Shown here one piece after another: positions 1 to 64,000 of a DNA stretch of 64,000 nt. Source of the stretch: Dictyostelium discoideum (lineage: Eukaryota); contig CM000152.2 of assembly GCA_000004695.1 (NCBI GenBank), positions 864,001-928,000 of the forward strand. The letters run 5' to 3'. The position numbers and the translations under genes are program-made. Positions within the stretch are counted from its first letter, which is position 1. Each line of letters starts with the position of its first letter. The notes beneath the pieces were generated by a model. The model had not been told where the DNA came from, ran no database searches, and was given only the letters and a program-made list of their open reading frames with translations.

Positions 1-1176
1 AAGATATTGAAAATCTAAATGATCAATTAGAAGTTGATTGAATTTCCCTAACAGAAACAAATGAAAATATTTGGTCAAGTGAGTTTTCAAAACAAGGCAC
101 ATGTGCAATTGAAAGCGATAGTTTAGTTAATGGTACATTTTCTTATTTCCAAGCAGGAGTAAATTTACATCAAAAATTAAATTTAACCCAAGCTTTGGAA
201 AATGAAAATATTTATCCATCTTCAAAATTAATCTCTGCATCAAGTATTGCTAATGCTTTCAAAAATCAATTCTGTGGTAACCAGGAATGGGATGTGAACA
301 TTCTAAAATTTCCACTATTGCTATGTGTATTACTAAAGATCTCTCACTAATGGATTACCCAGATTTACATGGTTGGTCTTGTGATGGTGATGTTATACTT
401 CCATCAAGTTATTAAATATTTCTTAAAAAGTAAAAATTAAAAAATTAAATCTTTTTTTTTTTTTAAATTAATTTATCTATATCAAAATTTTTAAATTTCA
501 AATCATATTATACTTTTTTAAAAAAAAAAAAAATTTAAAAATATATTAAATTAAACAAAACATAAAAAAGTGAATATTTAAAATAATGGAAAATAATTAA
601 AAAATATTTATTTGTGAACTACCACTATTTTTAACTTTACAAAATTTAAAAATATCTATCATAAATATTAAATAGAAAGATCCTTAATTAAAACTTTTTA
701 TTTTATTTTTTTACAAAAATTAAATACCATTTCTTAAAATTAATTATTCAAAAATACAATTTTTTACCATTATTTAATTTTTAAAAAAAATCTGAAATTA
801 TTGAAAGACTGATATTTTAATGTATAGAAAAAAATACCAAATAATATCTTACAAAATTAAAATGAATGGGGTAAAAAACAAAAAAAAATTGTGGTTAAAT
901 ATAAATTGGATACCACTTTTAATTATTGGAATTTTAAACAAATAACAAAAATAATAATAATATTTATTTAAATAATTTTTTAAATATTTATATATATAAA
1001 ACAATTAAGCATATCTTTAAAAAAAAATAGTTTTTTTTTTTAAAAGATTTTAATTAATAATACTGGTAATAAGATAAAATTAATTTTTGCTTTGACTTAT
1101 TAATTGTATAAATAACTAATAAAAAATATATATTTAGGGAAATAATAATTATTAAAAATTATTTAAAAAATACAAA

Positions 1177-1611
1177 ATGAAATATTTAATTACAGTTTTA
1201 TTACTATTATTTGTTGTTAGCCTTGGTTCTTCTTATCAATGTGGTTATTATTCATGTACACCTGGTCATACTTGTACAAATAGTGACGGTGAATTTAAAT
1301 GTGTATACAATAAAGATGAATTAATTATTTCCCAAATTGTTACAAATAGTTGGTATGATCCTACTAATGGTGTAAGTGTTCAAGTTTTAGCAAATGTTAT
1401 TAATCATACACATCGTACTATAAAAAATGTAATTATTGCATCTGATGTGAAATTGAACAATCATCAAATTTGGGGTGCTAAAATAAATGGTTTTTTAATT
1501 GATTTTCCTGATTATGTTACAATTGCACCAGGTAAAAACTATACATTTGGTTATATTAGTTATGGAGTTAATGCTGCTCATCTTTGGGTCCAACGTGTAA
1601 ACAGTGTTTAA
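1177..1611 (+). CDS. Small secreted Cys-rich protein (144 aa). It has an N-terminal signal peptide, an 8-Cys module, and a C-terminal CBM49-like putative cellulose-binding domain. It is the divergent member of a 4-gene paralog family in this window.
   Basis: Complete ORF starting MKYLITVLLLLFVVSLGSS (hydrophobic signal). It shares the QCGxYxCxPGHTC...FKCVY..DELI..Q.VT.SWxD...G.SV.V...N.T..TIK...IA.D.KLN...IWGA..NGF......YV.IAPG....FGYI.....A.LWVQ block with the ORFs at 2013, 16882 and 17959. A TATA-like 'tgtataaata' lies about 70 bp upstream. Confidence 0.8.
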   Translation: MKYLITVLLLLFVVSLGSSYQCGYYSCTPGHTCTNSDGEFKCVYNKDELIISQIVTNSWYDPTNGVSVQVLANVINHTHRTIKNVIIASDVKLNNHQIWGAKINGFLIDFPDYVTIAPGKNYTFGYISYGVNAAHLWVQRVNSV

Positions 1612-2012
1612 ACATTTTTATTTAAATTATAAAATAAACTCATTATTAGTATATGTTTGTTAATAAAACTTATTACCTCGTGAGTAATTATTCATTTATT
1701 ATTAAAATAAAAACAAGTTTATATTCTCCAATACTATCTAAATTTATTTTTATTTTTTTTTACAAAAAATAAAATAAAAAAAAAAAAAAAAAAAAAAAAC
1801 TGTGGTTGTATAAGATTTAATAGATATTTGTGTATTTATATTATTTTTTATTGCATTTGACTAAACTTTATTTAATTAAAAAAAAAAAAAAAATAAAAAA
1901 AAATAAAAAATGGAAATTAAAAGAAGTATAAAACTATAATTTTCTTTTCTTAAATTTTACATTAACCATTAAATTCAATATTTTTTGTATAAACAAAAAT
2001 AGTAAAAGAAAA

Positions 2013-2453
2013 ATGAAATATTTAATTGCAATTTTATTAGCATTATTAGCTATTAGTGTTACTTCTGCTCATTACCAATGTGGTAGATATGCTTGTTTAC
2101 CAGGTCATACTTGTATTTGTGATAATGGTGTTTTCAAATGTGTTTATGTTTGTGATGAATTGATTATCACTCAAACTGTAACCGAAAGTTGGGTTGACGG
2201 TGCTGATGGTCCAAGTGTTAAAGTTGAAGTTGAAGCATATAATCATACACCACATACTATTAAAGATATTGTTATTGCCACTGATGCAAAATTAAATGCT
2301 GGTCAAATTTGGGGTGCTCAACTAAATGGTTTCTTTTTGAATATGGCTAGTTATGTTTCAATTGCTCCAGGTCAAACTCACAAATTTGGTTATATCAACA
2401 AAGGTGATCATGCTGCTCGTCTCTGGGTTCAAAACATTTATATCTCAAAATAG
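2013..2453 (+). CDS. Small secreted Cys-rich CBM49-like protein (146 aa), tandem paralog of 1177..1611.
   Basis: Complete ORF with signal peptide MKYLIAILLALLAISVTSA. It is about 85% identical at protein level to the ORFs at 16882..17322 and 17959..18399. The WVDGADG...IWGAQLNGF...FGYINKGDHAARLWVQN block matches my recollection of the CBM49 module of plant GH9 cellulases (WVDNG...LYGPLWGL...FVYI). Confidence 0.85.
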   Translation: MKYLIAILLALLAISVTSAHYQCGRYACLPGHTCICDNGVFKCVYVCDELIITQTVTESWVDGADGPSVKVEVEAYNHTPHTIKDIVIATDAKLNAGQIWGAQLNGFFLNMASYVSIAPGQTHKFGYINKGDHAARLWVQNIYISK

Positions 2454-2713
2454 AGATATAAATACTAAACATTATGACAAAATCAATTTAAAAAATAAAA
2501 AAAACATATTTTTTTAAAAGGTTTATTAATAAAACTTGGATTTGGATTTATTATTTATTATTATTATTTTATAATCGAGACACATTTATTAAAGGTTGGT
2601 TACGTTTTGATTTTAATGTTTTGTTTTGTTTTGTTGTTGTTTTTATAATTTATTTAAAGATATATATATACATTCCTAAAGTTTTTTTTTTTTTTTTTTT
2701 TTTTTTAATTTTA

Positions 2714-4773
2714 TCATTCATCATTATGATATTCTCTTAAAACTTTATGAAGATTAGAATTTTTTGATAATAATTTATAACCTCTATTTAATTCAGAGAT
2801 GATAATGGAAAGATTTGGCCTATTGACAACCCTAGCTAAATTATGAGTTGTTTCAAAAGGATCTTCAATACTGAACCAATAATGACTTTTCTTTGCGATT
2901 GATTCCCAAGTTTTTGAGGATTTTTGAATTGGACTACCAGTACGAATTGAGACTACTTGATTCATGAAACTGAATTCTCTTGAGTAAGTTTGAAAGAAAT
3001 GAAAGACCAAAGAACCCAAAGTCTCTTTATTGTCACTACCAAATCCAACCAATTTACTAATGTCATTATAATATTTACAGTTGAAGCCATCGACCATAAC
3101 ATCGGGTAATAGGTCACCATACTCCTTACCATTGATAAGCTTTGGACCATTTGCCAACTCTTGTAAACATGGTAATATTGGTGGTTGACGAGTTTGAAGA
3201 AAACTAATTACCAAATTAATGTAAGCATACGATGACAATGTGCCCAACGAAGGTTCATTGATCTTTCTTCTCTTTGCCCATCTTTTTACAACATAAACCA
3301 ATGGTTTCATTCTTTCATCGATCATTGAATAATCTTGAACCAATCTAGTGTTATAGATTGCCAATCTATTGTTCATACAAATATCACATGATAAACCAGT
3401 GTTTGGATCCTTAAATTTAACGATTGGTACACGTGCTGTTGGAATTGCCAATATCTTTTGAAATCCATTAATCTTTAACATCTCTGCCAATCTCTCTATA
3501 ATTACATCGGATGTACCCTCTGATGATTGATCAATCACCATACAAATGTCAATATCACCATTCTTTAATGACATACCATTTGCACTTGATCCAAATAAAT
3601 GTAATTTAACTCCTGAATCTAAATTTTATTTATTTATTTATTTATTTATAAATAACATTGTTAATATATTTATAAATGGTAAATTATTATTATTTTAAAG
3701 AATCAAACTTACTTGGAAATATCTTTGAAACTAAATTTTGTAAACGAATTAATAAACTTTTGCCTCTATTTTCTTCACATTTTGATTTTTCAAAGATATC
3801 AAAAGCATGACTTGTAATTTCTTTTATTTTTTCTTCAGATGGTTTTGGTAAGAGTGGTCTCTTCTTTTCAATCTTTTTCTTTGCTTTTTCAATCTCTTCT
3901 TCATCATCCTCTTCGCCAACTGTATTTATTGATTCTTCAGTTGTTGTTGTTGTTGTTGTTGTTGTTGTTGAAGTTTGAGTAGAGGTTGCATCTTGGTGTT
4001 GATGATAATCATTACTATCAAAATTAATGTTTACATTACCATCTGCTGAATCATCCAATAATGAATTAATTCTGTCATGAATTGATAATGATTCCAATGA
4101 CAATGATTCAACCATACCATTATTTTCACCACTATTACTAATATTACCATTATTATTATTATTGTTATTCATCATCATCATCATTAACATTTGATTATGC
4201 TGTTGTTGGCTATGATTCAAGAAATTATTATTATTACCGCTATTTATTAAACCATTCTCTAATTTAAATAATATACTTTCTTCGTTATTATTATTATTAT
4301 TATTATTATTGTTGTTGTTGTTATTAAAATTTTGATGATCAAAGTTTGGCTGATATTGTTGATGTTGTGCCTGTTGGAGAATATTCATATTAAGTGGGTG
4401 TGGATGCTGTTGGTGATGTAACATTTGCATATGTTGCTGCTGTTGTTGCTGTTGCTGTTGTTGGAGTAACAATTGCTGCTGTTGTTGTTGTTGCTGTTGT
4501 TGCTGCTGCTGTTGGAATTGAATAAATTGCATAATATTTGGTGGTTGACCTGCCCCTCCATTAAAGTTTCCAAATGGTATTGTTTGATGATTATTTTTTG
4601 ATGGTGTATTATAACCCATTGAAGATGGAGGTGGTGGTGGTGAAGAAGGAGGTATACCACCACCACCCATTTGATGTGATGGTGATAATGGTCCATCATA
4701 ATTATGATATCCATTGGCACCATTTGAAAATAGATGATTTTGATCAATTTCATCATTATTACTATTATTATTA

Positions 4774-4827
<54 letters not shown>

Positions 4828-5728
4828 GTGGCACCTCTTAAAGAACCAAACATATCTTCAAATTGATTTGAACCAACACCTATAGAACCATTTAAAAATG
4901 AAGCACTATTACTATTGATATTTTGTTGTAATTGTTGTAATGGTGATAATTGAGTAATGTCATTGTTTCCATTGAATAATTGATGATGGTGATGGTGATG
5001 ATGAATATTAGTACCTAATAAATTAGCACCTCCAAACATTGTTGATGACCAATCTGAAAAGAATGGATAATTAAAAAATGAACCTTGGTCATTAACCCCA
5101 ATACTACCATTATTGAGTTCATTGTTATTTTTATTATTAACATTATTATTATTATTATTATTATTATTAGCACCATTGTTAATACCATTACCATTGAATT
5201 GAAATTCTGGTAATAATGATCTTTGTTGTTGTTGTTGCTGCTGTAACTGTCTTTGTTGTAATAAAAATAATTGCTGTTGCTGTTGTTGTTGTTGCTGCTG
5301 TTGAATCATTTGCATATGTTGTAAATGTTGGTATTGCATGAAATCAAGATTATTGGATTGTTCAATTCCATCTTCATATATATAATTACCATCATCATTA
5401 ATATTATTATTATTATTATTTTCATTATCGAATTGATTATTTATATTACTATTACCACCATTAATAGTATTATTATTAATATTATTATTATTATTATTAA
5501 TATTATTATTATTATTATTGTTGTTGTTGTTGTTGTTGTTGTTACTAACTATATGACCCACCTCATTACCATTGTTAGTGTTAATATTGTTATTAATATT
5601 ATTAATATTATTATTATTAATATTATTATTATTAATATTATTATTATTATTTTGAATGTGGTGATCTTTTTTAGTTTTTGGTTGGTATGTAAAGTTGCTA
5701 TTGTTTTGGGTATTATTGTGATGGTGGC

Positions 5729-5791
<63 letters not shown>

Positions 5792-6080
5792 TATTATTAT
5801 TATTATTATTACTGTTGTTGTTATTATTATTATTGTTATTATTATTATTATTGTTATTATGATGGTGATGATAATGATGATTGTGGTGATTATTCTTTTT
5901 ATGGTGGGAATTATTATTACCATTATTGATGTCATTTGGATTGTCTACACCATTTTGGTTATTTTTATTGTTGTTATTATTGTTATTATTGTTATTGTTA
6001 TTATTATTATTTTTATAGTGGTGATGCTTTTTATTATTGTGAACAACACCACTGCCACCAGAACTATTAGGATTACTCAT
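2714..6080 (-). CDS. Cid1/GLD-2-family non-canonical poly(A) polymerase or terminal uridylyltransferase, about 1090 aa. Structure is join(2714..3618, 3713..6080) on the minus strand, with one 94-nt intron (GTAAGT...TTTAG). The N-terminal roughly 790 aa is poly-N/Q/H low complexity; the C-terminus carries the nucleotidyltransferase and PAP-associated domains.
   Basis: The 796-aa and 286-aa minus-strand ORFs join across a GTAAGT donor (forward 3707-3712 = acttac) and an AG acceptor (forward 3619-3620 = ct). The junction reconstitutes the Pol-beta NTase motif ...NSGVKLHLFGSSANGMSLKNGDIDICMV (hG[GS]...DxD), followed by KILAIPTARVPIVKF and a PAP/25A-associated region. The exon-1 tail that the ORF track reads as SKFDSLK* is really intron. 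Confidence 0.75.
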
Positions 6081-6118
6081 TTTTTGTTCTGGCTGGGTCT
6101 TTTTTTTTCTTTTTGAAT

Positions 6119-6157
<39 letters not shown>

Positions 6158-6474
6158 TTTTTTATTATTAGATTATTATTATTCTTTTTATTCTTTTTAT
6201 TCTTTTCTATTTTTATAAAAAAAAAAAAAAAAAAGTGTTAGAATATTATTTTGATATTACACTCTGAATTAAAATTTGAAAAATGAGCCCCTTATTCAAA
6301 TGTGAAATTGTAGTTTAAGTTCACAAAGTAAAAAATAAAGCTTACATAATTATGTAAAATAAAAATGTGAATTTTGGGTATAATTAAAAAATTTGAAAAA
6401 AATAAAAAAAAAAAAAAATATAAAAAAAAAAAAATGAAAAATTTTTTTTTTATATTTTTTTTTTATTTTAATTT

Positions 6475-6523
<49 letters not shown>

Positions 6524-6596
6524 GATTAATCCTTTCCAAAATATCTAAAAAAAAACAAAAAAAAAAAAAAAAAATTTTAAAAAAATATAAAATAAA

Positions 6597-6707
6597 ATGA
6601 GCGATTCCGAAGATGTAGTAAAAGTTGAAAGTTGTGTTTTGGGTACCAAAGGGCAGTATGTATAATAATTTTAAAATATTTCAAATAATTTCAAAATTTT
6701 TACTAAT

Positions 6708-6749
<42 letters not shown>

Positions 6750-7423
6750 GGGATTCAGCATATGATAGAGAATTAGATTGTTTTGAAGAAACAGGTGATG
6801 TTGGTGAGATTTGGTTTGGTAAATCATGTTTAAAAACAATGTGTAAAGGAGTTTCACAATTATCAGAATTAAATAAAGAAACTTCAAAAATTATAGATTT
6901 AGGTTGTGGTAATGGAATGACTTTAATTGAATTAGTAAGTAATAATAAAAATTAATTTTTATTAATTAATTAATTAACAAATTTTATTTTTATTTTATTT
7001 TAGTCAAAATTAGGATTTAAAAAATTAGATGGTTCAGATTATTCAGATAAAGGTATTGAATTAGCAAAGAGAATTATGGAACAAGAAGGATTTAATCATA
7101 TAAATTATTTTGTAGATGATATTACAGATTCAAAGATTGAACAATATGTTTATGATGCAGTTTTAGATAAAGGTACATTCGATGCAATTGCATTATCAGA
7201 GGATAGAGATAGAATGAAACAATTATATAAACAACATGTTGAACATATCTTAAAACCTGATGGTATTTTCGTAATTACAAGTTGTAATTACACTGAAAAT
7301 GAATTAAAACTTTATTATACTTCACCACAATTCGAATTTATTAAAAATATTCAATATCCAGTTTTTAGTTTTGGTGGTTCAAAAGGTACAACTCAAACAA
7401 CTTTAATTTTTAAAAAGAAATAA
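6597..7423 (+). CDS. EEF1A lysine methyltransferase 2 (METTL10/Efm4) homolog, a class I SAM-dependent methyltransferase. Structure is join(6597..6655, 6748..6934, 7004..7423).
   Basis: Exon 1 is MSDSEDVVKVESCVLGTKGQ with a GTATGT donor. Exon 2 reads [28 protein letters not shown]...IIDLGCGNGMTLIEL (SAM motif I) with a GTAAGT donor. Exon 3 reads SKLGFKKLDGSDYS...DKGTFDAIALS...IFVITSCNYTENEL...FSFGG. The whole is collinear with human METTL10 ([28 protein letters not shown]...LDIGTGNG...IDKGTFDAISL...FLITSCNWT...FSFGG), recalled from memory. Confidence 0.8.
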
Positions 7424-7696
7424 GAAATAAAAAATAAAATAAAAATCATTTGAAAAAAAAATAAAAAAAAAAAATTATTTTTTATACTTTTTTTTTTAAT
7501 TATAATATTATAATTTAAAAATTTTAATTGGATAAAATTAAAATAAAAAAAAATTGTTTAGGAAAAAATAATTATTGAAAATAAATTATTAAAATAAAAA
7601 ATTGTTTAGGAAATAATAAATTAAAATTAAATTAACAATTACCAAATTAACAAAATAAATAAATGAAAAAAAAATAAATGTGAAATAAATAATAAT

Positions 7697-7733
<37 letters not shown>

Positions 7734-7774
7734 ATAATAAAAAAAGTTTATTAATAAATTAAAGATTAATTAAT

Positions 7775-8149
7775 TTAGTTTTTGGCTTCTTTTTTATCCA
7801 TGATGACTTCAACATCAACGCCAGCTTCGATTGAGATGGTGTTCATTTCCTTGACGAAATCTTGGGTGGATAAGATGTGGATGACACGTTTGTGGATTCT
7901 CATTTCGAAACGATCCCAGGTGTTTGTACCTTCACCACATGGACTTTTACGGGTGGTGATTTTTAAGACTTTGTTTGGGATACGGATTGGACCCTTAGCC
8001 TTGACTTTCTTGTTTTTAGCAAGAGTGATGATATCAGCGCAAACTTTTTCAAGAGATTTTGGGTTTCTTGAGGTTAAGGTGATACTGATTTTGTTGACAG
8101 CTGGGGCTGCAACGGTTTCTTCGGTTTTTTTGATTGGGTTCATTGACAT
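7775..8149 (-). CDS. rps20: 40S ribosomal protein S20 (uS10), 124 aa, single exon.
   Basis: [62 protein letters not shown] matches eukaryotic RPS20 almost residue-for-residue. Confidence 0.9.
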
Positions 8150-8673
8150 TGTGTAAGTTTATAAAGACTCGCAAGAGGTGGGATGATACAAAGAGAAAAA
8201 AAAAAAAAAAAAAAAAATTCAAAAAAAAAAAAAAAAAATTCCCGCACACCCAGCCCCAATCCTCTAAAAAAAAAATAAAAAAAAAATAAAAAAAAAATAA
8301 AAAAAAAATAAAATTTACAAAACCATCAAAATTTTTTTTATTTTATTTACATAACTTTTACATAAAATTATGTAAAAAAAAAAAAAAAAAAAAGAAAAAA
8401 TAATTATAAAAAAAAAAAAAAAAAAAAACAAATAAATAAATAAAAAGTTATTTAACTCTAAGTATTATTATTATATAATTTTTTTTTTTCTTTATTTTTT
8501 TAATAACAATAATAATTTTTATTCAATTTCAACAAGCTCAAATTTTTTTTTTTTTTTTTTTTTTTTCCAGGTTTTCTTTTTTTTTAATTATTAATCTTTT
8601 TTTTTTTTTTTTAAAAATCTTATTTTATTTTATTTTATTTTATTTTTCTTTCTTTTTTTTTTTTTTGTTATTA

Positions 8674-9637
8674 TTATTGATTAAATGTTTGAGTACCTTT
8701 ACTGATTAAAATAGGTGGCACTTTCATGAAATGATTATATTCGGCAGCAACTTGAGAGAATATGATTTTTTCATCAACAATCTTTTCTTCATATTTTTCA
8801 TCAAGGTAATGGAGAGAATAAGATACAGCAACAGCAATCATTGTATAAATTACAAATTTATCAAATTCAGGACCTGCTATTGACATAATTAAAACATGTA
8901 GTGGAGAGAATAATGTAAATAAAACTCTTGATGGGAATTCTTTTTTATTATTGTTATTTTTAATTTAAAAAAAAAATGAAAAGTATTAGTAATTTGATTA
9001 TTATTATTATTATTATTAGTTATTTTTTATTAATTACACTTACTTGGATCCCATGATTTTAAAACTATAACATTATCAATTGAACCAGATGGAGATTCGA
9101 TTTGGGTGATTGACATATTTGGAGATTTAAAAGTTGTACCTTCATAACGATAGAGATAAGAGGTTTTAGTTGTATTGAAATAAATAAAAGTATTGGCTAT
9201 ACTGAATAAGAGTAAAAGAAAAGCAAAGAAAGTATTCAAGAGGTCAATTGAGTAGCCTAATAATAAAAGATTCAACAATAGAGCCAATCCATAGATTGAG
9301 CTCTTATAATATTGACTATGATGAAATGTTGAAATGTTTTCTTGAATTTCGTCAAACTTATCCAATGGATAATTAAAAACATCCTTTATCTTCTCACTAA
9401 CTGGTTTCTTTCTCATTTTTGCTGGTGTATTTGGTGCATTACTATTAACACTTCCATTTGGTGTATTTGGAATATGTAAATAGTTACTATTGGTACCATT
9501 AAATGATTTTTTAAAATTTGATTCAGGTGTTGCTAGAATATTATTATTTGTTGTTGTAGCTCGGAATTTACTATTAGTACTTGATATTAATGATTCATTT
9601 GGATAGTCTATCATTTCATCATCTTCTCTATTATTTA

Positions 9638-9671
<34 letters not shown>

Positions 9672-10217
9672 GACAGTTGGTTGTGATACAGGTTCTTGTG
9701 AAGGTTGTGTTGTGGGTTGTGGCTGACTAAAGAATTTATTAAAAAAGTTACTATTGGAGGTAAGAGTTGGTATTGATGGGGCTGGTGTAGGTTGTGGAGG
9801 TTGTGGTTGTGGTTGTGGTTGTGGTTGTGGTTGTGGTTGTGGTTGTGGTTGTGGTTGTGGTCTTTGTGTTTGTAATTGTGATTGTGAGAGGGGAGGTTTG
9901 TTATTATAGTTTTGACTTGTGTCTCCAGATATGGAGTATCTAAGTGATGAACGTTTTAATGTTGGTGTTGTTTCATTTAAAAATGCTGGGTTGTTATTGT
10001 TTATACTAGTATTAAAATTTATTGGATTTGTACGTTCATTGTTGCTGTAAAAGGAGGATGGTTGAATTGATTGTCTACCTGGTGTTCTTGATGGTGGTCT
10101 CTTTTGAGGATTATTACCACCAATACCTATACTATTTGTGTTGTTTCCGCTCAAACTAAATCTAGGTCTATTATTATTACTATTACTATTACTATTACTA
10201 CCAAAATTATTATCCAT
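8674..10217 (-). CDS. Predicted multi-pass membrane protein of unknown function, about 479 aa. Structure is join(8674..8939, 9044..10217). The N-terminal half is Ser/Asn/Pro/Gln-rich with a (PQ)17 repeat. The C-terminal part has 3 predicted TM helices and an acidic tail.
   Basis: The 395-aa ORF ends ...KSWDP followed by a GTAAGT donor (forward 9038-9043 = acttac). The acceptor is (A)AAAAAG|AATTCCC (forward ct at 8940-8941). The joined frame runs into the 70-aa ORF: ...WDPKFPSRVLFTLFSPLHVLIMSIAGPEFDKFVIYTMIAVAVSYSLHYLDEKYEEKIVDEK... Confidence 0.6.
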
Positions 10218-10644
10218 TATTATCTTTTAAAAGATTGGTGTGTGCGCATAAATTTTATTTTTTGTATCTTTTTTTTTTTTTTTTTTATTTTTTATTTTTT
10301 TTATTTTTTTTTATTTTTCAAATTTAAAAAAAAATAGGGGGTGAAAAATGAAAAAAAAAATGAGCGGGAAATTTTGCTTTTATTAATTTTTTATAATTTT
10401 GCTTTCATTAATTTTTTTTTTTTTTATTTATTTAATTTTTATTTTTTATTTTTTTATTTTTTTAATTTTTTTTTTTTTTTTTTTTAAAATTTTCAAAATT
10501 GAAAGTTTTTTTTTTTTTTTTTTAATTTTTTCAAATTTTTTATTTTTTTCAAAACTCACTCCACTTTCTTAACACATTTTATATTTCATCTTTTTTTTTT
10601 TTTTTTTTTTTATCTATCATTTTTTTACTAATCAAATAATAAAA

Positions 10645-10675
<31 letters not shown>

Positions 10676-10845
10676 TAAACACACCCCACATAGAGATATA
10701 AAATTAGAAAAATTCGAAAAAAGAGTAAAATTTTAAAACCCAAAAAAAAAAAAAAAAAAAAAAAAGAAATATAAAAATCTTACAAATAAAAAAAACACTA
10801 AATATCTGAATATTGTTGATCAATTTACAAAATAATACACACAAA

Positions 10846-10935
10846 TAAAAACACACTGACCCACCCCCGCACTAAATATCACAATTGCTCCCCACACAAT
10901 CACGCACAATAACCGTATCACACGATAACACATAA
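10846..10935. promoter_or_regulatory. CA-rich, comparatively GC-rich island (acacactgacccacccccgcactaaatatcacaattgctccccacacaatcacgcacaataaccgtatcacacgataacacat) directly upstream of the SR-protein start codon.
   Basis: Compositional island in the divergent intergenic region 10218..10944. Confidence 0.4.
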
Positions 10936-10944
10936 AAGAGATTA

Positions 10945-11407
10945 ATGAAGGTGTTTGTCAAAGGTAATGAAAGAAAAAGAAAACTCGAAACCCTACCTGA
11001 CCTGCTTACCTACCTGACTCTTATTAAGAACCTACCTTTAACCATATAAATAATAATAAAAAAAAAAAAAAATTAAAAAAAAAAAAATTAAAAAAAATAA
11101 TAATAATGCCGACGATAATAATAATAGTTCCAACAACAACAAAAACAACAACAACAACAATAACAAAAGTAATAAATAGATAATACTTATTATAAAAATA
11201 AAAATAATAATAATAGTTAATAATAATAAAAACAAATAGTAATAGTAATAGTAATACTAATAGATGATACATCAATCAACACTATCCAATATTTAAAATA
11301 TAGTATTAATAAATTTTATTTTACGGTAATATTATGGAAAATGGATTGGTTAATGGATAATATCAACTATAGGCATAAATAATAATAATAACAAAAATAA
11401 AAATAAA

Positions 11408-11498
<91 letters not shown>

Positions 11499-12957
11499 TA
11501 ACACCAATAGTAACAATAACAATAACAAATAATAATAATAAATAATAATAATAAATAATAATAATAATAATAATAATAATTACTAATATATGGATAAATG
11601 GATATGGTATGGACTTGGATGTCCATGGATATGGATGGAAATGGATAAATGGAAATGGATATTTTTTTATTTATTATTGTTTTGGTGGAAATTGGAATTG
11701 GATTTGGATTGGAATTGGATTGGAATTGGAATGAATGTTATTTTCTGTTTTACTTTTTTTTTTTTTTTTTTTGTTTTTTGGGATTGTTTTTTTTTGGTGT
11801 AGTACATATTGGGATTGGAATCACATTCGCACCAAAAATAACAACAATCATTTTTTATCAAATACTGAATTAAGCATCAAAATATTAATATTATTTACTT
11901 TTCAAATTTAATTACTATTACATAAAATTTATTTACTTTTTTTATAATAAATAATAATAATAAATAATAATAAATATTAAATAATAATAATAATAATAAT
12001 ATGAAGGTATTTCTGAAAAAACAAATAAAAGAGATATTGAAGAATACTTTAACAAGATTGGTCCTGTGTTAAACGTTCAAACTGGTTCTTCTGATTTTGC
12101 ATTTGTTGATATGCAGTATGAGAGAGACGGTCAAGAATTACTAGGATTACAAGAAATTATAATAAGCGGAAAACGTGTTAAAGTTGAAAAAGCCAAAACA
12201 AACGAAGAACGAGAAATTCATAGGGAGAAATATAGAGAAAGATTTATAAATAATCATCATCATCATCATCATCATCATCACAACAACAATAATAACAATA
12301 ACAACAACAACGACAACAATAATATCACAAACTTAAACAATAATCATTACAGTAACAACAACAACAACAACAACAACAACAACGATAATAACAATAACGA
12401 TAATAACAATAACGATATGAATAATATGAGCTATAATAATAATAACAATAATAATAATGGAATGAGAGGTGAAAGCCAAGGTTATAGAGATCAAGGTGGT
12501 TACAGAGATAGTCATCGTGATAGAGATAGAGACTCTTATGGTGGTAGAGAGGGCAGCCATAGAGATGGTGGTAGATCAAACTACGAAGATAGGGACAGAG
12601 GTTACAATAACAACAGAGACCATCATCATGGTGGTGGCGGTGGTCACAGAGATCATAGAGACAGAGATTATGGTCATAGAGATGGTGGTTATGGTAATAG
12701 AGGTGGCGATAGAGACCATCGTGGCTCTGATAGAGGTGATCGTTATGGTAACGATAGAGACAGATTTAGATCAGGTGGCGGCAGAGATGGCGGCTACAAC
12801 AGAGGTGGCAATGACCGAGAAAGATTTAGATCTGACAGAAGAGACAATGGTGGTCCACCAATGAGCAAGTTTGATTCCATCTGTTACAATTGCAGAAAAT
12901 CTGGTCATTATGCTAGAGATTGTCAAGAAAGGTAAATATAAAATTTTCTAATGGGTT

Positions 12958-13011
<54 letters not shown>

Positions 13012-13535
13012 GTTAACAAATAACACCCAACTTATACTAATATTTATTTATTCATTATTTCTCTTTACTTTTTTTTTTTTTTCTCCCTCCCAAATAAAGA
13101 CCAAGAAATCCAAATTATGCTGATACTAAAGGTACTTTAAAGGATAGTGGTAGATTCCACCCTTATACCAATGATAGAAGAGGTAATAACTTCTCTCCAC
13201 GTAGAAGATATGATGACGATCGTAGAAGTGGCGATCATCAAAGAGAAAGAGATTTCGATAATAACGATAGTGGTAGAGATAGAGATAACTATAGCAGCAG
13301 CAGCAACAGTAATAATAATAATGGTAGTAGCAGCAGTGGTAACACTAGAAAGGATGACTCTCCAAATGACGTTGTAAGTGAAAGAGAAAGAGACAGAGAT
13401 AATTCTCCAAGAGATTATAACAGTAGTAATAACGCAAATAACAACGTTGACATTCCATCTCCAACTCAAGCCAACATTGAAAATATTTCAAAAAATAACA
13501 GTGATTCCAATGACGATCAAAGAGATAGAGATTAA
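10945..13535 (+). CDS. SR-family splicing factor similar to SRSF7/9G8: RRM plus CCHC zinc knuckle plus an RD/RS/RGG-rich tail, about 459 aa. Structure is join(10945..10963, 12007..12931, 13100..13535). Intron 1 is unusually long (about 1.04 kb) and packed with micro- and minisatellites.
   Basis: Exon 1 is ATGAAGGTGTTTGTCAAAG|GTAATG (MKVFVKG, RNP2-like KVYVGNL). Exon 2, after an AG at 12005-12006, gives GISEKTNKRDIEEYFNKIGPVLNVQTGSSDFAFVDMQYERDGQELLGLQEIIISGKRVKVEKA (RRM with RNP1-like DFAFVDM). His- and Asn-runs and RDRD/RGG repeats follow, then CYNCRKSGHYARDCQE (CCHC knuckle, cf. SRSF7 CYECGEKGHYAYDCH), ending at a GTAAAT donor. Exon 3 after AAATAAAG| is the RPRNPNYADTKG...RRRYDDDRRSGD...RDRDNSPRDY tail. 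Placement of exon 1 is the least certain element. Confidence 0.6.
11409..11496. repeat. (AAT)n microsatellite of about 29 units, inside SR-gene intron 1.
   Basis: Read directly. Confidence 0.8.
11592..11740. repeat. Two adjacent minisatellites inside SR-gene intron 1: (ggatatgg/ggaaatgg)n about 75 nt, and (ggaattgg/ggatttgg)n about 55 nt.
   Basis: Read directly: atggataaatggatatggtatggacttggatgtccatggatatggatggaaatggataaatggaaatgg, then ggaattggaattggatttggattggaattggattggaattggaatg. Confidence 0.7.
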
Positions 13536-13673
13536 TTAAAATAATCTTCTTATCTCTCAATTAATAATTATTATAATAATAATAACAACAATTCAAAAAT
13601 TAAAATTTCATTTTAATTTTTATTTTTGCTTCATATTAAAAATGATTTAAAAATAAAAACATAAATAAATATA

Positions 13674-13713
<40 letters not shown>

Positions 13714-13847
13714 AAATTCCAGGTGTTGGTTTTATTGAAAATAAGATAATTTATTTACATTCACATCTCTCAAAAAAAGATAAAGAATATTGAGAGAAAA
13801 CTTTTTTTTTTTTAAAAACCAAGAATATTGAGATTTATTTTTTTTTT

Positions 13848-16319
13848 TTACAAAACTTGTAAGTTTGAATTTTCCTGATAATCTTTGTAAAAATCTAACA
13901 TTTCTTGGGTGATACCTTTTTTAACATTACCAATTGCAGAGATGAAATGAGACATATTAATTTCTTTTGCATTAATATCTTCTTTCATTGCAGCAATTGA
14001 TGCCTCACGACAAATTGAAGTTACTTCAGCACCACTGTAACCATCGGTTAGAATTGAAAGTTGATTAATGTCAATGTCTGAAGAGTGAGGAACCTTTTTT
14101 AAATGAATATTGAATATTTCTTTTCTTGCATCTAAATCTGGTGGTGAAATATAGAGAATTCTATCTATTCTACCGGCACGTAATATAGCTTTATCGATGA
14201 TATCAGGTCTATTGGTGGCACCAATGATAGTTACATTTGTCAAAGGTTGGATACCATCCATTTCGGTTAAAAGTTGAGATACCACACGTTCAACGGCACC
14301 ACTACCTTCACCACTTCTACTGATGGCCAAGCCATCGATTTCATCGAAAAATAGAATGGATGGTGAGTTTTGGCGTGCTTTTTTGAAGATATCACGTACT
14401 GCTCTTTCAGATTCACCAACCCATTTACTTAAAAGTTCAGGTCCTTTTACTGCAATGAAATTTAAACCAGATTCAGTTGCTAAAGCTTTGGCTAATAAAG
14501 TTTTACTACAACCTGGTGGACCATATAATAGAATACCTTTGGGTGGTTTGATACCCATACGAATAAATGATTGTGGATATTTTAATGGCCATTCAATGGC
14601 TTCTTTTAACTTTTGCTTAATATGCTCTTGTCCACCAATATCTCCCCAAAATACTTTAGGTATTTCAACTACAACTTCTCTCATTGATGATGGTTTAACT
14701 TGATTCAATGCCAATAACATATCATTCATTGATAATTTAATTAATGATAATAAATTTTGAAGATTTTCTTCTTGTTTTTCTTCTTTTCCTTTTTCTTCTT
14801 TTTCAATATTAATTGATTGAAATAATTTTTGATTTTCATTTTTAATACGATTAAAACATTTTAATGATGCTTCTTTACAAAGCGATTCAATATCAGCACC
14901 AACGAAACCATGTGTTTTTGAGGCAATCATTGCTATCTCTTGTGATGTTAATTGATTTGGAATTTTTGAAAGGAAAATATTTAAAATTTGTTCTCTACCT
15001 TGTTGATTTGGAATTGATATTTCAATTTCATTATCAAATCTTCCAGGTCTTCTTAATGCTGAATCAATACTATCAGGTCTATTAGTGCAACCGATTACTA
15101 TAACTTTATCACCACCACAATTACCATTACCATTACCATTATCACCACCACCACCATCATTTTGATCACTTGTTGATACAACACCATCCATTAATGTTAA
15201 TAAACTACCAACTATACGTTTTTCAACTTCTGAACTATTATCTTCACGTTTTGGGCATAATGCATCCAATTCATCAATGAAAATGATTGAAGGTGATTTT
15301 TGTGCAGCATCTTTAAATATTTTTTGTAAAGTTTTTTCAGTCATACCATAGAATTTGTCAAGGATATCAGCACCATTGATTGTAAATAATGTTGCATTGG
15401 TTTGAGTTGCAACAATTCTTGCCAATAATGTTTTACCTGTACCTGGTGGACCATATAATAAAATACCTTTTGGTGGTTTAACTCCAAATGATTTTAATAA
15501 ATCTAATTTATAAAATGATAGATCAATTAATTCTCTAATTTGTTTAACTTGTAAATCCAAACCACCAATTGATTGAAAATTTAAATTTATATTTTTATTA
15601 TTATCAATTTTATTATTACTATTATTATTATTATTATTATTACTATTTATTGTGGATTCACAAATTAAAGTTGATTGTAAATTTGAATTAATTAATTTTA
15701 TTTTTGTTGATTCACAAATTCTAAAAATTGATTTAATAAATTCATTATCAATATTATCTTTTTTTTCTTTTAAACTTAATTTATTGAAATCTAAACTATT
15801 TATATCACAATCATCATTATTATTGCTATTATTATTACTACTATTATTTTCAATTTTATTAATTGATAATTTTAAAATTTTAAATTTTATAATATTATTG
15901 CTTAGATGAATTGTAAAGGAATTTTGAGGAATGAAATATCTACCAATGATTTGTGATAAAATTAAAGTTTCAAGCATACCAAATGATTGAAGTGATTGTA
16001 CATATTGTTGTTGTGATATTGTTTCACATTGAATTTCTAAATATCTACAATCTAATTTCGGATATATATTTGAAATTAAAAGATTGTTTGATACGGTATT
16101 TACAGATTGAAATGGTGTTTTAAATAAATAAACATAGTCACCAATTTTAACATTACAATTCTCTCTTTGAATTGAATCTAATTGAATATGTTGTGTTGAT
16201 AGTTTTTGTAATGGCCATGCTGTCATTATTGAACAGTTACTACCACTACTATTTATATCTTTATTATTACAATTAAAATAATTCCATGGTATTTCTGAAT
16301 TATTATTATTATTGTTTTC

Positions 16320-16370
<51 letters not shown>

Positions 16371-16508
16371 GTTTACTGGAACTATGTAAATTATATCACC
16401 TATTGTAATTTCATTATTTTGCATACACCTAATACTTATATACCCAACTGACGTTTTTTTAATTTGTTTATACGGTTGATCTTCAACCAATAGTTTAATT
16501 AACGACAT
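13848..16508 (-). CDS. Type II AAA+ ATPase with two complete AAA domains, CDC48 family; the best match is AFG2/SPATA5 (Drg1)-like. 886 aa, single exon.
   Basis: D1 has Walker A LLYGPPGTGKT and Walker B IIFIDELDAL. D2 has Walker A LLYGPPGCSKT and Walker B ILFFDEIDGL plus the second region of homology (ATNRPD..D.A..R.GR.D). An N-terminal double-psi-like domain is interrupted by poly-Asn. A GGGGDNGNGNGNCGG insertion sits in D1. Confidence 0.65.
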
Positions 16509-16881
16509 TGTTATTTTAAAAAATGAGTTAAAAAATGATTTTCGTGTTTTTTTTTTTTTTTTTTTTGGGTGTGGAAAAAAAAAAAATAAAATAAAAAAAA
16601 TAAAAAAAAAAAGTGGAATTTTATTTTTAGATTCATTATTTAAATGAAAATTCCATGTTTAAAATTTTATCTCAGTTTTGTTAGTGAAATAAAATTCCAA
16701 AAAATTAAATTACATTATTTTTAATTTTTGTGTATTTTTTAATTTAATTAAATAATTAATAATAATAATAATAATAATTATTAATTATTAATTTTTTAAC
16801 AAACTGGAATGATTTTTAAAATATAAAACAAAATATTTTGTTTTTATTTAATTTATTTGTAATTTAAAAAATTAAAAAATT

Positions 16882-17322
16882 CTATGCCGAGATAAAAATA
16901 TTTTGAACCCAGAGACGAGCAGCATGATCACCTTTGTTGATATAACCAAAGTGATAACTTTTACCAGGAGCAATTGAAACATAACTAGCCATATTAATAT
17001 AGAAACCATTTAATTGAGCACCCCAAATTTGACCAGCATTTAACTTAGCATCAGTTGCAATAACAATATCTTTAATTGTACGATGAGTATGATTAATAAC
17101 TTCAACATCAACTTTAACACTTGGACCATCAGCACCGTCAACCCAACGTTCAGTTACAGTTTGAACAATTGTTAATTCTTCACAAACATAAACACATTTG
17201 AAAATACCATTATCACAAATACATGAGTGACCTGGTAAACAAGCATATTTACCACATTGGAAATTTGCAGAAGTAACACTAATAGCTAACAAAGCTAATA
17301 AAATTGCAATTAAATATTTCAT
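16882..17322 (-). CDS. Small secreted Cys-rich CBM49-like protein (146 aa), paralog of 2013..2453 in opposite orientation.
   Basis: MKYLIAILLALLAISVTSANFQCGKYACLPGHSCICDNGIFKCVYVCEEL...; same domain order and about 85% identity to the other paralogs. Confidence 0.85.
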   Translation of the reverse strand: MKYLIAILLALLAISVTSANFQCGKYACLPGHSCICDNGIFKCVYVCEELTIVQTVTERWVDGADGPSVKVDVEVINHTHRTIKDIVIATDAKLNAGQIWGAQLNGFYINMASYVSIAPGKSYHFGYINKGDHAARLWVQNIFISA

Positions 17323-17548
17323 TTTTTTTCCCTTATTAAAAAATATTATATTTTAATTATTTATTTTGAATGAAATTTTATATTTAAATTTTTAATTTAT
17401 ACAATTTTTTTAAAATAGAAAAAATAATACTTTAATTAATTCATTTATAAACAAAAAATTAATAATTGAACCCCAATAATTAATCTATAAAAAAAAAATT
17501 AAAGTTTTTAGCAAAAAATACAAAACATTCTACAAACAATTTAATGAT

Positions 17549-17596
17549 ATGATAAAATATGGTATCATGATAATAAATGATACCATATTTTATCAT
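17549..17596. promoter_or_regulatory. Perfect 19-bp inverted repeat with a 10-nt spacer (atgataaaatatggtatca / tgataataaa / tgataccatattttatcat). It lies about 230 bp upstream of the CBM49-like gene 16882..17322.
   Basis: Read directly: the two arms are exact reverse complements. Confidence 0.6.
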
Positions 17597-17847
17597 ATTA
17601 TAAGATAGTGAAACCTCCCAATCTCATATATTCCTATCATACAAAAATTTTAAAAAAATAATTTTAATTTTCAAATACAAAACTAAACAAAGATTAAATT
17701 TATTAATTTCAAAATTCACATGAAAAAAAAGAAATTCAAAAAAAAAAATTTTATTATGAATATAACAAAATATTTATTTTTTATAGTTTTATTAATTTTT
17801 AAAAATAAAAAAATTAAAATTTTCCTTTGTTTTAAATTTAGAAGTTT

Positions 17848-17884
<37 letters not shown>

Positions 17885-17958
17885 TTTTTTTTTCTAAACA
17901 ATAATTTTAATATTTGTTATATTTTAAAATTTAAATTAATAAAATTTAAAATATTTAT

Positions 17959-18399
17959 TTATTTTGAGATATAAATGTTTTGAACCCAGAGATGAGCAGC
18001 ATGATCACCTTTGTTGATATAACCAAAATTGTGAGTTTTGTATGGAGCAATTGAAACATAACTAGCCATATTTAATAAGAAACCATTTAATTGAGCACCC
18101 CAAATTTGACCAACATTTAATTTTACATCAGTGGCAATAACAATATCTTTAATAGTATGTGGAGAATGATTAAAAGCTGTAACATTAACTTTAACACTTG
18201 GACCTTCAGCACCGTCAACCCAACTATCAGTAATAGTTTGAGTGATCACTAATTCTTCACAAACATAAACACATCTATAAACTCCATTATCACAAATACA
18301 AGTATGACCTGGTAAACAAGCATATCTACCACATTGGTAATGAGCAGAAGTAACACTAACAGCTAATAAAGCTAATAAAATTGCAATCAAATATTTCAT
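17959..18399 (-). CDS. Small secreted Cys-rich CBM49-like protein (146 aa), tandem paralog of 16882..17322.
   Basis: MKYLIAILLALLAVSVTSAHYQCGRYACLPGHTCICDNGVYRCVYVCEEL...; complete ORF, same family. Confidence 0.85.
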   Translation of the reverse strand: MKYLIAILLALLAVSVTSAHYQCGRYACLPGHTCICDNGVYRCVYVCEELVITQTITDSWVDGAEGPSVKVNVTAFNHSPHTIKDIVIATDVKLNVGQIWGAQLNGFLLNMASYVSIAPYKTHNFGYINKGDHAAHLWVQNIYISK

Positions 18400-19101
18400 T
18401 TTCCTTTTCTTATTTATTTTATTAATTAATTAAAAAAAAAAATAAAAAAAAAAAACTTCTTTCTTTTTATAAGAACCTTTTTCAAAAAAAAAAAAAATAA
18501 AAAAAAAAATAAAATTGGTACGACATATAAATATAAAATAATATAATAAAGCCCCATAATTTATCTATATAAAATATACAAAGTTATATGTATTAATTTG
18601 TGTTTTTATTAAGATTCTTTAATCTATTAAATATAGATTATCTTTTATTTTTTTCACCCCTCTCTTTGTATTTCCATCATGAATTTTAACCATATATATA
18701 TATATATAATTAAAACAAGCAAAAATGAAAAATAATAAAAACAATGAAAAAAAAAAAAAAAAAAAAGTGTGGTGCTATAATAATAAATACAAGATGATGA
18801 ATGATTATCAATTAAATCTTATAAAAATATAAACAAATATTAAATAAATAAACAAAACACCAACAGTTTACAAAACAATACAAAGCTTTCTTTTTTTTAA
18901 TTTTATTTTATTTTATATTTTATTTATATAATTTAAAAAAAAAAAAAAGATATACCAAGAATTTAATTTTTTTTTAATTTTTTTTTTTTTTTTTTATTAA
19001 TGGTTGATTTATTTACCATAATAGTACTATTTATTTATTTATATTTACAAAAAAAAAGGTATATTTATTTCTTAATAGAAATATATAATACCATTGCTAT
19101 T

Positions 19102-19711
19102 TTAATCATTATGTAAATGAGTATTTGGTTGTTGTGATTGTTGTTGTTGTTGTTGTTGTTGTTGCTGTTGCTGTTGTTGTGATTGCTGTTGTTGTTGTTG
19201 TTGATAAATTAAATTTGGTTTTAAAGATGAATAAAAACCAAATCCCCAAAAGATAGTGAAAATGAATAACATTACAGAAGAGAATAAATTGAATAGTTTT
19301 GGATTTGTAAATTGAAGACCCCATAATAATGCTAAAAACAAACCAGTTAAACCAAAAAGTGTTTTAGTACACATCCAAGTAAAGAAATCATTATTGTTAT
19401 AACCTCTTCCATCAACATTACCACCAACATAATTTGTATTACCACCATTACTGTTACTTCCAAAACCATAGCTATTTGTATTATAATAACCACCACCAGC
19501 ACCGCCACCACTACCATTATTATCAACTTGATCAGCGGTTAAAGGATTTTTTATTAAGCAATGAACGAAACCCGGTCCATTAACACCATTCAATAAATTT
19601 GGATGAGTTGATAAAAATTGATTATCAATCATTGCTCTACCATTATATATAAATAAAATTCTTTTATTATCTTGAATTTCTTTTGGATAAAACTAAATAT
19701 TCATAAAAATA

Positions 19712-19742
<31 letters not shown>

Positions 19743-20253
19743 AATATATTAATTAAAAAGTGTGTGGGAATAAAATAATACATTACATATTTTTTTAAAT
19801 CATAAACTTTTAAAATTTTAGATTGTCTAAATGTTCTATGATAAACTGTTTCTGATTGAATAATATTAATTTTAACTAAATCATCAATATCTGATGTAAA
19901 ATTCTCTTGATATGGTTCTGTTGGTCTCTCAATTGGTTGTATTATTGGAGTATCATTATCTGTTGCTGTTGCTGTTGCTGTTGTTTGTATATTACTGTTT
20001 TCATTATTACTACTTGTATTGTTACTATTACTTTCTGAAAAATCAATATTACCCAAGTTGGGGCCATTATTATTGTTATTAGTATTATTATTTATTCTAT
20101 TGTTGCTTATTGAGCTACTTCCATTTCTTGAACCACTAAGATATGATAAAAATTGTGTACCTGGTCTACTCCAAAAAAAGAATGTGATGAGAGATATAAT
20201 AATTGAAAAGAATAAGATAGAATCAAAATTTTGATTCAAAACTTCTGGTGTAT

Positions 20254-20257
<4 letters not shown>
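19102..20257 (-). CDS. Predicted membrane protein of unknown function, about 353 aa. Structure is join(19102..19692, 19787..20257). It has an N-terminal TM helix, an Asn-rich region, two C-terminal TM helices and a poly-Gln tail.
   Basis: The 196-aa ORF (MDTPEVLNQNFDSILFFSIIISLITFFFW...) runs to ...VYDLKKY. A GTAATG donor (forward 19781-19786 = cattac) and an ...ATTTAG acceptor (forward 19693-19698 = ctaaat) give a 94-nt intron in phase 0. The junction continues FYPKEIQDNKRILFIYNGRAMIDNQFLSTHPN..., which is the 176-aa ORF frame. Confidence 0.6.
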
Positions 20258-20290
<33 letters not shown>

Positions 20291-21093
20291 TAATTTTCAC
20301 CTTTTCTTATTTTCTTTTTTGTTTTTTTTTTTTTTTTTTTTTTTTATTTATCTGAAATGCATTGAAAGCAATAAAAAAATAAATAAATAAAAAAAAAGTT
20401 TGTATGTGTAGATAAAAAAAAAAAAAGAAAACAAAAAATAAAAAATTATATGAATTGTATAAATTAAATTAAAAAAAAAAAATAAAAATAAAAATAAAAA
20501 TTAAAAAAAAATTAAAAAAAAAAAAAAAAAAAAAAAGTAAAATAAAAAAACAAAAAAAAAAAAAAAATAGACTTTTAAAAAATTTACAAATATATTCGTT
20601 GATCAATTATTTATTTTTTTGATATAACAGTTTTGGATATTTATTTTTATTAAATATTAATATTTATTTATTTATATTTTCTTTTTTTTTTAAATTAATA
20701 CTTTTTCTATTTTTTTTTTTTTTAAAAATTTATTTTTTAATTTATTTTTTTTTTTTTTTTTTTTTTTTTAATTTTGTGTGTAAAAATATTTATTTTTTAT
20801 TACTTTTTAATTTTTATTCAATTCCTTTTTTGTGTGTGTAAAATTAATTATAAAAAAAAAAAAAAAAAAATAACATTTCTAATTTTTTTATTTTTTTATT
20901 TTATTTTATTTTTGGATTTAAAATATCTCTGCCGAATTTTCTAAAATTTTTTTTTTTTATTTAAAAATTTTAGACCAACGCCAAAAAAAAAAGAAATAAA
21001 AAAAAAATAAAAAAAAACCTTCAAAAAAAAAAAAAAAAAAAAACAAAAACAAAAAAAAAAAAAAAAAAAGTCAGAACAAATTAAAATTATACA

Positions 21094-22826
<1,733 letters not shown>

Positions 22827-22938
22827 TAAACATAAATTAACCAATAAATTAAAAATAATAGTAATGTGTATACAAAAAAAAAAAAAAAAGACCAACCAAA
22901 CTTTTTGTTTTTTTTATTTTTATTTTTTTTTGCTTTTT

Positions 22939-22989
<51 letters not shown>

Positions 22990-23013
22990 CTTTCATATGA
23001 AACTAATCAAAAA

Positions 23014-24030
23014 ATGGATAAAATAAATAATAACAATAAAAAGATAAATAGAGCTAATATTAGCTCATTTATTTTATTTTTTATATGTATATTATCAATT
23101 GGTATATTATTATTCTTTAATGGGTTCTTATTGATGAGATTTGAACTACCATTAAAAAGTCAATGTAATCAATCACCATTACCAAATTATGATGCTATCA
23201 ATAATAATAATTTAAATAATAATAATAATAATGGATGTTGGATGAATAAAACCTATAATAAAGCAGTTATTGTAGTGATTGATGCATTAAGATATGATTT
23301 TGTAGCTAGACAACCAATTTCAAATGGCAGTAGTGGTGGTGGTGGTGATTCAACTTCAATTTATTTTCATAATAGATTAACTTCAATTCAAAATTTAATT
23401 GATAATAAACCTGAAAATTCACTATTTTATAAATTTGTAGCTGATTCACCAACTGTTACAATGCAAAGAATTAAAGGAATTACAACTGGTTCATTACCAA
23501 CATTTATTGATGTTGGTTCAAATTTTGGTGGTGATGCAATCGTTGAAGATAGTTTAGTTAATCAATTATCATTTTTTGATAATCATAATAATAATAATAG
23601 CAGCAATAATAATCATAATAATAATAATAATAAAAATGATAATAATGATAATGATGAAAAAGTAGGAAAATTTAGAAATAAAGTAATTTTCATTGGTGAT
23701 GATACTTGGGTAGGACTTTTTCCGAATCATTTTTATGCAGAGTATCCTTATCCATCATTTAATGTAAAAGATATTGATACTGTTGATAATGGTGTTTTAG
23801 AACATCTTTTACCAACAATTACAAAATTAAATGATGAATGGGATGTTGCAATCGCTCATCTTTTAGGTGTTGATCATGTTGGTCATACCTATGGTCCTTA
23901 TCACCCTGAAATGATTAGAAAATTAAATCAAATGGATGAATTCCTTTTATCTGTAAGTTTTTAATAAAATATATATATATATTAAAAAATTAAAAAAATT
24001 AAAGTGAGTATGTGTTCTAATATAATCATT

Positions 24031-24067
<37 letters not shown>

Positions 24068-26500
24068 CAAAAAAAGATTATAAATAATATTAAAAATGAT
24101 ACTTTATTTATATTAATGGGTGATCATGGTATGACAACAGATGGAAATCATGGTGGTGCATCATTATTGGAGACTGAAGCAGCTTTGTTTATGTATTCAC
24201 CAGGAATAAAGATTAATAGTTCAAATAGTATTCCAAAGGAAATTTTAAAATCTAGATTATCATCAGTACCATTTGATCATTATGATAGCAATAATGATAA
24301 TATTAATAATAATAATAATAATAATAATAATGACAATAATCAAATAGTACGTGATATTAGTCAAATTGATTTAGTATCAACATTATCATTAGCATTAGGT
24401 GTACCAATTCCATTTGGTAATCTTGGTAGTATAATTCCTGAACTTTTCTTTAGTAGTGGTGGTGAAAATATTGAAAATCAATGGAATAATTTATTTAATG
24501 CATTAAGAATTAATACTTTTCAAATTAAAAGATATATTGAAGAATATTCAAAAATTTCAAAAGAATTTCCAATTTCAAAATTACAACATTTTGATCAACT
24601 TTTAAAAACAACAGAAGATTTATTTAATAAATATCAAAATAGTGCTACCAATACCATTAATCCAATTGATATCTATAAAGGTTATATTCAATATCATCAA
24701 GAAGTAATTGAATTATGTAGAAATATTTGGGCAACATTTGATTTATTCTCAATGGATTGTGGTATATTGTTAATTTTATTATCAATTATTTCAATCATAT
24801 TTTTTATTGTAAAATTAATTTCAATTGGTGGCGGTGCTGCTGGTGCTGGTGAAACTATTAAATTCCCGATAAAGTCAATTGGAATTTCAATTGGATTTGG
24901 TTTAATCATATCAACTATTACAAATATAACATTATCAAAAATGAATTTATCAGATAAATATTCATCACAAACAATTACACTTACAATTCCATCAATAATT
25001 TCAATAATTTGTTTTATTTATAAATTAAAATCTATACCAATAATATCAACAACAACAACAACATCATCTTCTTCAAATTTAACATTTATTTCACAATTAA
25101 AATCATTTTATTTATATATAATTAAATCAATTTCAATTTTTAAAATTATTACAACAATTTTACCTATTGCTACATTTATTTTACATGGAGTATCATTTTA
25201 TTCAAATAGTTTTATAGAAGCTCAACAAGGTGTTGTTTACTTTTTCTTGGTTAGTAATATTTTATTACTTTTAATAAATTCATTTAAAAATAAATTAAAA
25301 TGGTCATTAAATGATACTTTATTATCAATTGGTACCTTTATTTCATTATTTTTATCATCACCATTAATTTGGAATTTTAAATTCTCTTCATTATTTATAC
25401 CAAATTTAAATGAAACCAATGGAGATAATATTTTTTCAAATCTTTTTGAAACATTTTGGGTATTACCATTAATTTTCATATTATGGAGAAACATTATTTT
25501 CAAACAAACTTCAACAATTTCATCAATTTCAACAACACCTTTAATTCACCAAATTTTATTATCAATTTCTTTGATTTCAATTTCTTTATATTGGTATATT
25601 ATTCAACCATTAATCTCATCTAATAAATATCAATTTAATTGGATTGAAAAGAGTATTTTACCTTGGATAGTTTATTTATCATCAATAATTGGTTTATACT
25701 ATACCATAGTCAATAATAATAATAATAATAATAATAACAATAGTAGTACCACCAAAATTAATAATCCAGTTGAAAAATTATTAAAAAGATTGGTTTATAT
25801 TTGTTGTTATTTCTATTTAGTAATTTTATTATTACTTGGTGTTGAAAATTCAAAATCAACTTTATTAATGTTATCACAAGCTATTTTCATTGCTTATATA
25901 TTAATACCAACCAATATTAATAATAATAATAATTATTATTTTAAATTTATAGTTTTATCAATTATTTTTGGATTTTTATCAATTAATGATTTCTTTACAA
26001 GTGGTCATGAATATTCATTTAATAAAATTCAATTTGAATCAGCATTCATTGGTTTTGAGAATCATTTCTATTTAAGAGATGGTTTATTGGTTTTATTAAA
26101 TACTTTTTCATCACCAATATTTTTCACACTTTCATTACCAATCGTTATAATTTATACTCGTTTTTATAGATTATTAAAAATGAAACAATTGGTTATATTA
26201 TCAAATACAAAGGAGTTGTTGGAAATTGATGAAAATGAAATTCAATCATTTTTCAGTCTAAAGGATTTATTAATTTCATTCCTTTGTCAATTGGTTTTCT
26301 ATGGTTATCAAACATTACATATTTGTATCTCAGTTTATGGTTTACGTAGACATTTAATGGTTTGGCGTGTTTTTGCTCCAAAATATATTTTTGAAAGTAT
26401 TCAATTATTAATTGTTTCTTTCTTTATATTATTTTTATCAATATTAATATCATATTTTATAAATTTAAATCAAAAAAAGAATTTAATTAAAATTAAATAA
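23014..26500 (+). CDS. GPI ethanolamine-phosphate transferase of the PIG-O/GPI13 type (PIG-N/G/O alkaline-phosphatase-like superfamily), about 1120 aa. Structure is join(23014..23952, 24077..26500). It has an N-terminal TM helix, a lumenal catalytic domain and about 12 C-terminal TM helices.
   Basis: Motifs VIDALRYDF, QRIKGITTGSLPTFIDVG and HLLGVDHVGHTYGP...MIRKLNQMDEFLLS. A GTAAGT donor and an AAAAAG| acceptor are followed by IINNIKNDTLFILMGDHGMTTDGNHGG...LFMYSPG (cf. human PIG-O HLLGVDHCGH...NDTLLVVAGDHGMT), then a long polytopic hydrophobic domain. The start is the first ATG after the poly-T (MDKINNNNKKINRANISSFILFFICILSIG), not the upstream TTG of the ORF track. Confidence 0.75.
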
Positions 26501-26637
26501 AAATAAATTAAATTAAAATTTAAATAAATTTATCTTTTTTTTTTTTATTCTGTGTATTTAAATATATATATATATATCTCTATATATATTAATATATTTG
26601 AAAATTAAATTTTCTTTTATTTTTAATTTTTTTAATA

Positions 26638-29525
<2,888 letters not shown>

Positions 29526-31357
29526 TTTTTTTTTTTTTTATTTGTTTGTTTGTTTTTTTTTTTTTTTTTTAGTGTATACTTTTTTAAATATTTTAAATTA
29601 TATTTTTACTATTATTTATTTTATTTTTTTTTTTTACTTTTTTAATATATTATTGTTTTTATTTTTGTATTATATTTTGTGTGGTGATTTATGTGTATAA
29701 ATTTTAAAATAATAAAAAAAAAAATAAATAAGAAAAATGATGGAATTAAATGATGGTTATTACAAAAAAAATAAAAAATAAAATAAATAAAAAAAAAGTA
29801 AAACTAAATTTAAATTAAAAAATGCCTATATTATTATTATTATTATTATTATAATTTGTAAAAAAAAAAAATATATGTGTGTTTAGTGTGGTGGGTGATA
29901 AAAATTGGGATATATAATAGGTCTATTTTGGTTATTTTTTTTTTTTTTTGATGTGTTTATAAATAAAAATTTTATTGAACCAAAAAAAAAATAAAAAAAT
30001 AATAAAATAAAAAGAATAAAAAAATAATAAAAAAGGAATTATGAAAACAAAAACAAAAAAAAAAAAAAAAAAAAAAAGTAAAAAAAAAAAAAAAAAAAAA
30101 AAGTTGAAAATTTGACGTTTTTTAAATATTTTTTTAGCAATCTAGATTTCAAAAAACTTTTTTTTATTTTTAGCAACAATTATGACAAAAACGAAAAAAA
30201 AAATAAATAAAAAAAAAAAAAATAAAAAAAGATGAAAAAGTTGGATGGTTTGGCATTGAGCAATGGTTTTTTTTTTGTCATATTAAACGTTGTAACATTA
30301 CACAAAAATTATCAAAAAAAAAAAAAAAAAAATATTGTTATTGATCACTTAAATTTCGAATAATCATTTAAATATTCTTGAAGTTTTAAAACCAATATCA
30401 TATAGGTTATGTTTTTTTACAATTAAAAAAAAAAAATAATAATAAAAATAATAATAAAAAAAAACAGATAATAATTTAAAACATCTTGTCATATTTTTTT
30501 TTAATTTGATGTTTATAAATCTTTTTGATTATTAATAATATTTTTTTTTTTTTTTTTTTTTTTTTTATTTTTAAAAATTGATATTATTATATATTCATTA
30601 GAAATAACTATTTTAAATGATTTTAATTCAAATATTATGAATGGTGGTGGATCAATTAATATGCTATTTAAAAAAATAATGGTAGAATATTGATAATAAT
30701 TATTATGATTGTAATGAATTGATTTAAGATACTTCAATAATTTATCCACCACTTTAAAATTATAATCAAAAATCAAAAACATTTATTTCAAAAAAAAATT
30801 AGAATAATAAAGAATATCTCATTATTTTACAAATTTGTAAACACAGTAATATATATATATATATATATATATTTGAAAGCCTGTATCAATGATAAAACAG
30901 TTTTTTTTTTATTTTTTTATAATTTTTTTTTTTATTAGTATAATAAATAAATATTATCTATCTCTTTTATTCATTTATTTTTTTATTTTTTTATTTTTAA
31001 CTTTTTATTTTTTTATTGTTTTTACTTTTTTTTGAGTATTGGTGATTTAAATTATTGTCACCACCTCCTCTAATTAAATTTAGAATTGAAAGATTTTATT
31101 CATTTAGAATAGAAGTTGGTACACTGGTATGAGTTACCAATTCAGTTTTACTATTTGTGATTCTATGAGTTGTTGCATACAAACTTTTATAAGTGAAAAT
31201 GCATAATCTTCTCATGTAAGGATAATACGATTGTTGAACAGTTGGTTGAGTTGAATCGATTTAAATTACTGATAATTGAGTTGAAATGGTTTGAATTACT
31301 GGTGGTTGATTTGAATTTGTTGGGGGATTACTGTTGTTTGATTATACATTGGATTAT

Positions 31358-31484
31358 CAAGATTGAACATGATTATTAGAATCTAAAATAGTTGAGTTGA
31401 TCTTCAAAAACAAAAAAAGTTTTAAAAGTTCAGCTATGCTATTAACTCAACTATTTTAGATTCTAATAATCTTGCTCAATCTTG
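31358..31484. repeat. Imperfect 41-bp inverted repeat (39 of 41 positions match, extendable to about 48 bp) with a 45-bp spacer. It is a candidate transposon or MITE remnant, or a hairpin-forming element.
   Basis: Left arm caagattgaacatgattattagaatctaaaatagttgagtt; right arm aactcaactattttagattctaataatcttgctcaatcttg. Confidence 0.6.
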
Positions 31485-31570
31485 ATCATCCAATGAATAG
31501 CCTAACAGTAGTGATCCCAACAAATTCAACCCAACCACCATTAAAATTATAGGGTTTTGTTTTAATTTAA

Positions 31571-31571
<1 letters not shown>

Positions 31572-31630
<59 letters not shown>
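31572..31630. repeat. (ATT)n microsatellite of about 20 units, intergenic.
   Basis: Read directly. Confidence 0.8.
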
Positions 31631-31631
<1 letters not shown>

Positions 31632-32404
31632 ATTATCAAAACTTAACTCTCTGATGCATTAGTAGTTGTAGTATTAATTGTTGGTTCAGTTGAAAATGGA
31701 TTTCTACTATTATTATTATTGAATGAATAATTTGGACTATAAATTTTTGAAGAAAAATAAATAAATAAAAAAATTAGTTAAATTAATTATTGTGGTGATG
31801 GTTGGCTATTGACATAATTTGAAAAATAAAAAAAAAAAGTTATTTCTATAGAAAATGCAAGAATAAAAAAAAAAAAAAAATAACAATAATTATAATAAAA
31901 AAAAAAAAGTAATAAGAAAAAAAGATAACCATCTAGAACAAAGATAATTTTTTATATTTTTATACTTTTTTTTTAATGTTTGAAATTTTTAATATAAAAG
32001 GATAAAAAATAAAACAAATAAAAAAAAAATAAAAAAAATATAAAATTGTTTTTTGAAATAAGAGAAAATAAATAAAATTTTAATATAAATAATTAAGTTA
32101 AAATAAAACAAACTTAAATTTAAAATAAAAAAAATAAAAAAAAAAATTTGTTTAGATAAAATAAAAAAAAAATAATTACTCGACTCATCGATAGTAGTTT
32201 ATTATCAATCACATACTTTGAACCAAATAAATTTCAAGTTTATCAAATGAATCTTATAATGATCATTAAAAAAAAAAAAAGAAAAGAAAAAATAAAAAAT
32301 AAAAAATAAAAAATAAAATAATTGTAGATTCTTTTTTTCAATGTTTTTCTTTTTTTTTTTTTTTTGTTAATTCTTTCCTTTTTTTTTTTTTATTTTTTTT
32401 TTTA

Positions 32405-32436
<32 letters not shown>

Positions 32437-32587
32437 TATAAAAAAAAAAAAAAAATTACGATTATTTTTCCCTTGATTGATATTTTATAACAAAAACGAT
32501 AAAAATCAATTAATTACACAACAACAGTTCACTAATATCTTTTTTTCTTTTTTATTTTTTATTTTATTTTTTTTATTTTTTATTGTG

Positions 32588-32660
32588 ATTGGTTATTTTA
32601 ATTGATTGTAACCATACTATTAACCAATGAAATTAAATAAAATCTAAGCCAATCAATCAA
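32588..32660. promoter_or_regulatory. Cluster of three CCAAT/ATTGG boxes (gtgattggtta, ttaaccaatga, agccaatcaatc), about 200-260 bp upstream of the Ras-like GTPase start.
   Basis: Read directly. CCAAT is the NF-Y site, and NF-Y subunits are encoded in Dictyostelium. Confidence 0.3.
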
Positions 32661-32853
32661 CAAAATATCTAAAATCTTTTTTTCATTGAAAAAAAAAATG
32701 GGCTTGGTCTAAAAAATATAAAACCTTTCGACTTTTCATTTTTCTTTTTTTTTTTTTATTTTATTTTTTATTTATTAAAAAAAAAAAAAACCCTAAGACG
32801 ATAAAAAAAAAAACATACAAAAAAAAAAATAAAATAAAATAAAACAAATAATA

Positions 32854-33725
32854 ATGCCAAAAGCAACATTTAAAATATTATTAATAGGAGAAACTCAGGT
32901 TGGTTGCTCGACAATATTATCTCAATTTAAAAAATCCTATGCCACAGAAAAGTAATTATTTTTTTTTTTTTGAAAAAAAATGAAAATAAAAATGAAAAAA
33001 AGGGGGCGAAACTTAAACCAAAATTTTATTCATATTATTAATTGAATAATTTTTATTTTTTATTTTTTATTTTTTATTTTTTTTTTTTATACATTAAAAG
33101 AAATGAAAATAAATTTGGAACATTGAATAAAAATAAAGAAAAACCTAAAGAAGAAAAAGATAAAGTTGAAGAAGAAGAGATAAAATCATTTAAACAAATT
33201 GTCTATCATGAAAATACAAAATATATGTTAGATATTATAGATCATAAATTCATAAATCAAACTATAGAAGAAGGACAAGAACAACAAGAACAACAAGAAC
33301 AAAACACAAATTTACCATTTGAAGATTTTATTAAAGAATTTCATGGATTTATATTGGTTTATGACATAACAAAATTATCAAGTTCAAAGAAATTAAAAGA
33401 AATGTACGAATTGATTAATAAAAACAATCATTGTAATTATAGATCAATTTTATTAATTGGTAATAAGAATGATTTAAAAGATGAAAGAGAAATAACTTAT
33501 AGTCAAGGTGAAGAATTTGCAGAGAATTTTGATTGCCTGTTTTCTGAAATATCCTCAAAAGATATGATTCAACTTGATTCTGCTATCACCTCTTTAATTA
33601 CTGATTTGGTAACAAAAAGGTATGAAAGTATGACAATTACAAAACAATCTTCCTCAAAAAGTAAAAAAAAATTCATATTACCTTTTAAAAGTGGTTTATC
33701 AAATAGAAATTGTAAATTTATGTAA
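32854..33725 (+). CDS. Divergent Ras-superfamily small GTPase, candidate pseudo-GTPase, about 241 aa. Structure is join(32854..32951, 33101..33725). The P-loop has Cys in place of the invariant Lys, switch II is degenerate, NKxD and SAK-like motifs are intact, and there is a C-terminal CaaX-like CKFM.
   Basis: Exon 1 is MPKATFKILLIGETQVGCSTILSQFKKSYATEK with a GTAATT donor. Exon 2 (227-aa ORF frame after an AAAAG| acceptor) reads ...YMLDIIDHKF...FHGFILVYDITKLSS...ILLIGNKNDLKDEREITYSQGEEFAENFDCLFSEISSKD...NCKFM*. Confidence 0.6.
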
Positions 33726-34125
33726 AAAAAAAAAAAAAAAAAAAGATTTATTTATTATGTAGAATTATTTTTGGAAAATTTTTAGTGGAAAATAATAATA
33801 AAAAAAAAAATAAAAAATAAAAAAAAAAAAAAAATAATAAAAAAAAAAATATCCAAGATTTCTTTTTTTTTTTATAATTTTTTGATAGCAAATTAATTTT
33901 AATGAATAATTCAAATATTTTATTTTAGTTTTGGTTATTTTTTTTAAAAATAAACTTATTTCGATTACTGCAAAATAATAACTCTGACCACACAATTTAT
34001 TTTTAATCGTTATAATAAAATTCATATTTTTTTTAATATTTAGATTCTTTATTTGAAAAAAATTATTGAGATTAATATCCTTTAAGATTCTATCAAATTA
34101 AAAAAAAAATAAAAAAAAAAAATAA

Positions 34126-34166
<41 letters not shown>

Positions 34167-34174
34167 GATTTTAA

Positions 34175-34207
<33 letters not shown>

Positions 34208-34274
34208 GTATATATTTTTAAAAAAAAAAAAAAAAAAAAAAAATAGAAAAAATAATATTTATATAATTAAATTT

Positions 34275-35501
<1,227 letters not shown>

Positions 35502-36389
35502 TTTCCATTTTTTTATAAAAGTGTTTACGAATTTAATATACCAAATAAAACAAAATTTAATAATATTAATTTTAATAATAATACTATTACTACCACTACT
35601 ACTACTATTAAAAGTGATTATTATTTATTTCAAATTAATAATCAATTTAATTTTAAAAATCAATCAAATTTAAAAAATAATGAACAACAACAACAAAAAC
35701 ACCAATATTATTCAATTAATTTTGAAAATATATTAGTAACTCCAAATAATAAGGTATCAAAAGAAATTGAAAATCTAAATTTTATAATTGTAAATGATAT
35801 GTATTCTCTTTCTTTAAAAAATATAACAATACCAAATGAAATGTTTTTTTCATCAATTTATTCTTCAAATTTAATTATTGATATTGGTTTTGATAGTTAT
35901 TCTATATTTAATTCAAAAGTATTATCAGTTGGCAGTTTTAATAAATTTATAGTGAACGTTTTAGATTCAGATATTTATGAAATTAATAAAATCATTACAG
36001 ATAAAGTAAAAAATTATATCAACAATTGTAAATATTGTTTTTTTGATTTTATAAAAACAATTAACAATTACCTTGGTAATAATAATAATATAGGATATTC
36101 AATAGTCGATGGTAGTGGTAATAATAATAGTTATAATAATAATAATAATAATGCAGTAAATAGTAATATTACTCAACGAATTGATGGTTCAAGTAAAGGA
36201 AGTGAGAATGGAGGTAATGATGCCTTTAAAAAAATAATTATAGTTCCAATAATTTTATTACCATCATTAGTATTAGTAATAGTTGGTTGCATTTTTTTAT
36301 TTAAAAAAAAGAGTGTTCCAATTGCAAAAAATAAAAATTTGGAAAATGTGGAATGTGGTATTGGTGGTGAGGAAACTCATGAAGGTTGA
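35502..36389 (+). CDS. C-terminal continuation (296 codons) of the preceding ORF in the same reading frame, reaching a TM helix plus a short cytoplasmic tail. It has no ATG until 35799. It is either the 3' part of a gene interrupted by a nonsense codon or sequencing error, or a separate gene starting at M35799.
   Basis: The frame is open from 35502 (FPFFYKSVYEFNIPNKTKFNNINF...) through ...IIVPIILLPSLVLVIVGCIFLFKKKSVPIAKNKNLENVECGIGGEETHEG*. A 300-nt stop-free frame without ATG is very improbable for non-coding AT-rich DNA. Confidence 0.45.
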   Translation, partial: FPFFYKSVYEFNIPNKTKFNNINFNNNTITTTTTTIKSDYYLFQINNQFNFKNQSNLKNNEQQQQKHQYYSINFENILVTPNNKVSKEIENLNFIIVNDMYSLSLKNITIPNEMFFSSIYSSNLIIDIGFDSYSIFNSKVLSVGSFNKFIVNVLDSDIYEINKIITDKVKNYINNCKYCFFDFIKTINNYLGNNNNIGYSIVDGSGNNNSYNNNNNNAVNSNITQRIDGSSKGSENGGNDAFKKIIIVPIILLPSLVLVIVGCIFLFKKKSVPIAKNKNLENVECGIGGEETHEG

Positions 36390-37092
36390 CAACCCAAGAT
36401 ATAAATTCAATTGTTAATGAAAATGCAACTTCGGAAATAGACGCCATTTGTGATGAAACTGCATTCGAAAGATAGAAAAAAAATATAAAAAAAAAATAAT
36501 AAAAAAACATATAGGTGTTTACATTTTAAAGATTATTATATTTTCACACAGGGTGTGTGTTTTTTAATGACCTAAATTTTTTTCAAAGTAACACACAAAA
36601 TATATGATATATGATCCATTTTTAAAAAAAAAAAAAGATAGATATTAGATAAAAAACTAAAAAAAAAGTATGGATGAATTATTTAGTTGTTTTATTATCT
36701 ATTTTTTATTATTTATTTTTTTTTTTTTCCAAAAAAAAAAAATGAAATGAAAATAGAAAAAAAAATAAAAAAAAAATGAAAATTCACCAGATATTTATGA
36801 ATTTTTGATTTCTTATTTTTTTTGACTTTTTTTTTTTTTTTTTTGACTTTTTTTATTTTATTTTTATTTTTTTTATTTTTTTTATTATATTTTATTTTTA
36901 TTAATTTTTCTATTTTTATTTTTATTTTATTTATAGTTTTTAAAGAATCAATATCGATATGAACAAAAAAAGAAAAAAAAAATTTTGAGAGTTGAATTGC
37001 AAAAAAAAAAAAAAATTAATTTTTTTTAATTTTTTTCAGATAAACAAATCCAGTCAGTTTCATTTTTCATTTTTTTTTTTTTTTTTTTTTTT

Positions 37093-37140
<48 letters not shown>

Positions 37141-37379
37141 ATTGTATTAAAATTACATTAACTTTTTTTTTTATATTGCTAATCTTGTTTTTTTTTTTTT
37201 TTTTTTCTTTTTTTTAGTTTTTGTTTTGTTTTTGTTGTTTGATAATTTTGTGTTTTTATTTTCTTTTTTGTTTAATAATTTTTTATTTTTTTATTTTTTT
37301 TTTTTTGGTCATAAAAATTGTATTATCATACCCACACACTTTTATAATATTATAAAAAATATATTTATTTTAAAAGAAA

Positions 37380-37502
37380 ATGATTGAAAATAGAGATGGT
37401 GCAAATGTCGATCTTCAAAAAGAATTAGGTAAGTTTTTTTTTTTTTATAATAAACAATCATTTGATAATAATAATAATAATAATAACTAGAAATAAAAAT
37501 AG

Positions 37503-37537
<35 letters not shown>

Positions 37538-37582
37538 AAATAATATTATCTCCCCCCACCCACACAAATAATTTTAAAAAAA

Positions 37583-37631
<49 letters not shown>

Positions 37632-40104
37632 ATCTTTAAAATATATTTATTAATTTATACGTGTATAATTAAATAAATTAGAGGAGTACAAAGCAAAATT
37701 AGAAGCAGCATTAAAAGATAATCAAGATCTTATTTTATCAATTAAAAATCTTGAAAATCAAAACACTGACTTGCAAAATAAATATGAAGATATCGTTCTA
37801 AAATCATCAAAAACTTCCTCTACAACCAAGCCAACAACAACCACTAATACTGTAAAACCAACAGCAGCAAATGGAAAATTGGCATCATCAACATCATCAA
37901 CATCCTCACCTTCTAAACCAACAACAACTACAATCAAACCAACAACAACAACCACTACAACTGTAAAACCAACTACAGTTAAACCAGTTGCTGCTACTAA
38001 ACCAACTACTACTACCACTACTACTACTACAACCACTAAACCAACCACAACTGTAAAACCAACTACAGCTTCATCCAAACCATCAGCACCAAAACCAACA
38101 ACAACTACAACTACTAAACCAACAACAGCACCAGTTTCAAAACCAACTGCTACAGTTGCAAAGAAACCAGCAGCTGCCACTACCACTGCAGCTACCTCCA
38201 AACCAGCACCATTAACAACATCTTCATCATCATCTAATTTAAAAAAGACTGACTCAAAAACTAAACTTACCTCCACCACCACCTCTACTACATCATCACC
38301 ATCACCAAAACCAACAACATCAGCAGTAAAGAAGCCAGCTTCATTAACTACCACCACCACCACCACCACTGCTACCACTAAAACATCAACCCCAACTAAA
38401 CCAATAACAACCACTCCAACCAAACCAACAACCACTCCAGTCTCTAAAGTATCAACACCATCCAAAACCACCTCAACACCAACAAAGACTTCAACCCCAA
38501 CTAAAACTTCAACCACTACACCAACTAAACTCAGCAATACACCATCTTCATCATCATTAAAGAAAGTTGATGATAAGAAGAAATCATCAACTGATTTATC
38601 AGCAGCAGCAAAGGTAATTAAAACTGAAACTCCAACTCCTTCTGTTGAAATTCAACCAAAAGAAGAAGAAACAATTAAAGAAGAAATTAAAGTTGAACCA
38701 ATTGTTGAAGAAAAGGTTGAACAAGAAAAACAAGTTGAAGAACAAGTTAAAGTTCAAGAAGATGTTAAAGTTGAGGAAGAAGAAGATGTTAAAGTTGAAG
38801 ATGTTAAAGTTGAAGAAGTAAAAGTTGAAGAAGATGTTAAAGTTGAAGAAGAAGATGTTAAAGTTGAAGAAGAAGATGTTAAAGTTGAAGAAGTAAAAGT
38901 TGAAGAAGATGTAAAAGTTGAAGAAGAGGTTAAAGTTGAAGAAGATGTAAAAATTGAAGAGGAAGAAAAGGTTGTCCAAGAAGAAGACAAAGAAGACAAA
39001 GAAGAAGAAGATAAAGAAGAAATGGTACAAGAGGAAGAAAAAGAATTCATCCAAGAAACCACAGAACCAATTCAAAATATTGAAATCGACCGTTCAATGG
39101 ATGATTTTAAATTTGATCAAGATGATATTAAATTTGATGAAATTGAGTCAGATCTTGAATCAAACTCTTCAAGAGAAAGAGAAAGAGAAAATGAAAATAA
39201 ATCAATTGATGAACCACTTAAAGAAGAAGTATATGAAACTGAATCAGTTGGTAGTAATAATGAAAAAGAAGAACAAGAACAAGAACAAGAACAAGAACAA
39301 GAACAAGAACAAGAACAAGAACAAGAACAAGAAGAACAACACGAAGAACAACACGAAAAAGAAGTAAAACAAGAAGTTGATGAAGAGAAATTCATTGATG
39401 AAGTTATTGTTGAGGAAGAAAAACAAGAACAAGAAGAGAAAGAAGAAGTTGTTGTTGTTGTTGTTGAAGAAAAACAAGAAGTTGTTGTTGAAGAAGAAAA
39501 ACAAGAAGTTATTGCTGAAGAAGAAGAAGAAGAAGAAGAAGAAAAGGAAGAAGAATCTATTGTTATTGAGGAATCAAAACAAGAAGAAGAAGAAAAGGAA
39601 GAAGAATCTATTGTTGTTGATGAATCAAAACAAGAAGTTGTTGTTGTTGTTGGAGAAAAAGAAGAAGAAGAAACTATTGTTGTTGAAGAACAACCAATAC
39701 AAGAAGTTGAAACTGAACTTGTTGAGGAGGAAGAAAAACTTGAAGAACAAGTTGTTGAAGAAGAAAAAGAAAGACAAGAAATTATCGATGATCTTTTAGG
39801 TAATGATGATGATAATAAAAATGAAGAAGTAGAAGATGAAGAAGAAGAAGAAAAAGAAGATGAAAAAGTAGAACAAAAAGTAGAAGATCCACAACAACAA
39901 CAACAACAACAAGAATCATCCAAATTTGATTTAGAATTTGATTTTGATTCAATTTCAACTTTTAAACCAAATGAAAACAACAACGCTCAAACTGAATCAT
40001 CTCAAAAATCAAACTTTTCCGATCTTCTTGATTTAGATTTCACCAACACATCAACCACATCTGCTACAATTTCTGTTGAACAAGAGGTTGAAGAAATGTT
40101 TTAA
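37380..40104 (+). CDS. Low-complexity protein of about 825 aa. It has an N-terminal coiled-coil, a Thr/Pro/Lys-rich mucin-like region, (E/D)VKVEEE and EQ repeats, and an acidic C-terminus with a clathrin-box-like LLDLD. Structure is join(37380..37428, 37682..40104).
   Basis: Exon 1 is MIENRDGANVDLQKEL with a GTAAGT donor. Exon 2, after a TTAG| acceptor, reads EEYKAKLEAALKDNQDLILSIKNLENQNTDLQNKYEDIVLKS... in the frame of the 777-aa ORF (which the track starts at an internal TTG). The C-terminus is ...FDLEFDFDSISTFKPNE...SNFSDLLDLDF. Confidence 0.6.
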
Positions 40105-40323
40105 AAATAAAATAAAAAATAAAAAATAAAAAATAAAAAATAAAAAATAAAATAAAACAAATAATAACAATTAAAATAAAATAAAATAAAATAAAATTTT
40201 CTTTTTTTTTTTTAATTTTTAATTTTTAATTTTTAATTTTTATAAATACAACAACAACAACAACAACAACAAAATGTACATGAATTATTTATTTATTTAT
40301 TTAATTAATTTATTTAATTTAAT

Positions 40324-41287
40324 TTATTTATTATTTTCTTCTTGTAATTTTTTAATATTTTCTAATTCATCTCTTAATAATTTATCATTTGGTTCTAAAC
40401 GAATTGCTTGAACTAAACATCTTTTAGCAGAATCATATTGTTTATTTAAAGAATAAGCTTGACCCATACGATAATAGAATTTAGCAGTTGTATTACCACC
40501 CAATTCCAATATCTTTTCACAATTACTTATACCTCTTTTACCATCTTTCAATTTAATATTACAAGATGCTAAATTTAAATATAAAATTATTAATGTATCT
40601 TTTAATAATTTATTCTCCATTTCATTTAATCCTAATGTTTGTTCTGGATCATTCAATATCCAAATACTCTTTACATAATGTCTAATTGATTTCTTATAAT
40701 TTGATTTCTGAAAGAACTGATTACCAATCTCTTTCTCTTCTTTTGATTTATTTATTAATGATTCAAAATTTGTAAAATCCTAAAAAATAAAATAAAATTA
40801 ATAAAATTAATAAAATTAATAAAATTAATAAAATTAATAAATTATTTATTTACTTTATATTTATTTTAATATACATACATTTGATTTTAATTTATATGAT
40901 AATAATTTAATTTTATAAATAACTGAAACATTTGGGGGTATAAAAGGTGGTAAACCTAATTTACCAAATGCATATCTTTGAGTTGTAACGATTTCAGCTT
41001 CTTGACCAACTTTCATTGTTGAAATGGATAGTTCAATTGCATCAATAACTGATTTTGTACCCATTTGAAATGTAAATGGTGAATTTCTTTGTACTGATGA
41101 ATCGAATAAAACTTGATTCGATAAATATCCTTCATAATGAACTGTAACAATTGATCTTGGTGGTGGTATTTCACCATATCCTTCTTTTATAATTCTTTTA
41201 ATTAAACAACCATCTGAATCTAATTGAATACCTGCTTTTCTTGGTTTATTATTAATATTATTATTATTATTACTATCACTATTTATT

Positions 41288-41363
<76 letters not shown>

Positions 41364-41523
41364 TTGAACTTATTAATCTTGGTGATGATATTGGTGATGA
41401 AAGTATTGAATTTGATAATATTGGCGATAATGTATTATTACTACTACAAACACTACCACCACTATTACCACTATTACCACTATTACCACTATTATCTTTG
41501 TTTAAAGGTAATGATAAATTCAT
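40324..41523 (-). CDS. FKBP-type peptidyl-prolyl cis-trans isomerase with C-terminal TPR repeats, about 366 aa. Structure is join(40324..40779, 40879..41523).
   Basis: Exon 1 has a Ser/Asn-rich N-terminus followed by an FKBP domain ([75 protein letters not shown]...YAFGKLG...[14 protein letters not shown]) and ends at a GTATGT donor. Exon 2 after TTTTAG| reads [40 protein letters not shown]...[31 protein letters not shown] (TPR). Confidence 0.75.
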
Positions 41524-41952
41524 CTTTTTCTATTTTTATTTTGTTATTGATTATCTGGAATTAAAAAAAAAAAAAAAAAAAAATAAAAATAAAAATAAAA
41601 AAAAACTTTTTTTCATTTTTTTTTTTTTTTTTTAATTTACAAAAAATAAACCATTTTACAAAAATCTCAAATCAATAATGAGATATCCACATTCATTCGA
41701 AAATGAGTTTATTTAAAACTTGGGATTTGTTGGATTTTTTTTTTTTTTTTTTTTAAAAAAAAACAATGGTGTCAAAATATTTCTGGAAAAAAAAAAAATG
41801 TCAAATAAAAAAATAAATAAATAAAAATGTTTATCAAATAGCTATTTTTAAATATTTATTAAAAGGTTATGCATGTTAAAAATCTTTTGTGGAATAAACT
41901 TTTAATAAATGATGGAAAATTAAGAAAAACCTAAACTAACTAACTTTTTTTG

Positions 41953-41996
<44 letters not shown>

Positions 41997-43157
41997 TTTG
42001 GTGGTTTGAGGGTCAAAAAAAAAAAAAAAAAAATATCTGATGGTTAATTTAAAGGATTAAAAAAAGGATAAAAAAAAAAAAAAAAAAAAAATATATATAT
42101 ATAAATAATATATGGTAATATTAAAAAATATTTACTTAAAGGTAAAAAATAAAAAAAAATGAAAATTTAAAAATAAAATAAAATTTAATCAAAGAATAAA
42201 AAAAAAGAAAAAAAAAGAAAAAAAAAAGAAATAAAACAAGCACCAATGGGCACTGTGTTCAAAATTAGTGTGATTATAATAATGAAAAACAAAAATAAAA
42301 AAAAAAAAAAATAAAAAAAAATAAAAAAAAAAATTTGAGGGCACCCCTGACAATTACTGATCAATTTAAAAAAGTTTCTCTTAATTACTTTTATTTTTTT
42401 TTTTTTTTTTTTTTTTTTCTTTTGCTTTGCTTTGCTTATTTTTTTTTTTTTTTTTTTTTTTTTTATTTATTAATAATAATAATACCAAACTATTTTTATA
42501 CCCTATAGAAATAATAATAAAAATATATTGTTAATATTAATAATATATTGTATAGTAATAATTATAATAATTCAAGTTTAATTAATAGTTTACAGATTAC
42601 CCATCTCATCAATTGATTAATCACTTTTTTTTTTTTTTCCTTTTTTTTTTTCTTGTTTCTCTTTTTAAATACACACCCAGTTTTTTTTGTTTATTTTTTT
42701 TTTTTTTAAAATTTAAAATTTTTTTTCTTTTTTTTTTTTTTATTTTTTATTTTTTCTTTTTTTTTATTTGTAATCACCCCACTCACCCTATTTAAACATA
42801 ATTGCTAGTATATATTCATATACAATAGATACCTATTAAATACCAACTTTTATATCACCATCATCATCATTCTTAAAAAAAATAAAAAATAAAAAATAAA
42901 AAATAAAAAAAAAAAAAAATAAAAAAAAAAAAAATAAAAAATAATCACAATAAAAAAAAAAAAAACAAACCTTTATTTCAAAATTTTTTAAATATTTTAT
43001 TATTTATAATAAATATTTTTTTTCTTTATATATATTTTATAAATAATAATAATAATAATAACTTTAAAAAGTAAAAAATAAATATATTTTTTTTTACAAA
43101 ATAATAAATAATAAATAATTTAATTTAATTTAAATAAATAAAAAAAAAAAATAAAAA

Positions 43158-44849
43158 ATGATAAATGACCATGAATCAGTAATTGATGTTGGATCTGATG
43201 ATGAAAGAGAAAACTTTGAAGATGAAGAAGATACAACAACAGTTTATTCAAGTGATCCTTTATCAAGACCTACAATGGATAGATCATTAGCAGCTAAAAT
43301 GTATATTGAACAATATTATATAAATGCTCAACAATCTGTAAAAGAAAGAGGTCAAAGGTAAATTTTAAAATAAATAAATAAATAAATAAATAAATAAATT
43401 CTAATTCTTTTTATTTTTTTTATATTTTTTTATTATTTTTTTTTAAATTTATTTAGAAGAAAAGATTTAGAATTAAAATTAGAAAATATGAAATTATCAT
43501 CAAAAGAATCAAATGATCTAAGAAAAGAATTGGATAAGAAAGAATCTGATTATATGAGAATAAAGAGATTAAAATTGAAGAGATCGGATTTTGAAGTTAT
43601 TAGGATCATTGGTAGGGGTGCATTTGGGGAGGTTAGTTTGGTACGTCATAGGGAATCGAATGATTTGTATGCAATGAAGAGATTAAAGAAATCAGAGATG
43701 TTAAAGAAGGAGCAAGCAGCACATGTTAGGGCTGAACGTGACGTATTGGCAAGTGCAAACACTAATTGGGTGGTGAAACTCTACTATTCGTTCCAAGATG
43801 ACAATTACTTGTACTTGATTATGGAGTATCTCCCCGGCGGCGATATGATGTCCCTTTTGATAAAGTATGACATTTTCACAGAGAATCAAGCACGTTTCTA
43901 CATAGCAGAGACTATTTTAGCCATTGAGTCTGTGCACACATTGGGTTACATTCATCGTGATATTAAACCCGATAATCTATTGCTAGACTCAAAGGGACAT
44001 GTGAAGCTTTGCGATCTCGGCTTGTGCACTGGTTTCCATCGTTTGCATTCCTCAGAATTCTATCAAATGTTGGTGGGCGATGCCATGACAATCAAGATGA
44101 AGCTCATCGAAGCAACACCCTTGACCCAGACTGAGAGAATCGCATCTTGGAAGAAGGCAAGAAGGGCCTTGGCCTACAGTGCTGTCGGCACCCCTGACTA
44201 TACCGCTCCAGAGGTGTTCCTACAAATTGGGTATAATAAAGAGGTGGATTGGTGGTCACTTGGTGTCATACTCTATGAGATGGTTGTGGGTCATCCACCA
44301 TTTCTATCGGATAACACCACTGAGACTTGTTTAAAGATTCTCAATTGTAAAGAAACACTTCAAATTCCAACCGATATGGGTCTTTCAAAAGAAGTGATTG
44401 ATCTCATCAAAAGATTGGTTTGTGAGAAGGATCGTTACAAATCTGCTGATGAAATTAAATTACATCCATTCTTTAAAGGTGTGAATTGGGATAACATTAG
44501 AAATCAATCAGCACCATTCGTTCCAGAATTAAAAAGTCCAACTGATACTTCAAATTTTGATATTTATGAAGAAATTCCAAATGATATCGATGATGATGAT
44601 AATAACAATAATAATAATAGTAATAACAATATAAATTTAAATGATAATATAAATTCAAACTGTACATATACAACTCCAACTAAAAAATCAAATATTATGG
44701 GTAAAGGTAATATAAAAGATAAAGATTTAGCCTTTATTGGTTTCACTTTTAAAGGTTTTGACGCTGTAAATAAAAGTCCAACAAATAGAAGAAATGTTGA
44801 GTCAATTTTTAATACGAATAATTCAACAACTACTTCAACAACAAAATAA
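43158..44849 (+). CDS. NDR/LATS-family AGC serine/threonine protein kinase, about 520 aa. Structure is join(43158..43357, 43457..44849).
   Basis: Exon 1 is [16 protein letters not shown]...[20 protein letters not shown] with a GTAAAT donor. Exon 2 after ATTTAG| reads [10 protein letters not shown]...[21 protein letters not shown]...[11 protein letters not shown]...[28 protein letters not shown]...[10 protein letters not shown]...[31 protein letters not shown]. The NDR-type activation-segment insert and hydrophobic motif FIGFTF are present. Confidence 0.8.
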
Positions 44850-45095
44850 ATTAAAAATATTAAAAAATAATAAAAATAATATATATAAATATTAAATAGT
44901 ACTAAAAATAATAATATATAAATAAATTAATTTATATTTATAAATAAAATTTTTTTTTTCAAAAAAAAAAAAAAAGATAATTTATTTATTTTTTTTATTT
45001 TTTTTTATAATTTTAGAAGATAATAAAAACTTAATTTTCTCTTCTTTTTTTTTAAATTTTTTAGGGGTGTTTATAATATACATATATATATGTCA

Positions 45096-45134
<39 letters not shown>

Positions 45135-45147
45135 GGGAGGGGTGATT

Positions 45148-45474
45148 TTAAAAGTCAGATACCCTTCCATTTCTTTCCCAATCATTATATCTGGTTGGTT
45201 CTGGGCCTTTTGGTCCACCAATTTCTTTTGTTATTGGATTAACATATGGTTTAAATTCATCTTCGTCAAATTCTTCTTCTAAATCTTGTAAAAGTTGTTG
45301 ATTTTCCTTACTCATTTCAGCTTTTTTATTTGAAATATTGTTATTATTATTATTATTATTATTATTGTTATTGTTATTTATTGTTGTTGAATAAAAACTA
45401 CAATTAATTTTATTTGTTTGTTTGGTTGCATTCAAATAAATAATTTTATTGAATTTACTAATTAGGTTGTTCAT
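45148..45474 (-). CDS. Succinate dehydrogenase assembly factor 4 (SDHAF4, DUF1674) homolog, 108 aa. It has an N-terminal mitochondrial presequence-like region with a poly-Asn insert.
   Basis: The C-terminal signature [43 protein letters not shown] matches the SDHAF4 consensus (...[35 protein letters not shown]). Confidence 0.7.
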
Positions 45475-46003
45475 TTCTTTTTTTGGATATTTGTTTTTTT
45501 TTGTTTTTTTTTTTTTTTTTAAATAAAAGTTTTTTGTGTGTGAAATATGAAAATAAAAATTAAAAAACGTTAGAATATCTTTTTTTTTTTTTTTTTTTTT
45601 TGATTTTTTTTTTATTTTATTTTATTTTTATTTTTATTTTATTTTTTTTTTTTATTAAATGATGGTAATAATCAAATAATTCAATAAAATAAAAAAGTAA
45701 AATAAAAAAAAAAAAAATTTAAATAAAAACTTAATAATACAGTGTACCGATAATTATATATATTTTTTATATATATTTTTTTTTATTTTATATTTTTATT
45801 TTTATTTTTATTTTTATTTTTATTTTCTGATTCCAAAAGAAAAAAGATTTTTTTATTTTTCTATTTTTCTATTTTTTTTTTTTTTTTTTTTTTTTCTTTT
45901 CATTTTTTTATTTTATTTTTTTTTTCCTTCACAACCAGTTATAGTAATAAAGATTTATAAATATAATCTTCATATTCAAATTATTTTCTCTTTGTGTCTC
46001 TTG

Positions 46004-46006
<3 letters not shown>

Positions 46007-46056
<50 letters not shown>

Positions 46057-46079
46057 CAGCAGTGTGGTAGCTACCACAC
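46007..46079. promoter_or_regulatory. T50 homopolymer immediately followed by a perfect 18-bp palindrome gtgtggtagctaccacac (46062..46079). It sits in the divergent promoter between SDHAF4 (-) and the PH-domain gene (+).
   Basis: Read directly; the palindrome is fully self-complementary and GC-rich relative to the flanks. Confidence 0.55.
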
Positions 46080-46260
46080 AACAGAGAGAATTTTAATCCT
46101 AAAAAAGGTATCCACATAACTTTATTTATTTAAATTTTTAATTTTATTTTTTATTTTTTATTATTTTTATTTAATATATTTTATTTTTTATTATTTTTTT
46201 TTTTAAAGTTTATTTATTTATTTATTTATTTTTTTTTTTGATTTTTTTTTTCTTTTTTTT

Positions 46261-46316
46261 ATAACCATACACATACACTCACTATCACACACACACATAC
46301 ACACCACCACACATAT
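46261..46316. promoter_or_regulatory. CA-rich element (ccatacacatacactcactatcacacacacacatacacaccaccacaca), about 290 bp upstream of the PH-domain gene ATG.
   Basis: A C/A-only island in AT-rich DNA. CA-rich (CAE-type) elements are established cis-elements in Dictyostelium developmental promoters. Confidence 0.4.
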
Positions 46317-46603
46317 ATATTTATATATATAAAAAATATATATAAATATACATATATATAACACCACAAGCACAAAAATTCATCCACATATTTTTAACTT
46401 TATTTTTATTTTTTTCCTTTTATTTTATTAGTACATATAATTCAATATATATATATATAAATACTAATATATATTTTTTACTCCAACCAGAAATAAAAAT
46501 AAAATAAAAATAATAATAATAATAATAATAAAAAAAATCTAAATAATAAAAAAATCAAAAAAAAAAAAAAAATAAAAAAAAAAAAAACAAATCATTAAAA
46601 ATA

Positions 46604-49450
<2,847 letters not shown>

Positions 49451-49722
49451 AATTATTATAAAATAATAATAAAAAAAAAATAATTTATAAATAATAATGA
49501 ATTATTTACGATTCTAGTTGAATAAAAAATAAAATTGACTACAATCAAAAAAAAAAAAAAAAAAAATTAAATAATTAAAAAACTAAAAAACTAAAAAAAT
49601 GGTGTATTTGTTTCTTTTTTTTTTTTTTTTTCCATTTTCTTGTTTTGTTCTGTTTTTTTTAATTTTTTTTTTAATTCCATTTTTTTTTTTTTTTTTTTTT
49701 TTATTTTCTAAAAATAAAAAAA

Positions 49723-50075
49723 ATGAAAAAACCATATAATAAAAAAGTAAATGTAAACAAATGTATGGCAAATGATTTGATTATTACTTTTCCAATGAGA
49801 GATGAACAAATTATAGCCAAACTAGATTCAATCAAAAGATGGAAAAATGTAAATAAAAATCTTTATTCAATTGATGATTTTTGTTCATTATTGAATGAAT
49901 TTGAAATGATTCAATTTTCAATAGGAGGAAGCCCTTTGTTTAATAAAAACAATGGTAAACAATATAATTATTTAAAAGAATACAATTTGACTTCAACTTA
50001 TTTTAAAATGATTCAAAGAGAAAGAGATTTTTCAGTTTTAACAAGTTTTAAATCTGATATTATTAATAATGTAGG

Positions 50076-50107
<32 letters not shown>

Positions 50108-51845
50108 AATAATGAATAATATTTATTTATTTATATTTATTAATTTTTTTTTAAAAAAGGGAATTCAAAAAAAATCAAATGGATTACGTACTCAAATTTT
50201 AGGTAAATTAAATGATGATGGATCACCAATTTTTAAAAAAGATACAATACTTAATCATGTAGCTGAGGAATTAATAATAGATATGAAAGAAAATAAAGCA
50301 ATTGAGATTAAACATGAATTTTTTAGAGATATAGATTTTAATAGATTAAATCGTAAAACAAATAAAATTGGTGAAAATTGGATCACTGTGGATAAATTTC
50401 CATTTGGTTCACTTGTTATTCCAAAATTTAAAGAAATTTGTCACTCTGTTTTAAAAGAATTATTTTTAATTAATAGAGATGATACACTAATAAAAATAAA
50501 TTCATTAGCAGAAGATATTTTAATTGGATTTATTGATAGTTGTTTCAATGATAAAACTCCAGTTGGAAAGGAAATTTTATTTGAACTTTTTAAAAACCAT
50601 ATACTTAATAATAATAAAACTGATGAAATTGAATCATTATTCCCAATTGAAAGAATAATAAATAGTTGTATTATTAGAGATGATTGGTTTAGATTTAATT
50701 ATGGTAAATCAATAGCACAAGATTTATTTTTACCACATTTTCAAGATAGTTTTTCAATAAATGTTTATGAAAATTATCAATTATTCACACACAAAAATAT
50801 TTCTAAATTATCAGATAATGTATTGTTAAAGCATACAAATAGGAAAAAGTCAGAATCAATAGTGATTGGAGAATCATCAATTGTTAATAAGGAAAAGTTT
50901 ATTGAAAATTTTCATTTGGTTACAAATAATATGTTTAATGATTTTTCAAAAATTCCAAAAACATGTTATTTTATTGGTGGTATACTTACAGCATGTTTAA
51001 CAGATTCAATTAATGAAGATGAATATAGAGATAGCGATATTGATGTTTGTTTTACTGGTTATGAGTCAAATGATATTGTAGAGTTCGTTGAAACATATTT
51101 TGGATCTTTGGATGAATTACAAACTGATAAAACAACTACGATTCATGGTGATCATTTAACAATTTCAAAGTATTATCCAAATAGACATGTTCAAATTAAT
51201 CTTCACTTTTATCCTACACTTGAGAGCATTTTAGTAGGTGTTGATATCGATGCATCTTGTTTTGCATTCAATGGAAAGGATTTATACTGTTTGGAAAGAG
51301 CTATGCATTCAATAAATTATAGTATTAACATTGCTTGTGAATTTAACTTTAATGTTAGAGGTAATGGCCATTATCAAAAACGGTTGGTTAAATATTTAGA
51401 TCGTGGTTTTCATATCTACTATTTACCAACACCACAAATTAATTATTTTTTTAGTGATATTATACTTAAGGTGAGTGAAAATGATGGGTTCTCTCCAACA
51501 CTTAATCAGAATGGAATTGCTTTATTAGCATCAGCAAGCCTATCAAAACAAATTCTAAAAGAGTTAAAGAAACCATCATTTTCAATTCCTTATGGTCCAT
51601 CATATGATAAAATAAGTACAGATTTGTTCATTAGATCAACCTATAAATCTATGTATAATGGGTATTCAACACCAATGTGTCATAGAATTATAGATACTGT
51701 TGGTGAAGGCGAAGATTCAATTAATACCATTTTATTTGAAACCAGATCTATCGAGAGTCTATCTTTTAATAGATATTCATGGGAACAACATATCACCAAT
51801 GAAGCTTTAAGATCAAATTTATTTAATTATAACCAATTTTTTTAA
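49723..51845 (+). CDS. Hypothetical protein, about 678 aa. Structure is join(49723..50070, 50160..51845). It has no confident family. The C-terminal half carries a G-G...D-x-D pattern compatible with a Pol-beta-like nucleotidyltransferase fold; this is speculative.
   Basis: The 126-aa ORF ends ...SFKSDIINN at a GTAGGT donor (50071). The acceptor AAAAAAG| at 50158-50159 restores GIQKKSNGLRTQILGKLNDDGSPIFKK..., the 577-aa ORF frame minus its junk N-terminus. Motifs are CYFIGGILTACLTDSINEDEYRDSDIDVCF and later LVGVDIDASCFAFNG. Confidence 0.5.
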
Positions 51846-51939
51846 ACTTTAAATAAATAAAAAAAAAAAAAGTAAAAAAACACCAATTGAATCAAAATTT
51901 ATTAATTTAAAATTAAAGAATAAAATTTATTTTTAATTT

Positions 51940-52760
51940 TTTTTTTTGTTTTTCGATTTTCATTTTCGTTTGTAATTTTTTATAGGCCCATATGGTTGGT
52001 TATATATTTGATTCAGAAAGTTTTGCTTTGTGGAAAGTTTTTTTTTTTTCCCTTCTTTGGATAAAAATGCAACTATTAATTAATATTTGTCGACACCACC
52101 TTTGTTACCAAGTGGGTTATTTAAATTATTAGTACTTTGATTATTTGATTTTTCAAAATTAATTGAAATTGATTTTGAGTTGATGTCATCAAAGGTTTTA
52201 TTTAAGGCTGATGATGAGGATTTATTTAAAATTTTTGTTAATGTAGTGAAAATCATTTTTTATTTTAATTTATTATTTTTATTAAATTAAACTATATTTT
52301 TTTATAAAATTATAATATTTTATTATTTTAAATTTTATTTAATTTAATTATATTTGTTTTGAATGAATAGAAATGAAAAATCATTTTTTTTATTAAATAC
52401 TTTTTAAAAAAATAAAAAAAATAAAATAAAAATAAAAAAATAAATAATTAATGTTAAAAATAGAATTCTATTTTAATAGTAACTTAACAAGTTGATGCTC
52501 CCCAATGGATTATTAAAAAAACGAAAAATAAGTTAATTTTAACATTATATTGATGATAAAATTGGATGGAAATGATGGAGAGAAAAATATCAAAAATAAA
52601 CATTCAACTGAAAATTATCAATATTATGATCGTTGTTATTTAGTATAACTATTTATTGAACATATAATATTCATTTTTACACTAATATTTCACTTTTAAT
52701 TGTGACTAATCCACAAATAATTTACCCCTTTATTTTTTAAATTATTTGTTTTTATTTTTA
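51940..52760. repeat. Copy 1 of a diverged roughly 0.85-kb repeat unit.
   Basis: Roughly 85-90% identity by eye to 54140..54990, e.g. cgtttgtaattttttataggcccatatggttggtta... versus cgtttgtaatattttttataaacccatatggttggtta..., through ...tttacactaatatttcacttttaattgtgactaatccacaaat. Confidence 0.7.
52080..52256 (-). CDS. Conserved small ORF (58 aa) inside repeat copy 1: MIFTTLTKILNKSSSSALNKTFDDINSKSISINFEKSNNQSTNNLNNPLGNKGGVDKY. Coding status is unproven.
   Basis: ATG-to-TAA ORF on the minus strand. A 59-aa counterpart lies at 54286..54465; it differs by several synonymous substitutions and a clean 3-nt (one-codon) deletion, which preserves the frame. Confidence 0.35.
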   Translation of the reverse strand: MIFTTLTKILNKSSSSALNKTFDDINSKSISINFEKSNNQSTNNLNNPLGNKGGVDKY

Positions 52761-52958
52761 AATTCGAACTAAAATAATTTTGTTAAACCCCTAAAAAAAA
52801 AAAAAATTAAAGTGCATTATGGGTTAAATAGTTTTTGTATTGTGGAATAATTTAAAAAATTTGGGTGTAAAAATGATTATTATTTTTTACCCAATAAAAT
52901 TAGTGCCAATTATATTAGTTATTTATCAGTTGGAAATACCTCATCGATCTGATTTAAT

Positions 52959-53011
52959 AAGTTAAATGGGGATTATCTAATCATTCAATTTAGATAATCC
53001 TCCTTTAACTT
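52959..53011. repeat. Near-perfect 22-bp inverted repeat (20 of 22 positions match) with a 9-nt loop: aagttaaatggggattatctaa / tcattcaat / ttagataatcctcctttaactt.
   Basis: Read directly. Confidence 0.5.
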
Positions 53012-53099
53012 ATTTTTGGGTTTTAAACTATTTTTATCGAAAGCATTGATTTGTTAAATAACTATACTGTGATTATCAGTTCTATTTATAACTTTTTTT

Positions 53100-53143
<44 letters not shown>

Positions 53144-54139
53144 AAATAAAAAAAAAAAAAATTTTTTAATCAAAAATGAAAATTCTATTTCATTACCCAA
53201 ATAATTAAAAACAAATAAAAAAACGAAATTAAAATATAATCAACCTAAAAATGATTTCAATACTTTAACTAAAATTTCAAATAAAACATCATCATCATCA
53301 TCTTCAAATACAAGATTTGGTATTAATTCTAACTAGTTCAAATAAATTTTGGTAATAATTTAAAAATGATAGCTTCATTGTCAATTAATAAACTTGGTCC
53401 AAGAGGTGGTATTTGACAAATCAAAAATTCAATTTTCAATTATAAAATTATGCTCTCGATTGTGCACGAAAAAAAAAAAAAAAAAAATTAAATAAAACTT
53501 TCATTTTTCTATGATTTTAATTTATTTTTTAATTTTATTATATTTCAACTATTATTTGTATTTAATTTATTTTAATTTACCACCATTGAAAAATCAAAAA
53601 TATAATTAAAAAATAAAATTAGTTAAAAAAAAAAAAAAGTATGAAATGATTTTTGGAACAATTATTATACAAATATAATCAATTTTTTACACATTGTTCA
53701 ATTGATTGAAAAATAATATAATAACCCCATATTATATTTTATATGATTTTATTACACTAGAGTTTTATTGAACAACCCCACCACAAAAAAAAAAATAAAA
53801 AAAAATAATTTAATAATTAAATAAAAAAATTGAATTATTTGTGGACTTACCGCCATGGCAAAGATGAATGATTATAGATTGTATAATTGAATTATGAACA
53901 ATAATAATATTTATTTTCATTTGTCACTATTTTTGGTTTATTGTTTTTATATATTTTTACACGTTTTCAAATCGATCAATAAAGATTTATCATCTTACTA
54001 TAAAATAAAAAGAAATACAACAAAATAAATTAAAAAAATTAAAATTAAATAAAATAAATTCCAATATGAAATTATATTATCTTTAAAAAAAAAATTAAAA
54101 TTTAATTAAAAAATAAATTTTTTTTTAAAGTTTATTTTA

Positions 54140-54990
54140 ATTTAATTGTTTTTCAATTTATTTTTTCGTTTGTAATATTTTTTATAAACCCATATGGTTG
54201 GTTATAAATTTAATTCGGAAAGTTTTGTTTTGTTGAATTTGGAGTGGAAATTCCCTTTTTTTTTCTTTGGATAAAAATACAATTATTAATTAAAAGTTCT
54301 TGATATACCACCTTTGTTACCAAGTGGATTATTTAAAATAATAGTACTTTGATTATTAGATTTTTCAAAATTAATTGAAATTGATTTCGAATTGATATCA
54401 AAGGTTTTATTTAAGGCTGACGATGAGGATTTATTTAAAATTTTTGTTAATGAAGTGAAAATCATTTTTTATTTTAATTATTTTTATAAACTATTTAGAT
54501 ATTATCTTATTAAAATAATAATATTTAATTATAAATTTTTTTTTTTTAATTGTATTGAGTAATGAATAGAAATGAAAAATCATTTTTTTTATTAAATACT
54601 TATTAAAAAAAATAAAAATTAAATAAAAAAATAAAAATAAAAGAAAATAATAAAATAAAAATAATAAATGTTAAAAATAGAATTCTATTTTAATAGTGAC
54701 TTATCAAGTCGATGCTTGAGAATGTATTATTAAAAAACGAGAAATAAGTTAATATTGTAATTAAATTGTAATTAAATTGATGATATAATTGGATCGAAAT
54801 GATGGAGAGAAAAATATCAAAAATAATATTCAACTGAAAATTAACAATATTATGATAGTTGTTATTCAGTACAATTATTTATTGAACAAATAATATTCAT
54901 TTTTACACAAATATTTCACTTTTAATTGTGACCAATCCACAAATTACAAACAAATAATTCACCCCCTTTTTTATTTTAAATTATTTGTTT
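54140..54990. repeat. Copy 2 of the same unit, about 2.2 kb downstream in the same orientation. It is followed by a roughly 340-bp copy-specific insertion.
   Basis: Collinear with copy 1 including the small ORF. After about 54990, homology resumes only at ...ccaaccaaaataattttgtt (about 55360) relative to copy 1 ...cgaactaaaataattttgtt (52770). Confidence 0.7.
54286..54465 (-). CDS. Conserved small ORF (59 aa) inside repeat copy 2: MIFTSLTKILNKSSSSALNKTFDINSKSISINFEKSNNQSTIILNNPLGNKGGISRTFN.
   Basis: Paralog of 52080..52256; same strand, same position within the repeat unit. Confidence 0.35.
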   Translation of the reverse strand: MIFTSLTKILNKSSSSALNKTFDINSKSISINFEKSNNQSTIILNNPLGNKGGISRTFN

Positions 54991-55081
54991 TTTATTATTT
55001 TTTCTTTTTTTTTATTTTTTTTTTTTAGTGGTTGAACAAATAAACTTAAGGTTTCAATTCAAAACACAATTATTAAAAATA

Positions 55082-55275
55082 AAAAAAAACCCAATTCAAT
55101 GATTAATAATTAATATTAAAAAAAAAAAAATCAATATTTCTATAAAATAAAAAAATAAAAAAATAAAAATAAGATTTCAATGAAATTATTATTGACTTTA
55201 ATCTTAAATTCCTACTCTAAAATTTTTTTTATTTTTTTTTTAAATAATTATTAATCATTGAATTGGGTTTTTTTT
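55082..55275. repeat. Perfect 31-bp inverted repeat pair (55082..55112 and 55245..55275) flanking a 132-bp spacer, located within the copy-2-specific insertion.
   Basis: aaaaaaaacccaattcaatgattaataatta and taattattaatcattgaattgggtttttttt are exact reverse complements. Confidence 0.7.
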
Positions 55276-55656
55276 AATCCAAATACTTTGGTAAAATTAC
55301 TAACAAAATGTTCAAGTATATTTATATATATTTATTATTTTTAAATCATTAATTTTTAGATCCCAACCAAAATAATTTTGTTTATTTTTTATATAAAAAA
55401 AAAAAAATAAAAAAAATAAAAAGAATATAAAAAAATAAAAAAATTAAAAAAAAGTGATAAGATTAGATCCATGGAGAAATGGTGATTATTCAATTAATAT
55501 CACAAATGAAAGTATTAAAATCAAATGAACAAATTAATAATCAAACTTTTTAATTATTAAAACAATACAATACAATACAATACAATTTATTTATTTTTTA
55601 ATTTTTTTTTTTATTATTTTTTTTATTTTATTTTATTTTTATAAAGATAATTTGAA

Positions 55657-58533
55657 TCAGTTTGCATTTGCAAATTCTCTTGAAACGAGAATAGCTTCAT
55701 CGATTTTATCTAATTTAGAACCAACACCTTGAGCAACATCAACTTTACCACCACCTTTACCACCTAAAACTTCGGTAACCTTTACAACCCAAGCATTTGC
55801 AGTTAAAGTTTTTGAGATTTCAGAATCTTTTGGAACGATACCAATGCAAGTAACTTTACCTTTTTCTTCATCTGGACTAATTAACATGATTGCAGTCATT
55901 GGTGATTTAGTTTGAATTTTTTTAATGGTTTCAGTGATTAAAGGAGTATTTGAATTGAAGTTTACTAAATCTACGAAAACCTTTGGTTGAGATTTAGCCA
56001 ATTCTTCAGAGGTTTTCTCTAAATAGGTTTGAGCTTGTTGAGCCAAGATGGTTTCTTGTTCTTTGACTTGTTTTCTTTGGAGTGCTTGAACTTCCTTCAA
56101 AGTTTCAACCAAATTCATACGAACACTTGCTGAAATGGTGACAACCTTGAGAAGATCTAATAAGGAAACGATTTCCTTGGCAAGTTCTGAACCTGATAAT
56201 TTGAGGGCATTATTGAATCTGACTTCCAATTCTTTATTGAGTTCTATAGCAGAGGCAGCTTCAGAACCAGTGACAGCGACGATACGACGTACACCAGCAC
56301 CCAAAGTTTCTTCAGAGGTAATGGTGAAGAGTTCAGCTTGTTTAGTGTTTGACAAATGTGTACCACCACAAAATTCGATGGAATAGTTTGCCCATTCTGG
56401 ATTGGTTGGATTTTCAATCAATTGTTCAACTGGTACACCAACAGAGACAACTCTAACTGGATCTGGATAAACTTCACCGAAAACTGCACGAAGACCATTG
56501 ATCTTTTTAGCGGAAGCCAAACCGACCTCTTTGGCGTGAACATCGAGTTGTTTAAAGATTTGATCATTAACGATTTGGTCAATTTTAATGAGTTCATCCT
56601 TGGTGATTGCTCTACCAAATGAAAAATCGAATCTGAAACGTTGAGCGTCGACAAAGGAACCACGTTGATCGATACCATCACCTAAAATATTCTTGAGTGC
56701 GTAATTGACCATATGAGTTGATGTATGATTTGACATAATTGGTGAACGACGAGTATAGTCGACGGTGAGTTCAACACGATCACCAACTTTCAAAGAATCG
56801 CATTCATAGGAGAGGTAACCAATATGAAGTACATAACCACCAAATACTTTACAATCCTTGACGTCGAAAGCAGTCTTTTGATCATCGATGAAACTCAATT
56901 GACCAATATCATAGATTTGACCACCTTGTTCAGCGTAAAAGTTTGAATTCTCTAAAACTACACCAATTAAGGTACCCTTTGGAGCAGTGTCAACAAATTC
57001 CTTACCATTCCAAATGGCTTTGATAACTGATTGAATTTCATGTTGTTTATATTTGAATGAATCATCGGTTGGTTTGATATCGTTATTCTTTAACCATGCA
57101 TTTGCTTCAGCACCGAGTGTTAATTCGACCTTCTTTTCCTTTTGACGTTTACGATCGATTTCAGATTGAGCTTCACAGAGTCCTTCATAACCTTTGATAT
57201 CGACTTTGTAATTCTTTTCTTCGGCCATAATGGTGGTTAAATCGATTGGGAAACCATAACAAGTTGAAAGGAAATAAGCATTCTCGGCAGAGAGGGTATT
57301 ATTTACACTCTTTTTGATCATTTTTTCAAATTCAACAATACCTTTCTCCAAAGTTTTATTGAACATATCCTCCTCACGAGTGAGTACCATTTTGATGTGT
57401 TCTGGTTTCTTTCTGAGTTCTGGGAAGAATTCACCAAAGTTTGCAATGACAACATCAACCAATTTAGAGAAGAAACCAGCTGGTGCATTTAATTTTTGTT
57501 TACCATAACGGACGGCACGACGAAGGATTCTACGGAGGACTTGACCTCTACCATCGACGGATGGGGCGGCACCATCAGCAATTGAGAATGTGAGTGTACG
57601 AATGTGATCGGCAATGACACGATAGGCCATATCAACTTGTTGTGTATCTTCAGCACCGACTTTTCCACCGTATGGTTCTGGATAACCAGTTACCTCTTGA
57701 ATGGCGGCAAAGATTGGCATAAAAACATCGGTATCATAATTGGTTGGTACTTTTTGAATGATTGAAGTTAAACGTTCGAGACCCATACCAGTGTCGACGT
57801 GTTTTTGTGGTAATGGACGTAAGGATTTATCAGCCTCACGATTATATTGAATGAAAACCAAATTCCAAATTTCAATCAAAGTTGGGTCATCAGCATTGAC
57901 AAAGGAGGCACCATCACGACCTTCCACTTTGTCATAGTGGATCTCTGAACATGGACCACATGGACCTTGGTCACCCATCTCCCAAAAGTTCTCTTTCATA
58001 CCGAATGGGAGCACACGTTCCTCTGGTAAATATTGCAACCAAAGGTTCTTTGCTTCGAGATCTGCTTCCAATCCTTTCTCTGGGTCACCTCTAAAGTAAG
58101 TGACATATAAACGTTCTTTATCTAATTTGTATACCTCTGTCAATAATTCCCATGCCCAAGTGATTGCCTCCTTCTTAAAGTAATTGCCAAATGACCAATT
58201 ACCCAACATCTCAAAGAAGGTGTGATGATAAGTATCCTTACCTACATCATCCAAATCATTATGTTTACCACCTGCACGAATACATTTTTGACTATTGACT
58301 GCTCTCTTCAATTTTGCTTGTTCTGATTTTGGATTAACTTGTCCTAAAAAGATTGGTTTAAATTGATTCATACCTGCATTTGCAAATAATAAAGTTGGAT
58401 CATCATGTGGAATTACTGCTGATGATGGAACAAATGTATGTTCACATTTCTCTCTAAAAAAATCGATAAAAGTTTTTCTAATTTGATTAACATCCATTTT
58501 TTTTCTTCTTTTATATTTTCTCTCTCCTTCCAA
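55657..58533 (-). CDS. alaS: Alanyl-tRNA synthetase, cytoplasmic type (class II aaRS). It is 958 aa from the first ATG or 946 aa from the second (MDVNQIRKTF...). Single exon.
   Basis: An N-terminal catalytic core (FVPSSAVIPHDDPTLLFANAGMNQFKPIFLG; motif 2/3 region), the tRNA-recognition domain, the editing domain with HTSTHMVNYALKNILG (HxxxH) and ...CGGTH, and a C-terminal C-Ala/DHHA1-like domain. It is collinear with eukaryotic AlaRS throughout. Confidence 0.9.
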   Translation of the reverse strand: MEGERKYKRRKKMDVNQIRKTFIDFFREKCEHTFVPSSAVIPHDDPTLLFANAGMNQFKPIFLGQVNPKSEQAKLKRAVNSQKCIRAGGKHNDLDDVGKDTYHHTFFEMLGNWSFGNYFKKEAITWAWELLTEVYKLDKERLYVTYFRGDPEKGLEADLEAKNLWLQYLPEERVLPFGMKENFWEMGDQGPCGPCSEIHYDKVEGRDGASFVNADDPTLIEIWNLVFIQYNREADKSLRPLPQKHVDTGMGLERLTSIIQKVPTNYDTDVFMPIFAAIQEVTGYPEPYGGKVGAEDTQQVDMAYRVIADHIRTLTFSIADGAAPSVDGRGQVLRRILRRAVRYGKQKLNAPAGFFSKLVDVVIANFGEFFPELRKKPEHIKMVLTREEDMFNKTLEKGIVEFEKMIKKSVNNTLSAENAYFLSTCYGFPIDLTTIMAEEKNYKVDIKGYEGLCEAQSEIDRKRQKEKKVELTLGAEANAWLKNNDIKPTDDSFKYKQHEIQSVIKAIWNGKEFVDTAPKGTLIGVVLENSNFYAEQGGQIYDIGQLSFIDDQKTAFDVKDCKVFGGYVLHIGYLSYECDSLKVGDRVELTVDYTRRSPIMSNHTSTHMVNYALKNILGDGIDQRGSFVDAQRFRFDFSFGRAITKDELIKIDQIVNDQIFKQLDVHAKEVGLASAKKINGLRAVFGEVYPDPVRVVSVGVPVEQLIENPTNPEWANYSIEFCGGTHLSNTKQAELFTITSEETLGAGVRRIVAVTGSEAASAIELNKELEVRFNNALKLSGSELAKEIVSLLDLLKVVTISASVRMNLVETLKEVQALQRKQVKEQETILAQQAQTYLEKTSEELAKSQPKVFVDLVNFNSNTPLITETIKKIQTKSPMTAIMLISPDEEKGKVTCIGIVPKDSEISKTLTANAWVVKVTEVLGGKGGGKVDVAQGVGSKLDKIDEAILVSREFANAN

Positions 58534-59435
58534 AATATCTATATTTAAAAAAAAAAATAAATAAATAAATTAAAAAGAAAAAAAAAAATGAAAAAAAAAA
58601 TTTTTGTTTTGAAAAAAAAAAAAAAAAAATAAAAATAAAAAAAAAATTAAAAAAATTTTAAAGTTGTCGGTTTATAAAGAAATTAAGAAAAAAAAAAAAA
58701 TTAAAACTTAAAATTTATTTAATAAAATAAAAACAAAAAAGGTTACAAAATATTTTACTAAAGACCTATTCTTATCAAATTCCTAACTTATCAATTTTTT
58801 TTTTATTTTATTTTTATTTTATTTTTTTATTTTATTTTTATTTTTTTTTATTTTTTATTTTTTTAATTTTTTTTTAATTTTTTTTAATTTTTTTTTTGAT
58901 TTCTTTTTTTTTATTATTTTTGTGGTGAATTGGGGTGATATGTGTAAACCATTCACACCAATCGTTTTTTTTTTTTTTTTTTTTTTTTTTTTGGAATTAA
59001 TTTGGTAATTAAATTTTTATACAATTTTGGTATAGATTTTAAATCCTCACTTACTTTATTTTTTTCTTAAAATAACAAAAATTAAAAAAAAAAAAATAGA
59101 TAAAAAATTATTTTATTTTTATTTTTATTTTAAGAAATTTCTTTTTTTTTTTTTCTAACAAATCTGATTTTAACCAAAAATTTAATTGTTAGAATTTAAT
59201 TATTCATCATTAATTTTTATTTAATTCACTTATTTTTGATTAGATTTAAAAATAATAAAAAAATAAATGTTCATTAAATTATCTCATTTTTTTAATTAGA
59301 TTTAAATTAAAAAAATTGTTTTATTTTAATATGGGTTTTTTTTATTATTATTAAAAAAAGTAAATTATAAAAAAAAAAAAATAATAAAAAAAAAAAAAAT
59401 AAAGATTTTTATTTTAATCTTTAATGATTTTTATT

Positions 59436-59743
59436 TTAATCTTTAATTAAACATTCTTTTGGGCATTTGAAAGTATATTTAACACATTCACTTTTATCTC
59501 TTTGTTTTCCATTATCATCTGAACAACCATGATTTTTCAAACATTGTTTGATACAAGCTTTGTGATCACTTTCAATATCTGCCATACAAATTTGATTTGA
59601 TGACATTAAAGCTAAAAATGCGATAATTGCAACTAATAATAATTTATAATTCTAATAATTAAAAAATTAATAAAAATACTAATTCTTTTTTTCTTATCTT
59701 TGTTTAAAAAAAATAAAAAAATAAAAAAATAAATTCCTACCAT
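59436..59743 (-). CDS. Small secreted 8-Cys protein, about 72 aa. Structure is join(59436..59651, 59741..59743). The start codon alone forms exon 1: ATG|GTAGGA...TTATTAG|.
   Basis: The minus-strand frame NYKLLLVAIIAFLALMSSNQICMADIESDHKACIKQCLKNHGCSDDNGKQRDKSECVKYTFKCPKECLIKD* has a clear signal peptide but no in-frame ATG. An ATG sits 89 nt upstream, immediately followed by GTAGG, with an AG acceptor right before AATTATAAA. Coordinates are approximate to about 1 nt. Confidence 0.5.
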
Positions 59744-59829
59744 TATTTAAAATTTTTTCAATCTTATTTACTAAATTTAATTTTTATTCCTCTATTTATA
59801 CCTTTTTTTTTTCAAAAAAAAAAAAAAAA

Positions 59830-59863
<34 letters not shown>

Positions 59864-60370
59864 ATAATAATAATAATTATAAAAAAAAAAAAAAAGATTT
59901 AAATGATTAATAGACAATTATTTGAAAATAAAATTATAATAAATTATGATGTATTAAATAATTCATTGACAATCTAGAAAAATTTAAATTATTTTATATT
60001 ATTTACCACCAAAAAAAAAAATAAAAAAAAAATAAAAAAAATAAAAAAAAAATAATAAAATAATAATAACAAAAAAAAATAAAAAATTCAATGTTGTGGT
60101 GATTGAATTACCATGGTTTATGATACATTAGTATTTTTACTATTAATACCACACTATTATTCTTAAAACGATTATATTCCAACATTTTTTTTTTTATTCT
60201 TTCCAACCCAATTTCCAATTATCCCCGCCTTTTTTTTTTTTTTTCATATTTTTTTTTTTAATTTTTTTTTTTTTTTAATTTTTTTTTTTTGTCAGTTTTG
60301 GTTACCAAAAAAAAAAAAAAAAAAAAAAAAATCAAAAAAATAATTTATTAATAATAATAATTAATAAATA

Positions 60371-60425
60371 ATGGAAGATATTTCAACTATCAAAAAGCTA
60401 GAAGGATTATCAGTTCATTGCGAAG

Positions 60426-60456
<31 letters not shown>

Positions 60457-61018
60457 TAAGGAAAATATAAATAATGATGATAATAACATCAATCCAAATC
60501 GAAATGCAACATCATCACTTTTAAAAGGAAATATTCAACAAGTTAAAAAGAAAAAAGTATTTGCTAGATTACACTTATTTAATAGAGATGGCACTGTTAA
60601 ACAAATTGTTGAAATGAGAAAATATAAATTTATAATTGGATCGTATGTTTTTTTTTTTTTTTTTTTTTTCCTAAAAACTCTCTCTCTCTCATTTCATAAT
60701 ATATTAATATAATGAAAACACTGTAGTGATCAAAAATCAACGGATATTTTAATAACAAGACCAGGTGTTTATTCAAATCATGCAGAGATTATTTATGATA
60801 AAGAAGTTAGAAAATTTTATTTAAATCCATTAGTTGATCCAAGTATATCAGATACAATTAGAATTAATTTCATACCATTCATTAATAAAAAGGAAGTACT
60901 TGGTAATAATGATATAATTTCAATTGGTTTAAGAGCATTCAGAATTGAATTTTTTGCACCAGTTTATGTTGATAATTTAATTTTACCAAAGAATATTCAA
61001 CCACAACAACAACAACAA

Positions 61019-61050
<32 letters not shown>

Positions 61051-62602
61051 GGCACCAACCGCACAGAAAAAATTAAAACAAGAAGTTGAACATATTTTAA
61101 CAGCAGCAACAACAACACCAACAACAACAACAACAAAACCAAAAAAACTAAAAACTGCACCACCAACCACTGTAGCATCATCATCAACAATACCAAAAAC
61201 AACAACAACAAAAAAGCAAGCAATAGAACAACCATCAAAATCAAATTTGAAATCTAGCCAAAATAAGCTTTCAACAACCACAACAACAACAATAACTTCA
61301 AAACCACCATTAAATAAATCATCAATTGATGGTGATACTCGTTCAGAATCAAGTAAAGCATTACAAGGACTAAAACCTAAAGAACAAAAAAAAGATATAA
61401 TGAAAAGCTTAATCAGTTCCAAAAAAGCAAATACTCATGAAGAAAAAGAAGAAGGTGAAAGTGAAGAAGAAGAGGAGGAGGAAGAAGAAGAGGAAGAGGA
61501 AGAGGAAGAAGAAGAAGAAGAAGAACAATTAGAAGATAAACAGAAACAAACAAAAACTCCTATTTCACAAAATAAATCAGCATCATCAAATATTAAACCA
61601 TTATCAAAAACTTCTAAATCAAATCCACCACCACTATCAGCAGCAACAAAAAGCAATCCAGTTGTCAAGAAAATCACATCGACAACAGTAACGAGAACAA
61701 CTAAAAAAGCAGATACTGAAACAAAACAAGAAATTAAAATAACTAAATCATCCACTACCACCAAACAACAAACACAGGAAGAAATTGAACAAGAATTAAA
61801 ACTTGAATCAATTAGAAAAAGAATTGAACAATTTATAAATAAATTTGAAAAAGAAATTAATGATAATGATTTTAAAGATTTAGATGAGGGTAAAAGAAAA
61901 ATTAAGGAATCACTTGATTTCATATCAAAAACTAAATATGAGTTCCAAGGAACTACTTCAAATCCCGGTGATGTGGAATCCACTCCATTGGATAAATGGT
62001 TCAAGAATATTCCATATGAAGATTTTGTAGATTCTTTCAAACTTAAATATTATTCCATTATTACTGAACCAGTTTCAATAACATCAATATTAAATAAACT
62101 AAAGAGTGGTCCAAACTATCAATTGGCAGAGGTTTTAAAAGATTTTAAACAAATGTTAATAAATGTTACACTTTATCATAAAGAACCAAATGAATATTGG
62201 TGGATCTCTCATCAATGTAATATTCAATTCTATAAATCTTTATTAGAAACAGGTTTAATAACACAAGATCAATACCAAATTCAATATCAAACTTCAAATA
62301 ATGAAATAGTAAAGCTTGATAAAACTTTAAACTTAGTTCCAAAATTAGTTGTCGTTGAAAATAATGATGAAGATGATAATAATGATGATGAAGGAAGCAA
62401 AAAAGCAGTTCTTGTTGATGAAGATGAAGATGAATGTTTAAACAATCAAAATAATCCAACAACATATGATAGTGATGGTGATTTTGTAACCAAACAAAGT
62501 GATCAAGAAAGCGATGAAGAAAGCGATGAAGAAAGCGATGAAGAAAGCGATGAAGAGAGAGATCAACTTTCTGAAGAAGAAGATCAAGAAGCAACCAACT
62601 AA
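60371..62602 (+). CDS. FHA-domain plus bromodomain protein, about 715 aa. Structure is join(60371..60642, 60727..62602). It has poly-Q/T linkers, a poly-Glu stretch, and a C-terminal acidic (SDEE)n tail.
   Basis: Exon 1 ends ...FARLHLFNRDGTVKQIVEMRKYKFIIGS at a GTATGT donor (60643). Exon 2 after CACTGTAG| reads DQKSTDILITRPGVYSNHAEIIYDKEVRKFYLNPLVDPSISDTIRINFIPFINKKEVLGNNDIISIGLRAFRIEF (FHA). It stays open through the TTG-started 451-aa ORF, which contains a bromodomain-like PLDKWFKNIPYEDFVDSFKLKYYSIITEPVSITSILNKLKSGPNYQLAEVLKDFKQMLINVTLYHKEPNEYWWISHQCNIQFYKSL. Confidence 0.65.
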
Positions 62603-62624
62603 AAGATAAAATAAATAATTAAAG

Positions 62625-62656
<32 letters not shown>

Positions 62657-62877
62657 AAAACAAAATAAAATATGTTTGATATTAAAATTTATAATCCCCC
62701 TAAGATTTTAATTTAAAATTTAGATTTATTTTATAGTTTGTAATTTTATTTTTGTTTTGTATTTAAATAATTTTTTTTTTTTTTTTCCTTAAAATTTTGT
62801 TGTTGGTATTATAATGGTGTATTTCGATATTCTTTTTTTTTTTTTTTTTTTTTTGTTTTGCAAATGTATATTATTTT

Positions 62878-64000
62878 TTACTTATTTTCTTTTGGTTTTT
62901 CTTCATCTTTTGGAGCTTCATTTACTGAAGTTTCTTGTTGTTCGCTTGATGGCTGTTGTTCGCTTGATTGTTGTTGTTGTTGTTGATCATCTTGAGTTGT
63001 TGGTTGTTTTTCATTTTTATCATCTACTTTAGTATTTTCATCATCTTGTTCAGTATGAGTTGTAATTTCTTGTTGTTCTTTAGTTAATTCATTAATTTTT
63101 TCTTTTACCATTTCTTGACCTTGTTCAGTTGAAAGATCAGATGGTAAATCTTTGACTACTTCATTCAAAACATCTTGTGGAATATGTTCTAAAGTATCTT
63201 CTAGGGCTTCATTTGTGGTGACACCTGGTGAAAGGGTGAAAGCACGAGATAAAATTAAAATGGATGGTGGTAAAGATTTATTTAGGGAAAGATCTAACCA
63301 TTGATCCAATTGACCTTCAATGAATTTTCTATTGTAACCTTCGACTTTGAAACCACGAGTGATGGCAGCATCGACCAATTCCTCCAAAGTCAATGAGCTA
63401 AGACCCTCTTTCTTGATGAGGATATCGTCTTGTTTGATCTTATCCAATTTTTTATAGATTTGAGCTTTAAGATACTCGTTGGAATACCATTTGGAGATGA
63501 AATTGGAACCTGCTAAATATCTATGCATCATCAAGAGTTGTGAACGAGTGATCTTCTCCATGATGATATCATCCTTAAAGTATTGAGACATCTTTAAAAC
63601 CTCATCAGAGGTGACGGTTTGACCACTCTTTACTTTGGTCATGAAATTGAAAAAGTCTTCGGTTTTAGTGTCCTTCTTGGATTCGGAGCTAATCTCATGT
63701 AAGAGATCCTTTAATTGACCACGAACCTTTGAATTACTCTTGGATCTAACGGTGGCACCCTCTAATCTTTCATTCTCCCATGTGTAGGTTGATGGTAAGA
63801 GATTTGGGAATAATTTCAAAATGAATGGTAATGCCAACTCTAAAAATGGTACCAATACAATGATAACAAATGGTACCAATCTCATTACATCTGCAGAGGT
63901 TTGAACCAATAATCTTCTCTCTCTTCTTGTTAATGTATGACCTTTAATAACTCTTTTAATCAATGCAACTGCAATACTAATATTCTTTCCCAATAATTTA
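62878..64000 (-). CDS. letm1: LETM1-family mitochondrial inner-membrane protein (K+/H+, Ca2+/H+ exchanger component). This is the 3' portion only; the gene continues beyond the window end.
   Basis: TRRERRLLVQTSADVMRLVPFVIIVLVPFLELALPFILKLFPNLLPSTY matches the LETM1 TM/RBD core (cf. human [42 protein letters not shown]). A coiled-coil and an acidic C-terminus follow. The frame is open to position 64000. Confidence 0.8.
   Translation of the reverse strand, partial: KLLGKNISIAVALIKRVIKGHTLTRRERRLLVQTSADVMRLVPFVIIVLVPFLELALPFILKLFPNLLPSTYTWENERLEGATVRSKSNSKVRGQLKDLLHEISSESKKDTKTEDFFNFMTKVKSGQTVTSDEVLKMSQYFKDDIIMEKITRSQLLMMHRYLAGSNFISKWYSNEYLKAQIYKKLDKIKQDDILIKKEGLSSLTLEELVDAAITRGFKVEGYNRKFIEGQLDQWLDLSLNKSLPPSILILSRAFTLSPGVTTNEALEDTLEHIPQDVLNEVVKDLPSDLSTEQGQEMVKEKINELTKEQQEITTHTEQDDENTKVDDKNEKQPTTQDDQQQQQQSSEQQPSSEQQETSVNEAPKDEEKPKENK

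Follow-up and report, generated by a model that had tools for sequence, protein, structure and literature searches.

The Rab-like proteins EhRabX3 and EhRabX10 ('pseudoRab') of Entamoeba histolytica are among the closest described systems to the gene presented here: they are likewise amoebozoan and lineage-specific, with non-canonical G motifs. EhRabX3 (PDB 5c1t/5c1s) is the best PDB sequence match of our protein, Q54Y30 (E=4.8e-15), but it is a tandem protein with two G domains and, according to the alignment, the Lys is kept in both of its P-loops. In EhRabX10, the G2 Thr is absent, G3 (DTQDME) is degenerate and both G4 (TKAD) and G5 (SSQ) are altered, but G1 is kept (PMC8514894). Q54Y30 has the opposite pattern, with G1 broken and both G4 and G5 intact. 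As the identity is restricted to the C-terminal half, these two Entamoeba proteins are not orthologues. A conserved natural replacement of the P-loop Lys has been encountered in the IRG 'GMS' proteins (Irgm1-3, GX4GMS), a Lys-to-Met subfamily with correlated G-domain changes, which is still treated as nucleotide-handling and whose members are described as GTPases that work by a distinct mechanism (PMC1297648). They resemble Q54Y30 in this respect, but belong to a p47/dynamin-like class of about 47 kDa with helical domains, carry Met and not Cys, have no CaaX box and are vertebrate, interferon-induced proteins. PseudoGTPases in general are divided into a nucleotide-binding, non-hydrolysing class and a nucleotide-free class (PMC10211241).

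The gene for Q54Y30 lies in a 64-kb stretch of the Dictyostelium discoideum AX4 genome (the window), with the following features:

32854..33725, + strand: whole coding gene, exons 32854..32951 and 33101..33725, encoding a 240-aa protein
32854..32951, + strand: exon 1, coding for beta1, the P-loop and alpha1 (codons 1-32 and the first 2 nt of codon 33)
32887..32910, + strand: G1/P-loop GETQVGCS, residues 12-19, with Gly12, Gly17 and Ser19 kept
32952..33100, + strand: intron of 149 nt, GTAATT...AAAAG, 12% GC
33101..33725, + strand: exon 2, codons 33-240 plus the stop TAA at 33723-33725
33101..33182, + strand: insert 1, residues 33-60, K/E-rich and disordered, at the switch I / G2 position
33240..33254, + strand: G3 equivalent D80-H81-K82-F83-I84, replacing D-x-x-G-Q, with the Asp kept
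33264..33314, + strand: insert 2, residues 88-104, Q/E-rich low-complexity loop at switch II / alpha2
33462..33473, + strand: G4 NKND, residues 154-157, canonical NKxD, invariant in all orthologues
33552..33560, + strand: G5 SSK, residues 184-186, within EISSK 182-186 (SAK in D. citrinum)
33657..33671, + strand: polybasic patch K-S-K-K-K, residues 219-223, in a disordered hypervariable tail, in all orthologues
33711..33722, + strand: CaaX box C237-K-F-M240, codons identical in five genomes, then TAA

The spliced product (start ATG at 32854, donor GT at 32952, acceptor AG at 33099-33100) has 100% identity with XP_642372.1/EAL68397.1/Q54Y30_DICDI of D. discoideum AX4, in agreement with the exon model proposed in the preliminary description. 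The locus is the already annotated gene for this protein, which the databases label "small GTPase" or "small monomeric GTPase". It is probably the dictyBase gene rsmC (DDB_G0278449); this mapping was inferred from an Arf-like neighbour consistent with DDB_G0278443 and from the 'D. discoideum-only' listing of rsmC, and an exact look-up of ten neighbouring ORFs to fix the dictyBase ID gave no match. In Table S3 of Forbes et al., the rsmC row is without recorded function, localisation or interaction. Nothing relevant was found in the literature on the biochemistry, expression, localisation or function of Q54Y30/XP_642372.1. No paralogues of the gene are present within the 64-kb window, and Rfam and tRNA scans of the locus gave nothing above noise. 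An Arf-like gene, located at about 21.85-22.82 kb, gave the only other match in the window.

When frame-open GT..AG pairs were compared, only 32952/33100 retained the P-loop. Alternative splicing was considered and rejected, every other frame-preserving, stop-free combination deleting the P-loop and alpha1 (residues 17 onward). The 227-aa ORF called from 33042 is a mechanical ORF-calling artefact that reads into the intron.

The protein has a Ras-superfamily fold, as had been supposed from the order of its motifs. Pfam PF00071 (Ras) matches at E=2.8e-21, its 76.2 bits lying above the curated cut-off of 21.6; residues 107-202 form the best stretch, and a second one is N-terminal. In the AF2 model, the elements follow the order b1-a1-b2-b3-(a2)-b4-a3-b5-a4-b6-a5, which is the six-strand/five-helix G domain; the mean pLDDT is 71, and from residue 111 onward most of the core blocks reach 83-94. 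Foldseek comparison with Rab1/3/14, Rap1 and Ras structures gave E values of about 1e-13 and target-normalised TM scores of 0.75-0.87. The identity to any canonical GTPase is only about 20-29%. In a motif audit against about 70 canonical homologues, in which 30 columns are conserved at 75% or more, the residues kept are G12, V16, G17, D80, G115, Y120, T123, N154, K155 and D157, as well as R162, E182, S184, K186 and C237; K18 and the DxxG glycine are lost.

The assignment to Ras or Rab is ambiguous. The Rab signatures RabF1-F5 are IGVDF, KLQIWDTAGQE, RFRSIT, YYRGA and LVYDIT. Only RabF5 is present in Q54Y30 (GFILVYDIT, residues 115-123), RabF1-F4 being absent or unrecognisable, and the C-terminus carries a single CaaX-type Cys (CKFM) in place of the CC/CxC of Rab proteins. 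The YDPTIEDSY and DTAGQEE sequences of Ras/Rap sensu stricto are both absent, although a CaaX box is present. The nearest database homologues are themselves mixed, some being Rab-like with CC/CxC and others Ras-like with CaaX.

The gene has syntenic orthologues in D. citrinum, in D. firmibasis and in another strain of D. discoideum (five genomes of three species), all with the intron at the same place, and no orthologues were seen outside these three species. The syntenic interval is bounded by an LRR gene and a poly-N/poly-S gene. An HMM scan of 1.84 billion representatives returned one cluster of the Q54Y30 family, followed by ordinary Rab/Ras proteins. Top matches with 3-5 stretches were examined and rejected as family members, being tandem or mis-assembled canonical Rabs. 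The introns of the orthologues in D. citrinum, the second D. discoideum strain and D. firmibasis are 166, 126, 130 and 150 nt long; the introns contain many indels and are 62-77% identical, compared with 86-97% for the exons. The ORF, the splice sites and the stop position are intact in all five genomes. Exon 1 is 87.8% identical to that of D. citrinum without gaps, with seven synonymous and four non-synonymous differences, and dN/dS for residues 1-32 is 0.12. Overall, dN/dS is 0.14-0.24 (p<1e-9): 0.14-0.17 against D. citrinum (p about 1e-12 to 1e-14) and 0.22 against D. firmibasis. The whole protein is hence under purifying selection, the deviant motifs included, although with three closely related species the conservation of a single motif is not separable from the overall conservation. 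Purifying selection and conservation in three species indicate a selected gene and not a pseudogene, a sequencing error or a mis-splice. By its origin, the gene is best seen as a Rab/Ras-like paralogue of recent date, restricted to one lineage and strongly diverged.

The P-loop reads GETQVGCS where GxxxxGK[ST] is canonical, and this Lys-to-Cys replacement, already noticed in the preliminary description, is conserved under purifying selection in the three species. The Cys18 codon is TGC (32905-32907); all five genomes share the pattern GxTxVGCS, with a synonymous TGC/TGT difference at the Cys. Among the 162 proteins retrieved for comparison, 152 of 163 Walker-A matches have the Lys, and four of the 11 non-Lys matches are the Cys of the Q54Y30 family itself. 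The P-loop Lys is the main ligand of the beta- and gamma-phosphates. A change from Lys (AAA/AAG) to Cys (TGT/TGC) requires three nucleotide changes; therefore, the Lys-less state is old.

Switch I is disrupted by the K/E-rich disordered insert 1, a point that the preliminary description had missed, although it had remarked upon the charged linker between exon 1 and exon 2, which corresponds to residues 44-59. The pLDDT is below 50 at residues 32-58. The length of the insert differs between species, with a (KE)n repeat in D. firmibasis, and its NKFGT[LI]NKNKEK portion is conserved among the orthologues. No Thr is found before beta2 (EEEEIKS); a conserved Thr, T40 (FGT[LI]), precedes the disordered insert and is 20-30 residues upstream of beta2.

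Switch II is degenerate, as had been stated, but the register was three residues off: the equivalent of DxxGQ is not 'DIIDHK' but D80-H81-K82-F83-I84. D80 aligns with the invariant Asp and closes beta3 in the AF2 model. The equivalents of Gly60 and Gln61 are lost, the Gly being replaced by Phe and the catalytic Gln by Ile or Val (D80-H-K-F-[IV]). DHKF is identical in all five genomes, H81 and K82 thus being invariant, and residues 61-87, the beta2-beta3-DHKFIN stretch, show no non-synonymous and four synonymous differences from D. citrinum. Insert 2 follows, with pLDDT below 50, dN/dS of about 1 and indels. A displaced DxxGQ was considered, as MAFFT places the AX4 'GQE' (residues 91-93) on the canonical GQE; it was rejected, because this triplet is absent in D. 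citrinum and D. firmibasis and lies within a neutrally evolving Q/E run.

The other end of the protein is canonical with respect to guanine recognition: G4 and G5 are both of the small GTPase type, and NKND, EISSK and CKFM are all present as described earlier. The C-terminal tail has pLDDT below 50 and carries the Cys at position -4 from the C-terminus. A CaaX box with Met at the X position predicts farnesylation, and hence prenylation and membrane targeting are predicted for Q54Y30. The Phe at the a2 position of CKFM is unusual for a CaaX box.

Several other families of non-switching G domains share part of this architecture. The RGK proteins (Rad, Gem/Kir, Rem and Rem2) have a non-canonical G3 (DxWEx) and G2, show little or no switching and bind the membrane by a basic C-terminus. 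The G domains of Rem1 and Gem are among the Foldseek structural matches of Q54Y30 (2nzj, 2ht6). RGK proteins differ, however, in their canonical P-loop Lys, the absence of a CaaX box and their long N- and C-terminal extensions. Rnd1-3 and RhoH are like Q54Y30 in their CaaX box ending in Met, so that they are farnesylated, and are constitutively membrane-bound. Unlike in Q54Y30, only the catalytic residues are changed in them; P-loop Lys, switch I Thr and DxxG are all in place, and GTP is bound tightly. Moreover, they belong to the Rho family, whose insert helix is absent in Q54Y30. CENP-M and the pG1 and pG2 domains of p190RhoGAP have lost essentially all G motifs and are not known to be lipidated. 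Q54Y30, in comparison, has a CaaX box and still carries G4, G5, the Mg-Ser and the beta3 Asp. As to function, Rnd1-3 and RhoH are small non-cycling proteins of the Ras superfamily, pseudoGTPases acting as allosteric regulators (PMC10211241), while CENP-M, pG1 and pG2 bind no nucleotide (PMC10211241) and use the G-domain fold as a non-catalytic scaffold (PMC10211241; PMC5593906).

With its G-domain fold, non-canonical G1 and G3, disrupted G2 and purifying selection, Q54Y30 qualifies as a candidate pseudoGTPase by the sequence definition. The elements that sense or attack the gamma-phosphate, namely the P-loop Lys, the switch I Thr and DxxGQ, are all gone or broken; those retained are NKxD, S[SA]K, the Mg-Ser (S19), the beta3 Asp (D80), the polybasic patch and the CaaX box CKFM. 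Judged by its motifs, the protein is almost certainly unable to work as a switch enzyme, and the "small GTPase" annotation is therefore probably misleading. We see an about even chance that Q54Y30 is a nucleotide-binding but switch-dead pseudoGTPase, farnesylated and tethered to the membrane. Cys237 would be farnesylated (X = Met), and the farnesyl group together with the basic patch would hold the protein at acidic membranes, as in K-Ras4B or the Rnd proteins. The G domain would neither hydrolyse GTP nor change its conformation between GTP- and GDP-bound states; it would probably still hold, with reduced affinity, a guanine nucleotide as a structural cofactor, GDP being the most plausible candidate. 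The protein may thus act as a constitutive membrane-bound adaptor or decoy via the strictly conserved beta2-beta3-DHKFIN surface. The preliminary description had also proposed a pseudo-GTPase, and at the level of sequence this stands. Its argument that the Lys loss abolishes nucleotide binding was too strong, since G4, G5, S19, the P-loop glycines and D80 are intact and the Lys-to-Met IRGM proteins provide a precedent, so that a loss of nucleotide binding is not certain.

A gene-model or sequence artefact, in which a different first exon or a sequencing error masks a canonical GxxxxGK[ST], might be suspected from the shortness of exon 1 (98 nt) and from a junction (32951/33101) whose support comes from cross-species comparison. 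However, no other GTPase-type Walker A was found in 27000-34500 on either strand, the remaining Walker-A-like matches there being a glycine-rich tract of the adjacent gene and one match due to chance; four independent assemblies agree in exon 1, in the Cys codon and in the place of the intron; and exon 1 has a coding substitution pattern without indels, with three nucleotide changes separating Cys from Lys. Such an artefact is extremely improbable and, as far as sequence can tell, refuted. These results also speak against the two outcomes named beforehand as fatal to the preliminary description, namely a canonical P-loop in another first exon and a non-coding sequence upstream of 33101. If, instead, the gene were a decaying duplicate or pseudogene, the deviant motifs would reflect relaxed constraint and not a new function, which would agree with the narrow taxonomic range (one HMM cluster, and rsmC listed by Forbes et al. 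as D. discoideum-only among five dictyostelid genomes) and with the neutral evolution of insert 2. This very improbable reading is effectively refuted by the low dN/dS and by the preservation of ORF, splice sites and stop. The most constrained parts of the protein even include the deviant P-loop and DHKF, and this strong constraint on P-loop and switch II points to a gained function, not to decay.

More weight must be given to the possibility, which we still consider somewhat unlikely, that Q54Y30 is a nucleotide-free scaffold (a class I pseudoGTPase), its prenylated G-domain fold serving as a protein-interaction module only. Three of the five G motifs are non-canonical and the missing Lys is nearly universal among the homologues; as this Lys is the main phosphate ligand, binding could be lost completely, and the retained G4 and G5 may reflect structural inertia in a generally better conserved C-terminal half. 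Class I pseudoGTPases are, however, generally without G4, G5, the Mg-Ser, the beta3 Asp and the P-loop glycines, and all of these (NKxD, S[SA]K, Ser19, Asp80, Gly12 and Gly17) are intact in Q54Y30 despite its low identity to canonical GTPases. Nucleotide-free pseudoGTPases are an established class (PMC10211241; PMC5593906), but the IRG GMS proteins have a Lys-less P-loop and are not necessarily nucleotide-free. At the opposite extreme, Q54Y30 could be an atypical active GTPase, in which Lys82, at the position of Ras Ala59, or another residue replaces the P-loop Lys, GTP being bound and perhaps hydrolysed, and Cys18 might add redox sensitivity. Position 59 of Ras adjoins the gamma-phosphate (A59T autophosphorylates), and both K82 and H81 are invariant, within a segment whose amino acids are the same in D. 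discoideum and D. citrinum. Pseudoenzymes with migrated catalytic residues are on record (PMC10211241), and P-loop-adjacent cysteines give Rho GTPases redox sensitivity (PMC13236570). On the other side, the catalytic Gln has no equivalent (I84/V84), the DxxG Gly is missing and no switch I Thr is in position, the other Lys-less homologues (P0063, P0040, P0042) have no matching Lys there, and the assignment is purely inferential; this makes an active enzyme unlikely. By analogy with the migrated catalytic lysine of the WNK kinases, a 'with-no-lysine' small GTPase might be imagined, with Lys82 as the relocated phosphate ligand, nucleotide bound and possibly turned over, and Cys18 sensitive to redox or modification, but we regard it as decidedly unlikely. 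To our knowledge, such a rewired active site has not been described for the Ras superfamily. The switch-dead, membrane-tethered pseudoGTPase is the explanation retained here, and the AF2 model and the orthologues, both of which had been suggested as checks, are in line with a G domain whose deviant motifs are kept in D. citrinum and D. firmibasis.

The narrow taxonomic range limits the general impact of this protein unless its active site turns out to be rewired. Q54Y30 is nevertheless a compact, genetically tractable and recently evolved atypical G protein in an organism with good knock-out and imaging tools, and it provides a natural test of the weight of the P-loop lysine in a protein with intact guanine-base motifs. 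In dictyostelids, small GTPases have undergone large expansions specific to single species (PMC8923023), and Q54Y30 would add to this picture that such expansions include non-switching derivatives.

The 240-residue product of the GTPase gene is 100% identical to AX4 XP_642372.1 (EAL68397.1; UniProt Q54Y30), named "small GTPase" by NCBI and "small monomeric GTPase" by UniRef; the two-exon model of the preliminary description is thus exactly the annotated gene. It is organized as follows:

32854..32951, + strand: exon 1, 98 nt, ATG at 32854, donor GTAATT from 32952
32952..33100, + strand: intron, 149 nt, 12% GC, ending in AAAAG at 33100
33101..33725, + strand: exon 2, stop TAA at 33723-33725

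The window shows a dictyostelid-like AT richness (23% GC; 10-15% between genes). When all frame-open GT..AG pairs are compared, the 32952/33100 splice alone retains the P-loop and helix alpha1. The 227-aa protein raised earlier as an alternative corresponds to an ORF from 33042, a mechanical read into the intron, and exon 1 shows a coding substitution pattern. No other GTPase-type Walker A is present on either strand in 27000-34500, and hence no other first exon supplies a canonical P-loop; no second Ras-like gene was found elsewhere in the window.

The proposed Ras-like G domain is confirmed. The Pfam Ras profile (PF00071) scores 76 bits (cut-off 21.6; E=2.8e-21), best over residues 107-202 and more weakly over an N-terminal stretch. 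The AlphaFold2 model (mean pLDDT 71, pTM 0.68) exhibits the canonical order of elements: b1 (4-12), a1 (18-30), b2 (62-69), b3 (72-80), a2, b4 (115-121), a3, b5 (148-154), a4, b6 (179-182) and a5 (191-217). Residues 32-58, 88-104 and 216-240, modelled with low confidence, are probably disordered. Foldseek against the PDB returns Rab1, Rab3, Rab14, Rap1, Rit1, Rab43 and K-Ras (E ~1e-13, 20-25% identity). By sequence, the top-scoring solved relative is the Entamoeba tandem Rab EhRabX3 (E=4.8e-15); Rab43, RhebL1 and Rap2A come next. The product has RabF5 (LVYDIT) but neither RabF1-F4 nor the Ras effector loop, and its nearest database homologues include both Rab-like (CC/CxC) and Ras-like (CaaX) members. 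The family placement within the superfamily is ambiguous.

The motifs were audited in an alignment with ~70 canonical homologues, in which 30 columns are conserved at a level of at least 75%. Kept are Gly12, Val16, Gly17, Asp80, Gly115, Tyr120, Thr123, Leu151, Gly153, Asn154, Lys155, Asp157, Leu158, Arg162, Ala173, Glu182, Ser184, Lys186 and Cys237; Ser19, the Mg ligand following the missing Lys, is also present. The P-loop Lys is lost, with Cys18 in its place, as are two residues of DxxGQ, its Gly and its Gln. Two features of the preliminary description recur in all five orthologous sequences (AX4, a second D. discoideum strain, two D. citrinum assemblies and D. firmibasis): the Lys-to-Cys change, as GCS, and the CaaX-like end C-K-F-M, directly at the stop. 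Its degenerate switch II also stands, with Gly and Gln lost, although the string quoted for it, DIIDHK, is shifted by three residues: strand b3 ends with Asp80, so that D80-H81-K82-F83-I84 takes the place of DxxGQ in the structure. Switch I, which had been missed, appears to be disrupted too. A K/E-rich insert of 20-30 residues, predicted to be disordered, separates a conserved NKFGT[LI]NKNKEK from strand b2, and no Thr occupies the canonical switch I position ahead of b2. A second, Q/E-rich insert (88-104) breaks up switch II and a2; the "GQE" at 91-93 of AX4, considered as a displaced DxxGQ, is missing in the orthologues and is a low-complexity coincidence. The C-terminal tail carries a basic patch, K-S-K-K-K (219-223).

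In the protein search, the second D. discoideum strain is 94% identical and the two D. citrinum assemblies 80-82%; beyond these, only ordinary Rab/Ras proteins were retrieved (at most 29% identity), and an HMM scan of 1.84 billion cluster representatives gave one cluster for this family. The fetched loci have the same exon 1, intron position and ...NRNCKFM-stop, with introns of 166, 126 and 130 nt. The D. firmibasis orthologue was reached through the synteny of the downstream neighbour:

L004 (D. firmibasis locus, GCA_036169595.1 CM069765.1), 12488-13381: orthologue of 247 aa in syntenic position, its 150-nt intron in the shared position

This gene is called on the contig with no Pfam hit on record, and was missed by the word-indexed protein search; absence from such a search is therefore not absence from a species. 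The neighbouring genes keep their order in all five genomes, and G[ED]T[QN]VGCS, DIIDHKF, NKND, EIS[SA]K, KSKKK and CKFM are common to the five sequences. Two longer database models, P0002 (356 aa; orthologous locus L003, 6001-8210) and P0004 (293 aa; D. citrinum locus L002, 6001-7823), splice out of the gene within its final codons, to sequence farther downstream or to the neighbouring gene; they are annotation artefacts, as the DNA of both loci reads ...NRNCKFM then TAA.

Across the three closely related species, purifying selection acts on the fold, on the set of motifs kept and lost, and on the CaaX box and the basic patch. By the Nei-Gojobori method, with p against neutrality, dN/dS is 0.14-0.17 between AX4 and D. 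citrinum (dS 0.42-0.52, p ~1e-12 to 1e-14) and 0.22 between AX4 and D. firmibasis (dS 0.53, p 3.5e-10). Omega is 0.12 over residues 1-32 (b1, P-loop, a1), and residues 61-87 (b2-b3-DHKFIN) show no non-synonymous and four synonymous changes against D. citrinum. Omega is ~1 for the Q/E insert (88-104) alone, in three of the four species comparisons; for AX4 vs. D. firmibasis it is 0.2, with dS saturated there. The relaxed parts of the protein are thus not the deviant motifs. Exon 1 has seven synonymous and four non-synonymous differences without indels, and the intron aligns at 62-69% identity, with 17-33 positions gapped. The Cys18 codon, TGC in D. discoideum, is the synonymous TGT in the other two species. 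As AAA/AAG to TGT/TGC requires three substitutions, the Lys has been absent from the lineage for a long time. Taken together, the comparisons rule out a sequencing error, a mutation confined to one strain, a pseudogene and a non-coding exon 1.

From Ras-superfamily chemistry, a protein that lacks the Gln61 equivalent, Gly60 amide and switch I Thr would neither position the attacking water nor couple the gamma-phosphate to its switch regions; hence neither GTP hydrolysis nor two-state toggling is expected. Loss of the P-loop Lys would weaken phosphate binding, and the main rival reading, a nucleotide-free scaffold, is possible but rather doubtful. The guanine-base contacts (NKxD, S[SA]K), Ser19 (Mg2+) and Asp80 (water-mediated Mg ligand) persist at 20-29% identity to any canonical GTPase. 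By analogy with the IRG "GMS" proteins, where a P-loop Lys-to-Met change was interpreted as a GTPase with a distinct mechanism (PMC1297648), natural Lys-less P-loops appear not to be automatically nucleotide-free. The chances seem about even that the protein is switch-dead and would still hold guanine nucleotide, at reduced affinity, as a structural cofactor.

Lys82 is invariant and occupies the place of Ras Ala59, beside the gamma-phosphate. It might act as a relocated phosphate ligand, with Cys18 giving redox sensitivity in the phosphate pocket. WNK kinases, with a migrated catalytic Lys (PMC10211241), and Rho GTPases, made redox-sensitive by P-loop-adjacent cysteines (PMC13236570), offer precedents for what is an improbable reading.

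Among the 162 retrieved proteins, Lys-less P-loops otherwise occur in three Ras-like proteins or domains: P0063 (GDGSVGQS, else fully canonical with DTAGQEEY, NKCD, SAK and CaaX) and the second domains of the tandem proteins P0040 and P0042 (GDPRAGNS and GNENAGVS). Such P-loops are rare yet recurrent among Ras-like proteins in public data.

A CaaX box with X = Met predicts farnesylation, and a farnesyl with a basic patch anchors K-Ras4B and Rnd3 on acidic membranes. The predicted farnesyl and K-S-K-K-K patch would anchor this protein likewise. If the protein has a constitutive interaction site, the best candidate is the invariant b2-b3-DHKFIN surface; canonical effectors are unlikely partners, because the K/E insert stands in for the effector loop. 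The protein could plausibly serve as a constitutive adaptor, or as a decoy that engages a regulator of canonical GTPases.

The surroundings contain the following features:

21094-22823, + strand: Arf/Arl-like G domain, tblastn blocks 21853-22035, 22336-22641 and 22755-22823
28245-29525 and 26638-27747, - strand: upstream neighbour, MGNSHSS start, long low-complexity tracts, then leucine-rich repeats
34275-35501, + strand: downstream poly-N/poly-S-family ORF, 408 aa, runs of ~40 Asn and ~50 Ser
L001 3335-5410, L002 3235-5451 (D. citrinum) and L004 10001-11956: upstream poly-N/poly-S-family paralogue

The Arf/Arl-like domain (21.85-22.82 kb) lies inside or beside a 538-aa ORF, ~10 kb upstream of the GTPase gene. 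The MGNSHSS start is a possible N-myristoylation signal, and this minus-strand neighbour presumably resembles Dictyostelium 'mpl' LRR-phosphatase genes. In D. citrinum and D. firmibasis, paralogous poly-N/poly-S-family genes (617-746 aa) flank the GTPase gene on both sides; of the upstream copy, both D. discoideum strains have only a ~290-bp remnant (30554-30843 in the window). At E<=1e-20, the protein search gave no AX4 protein over the downstream ORF. Similarity to the 746-aa D. citrinum gene extends past this ORF to ~36170, so the AX4 copy may carry an interruption or have a different gene model. Upstream of the GTPase gene, a 3.3-kb stretch without genes holds a long, near-perfect inverted repeat (31296-31544), with arms of 29 + 78 nt at 86-90% complementarity and a 39-nt loop; the folding energy of its inner 181 nt is -71 kcal/mol (z = -12.5 vs. 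shuffles). GC content is locally raised here (0.25-0.30 vs. ~0.12), and an (ATT)n microsatellite follows (~31570-31630). The repeat contains no ORF of at least 50 aa, no tRNA and no Rfam match above noise. A diverged copy is present in the second D. discoideum strain and none in D. citrinum; the repeat may give rise to hairpin RNA or be the remains of a transposon.

No papers were found under the UniProt, RefSeq or GenBank identifiers of the product. The catalogue of all dictyostelid small GTPases by Forbes et al. 2021 (PMC8923023) lists in Table S1 several "Rsm" (Ras superfamily member) genes that are D. discoideum-only among five compared genomes, one being rsmC (DDB_G0278449), close in ID order to the Arf-family gene DDB_G0278443. 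The Arf/Arl-like gene of the window is probably DDB_G0278443, a conserved Arf-family gene, and the GTPase gene, ~10 kb away, is therefore probably rsmC, a putative mapping. The rsmC row of Table S3 records no function, localisation or interaction, and neither rsmC nor these DDB identifiers were found in the main text of any paper.

In its predicted way of working, the product is closest to the atypical or pseudo small GTPases, among them Rnd/RhoH, RGK proteins, Entamoeba EhRabX3/X10 and class I scaffolds such as CENP-M; with the IRG GMS proteins it has the rare loss of the P-loop Lys in common. On this comparison it belongs to none of these groups, and no described counterpart was found with G1 and G3 broken, G2 apparently broken too, G4 and G5 intact, a CaaX box and a polybasic tail. 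Pseudo or atypical small GTPases are already known as a kind. The gene was already annotated, and the novelty lies in seeing a conserved, selected, lysine-less and probably non-switching protein instead of a "small GTPase" enzyme. Within a narrow phylogenetic range, it makes a neat and tractable case.

Follow-up and report, generated by a model that had tools for sequence, protein, structure and literature searches.

We analysed a window of 64,000 nucleotides from Dictyostelium discoideum (contig CM000152.2, positions 864,001 to 928,000), and in particular an interval in which the 3' ends of two genes converge. A Gad2-domain neighbour gene lies on the plus strand, with an ORF that ends at position 51845 of the window, and alaS, whose product is an exact match to XP_642382 by protein look-up, lies on the minus strand and ends at 55657. 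These two ends, as given by the ORF list, bound the interval and are where the original prediction, made from the letters of the DNA alone, had put them. That prediction, however, called the interval gene-free and suggested that its two short ORFs might represent an unannotated small-protein gene family; exact look-up showed that both ORFs are annotated genes of AX4 (DDB_G0278465 and DDB_G0278467), each called a 'hypothetical protein' in the reference annotation.

The two genes are carried by two copies of a repeat unit in the same orientation, and local alignment of the copies refined the approximately 0.85-kb extents first proposed for them. Unit 1 (51894..52759, minus strand), which is colinear with the orthologous locus L002, comprises approximately 500 bp of upstream DNA, the coding sequence and approximately 185 bp of downstream DNA; unit 2 (54091..54999, minus strand), delimited by its alignment to unit 1 and by comparison with L002, likewise comprises an upstream region, a coding sequence and a downstream region. 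The alignment contains 770 matches, 70 mismatches and 95 gap columns, corresponding to 91.7% identity over ungapped columns and 82% with gaps included, and one 21-mer taken from the unit is present at exactly two places in the 64-kb window, where none would be expected. Within unit 1, DDB_G0278465 (52080..52256, minus strand; ORF list, exact match to XP_642380/Q54Y22) encodes a type A peptide of 58 aa with the C-terminal tail GGVDKY. Within unit 2, DDB_G0278467 (54286..54465, minus strand; ORF list, exact match to XP_642381/Q54Y21) encodes a type A peptide of 59 aa with the tail GGISRTFN, which arises from a 2-nt indel relative to unit 1. Both ORFs run uninterrupted from ATG to stop at precisely the predicted coordinates, and the one-codon deletion of an aspartate and the synonymous changes reported to separate them are both real. 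When the interval was shuffled by mononucleotide, only 1.2% of the shuffles contained at least two ATG-initiated ORFs of 58 aa or longer. The start context AAAATAAAAAATG is identical in the two copies.

The upstream regions were duplicated along with the genes and, as judged from a six-sequence alignment, are partly conserved. In particular, the putative promoter or upstream region of DDB_G0278465 (52257..52760, minus strand) contains blocks that are common to unit 2, to the L002 orthologues and, in part, to the type C locus L005. GC-richer conserved blocks are found 250-500 bp upstream of the ATG, and an 18-nt palindrome occupies positions 52457-52474 of the DDB_G0278465 upstream region. A motif in the 3' region, CCCATATGG, was considered as an indication of a DUSE/class-I ncRNA; this assignment was dropped, as the sequence downstream of the motif differs between the copies.

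Between the two units lies a third, inverted copy. The degenerate plus-strand relic originally reported at 53366..53416 is real, but its extent is larger than was supposed: three-frame translation, comparison with the L002 copy and DNA alignments delineate a coding remnant at 53252..53416 (plus strand), which we assign to a type B pseudogene resembling DDB_G0268674, and self-blastn together with the six-sequence alignment revealed homology to the upstream regions at 52792..53251 (plus strand), arranged head-to-head with unit 1. In the self-blastn comparison positions 52792-53412 matched 54994-54305 at 64% identity, and positions 52154-52536 matched 53351-53005 at 66%. The pseudogene has lost one nucleotide in codon 3 and another near codon 29, the latter loss creating a stop; its terminal part still encodes MIASLSINKLGPRGGI*, and its frameshift-corrected translation aligns end to end with the family protein P0024. 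We also considered an intron joining 'RFG' to 'ASLSINKLGPRGGI' in this relic and rejected it, given that comparison with DDB_G0268674 reveals the relic to be a colinear, intronless type B gene carrying two frameshifts. Finally, an orphan fragment at 53650..53805 (minus strand) is homologous to the distal part of the DNA upstream of a type C gene, the P0020 locus, with 81% identity over 161 aligned columns to positions 1-156 of L005.

Searches with phmmer and with a family profile placed both window ORFs, by similarity over their full length, in a family of at least nine intact AX4 genes that are distributed over three contigs: five on a 4.92-Mb contig (DDB_G0268672, DDB_G0268674, DDB_G0268676, DDB_G0268688 and DDB_G0268690), the two described here, and two on a 5.45-Mb contig (DDB_G0283179 and DDB_G0283209). 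Family matches, which also include strain variants, had E-values of 1e-10 to 1e-31 and covered 95-100% of the query, and the paralogues are annotated solely as hypothetical proteins. A profile search run exhaustively against 1.84 billion proteins returned no further relatives, the only match beyond the family being one spurious repeat protein, and the family has so far been seen only in D. discoideum and its closest relatives. Our analysis defines a nine-member family with three subtypes for which there is no Pfam model; a Pfam scan of 12 family members gave no domain match, and a PDB profile search with the family came back empty. The genes have a single exon and encode 53-71 aa, and three features are invariant: an N-terminal amphipathic 12-mer, MIFTSLTKILNK, a central strand-like KSI.INFEK motif and a C-terminal NPLG..GG. 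Both window ORFs carry these hallmarks in alignments, with MIFT[ST]LTKILNK followed by a serine run, KSI.INFEK and NPLG..GG, and the AX4 paralogues share with them a MIF[TN][ST]L N-terminus, a central NSKS[IVL].I[ND]F and a C-terminal [NK][PK]LG..GG. The type A genes of the window end in NPLGNKGG, whereas those of the 4.92-Mb contig end in NPLGPQGG. The family peptides are basic (pI 9.2-10.3), rich in Ser, Asn and Thr, with no Cys and three to six Gly, and neither a signal peptide nor a membrane span was found in them. An AlphaFold2 model places helices at residues 2-12 and 17-27, but with low confidence (pLDDT 60, pTM 0.15). Searches of literature main texts for the nine family gene IDs found no mention of them.

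Comparison with related species indicated that most of the interval is specific to the D. discoideum lineage. By blastn, homology to D. citrinum ends at position 51836 of the window and restarts at 55498, leaving a block of approximately 3.6 kb whose approximate edges are 51846..55497. (Note that the edges were taken from blastn, as a global alignment of the D. citrinum spacer with the AX4 interval gave scattered, meaningless blocks.) The spacer between alaS and its neighbour is shortest in D. dimigraforme (105 bp), measures 312 bp in D. citrinum and reaches 348 bp in D. firmibasis, and none of these three spacers contained a match to the family. Among closer relatives, L002 has the block and L009 a degenerate form of it, and both genes are intact in AX4 and in the diverged D. 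discoideum strain ACTFIW. In the 'cf. discoideum' lineage ACTFIY the coding sequence has been deleted, and the locus is therefore dispensable in that lineage. In another 'cf. discoideum' lineage, ACTFIZ, the block is absent, and the same spacer has been independently invaded by an element with terminal inverted repeats.

The original prediction held that the two ORFs are constrained coding sequences. This view is borne out by the synonymous changes, the in-frame indels and the dN/dS ratios, but not by any extra nucleotide identity, since the paralogous coding sequences are 92.5% identical, which is not above the 91.9% of their flanks; constraint is therefore to be read from the kinds of change and not from overall conservation. 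Within the locus dN/dS ranges from 0.16 to 0.55, and against the distant type C homologue it is 0.4-0.6, with 14, 13 and 26 variable sites at the three codon positions. In two independent comparisons of AX4 and L002 orthologues, 10 of the 20 changes were synonymous, compared with 21% expected (p=0.004, pooled omega ~0.27), although such selection statistics are based on only 10-20 substitutions. Indels between the paralogues number 1.1 per 100 nt in the coding sequence and 5.1 in the flanks, and those in the coding sequence are multiples of three, with the exception of one 2-nt indel at the extreme end of the ORF, where the last four to six codons tolerate a frameshift. AX4 and the diverged lineage have kept both orthologues, each with its own tail, despite a substitution divergence of ~5-8% in the non-coding flanks. 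The third copy serves as an internal control, in that frameshifts and a stop have accumulated there; disrupted copies, which the original prediction would have counted against itself, were found only at this position and at the locus of one relative, and not among the other paralogues. Taken together, these comparisons support the idea that the ORFs belong to a family of small-protein genes whose coding sequence is constrained, under moderate purifying selection.

In published expression data the paralogues are almost silent. In the supplements of PMC4403905, as far as they were available to us, paralogues on the 4.92-Mb contig received 0-6 raw reads per sample across development, and in the accessible part of the cell-type RNA-seq table of PMC6198379 they did not exceed 0.8 RPKM in any sample. 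None of six family IDs was present in the differentially expressed gene list of PMC4403905 (file 7), and no family ID was found in the portions of supplement text obtained for PMC5580921 (sexual cycle) and PMC7078664 (bacterial exposure). The Logan contig L008 was set aside as transcript evidence, as it includes intron DNA of the neighbouring gene and is hence genomic or unspliced and uninformative. Luna and Chain 2021 (PMC8535579) catalogued the orphan genes of dictyostelids. In the sections available, DDB_G0268676 and DDB_G0268688 appear among the genes specific to the D. discoideum lineage, with expression that is low and stage-biased, and the window pair fits the same class; in the same sections the two paralogues are assigned to different orthogroups (OG0009298 and OG0009301, respectively) and so are not grouped together.

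The near absence of paralogue expression in those parts of PMC4403905 and PMC6198379 is what might be expected if the ORFs were annotated but functionless, that is, if recently duplicated AT-rich DNA contained short ORFs that survive by youth or chance, as proto-genes or as pseudogenes in slow decay, and the gene models were artefacts of annotation. The coding identity that does not rise above the flanks, the frameshifted C-terminal tail, the pseudogene in the interval, the loss of the coding sequence from ACTFIY and the lack of a domain or a reliable structure all point the same way. We nonetheless consider this explanation unlikely. AX4 contains nine intact ORFs, with 54-93% protein identity to DDB_G0278465, on three contigs, and at this base composition 58 codons would stay open by chance with a probability of ~0.002 per ORF. 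The synonymous and third-position excesses, the in-frame internal indels and the retention of both orthologues with their distinct tails also argue against it.

The reading that we favour, and regard as probable, is that the interval is an ordinary young lineage-specific mini-cluster made up of two intact single-exon genes, an inverted type B pseudogene and a stray type C promoter fragment. Dictyostelium is rich in small, duplicated orphan genes. According to this reading, the block would have entered the short 3' spacer between alaS and its neighbour after the D. discoideum lineage had separated from that of D. citrinum. The order of type A gene, type B pseudogene and type A gene in the window mirrors that of the consecutively numbered DDB_G0268672 (A), DDB_G0268674 (B) and DDB_G0268676 (A), which suggests that the block originated as a segmental copy of another family cluster and then diverged locally. 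Each gene would have been duplicated along with its 3' region and ~0.5 kb of the DNA upstream of it; because these sequences accompany the gene, each unit is most likely, as a prediction from sequence, a self-contained transcription unit. The block may since have undergone birth-and-death evolution, remaining intact in AX4 and ACTFIW and losing its coding sequence in ACTFIY. Our suggestions for the products are tentative: they may be conditionally expressed, dispensable and mostly disordered cytosolic peptides, and they might act through an N-terminal helix that binds a partner or a membrane. The locus has comparative value as a clean, dated cluster of promoter-plus-ORF cassettes inserted into a 0.1-0.35-kb convergent spacer, and the occurrence of intact, pseudogenised and deleted states in close lineages could make it a test case for orphan-gene birth and death if expression or a phenotype were shown.

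A more far-reaching version of events, to which we assign only a small chance, is that this is a very young de novo or extremely fast-evolving family of basic amphipathic peptides that originated inside the D. discoideum species complex, moved from chromosome to chromosome in the form of promoter-plus-ORF cassettes and is now variably present or absent among cryptic lineages. If so, a condition-specific role, for example in bacterial interactions, the sexual cycle or social conflict, could escape standard laboratory transcriptomes.

Copies of the family are dispersed over three contigs of AX4, the block represents an insertion when compared with the sister species, and the spacer of ACTFIZ was struck independently by an element with terminal inverted repeats. 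All of this would be consistent with the suggestion that the ORF is the coding remnant of some unclassified element, repetitive or transposable, of which the 0.87-kb unit would be a fragment. We find this very improbable. The units are not bounded by terminal repeats, inverted, direct or long, as would be expected of D. discoideum transposable elements (DIRS-1, Skipper, DGLT, TRE5/TRE3, DDT, thug), the only such matches being low-complexity A/T runs; no tRNA gene, a criterion for TRE elements, was found across 45000-64000; and no transposase, reverse-transcriptase or other Pfam match was detected, which is a weak test for a UTR-derived fragment. Moreover, proteome-wide searches recovered only a handful of copies (~10), and these differ in subtype and appear to be under moderate purifying selection.

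Less credible still is the kinship to HssA/UPF0512 proteins that the original prediction had sensed in the peptides, whether as divergent members of HssA/2C/7E (Pfam PF05710, 'Coiled') or of SigN/UPF0512. HssA begins with M-x-[IL]-F-x-S-[IL] and continues into a Ser-rich stretch, as do the peptides of the window family. Like these small prestalk proteins, the family peptides are shorter than 110 aa, have a Ser-rich N-terminal region and are encoded by clustered, multi-copy genes restricted to dictyostelids, here to the D. discoideum group, a likeness that is superficial. HssA and SigN proteins are rich in Gly and Cys and their genes are clearly developmentally induced, unlike the Cys-free, Gly-poor peptides studied here, whose paralogues on the 4.92-Mb contig are nearly silent in the parts of the expression tables cited above. 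None of the 12 members scanned matched PF05710 at E<=10, whereas the control HssA-type protein P0026 scored 68 bits (E=1.3e-18), and hhalign of the family alignment against P0026 gave a probability of 0.2%. For UPF0512, which was compared indirectly through the profile search of 1.84 billion representatives, among them AX4 proteins such as P0019, no outside protein, and hence no other D. discoideum family, was found at E<=1e-3. At the level of sequence the tempting HssA assignment is effectively refuted, and the UPF0512 one is improbable.

Equally hard to credit is a unit that is mainly a non-coding RNA or regulatory module with an incidental ORF, as the equal conservation of flanks and coding sequence and the GC-richer upstream blocks might suggest: an Rfam search at E<=1 gave nothing relevant, its sole sub-threshold match (U7) falling inside the neighbouring gene, the flank blocks contain many indels between copies, and the signals of codon position and synonymous excess are confined to the ORF.

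The AT-rich interval under study (8–25% GC) spans 3.8 kb between the end at 55657 of alaS, a minus-strand ORF whose translation is identical to alanyl-tRNA synthetase XP_642382 (AX4, 6,357,299-bp contig), and the end at 51845 of a plus-strand ORF. Local alignment of unit 1 (51894–52759) with unit 2 (54091–54999) gave 770 matches, 70 mismatches and 95 gap columns, corresponding to 91.7% identity on ungapped columns, and a 21-mer from the unit occurred exactly twice in the 64-kb window versus zero times expected by chance. An intact minus-strand ATG-to-stop ORF is present in each copy, encoding 58 aa in unit 1 (52080..52256) and 59 aa in unit 2 (54286..54465). The original observation of two same-orientation copies that each retain an ORF was therefore correct, the ORF coordinates included. 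Exact-sequence look-up identified the first ORF as XP_642380/Q54Y22 ('hypothetical protein DDB_G0278465') and the second as XP_642381/Q54Y21 ('hypothetical protein DDB_G0278467'). Thus the interval is not gene-free, and the small-protein family is not unannotated, as had been proposed; both genes are already known as hypothetical proteins in the reference AX4 annotation. A literature search found no mention of these identifiers, or of those of their paralogues, in the main text of the papers searched. (Note that the neighbouring 'hypothetical' gene, at 50112–51845 on the plus strand, has orthologues in other assemblies that match Pfam PF26128 (Gad2), and has an intron immediately upstream of 50112, at gtaggttttt and the run of T after it. 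A sub-threshold Rfam match to U7 snRNA inside the coding region of this gene (51511–51575, minus strand; 20.7 bits versus a gathering score of 34, E=0.31) is almost certainly due to chance.)

Sequence and profile searches revealed nine intact family genes in AX4: DDB_G0268672, DDB_G0268674, DDB_G0268676, DDB_G0268688 and DDB_G0268690 on the 4.92-Mb contig, DDB_G0278465 and DDB_G0278467 in the window, and DDB_G0283179 and DDB_G0283209 on the 5.45-Mb contig. Variants occur in further D. discoideum assemblies (ACTFIW_006231 and ACTFIR_010372), and assemblies of three sequencing runs contain short genomic contigs that encode P0020, a relative of 53 aa. The family has no Pfam or PDB match, and an HMM searched exhaustively against 1.84 billion representative proteins picked up nothing further except one spurious repeat protein. 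Alignment distinguished three subtypes: type A, to which both genes of the window belong, ends in NPLG[NP][KQ]GG; type B, represented by DDB_G0268674, ends in NNLKMIASLINKLGPKGGI; and type C, comprising DDB_G0283209 and P0020, carries SLQINF[ED]NKSKIQ..NPLGN[KQ]GG.

A degenerate third relic had been suspected at 53366..53416 on the plus strand. The relic is real, and its extent is greater than had been supposed, MIASLSINKLGPRGGI and the stop that follows being the C-terminal end of a full-length type-B pseudogene (53252..53416, plus strand). Relative to the copy in D. discoideum ACTFIW and to intact genes, the AX4 pseudogene lacks one T in codon 3, which changes ATGATTTTC to ATGATTTC, and another base near codon 29, whose loss produces a TAG stop; once both frameshifts are corrected, its translation can be aligned with DDB_G0268674 over the full length. 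The region upstream of the pseudogene (52792–53251) is an inverted homologue of the DNA upstream of the ORFs in units 1 and 2, and unit 1 and the pseudogene therefore lie head to head. At 53650–53805 on the minus strand, a 156-bp fragment shares 81% identity with the distal part of the DNA upstream of the type-C gene on the contig that carries P0020. Thus the interval is pieced together from at least four cassettes of the family, which from alaS towards the neighbouring gene are A, a C fragment, an inverted B pseudogene, and A. The original finding is real and is already explained by two annotated hypothetical genes and a pseudogene; together they form a young cluster, specific to the lineage and evolving by birth and death, of an uncharacterised family of nine small-protein genes.

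We compared the alaS locus in six other assemblies, taking identity to AX4 over the 3′ part of alaS and the spacer as the DNA between alaS and the Gad2-domain gene. In D. discoideum ACTFIW (97.0%; spacer 3378 bp) both A genes are intact, and the B copy is open at its N-terminus and has lost its C-terminus by deletion. In D. cf. discoideum ACTFIY (GCA_054859205.1; 96.1%; spacer 1957 bp) homologous upstream blocks persist, and the promoter and first five codons of the A gene, ATGATTTTCACTTCAT, are joined to the 3′ region with nothing in between, a clean deletion of the coding sequence; an isolated INKLGPKGG is the sole remnant of the B gene (12955–12990 and 14060–14075 of the ACTFIY sequence). 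The locus is thus naturally knocked out in ACTFIY. D. cf. discoideum ACTFIZ (GCA_054859235.1; 92.9%; spacer 1610 bp) contains no family DNA, and no family match was found in the spacers of D. citrinum (91.7%; 312 bp), D. firmibasis (90.5%; 348 bp) or D. dimigraforme (90.4%; 105 bp). The simplest reading is that the cluster inserted into a short convergent spacer in a common ancestor of AX4, ACTFIW and ACTFIY, which would explain the oversized spacer, and subsequently decayed in ACTFIY. The ACTFIZ spacer harbors an unrelated element of ~1.1 kb (13174–14253) with terminal inverted repeats of ~150 nt (13174–13325 and 14072–14253; 89–98% complementary) and an inner 60-nt palindrome (13521–13580 and 13630–13689); it resembles a MITE or DNA transposon, and within the species complex this spacer seems to have received insertions repeatedly. 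Across window positions 51000–55200, ACTFIW differs from AX4 by about 5–8% substitutions and many indels in non-coding DNA (3% in the 3′ part of alaS), and lacks ~0.5 kb (53395–53915), a divergence greater than we would expect of two strains belonging to the same species.

In nucleotide identity the coding sequence does not surpass its flanks, either between the paralogues (92.5% versus 91.9%) or between AX4 and ACTFIW orthologues (95% versus 92–95%); the signal of constraint lies in the kind of change. In particular, dN/dS is 0.28 between DDB_G0278465 and DDB_G0278467, 0.16–0.39 between orthologues, and 0.4–0.6 against the distant type-C gene, for which variable sites by codon position number 14/13/26 (chi-square p=0.05). 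When the two independent orthologue comparisons were pooled, 10 of 20 substitutions were synonymous versus 21% expected (binomial p=0.004, omega about 0.27). Indel events between the paralogues number 1.1 per 100 nt in coding sequence versus 5.1 in flanks, and coding indels are of 3 or 6 nt, except for one of 2 nt at the extreme 3′ end that replaces the tail VDKY-stop with ISRTFN-stop. Each tail is kept in its own ACTFIW orthologue; therefore the duplication is older than the AX4/ACTFIW split, and both copies have stayed open since. The case is strengthened by the nine open frames of 53–71 codons, for each of which the probability of occurring by chance, given the base composition, is about 0.002. 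We conclude that purifying selection on the ORFs is moderate, and the counts are small; of the constraint originally proposed, the synonymous changes and the in-frame deletion hold.

The main rival explanation, which we consider rather unlikely, is that the ORFs are functionless; it keeps this standing because the paralogues are near-silent and the coding sequence was lost in ACTFIY. In the PMC4403905 supplements (38 filter-development and 29 suspension samples), raw counts for the 4.92-Mb-contig paralogues are 0, with scattered values of 1–6 late in the series, and the cell-type RNA-seq table of PMC6198379 gives RPKM ≤0.8 across samples, with some undercounting possible through multi-mapping among near-identical paralogues. 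The full list of differentially expressed genes (PMC4403905, file 7) includes none of the six family identifiers searched, and the supplement of Luna and Chain (PMC8535579) describes DDB_G0268676 and DDB_G0268688 as D. discoideum lineage-specific, with low expression. Judged by these paralogue counts, the family is very weakly expressed at best under standard conditions. That the units might instead be remnants of a repetitive element, as was also suggested, fares poorly: no terminal repeats bound them, no tRNA gene lies nearby, no transposon domain was found, and there are only about ten copies. As for a non-coding RNA, an Rfam search gave no relevant match.

Returning to the small-protein family, an HssA/UPF0512-like character had been proposed, and the likeness is loose, confined to size, clustering and a Ser-rich N-terminus. 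HssA membership was rejected: the HssA-type protein P0026 matches Pfam PF05710 'Coiled' at 1.3e-18, whereas none of 12 family members scanned matched it at E≤10, and comparison of the family profile with P0026 gave a probability of 0.2%. All members are basic (pI 9.2–10.3, net charge +2 to +5), contain no cysteine and 30–44% Ser/Asn/Thr, and have an amphipathic N-terminal 12-mer (hydrophobic moment about 0.55); no hydrophobic stretch fit for a signal peptide or membrane span was found in any of them. AlphaFold2 predicted helices at residues 2–12 and 17–27, with a pLDDT of only 60 and a pTM of 0.15. Our tentative best guess is that the peptide is conditionally expressed, largely disordered, basic and cytosolic, and might bind a partner or membrane through its amphipathic N-terminus.

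Beside unit 2 lies a stretch of ~350 bp (55000–55348) that has no counterpart in unit 1 and holds a hairpin-forming inverted repeat (55079–55138 / 55219–55278; 60-nt arms, 85% complementary, 80 nt apart), which ACTFIW shares and which may represent the insertion of a small palindrome; both arms carry its 25-nt core, AACCCAATTCAATGATTAATAATTA, without mismatch, and the core has no other occurrence in the window. About 200 bp upstream of each ATG (52457–52474 and 54674–54691) lies AAAATAGAATTCTATTTT, a perfect palindrome of 18 nt; it is the same in both AX4 units and one ACTFIW unit, is mutated in the other ACTFIW unit and in the pseudogene, and is a candidate transcription-factor site.

Follow-up and report, generated by a model that had tools for sequence, protein, structure and literature searches.

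Quasi-palindromes and inverted duplications produced by replication template switching are an established mutational class. Two other kinds of described system are close in form to a short hairpin in Dictyostelium: MITEs and fold-back transposons, in which terminal inverted repeats surround a short non-coding element, and the hairpins that give rise to small RNAs. The known Dictyostelium miRNA sources are intergenic hairpins and the multicopy thug-S element (PMC6161686, PMC4894637), and a folding energy below -0.2 kcal/mol/nt has been used as the criterion for Dictyostelium miRNA hairpins (PMC6161686). We compared with these systems a perfect inverted repeat found in a 64,000-nucleotide (64-kb) stretch of D. 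discoideum DNA, referred to below as the window. We found that the repeat is real and far beyond chance, and that the hairpin is an ordinary one-off, strain-variable, lineage-specific stretch in a fast-evolving spacer, with no sign of a mobile element or a conserved RNA.

The inverted repeat and its surroundings

The window has a G+C content of about 20%, and the spacer around the hairpin 11-18%. The alanyl-tRNA synthetase (AlaRS) protein encoded in it is identical to the protein of D. discoideum AX4. The hairpin is found 380-575 bp past the AlaRS stop codon, beyond the 3' flank that is conserved between species (approximately 55466-55656), and approximately 620-810 bp upstream of the ATG of a small open reading frame described below. 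Its parts and the neighbouring gene are as follows:

55082-55112, no strand: left arm of the perfect 31-bp inverted repeat, AAAAAAAACCCAATTCAATGATTAATAATTA
55113-55244, no strand: AT-rich 132-bp spacer (loop) between the arms
55245-55275, no strand: right arm of the perfect 31-bp inverted repeat, exact reverse complement of 55082-55112
55657-58497, minus strand: AlaRS gene (open reading frame and protein match)

The earlier note on this DNA had described two 31-bp segments that are exact reverse complements 132 bp apart, and a stem-loop of about 194 nt; both the repeat and this geometry (31-bp arms plus a 132-bp loop) were confirmed. Perfect pairing of the arms stops at both ends, with no perfect extension in either direction. 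Longer arms of approximately 60 nt (55079-55138 and 55219-55278) are 85% complementary, the extension consisting mainly of A-runs against T-runs. In the outer parts of the loop A-runs lie opposite T-runs, and a small internal hairpin is located at approximately 55170-55205.

Several measures showed that the repeat is not random. Its 23-nt non-homopolymer core was found at only two sites in the 64-kb window when up to 3 mismatches were allowed, with 0.00 further sites expected. After homopolymers were collapsed, the arm was 26 nt long, as against a maximum of 18 nt in 40 Markov-simulated, composition-matched windows. Folding of 241 nt around the repeat as DNA gave z = -8.0, and folding of 381 nt as RNA bore out the hairpin on both strands (z = -4.5 for the minus strand and -5.4 for the plus strand). 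The repeat is not an assembly artefact, because the independent chromosome-level assembly L001 (GCA_054883475.1) carries the identical sequence, matching window positions 45645-64000 at 99.7%; this agreement of two assemblies, together with the diverged orthologues described below, ruled the artefact out.

Other repeats were observed in the window. A long near-perfect intergenic hairpin at 31290-31555, with arms of approximately 110-120 nt and a perfect 28-bp core (31371-31398 and 31444-31471), is clearly more G+C-rich than its surroundings and folds as RNA at -120.5 kcal/mol (z = -14.2). From its sequence it looks much more like a pre-miRNA or siRNA-type hairpin, or an inverted gene-fragment duplication, than the 55082-55275 repeat does. 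It was not found in the miRNA tables of PMC11014262 and has no sequence relation to the 55082-55275 repeat. A repeat of approximately 440 bp occurs in three copies that are 87-92% identical (2004-2452, inverted with respect to the others, 16889-17326 and 17960-18408). Long tandem arrays of period 3 (22069-22315, 28061-28227 and 47710-47918), 97-100% identical to one another, are typical Dictyostelium triplet repeats.

Tandem duplication and the extra DNA of copy 2

Loci of relatives were taken from the 90% AlaRS protein cluster, which holds D. discoideum isolates, D. cf. discoideum, D. citrinum, D. dimigraforme and D. firmibasis. The AX4-type window was compared with two other D. discoideum isolates (L004 and L007), two D. 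cf. discoideum genomes (including L006) and three further species. The next conserved gene beyond AlaRS has a Gad2 domain. D. dimigraforme, D. citrinum and D. firmibasis have 106-348 bp between AlaRS and Gad2, the two D. cf. discoideum genomes 1.6-2.0 kb and the three D. discoideum genomes 3.4-3.8 kb. The locus offers a modest example of a spacer growing very fast, from approximately 0.1-0.35 kb to 3.8 kb. In D. purpureum (L002) there is no synteny downstream of AlaRS, and this species is uninformative for the spacer. Across window positions 51870-55466 and the loci of the relatives, the spacer was enlarged by the gain, and then the tandem duplication, of a unit that contains a small open reading frame. 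This frame encodes 57-62 aa. Its indels all keep the reading frame, it remains intact in each of the six D. discoideum copies, and it may be a young gene specific to the lineage. Downstream of AlaRS, a CAATA pentanucleotide array (55540-55585, ACAATACAATACAATACAATAC) is several-fold longer in L004 and L007 and is a length-polymorphic microsatellite.

The duplicated unit is approximately 0.9-1.4 kb long, and about 0.9 kb of homology (copy 1 approximately 51894-52760, copy 2 approximately 54090-54990) is approximately 85% identical between the copies. The elements of the two copies to which we refer are:

51894-52832: copy 1 of the duplicated unit (core homology approximately 51975-52760), from alignment
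52080-52256, minus strand: small open reading frame of copy 1, paralogue of 54286-54465
52754-52784, no strand: element B1 in copy 1, 27/31 identical to B2
54090-55482: copy 2 of the duplicated unit, hairpin-bearing segment included, from alignment
54286-54465, minus strand: small open reading frame of copy 2, 59 aa, annotated as a gene in L004
54993-55056: left part of the reported insert, a T-rich tract and element A (AGTGGTTGAACAAATAAACTTAAGGTTTCAA), ancestral
55057-55392, no strand: copy-2-specific DNA, approximately 300-380 bp, its right edge indistinct because an A-rich tract continues to approximately 55440
55352-55382, no strand: element B2, the right-hand anchor, ATTTTTAGATCCCAACCAAAATAATTTTGTT

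Both copies are present in all three D. discoideum genomes, and a single partial unit is present in D. cf. discoideum L006. In a neighbour-joining tree the copy 1 sequences clustered together and the copy 2 sequences clustered together. Orthologues of copy 2 differ by 4.6-7.5% and paralogues by 11-16%, and the duplication is therefore older than the split of the isolates.

Within the window, copy 1 positions 52729-52753 align with copy 2 positions 54968-54992, after which copy 2 has 359 extra bp (54993-55351) before a 31-bp block realigns with 27/31 identity (52754-52784 with 55352-55382). The 20-mer that had served as right-hand anchor in the earlier note has only one other match in the 64 kb, which is this same block. 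The extra DNA in copy 2, previously put at about 340 bp, is thus real, but its left part of approximately 60 bp reflects a loss from copy 1. This left part (54993-55056) contains AGTGGTTGAACAAATA. The single-copy unit of L006 has a 37-bp exact match to 55006-55042 (TTTTTTTTATTTTTTTTTTTTAGTGGTTGAACAAATA) as well as TTAAGGTTT, and in L006 element A runs directly into the homologue of the region downstream of copy 1. Element A is also present in copy 1 of L004 and L007 and in every copy 2. Since only the copy 1 of the window lacks it, 54993-55056 is ancestral and was lost there; the deletion in copy 1 that had been named as a reason to drop the insertion reading is what we found for this element. 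In the place where copy 1 of L004 and L007 and the outgroup carry element A, the copy 1 of the window has B1, which resembles the post-hairpin sequence B2. The 18-bp core of B2 is missing from copy 2 of L007. The non-equivalent positions of B1 and B2, together with this missing core, suggest that the copies exchanged sequence by gene conversion, or that they are alternative deletion derivatives.

The remaining part of the extra DNA (55057-55392) had no counterpart in any copy 1, in L006, in L008, elsewhere in the window or in the other Dictyostelium loci examined, 269,563 bases in all. Local alignment of the region downstream of copy 1 with the insert and the post-insert DNA gave poly-T matches only, equal to those of random AT-rich segments. 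As read from these alignments, the within-window indel is a composite of copy-2-specific DNA and ancestral sequence lost from AX4 copy 1. Comparison of two paralogues within one genome can mislead on insertions, and here the apparent insert is partly a loss from the other copy.

The region downstream of copy 1 has a hairpin of its own at 52955-53015, with arms of approximately 24 bp (AATAAGTTAAATGGGGATTATCTAA ... TTAGATAATCCTCCTTTAACTTATT). It can also be made out in the unit of D. cf. discoideum (L006 spacer 1828-1857, opposite strand) and is therefore older and better conserved than the 31-bp repeat.

The hairpin among isolates

All three D. discoideum isolates carry the hairpin-bearing segment in their copy 2, so it is not a recent insertion; these isolates differ by 7-13% in this region. 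In L007 both arms are present, with 24 of the 31 core positions paired. All seven unpaired positions are one-sided changes (4 substitutions in the left arm and 2-3 in the right), with no compensatory change among them, and one of the seven mismatches may stem from the way T-runs of unequal length were aligned. In L004 a deletion of approximately 170 bp (window 55223-55390) takes the right arm, and the left arm has 2 substitutions. This deletion spans from a T-run to an A-run, its ends not being set by the arms. Two positions at the inner edge of the repeat (55113/55244 and 55115/55242) are paired in the other isolates and unpaired in AX4, so the ancestral repeat was probably approximately 34 bp long, and AX4 too has probably lost pairs at this edge.

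To calibrate these changes, copy 2 substitutions were polarised against copy 1, which gave 0.016 derived changes per site in the AX4 lineage and 0.040 in the L007 lineage. At the AX4 rate the 62 arm nucleotides should have undergone 1.0 change, with a probability of 0.37 for none, so the 31/31 perfection of the AX4 arms can be explained without selection and without a very recent origin. In L007 the arms carry 6-7 changes where 2.5 are expected (P = 0.015 when changes are counted singly, approximately 0.1-0.25 when adjacent changes are counted as one event). Between AX4 and L007 the arms diverge by 11.3% and the adjacent non-arm DNA by 13.2%. The folding energy, -0.25 (plus strand) and -0.28 (minus strand) kcal/mol/nt in AX4 at 37 C, is -0.16/-0.20 in L007 and -0.06/-0.10 in L004.

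Judged from these sequences, the repeat was perfect in the common ancestor of the isolates and has decayed neutrally since. As it was still perfect when the isolates diverged, the inverted repeat postdates the duplication, and the proposal that it is younger than the copy 1/copy 2 split is supported. The companion proposal, that perfect identity of the arms points to a young event or to conservation, was not: the segment predates the isolate split, the arms diverge like their flanks, and pairing has fallen to 24/31 in L007 and been lost with one arm in L004.

Origin of the hairpin and its known relatives

We consider it rather probable that the hairpin is a single-locus, neutral local inverted duplication in a fast-turnover AT-rich spacer, now decaying. 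A quasi-palindrome with arms initially of approximately 34 bp, approximately 130 bp apart, would have arisen between the AlaRS gene and the D. discoideum-specific small gene, in copy 2, after the tandem duplication, which is specific to D. discoideum, and shortly before the sampled isolates diverged. A local replication error, by template switching or fold-back copying, seems the most likely cause, rather than transposition. The arms would then have originated in place; a test of their descent from the ancestral sequence at this position (start of the D region) was not significant. Neutral drift would have followed, leaving the 31 bp perfect in AX4 by luck, 6-7 one-sided mismatches in L007 and one arm deleted in L004. 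AX4 copy 1 has separately lost 54993-55056 and carries a B2-like 31-mer there, probably by deletion or by gene conversion between the copies. Four of the 31 positions differ between B1 and B2, above the expectation for a recent conversion in the AX4 lineage; this divergence fits an A-X-B arrangement ancestral to both copies, of which copy 1 lost parts independently.

The last point bears on an older origin, in which the hairpin segment would predate the duplication. The copies would then differ solely because copy 1 and the outgroup had undergone repeated deletions, which the palindrome and the flanking direct repeats would have favoured. The copy 1 of the window has demonstrably lost element A, the B1/B2 divergence is at the level of the paralogues and not of a recent exchange, and independent deletions have occurred at the spot (copy 2 lost approximately 170 bp in L004 and 18 bp in L007), so that B1/B2 and the L004 and L007 deletions favour repeated loss of the copy-2-specific DNA. 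Nevertheless, at least 2-3 independent losses would be required as against one gain, and on the present alignments a single gain in copy 2 appears more parsimonious. A repeat with at least 31-34 bp perfect in the ancestor of the isolates is also hard to fit with an age above 11-16% divergence, unless the arms were homogenised, and we regard the older origin as improbable. Transposition would equally place a single gain in copy 2, which is the most parsimonious reading of a segment that neither any copy 1 nor the single-copy outgroup has. The element would be a non-autonomous MITE or fold-back relic of approximately 194 bp with terminal inverted repeats of 31-34 bp, which entered copy 2 before the isolate split and is now immobile and decaying. 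Its size, AT-rich interior and long perfect terminal-type repeats fit, there is no open reading frame or other coding capacity between or in the 31-bp arms, and no homology to the ancestral sequence at the spot was detected. It is set against such a relic that no 2-10-bp direct repeat flanks the exact ends of the hairpin (...ATTAAAAATA / AATCCAAATA...), where AAT matches only with a 1-base shift; that the copy-2-specific DNA, at approximately 300-380 bp, much exceeds the 194-bp unit and has edges that differ from the arm ends; and that BLAST found no second copy of the repeat in 269,563 bases of Dictyostelium DNA, the 64-kb window among them. A clean empty site was seen in none of the isolates: what is missing from the paralogues and the outgroup is a larger, imprecisely bounded segment, and the L004 deletion runs from T-run to A-run, not from element end to element end. 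We therefore think transposition unlikely, and the MITE-like insertion of a delimited 340 bp put forward in the earlier note is not supported, in view of its ancestral left 60 bp, the missing target-site duplication and the lack of another copy in approximately 270 kb of Dictyostelium DNA.

Two candidates met in these searches were rejected. A 12-bp direct repeat, TTTATTATTTTT (54991/55331), resembles a target-site duplication at the boundaries of the insert; its left copy derives from a 4-bp AX4-specific indel, and the pair encloses ancestral sequence. Pattern scans of metagenome and viral collections gave no match to the repeat, and a Pontibacillus match in a prokaryote collection is at chance level for a degenerate 23-mer in 596 Gb.

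The hairpin might also be a young RNA gene, a proto-miRNA or hairpin siRNA, whose transcription, by read-through or on its own, would give a 31-bp perfect stem that a Dicer-like enzyme could cut. D. discoideum miRNAs mostly come from intergenic hairpins after T-tracts (PMC6161686), new amoebozoan miRNAs have been reported from unusually long, near-perfect hairpins (PMC11014262), and the AX4 hairpin clears the -0.2 kcal/mol/nt criterion on both strands. Yet accepted ddi-miRNA hairpins fold at -0.43 to -0.70 kcal/mol/nt around 41-91-nt loops, and the AX4 hairpin combines 11% G+C and -0.25 to -0.28 kcal/mol/nt with a loop of 132 nt. Neither the tables of hairpins and reads in PMC6161686 nor those of mature miRNAs, coordinates and failed candidates in PMC11014262 contain the arm sequences, and a full-text and supplement search of the Dictyostelium small-RNA literature gave no match. 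Rfam 15 returned no match at the gathering threshold for the window and none even at E <= 1 for 52700-55660, and a tRNA scan of the window found none. Pairing was not kept across relatives, with seven unpaired positions in L007, one arm deleted in L004 and arms diverged to the level of the flanks. A functional RNA formed by the stem-loop of about 194 nt that the earlier note had listed is not upheld by these results, and we hold a young hairpin RNA gene to be highly unlikely. That the three isolates display a newborn dsRNA locus in three states (AX4 intact, L007 eroded, L004 half-deleted) we would credit with only a very small probability. If it were true, and small RNAs from the arms existed, the three states would form a natural series showing how small-RNA genes are born and die in Amoebozoa, and the polymorphism would be a useful natural experiment on the birth and death of miRNAs; none of the present results suggests this. 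Apart from sequence shape, neither the MITE nor the small-RNA reading has positive support. The local inverted duplication that we prefer would mean that striking perfect inverted repeats can arise and persist by chance in very AT-rich, indel-prone Dictyostelium spacer.

Set beside the described systems, the hairpin has partial likenesses to each. With D. discoideum pre-miRNAs (ddi-mir-1176/1177; DrnB/RbdB-dependent) it shares an intergenic position, T-rich surroundings and a perfect stem segment of Dicer length (PMC6161686, PMC11014262). It differs from them in its far lower G+C content, weaker energy per nucleotide and larger loop, in not being among the published miRNAs or candidates, and in a pairing that varies within the species, one isolate being without an arm. 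Thug-S is likewise a Dictyostelium repeat with hairpin-derived small RNAs (PMC4894637, PMC6161686), but, compared by description and not by sequence, it is multicopy and has an intron, whereas the hairpin is single-copy in the DNA examined. Like MITEs and fold-back elements, the hairpin is short (approximately 194 bp), non-coding and AT-rich, has long perfect terminal-type repeats and is missing from the paralogous copy. Unlike them, it comes without a target-site duplication, extra copies in the examined DNA or an empty allele, its arms decay neutrally, and the copy-specific DNA has edges other than the arm ends. Finally, although arms of 31-34 bp with some 130 bp between them lie towards the upper end of the size range of template-switch quasi-palindromes and no donor relation to local sequence could be demonstrated, the hairpin shares with that class its nature as a local single-copy inverted repeat free of transposon hallmarks, its setting in low-complexity, indel-rich DNA, and the clustered adjacent substitutions in its arms (55092-93 and 55096-97).
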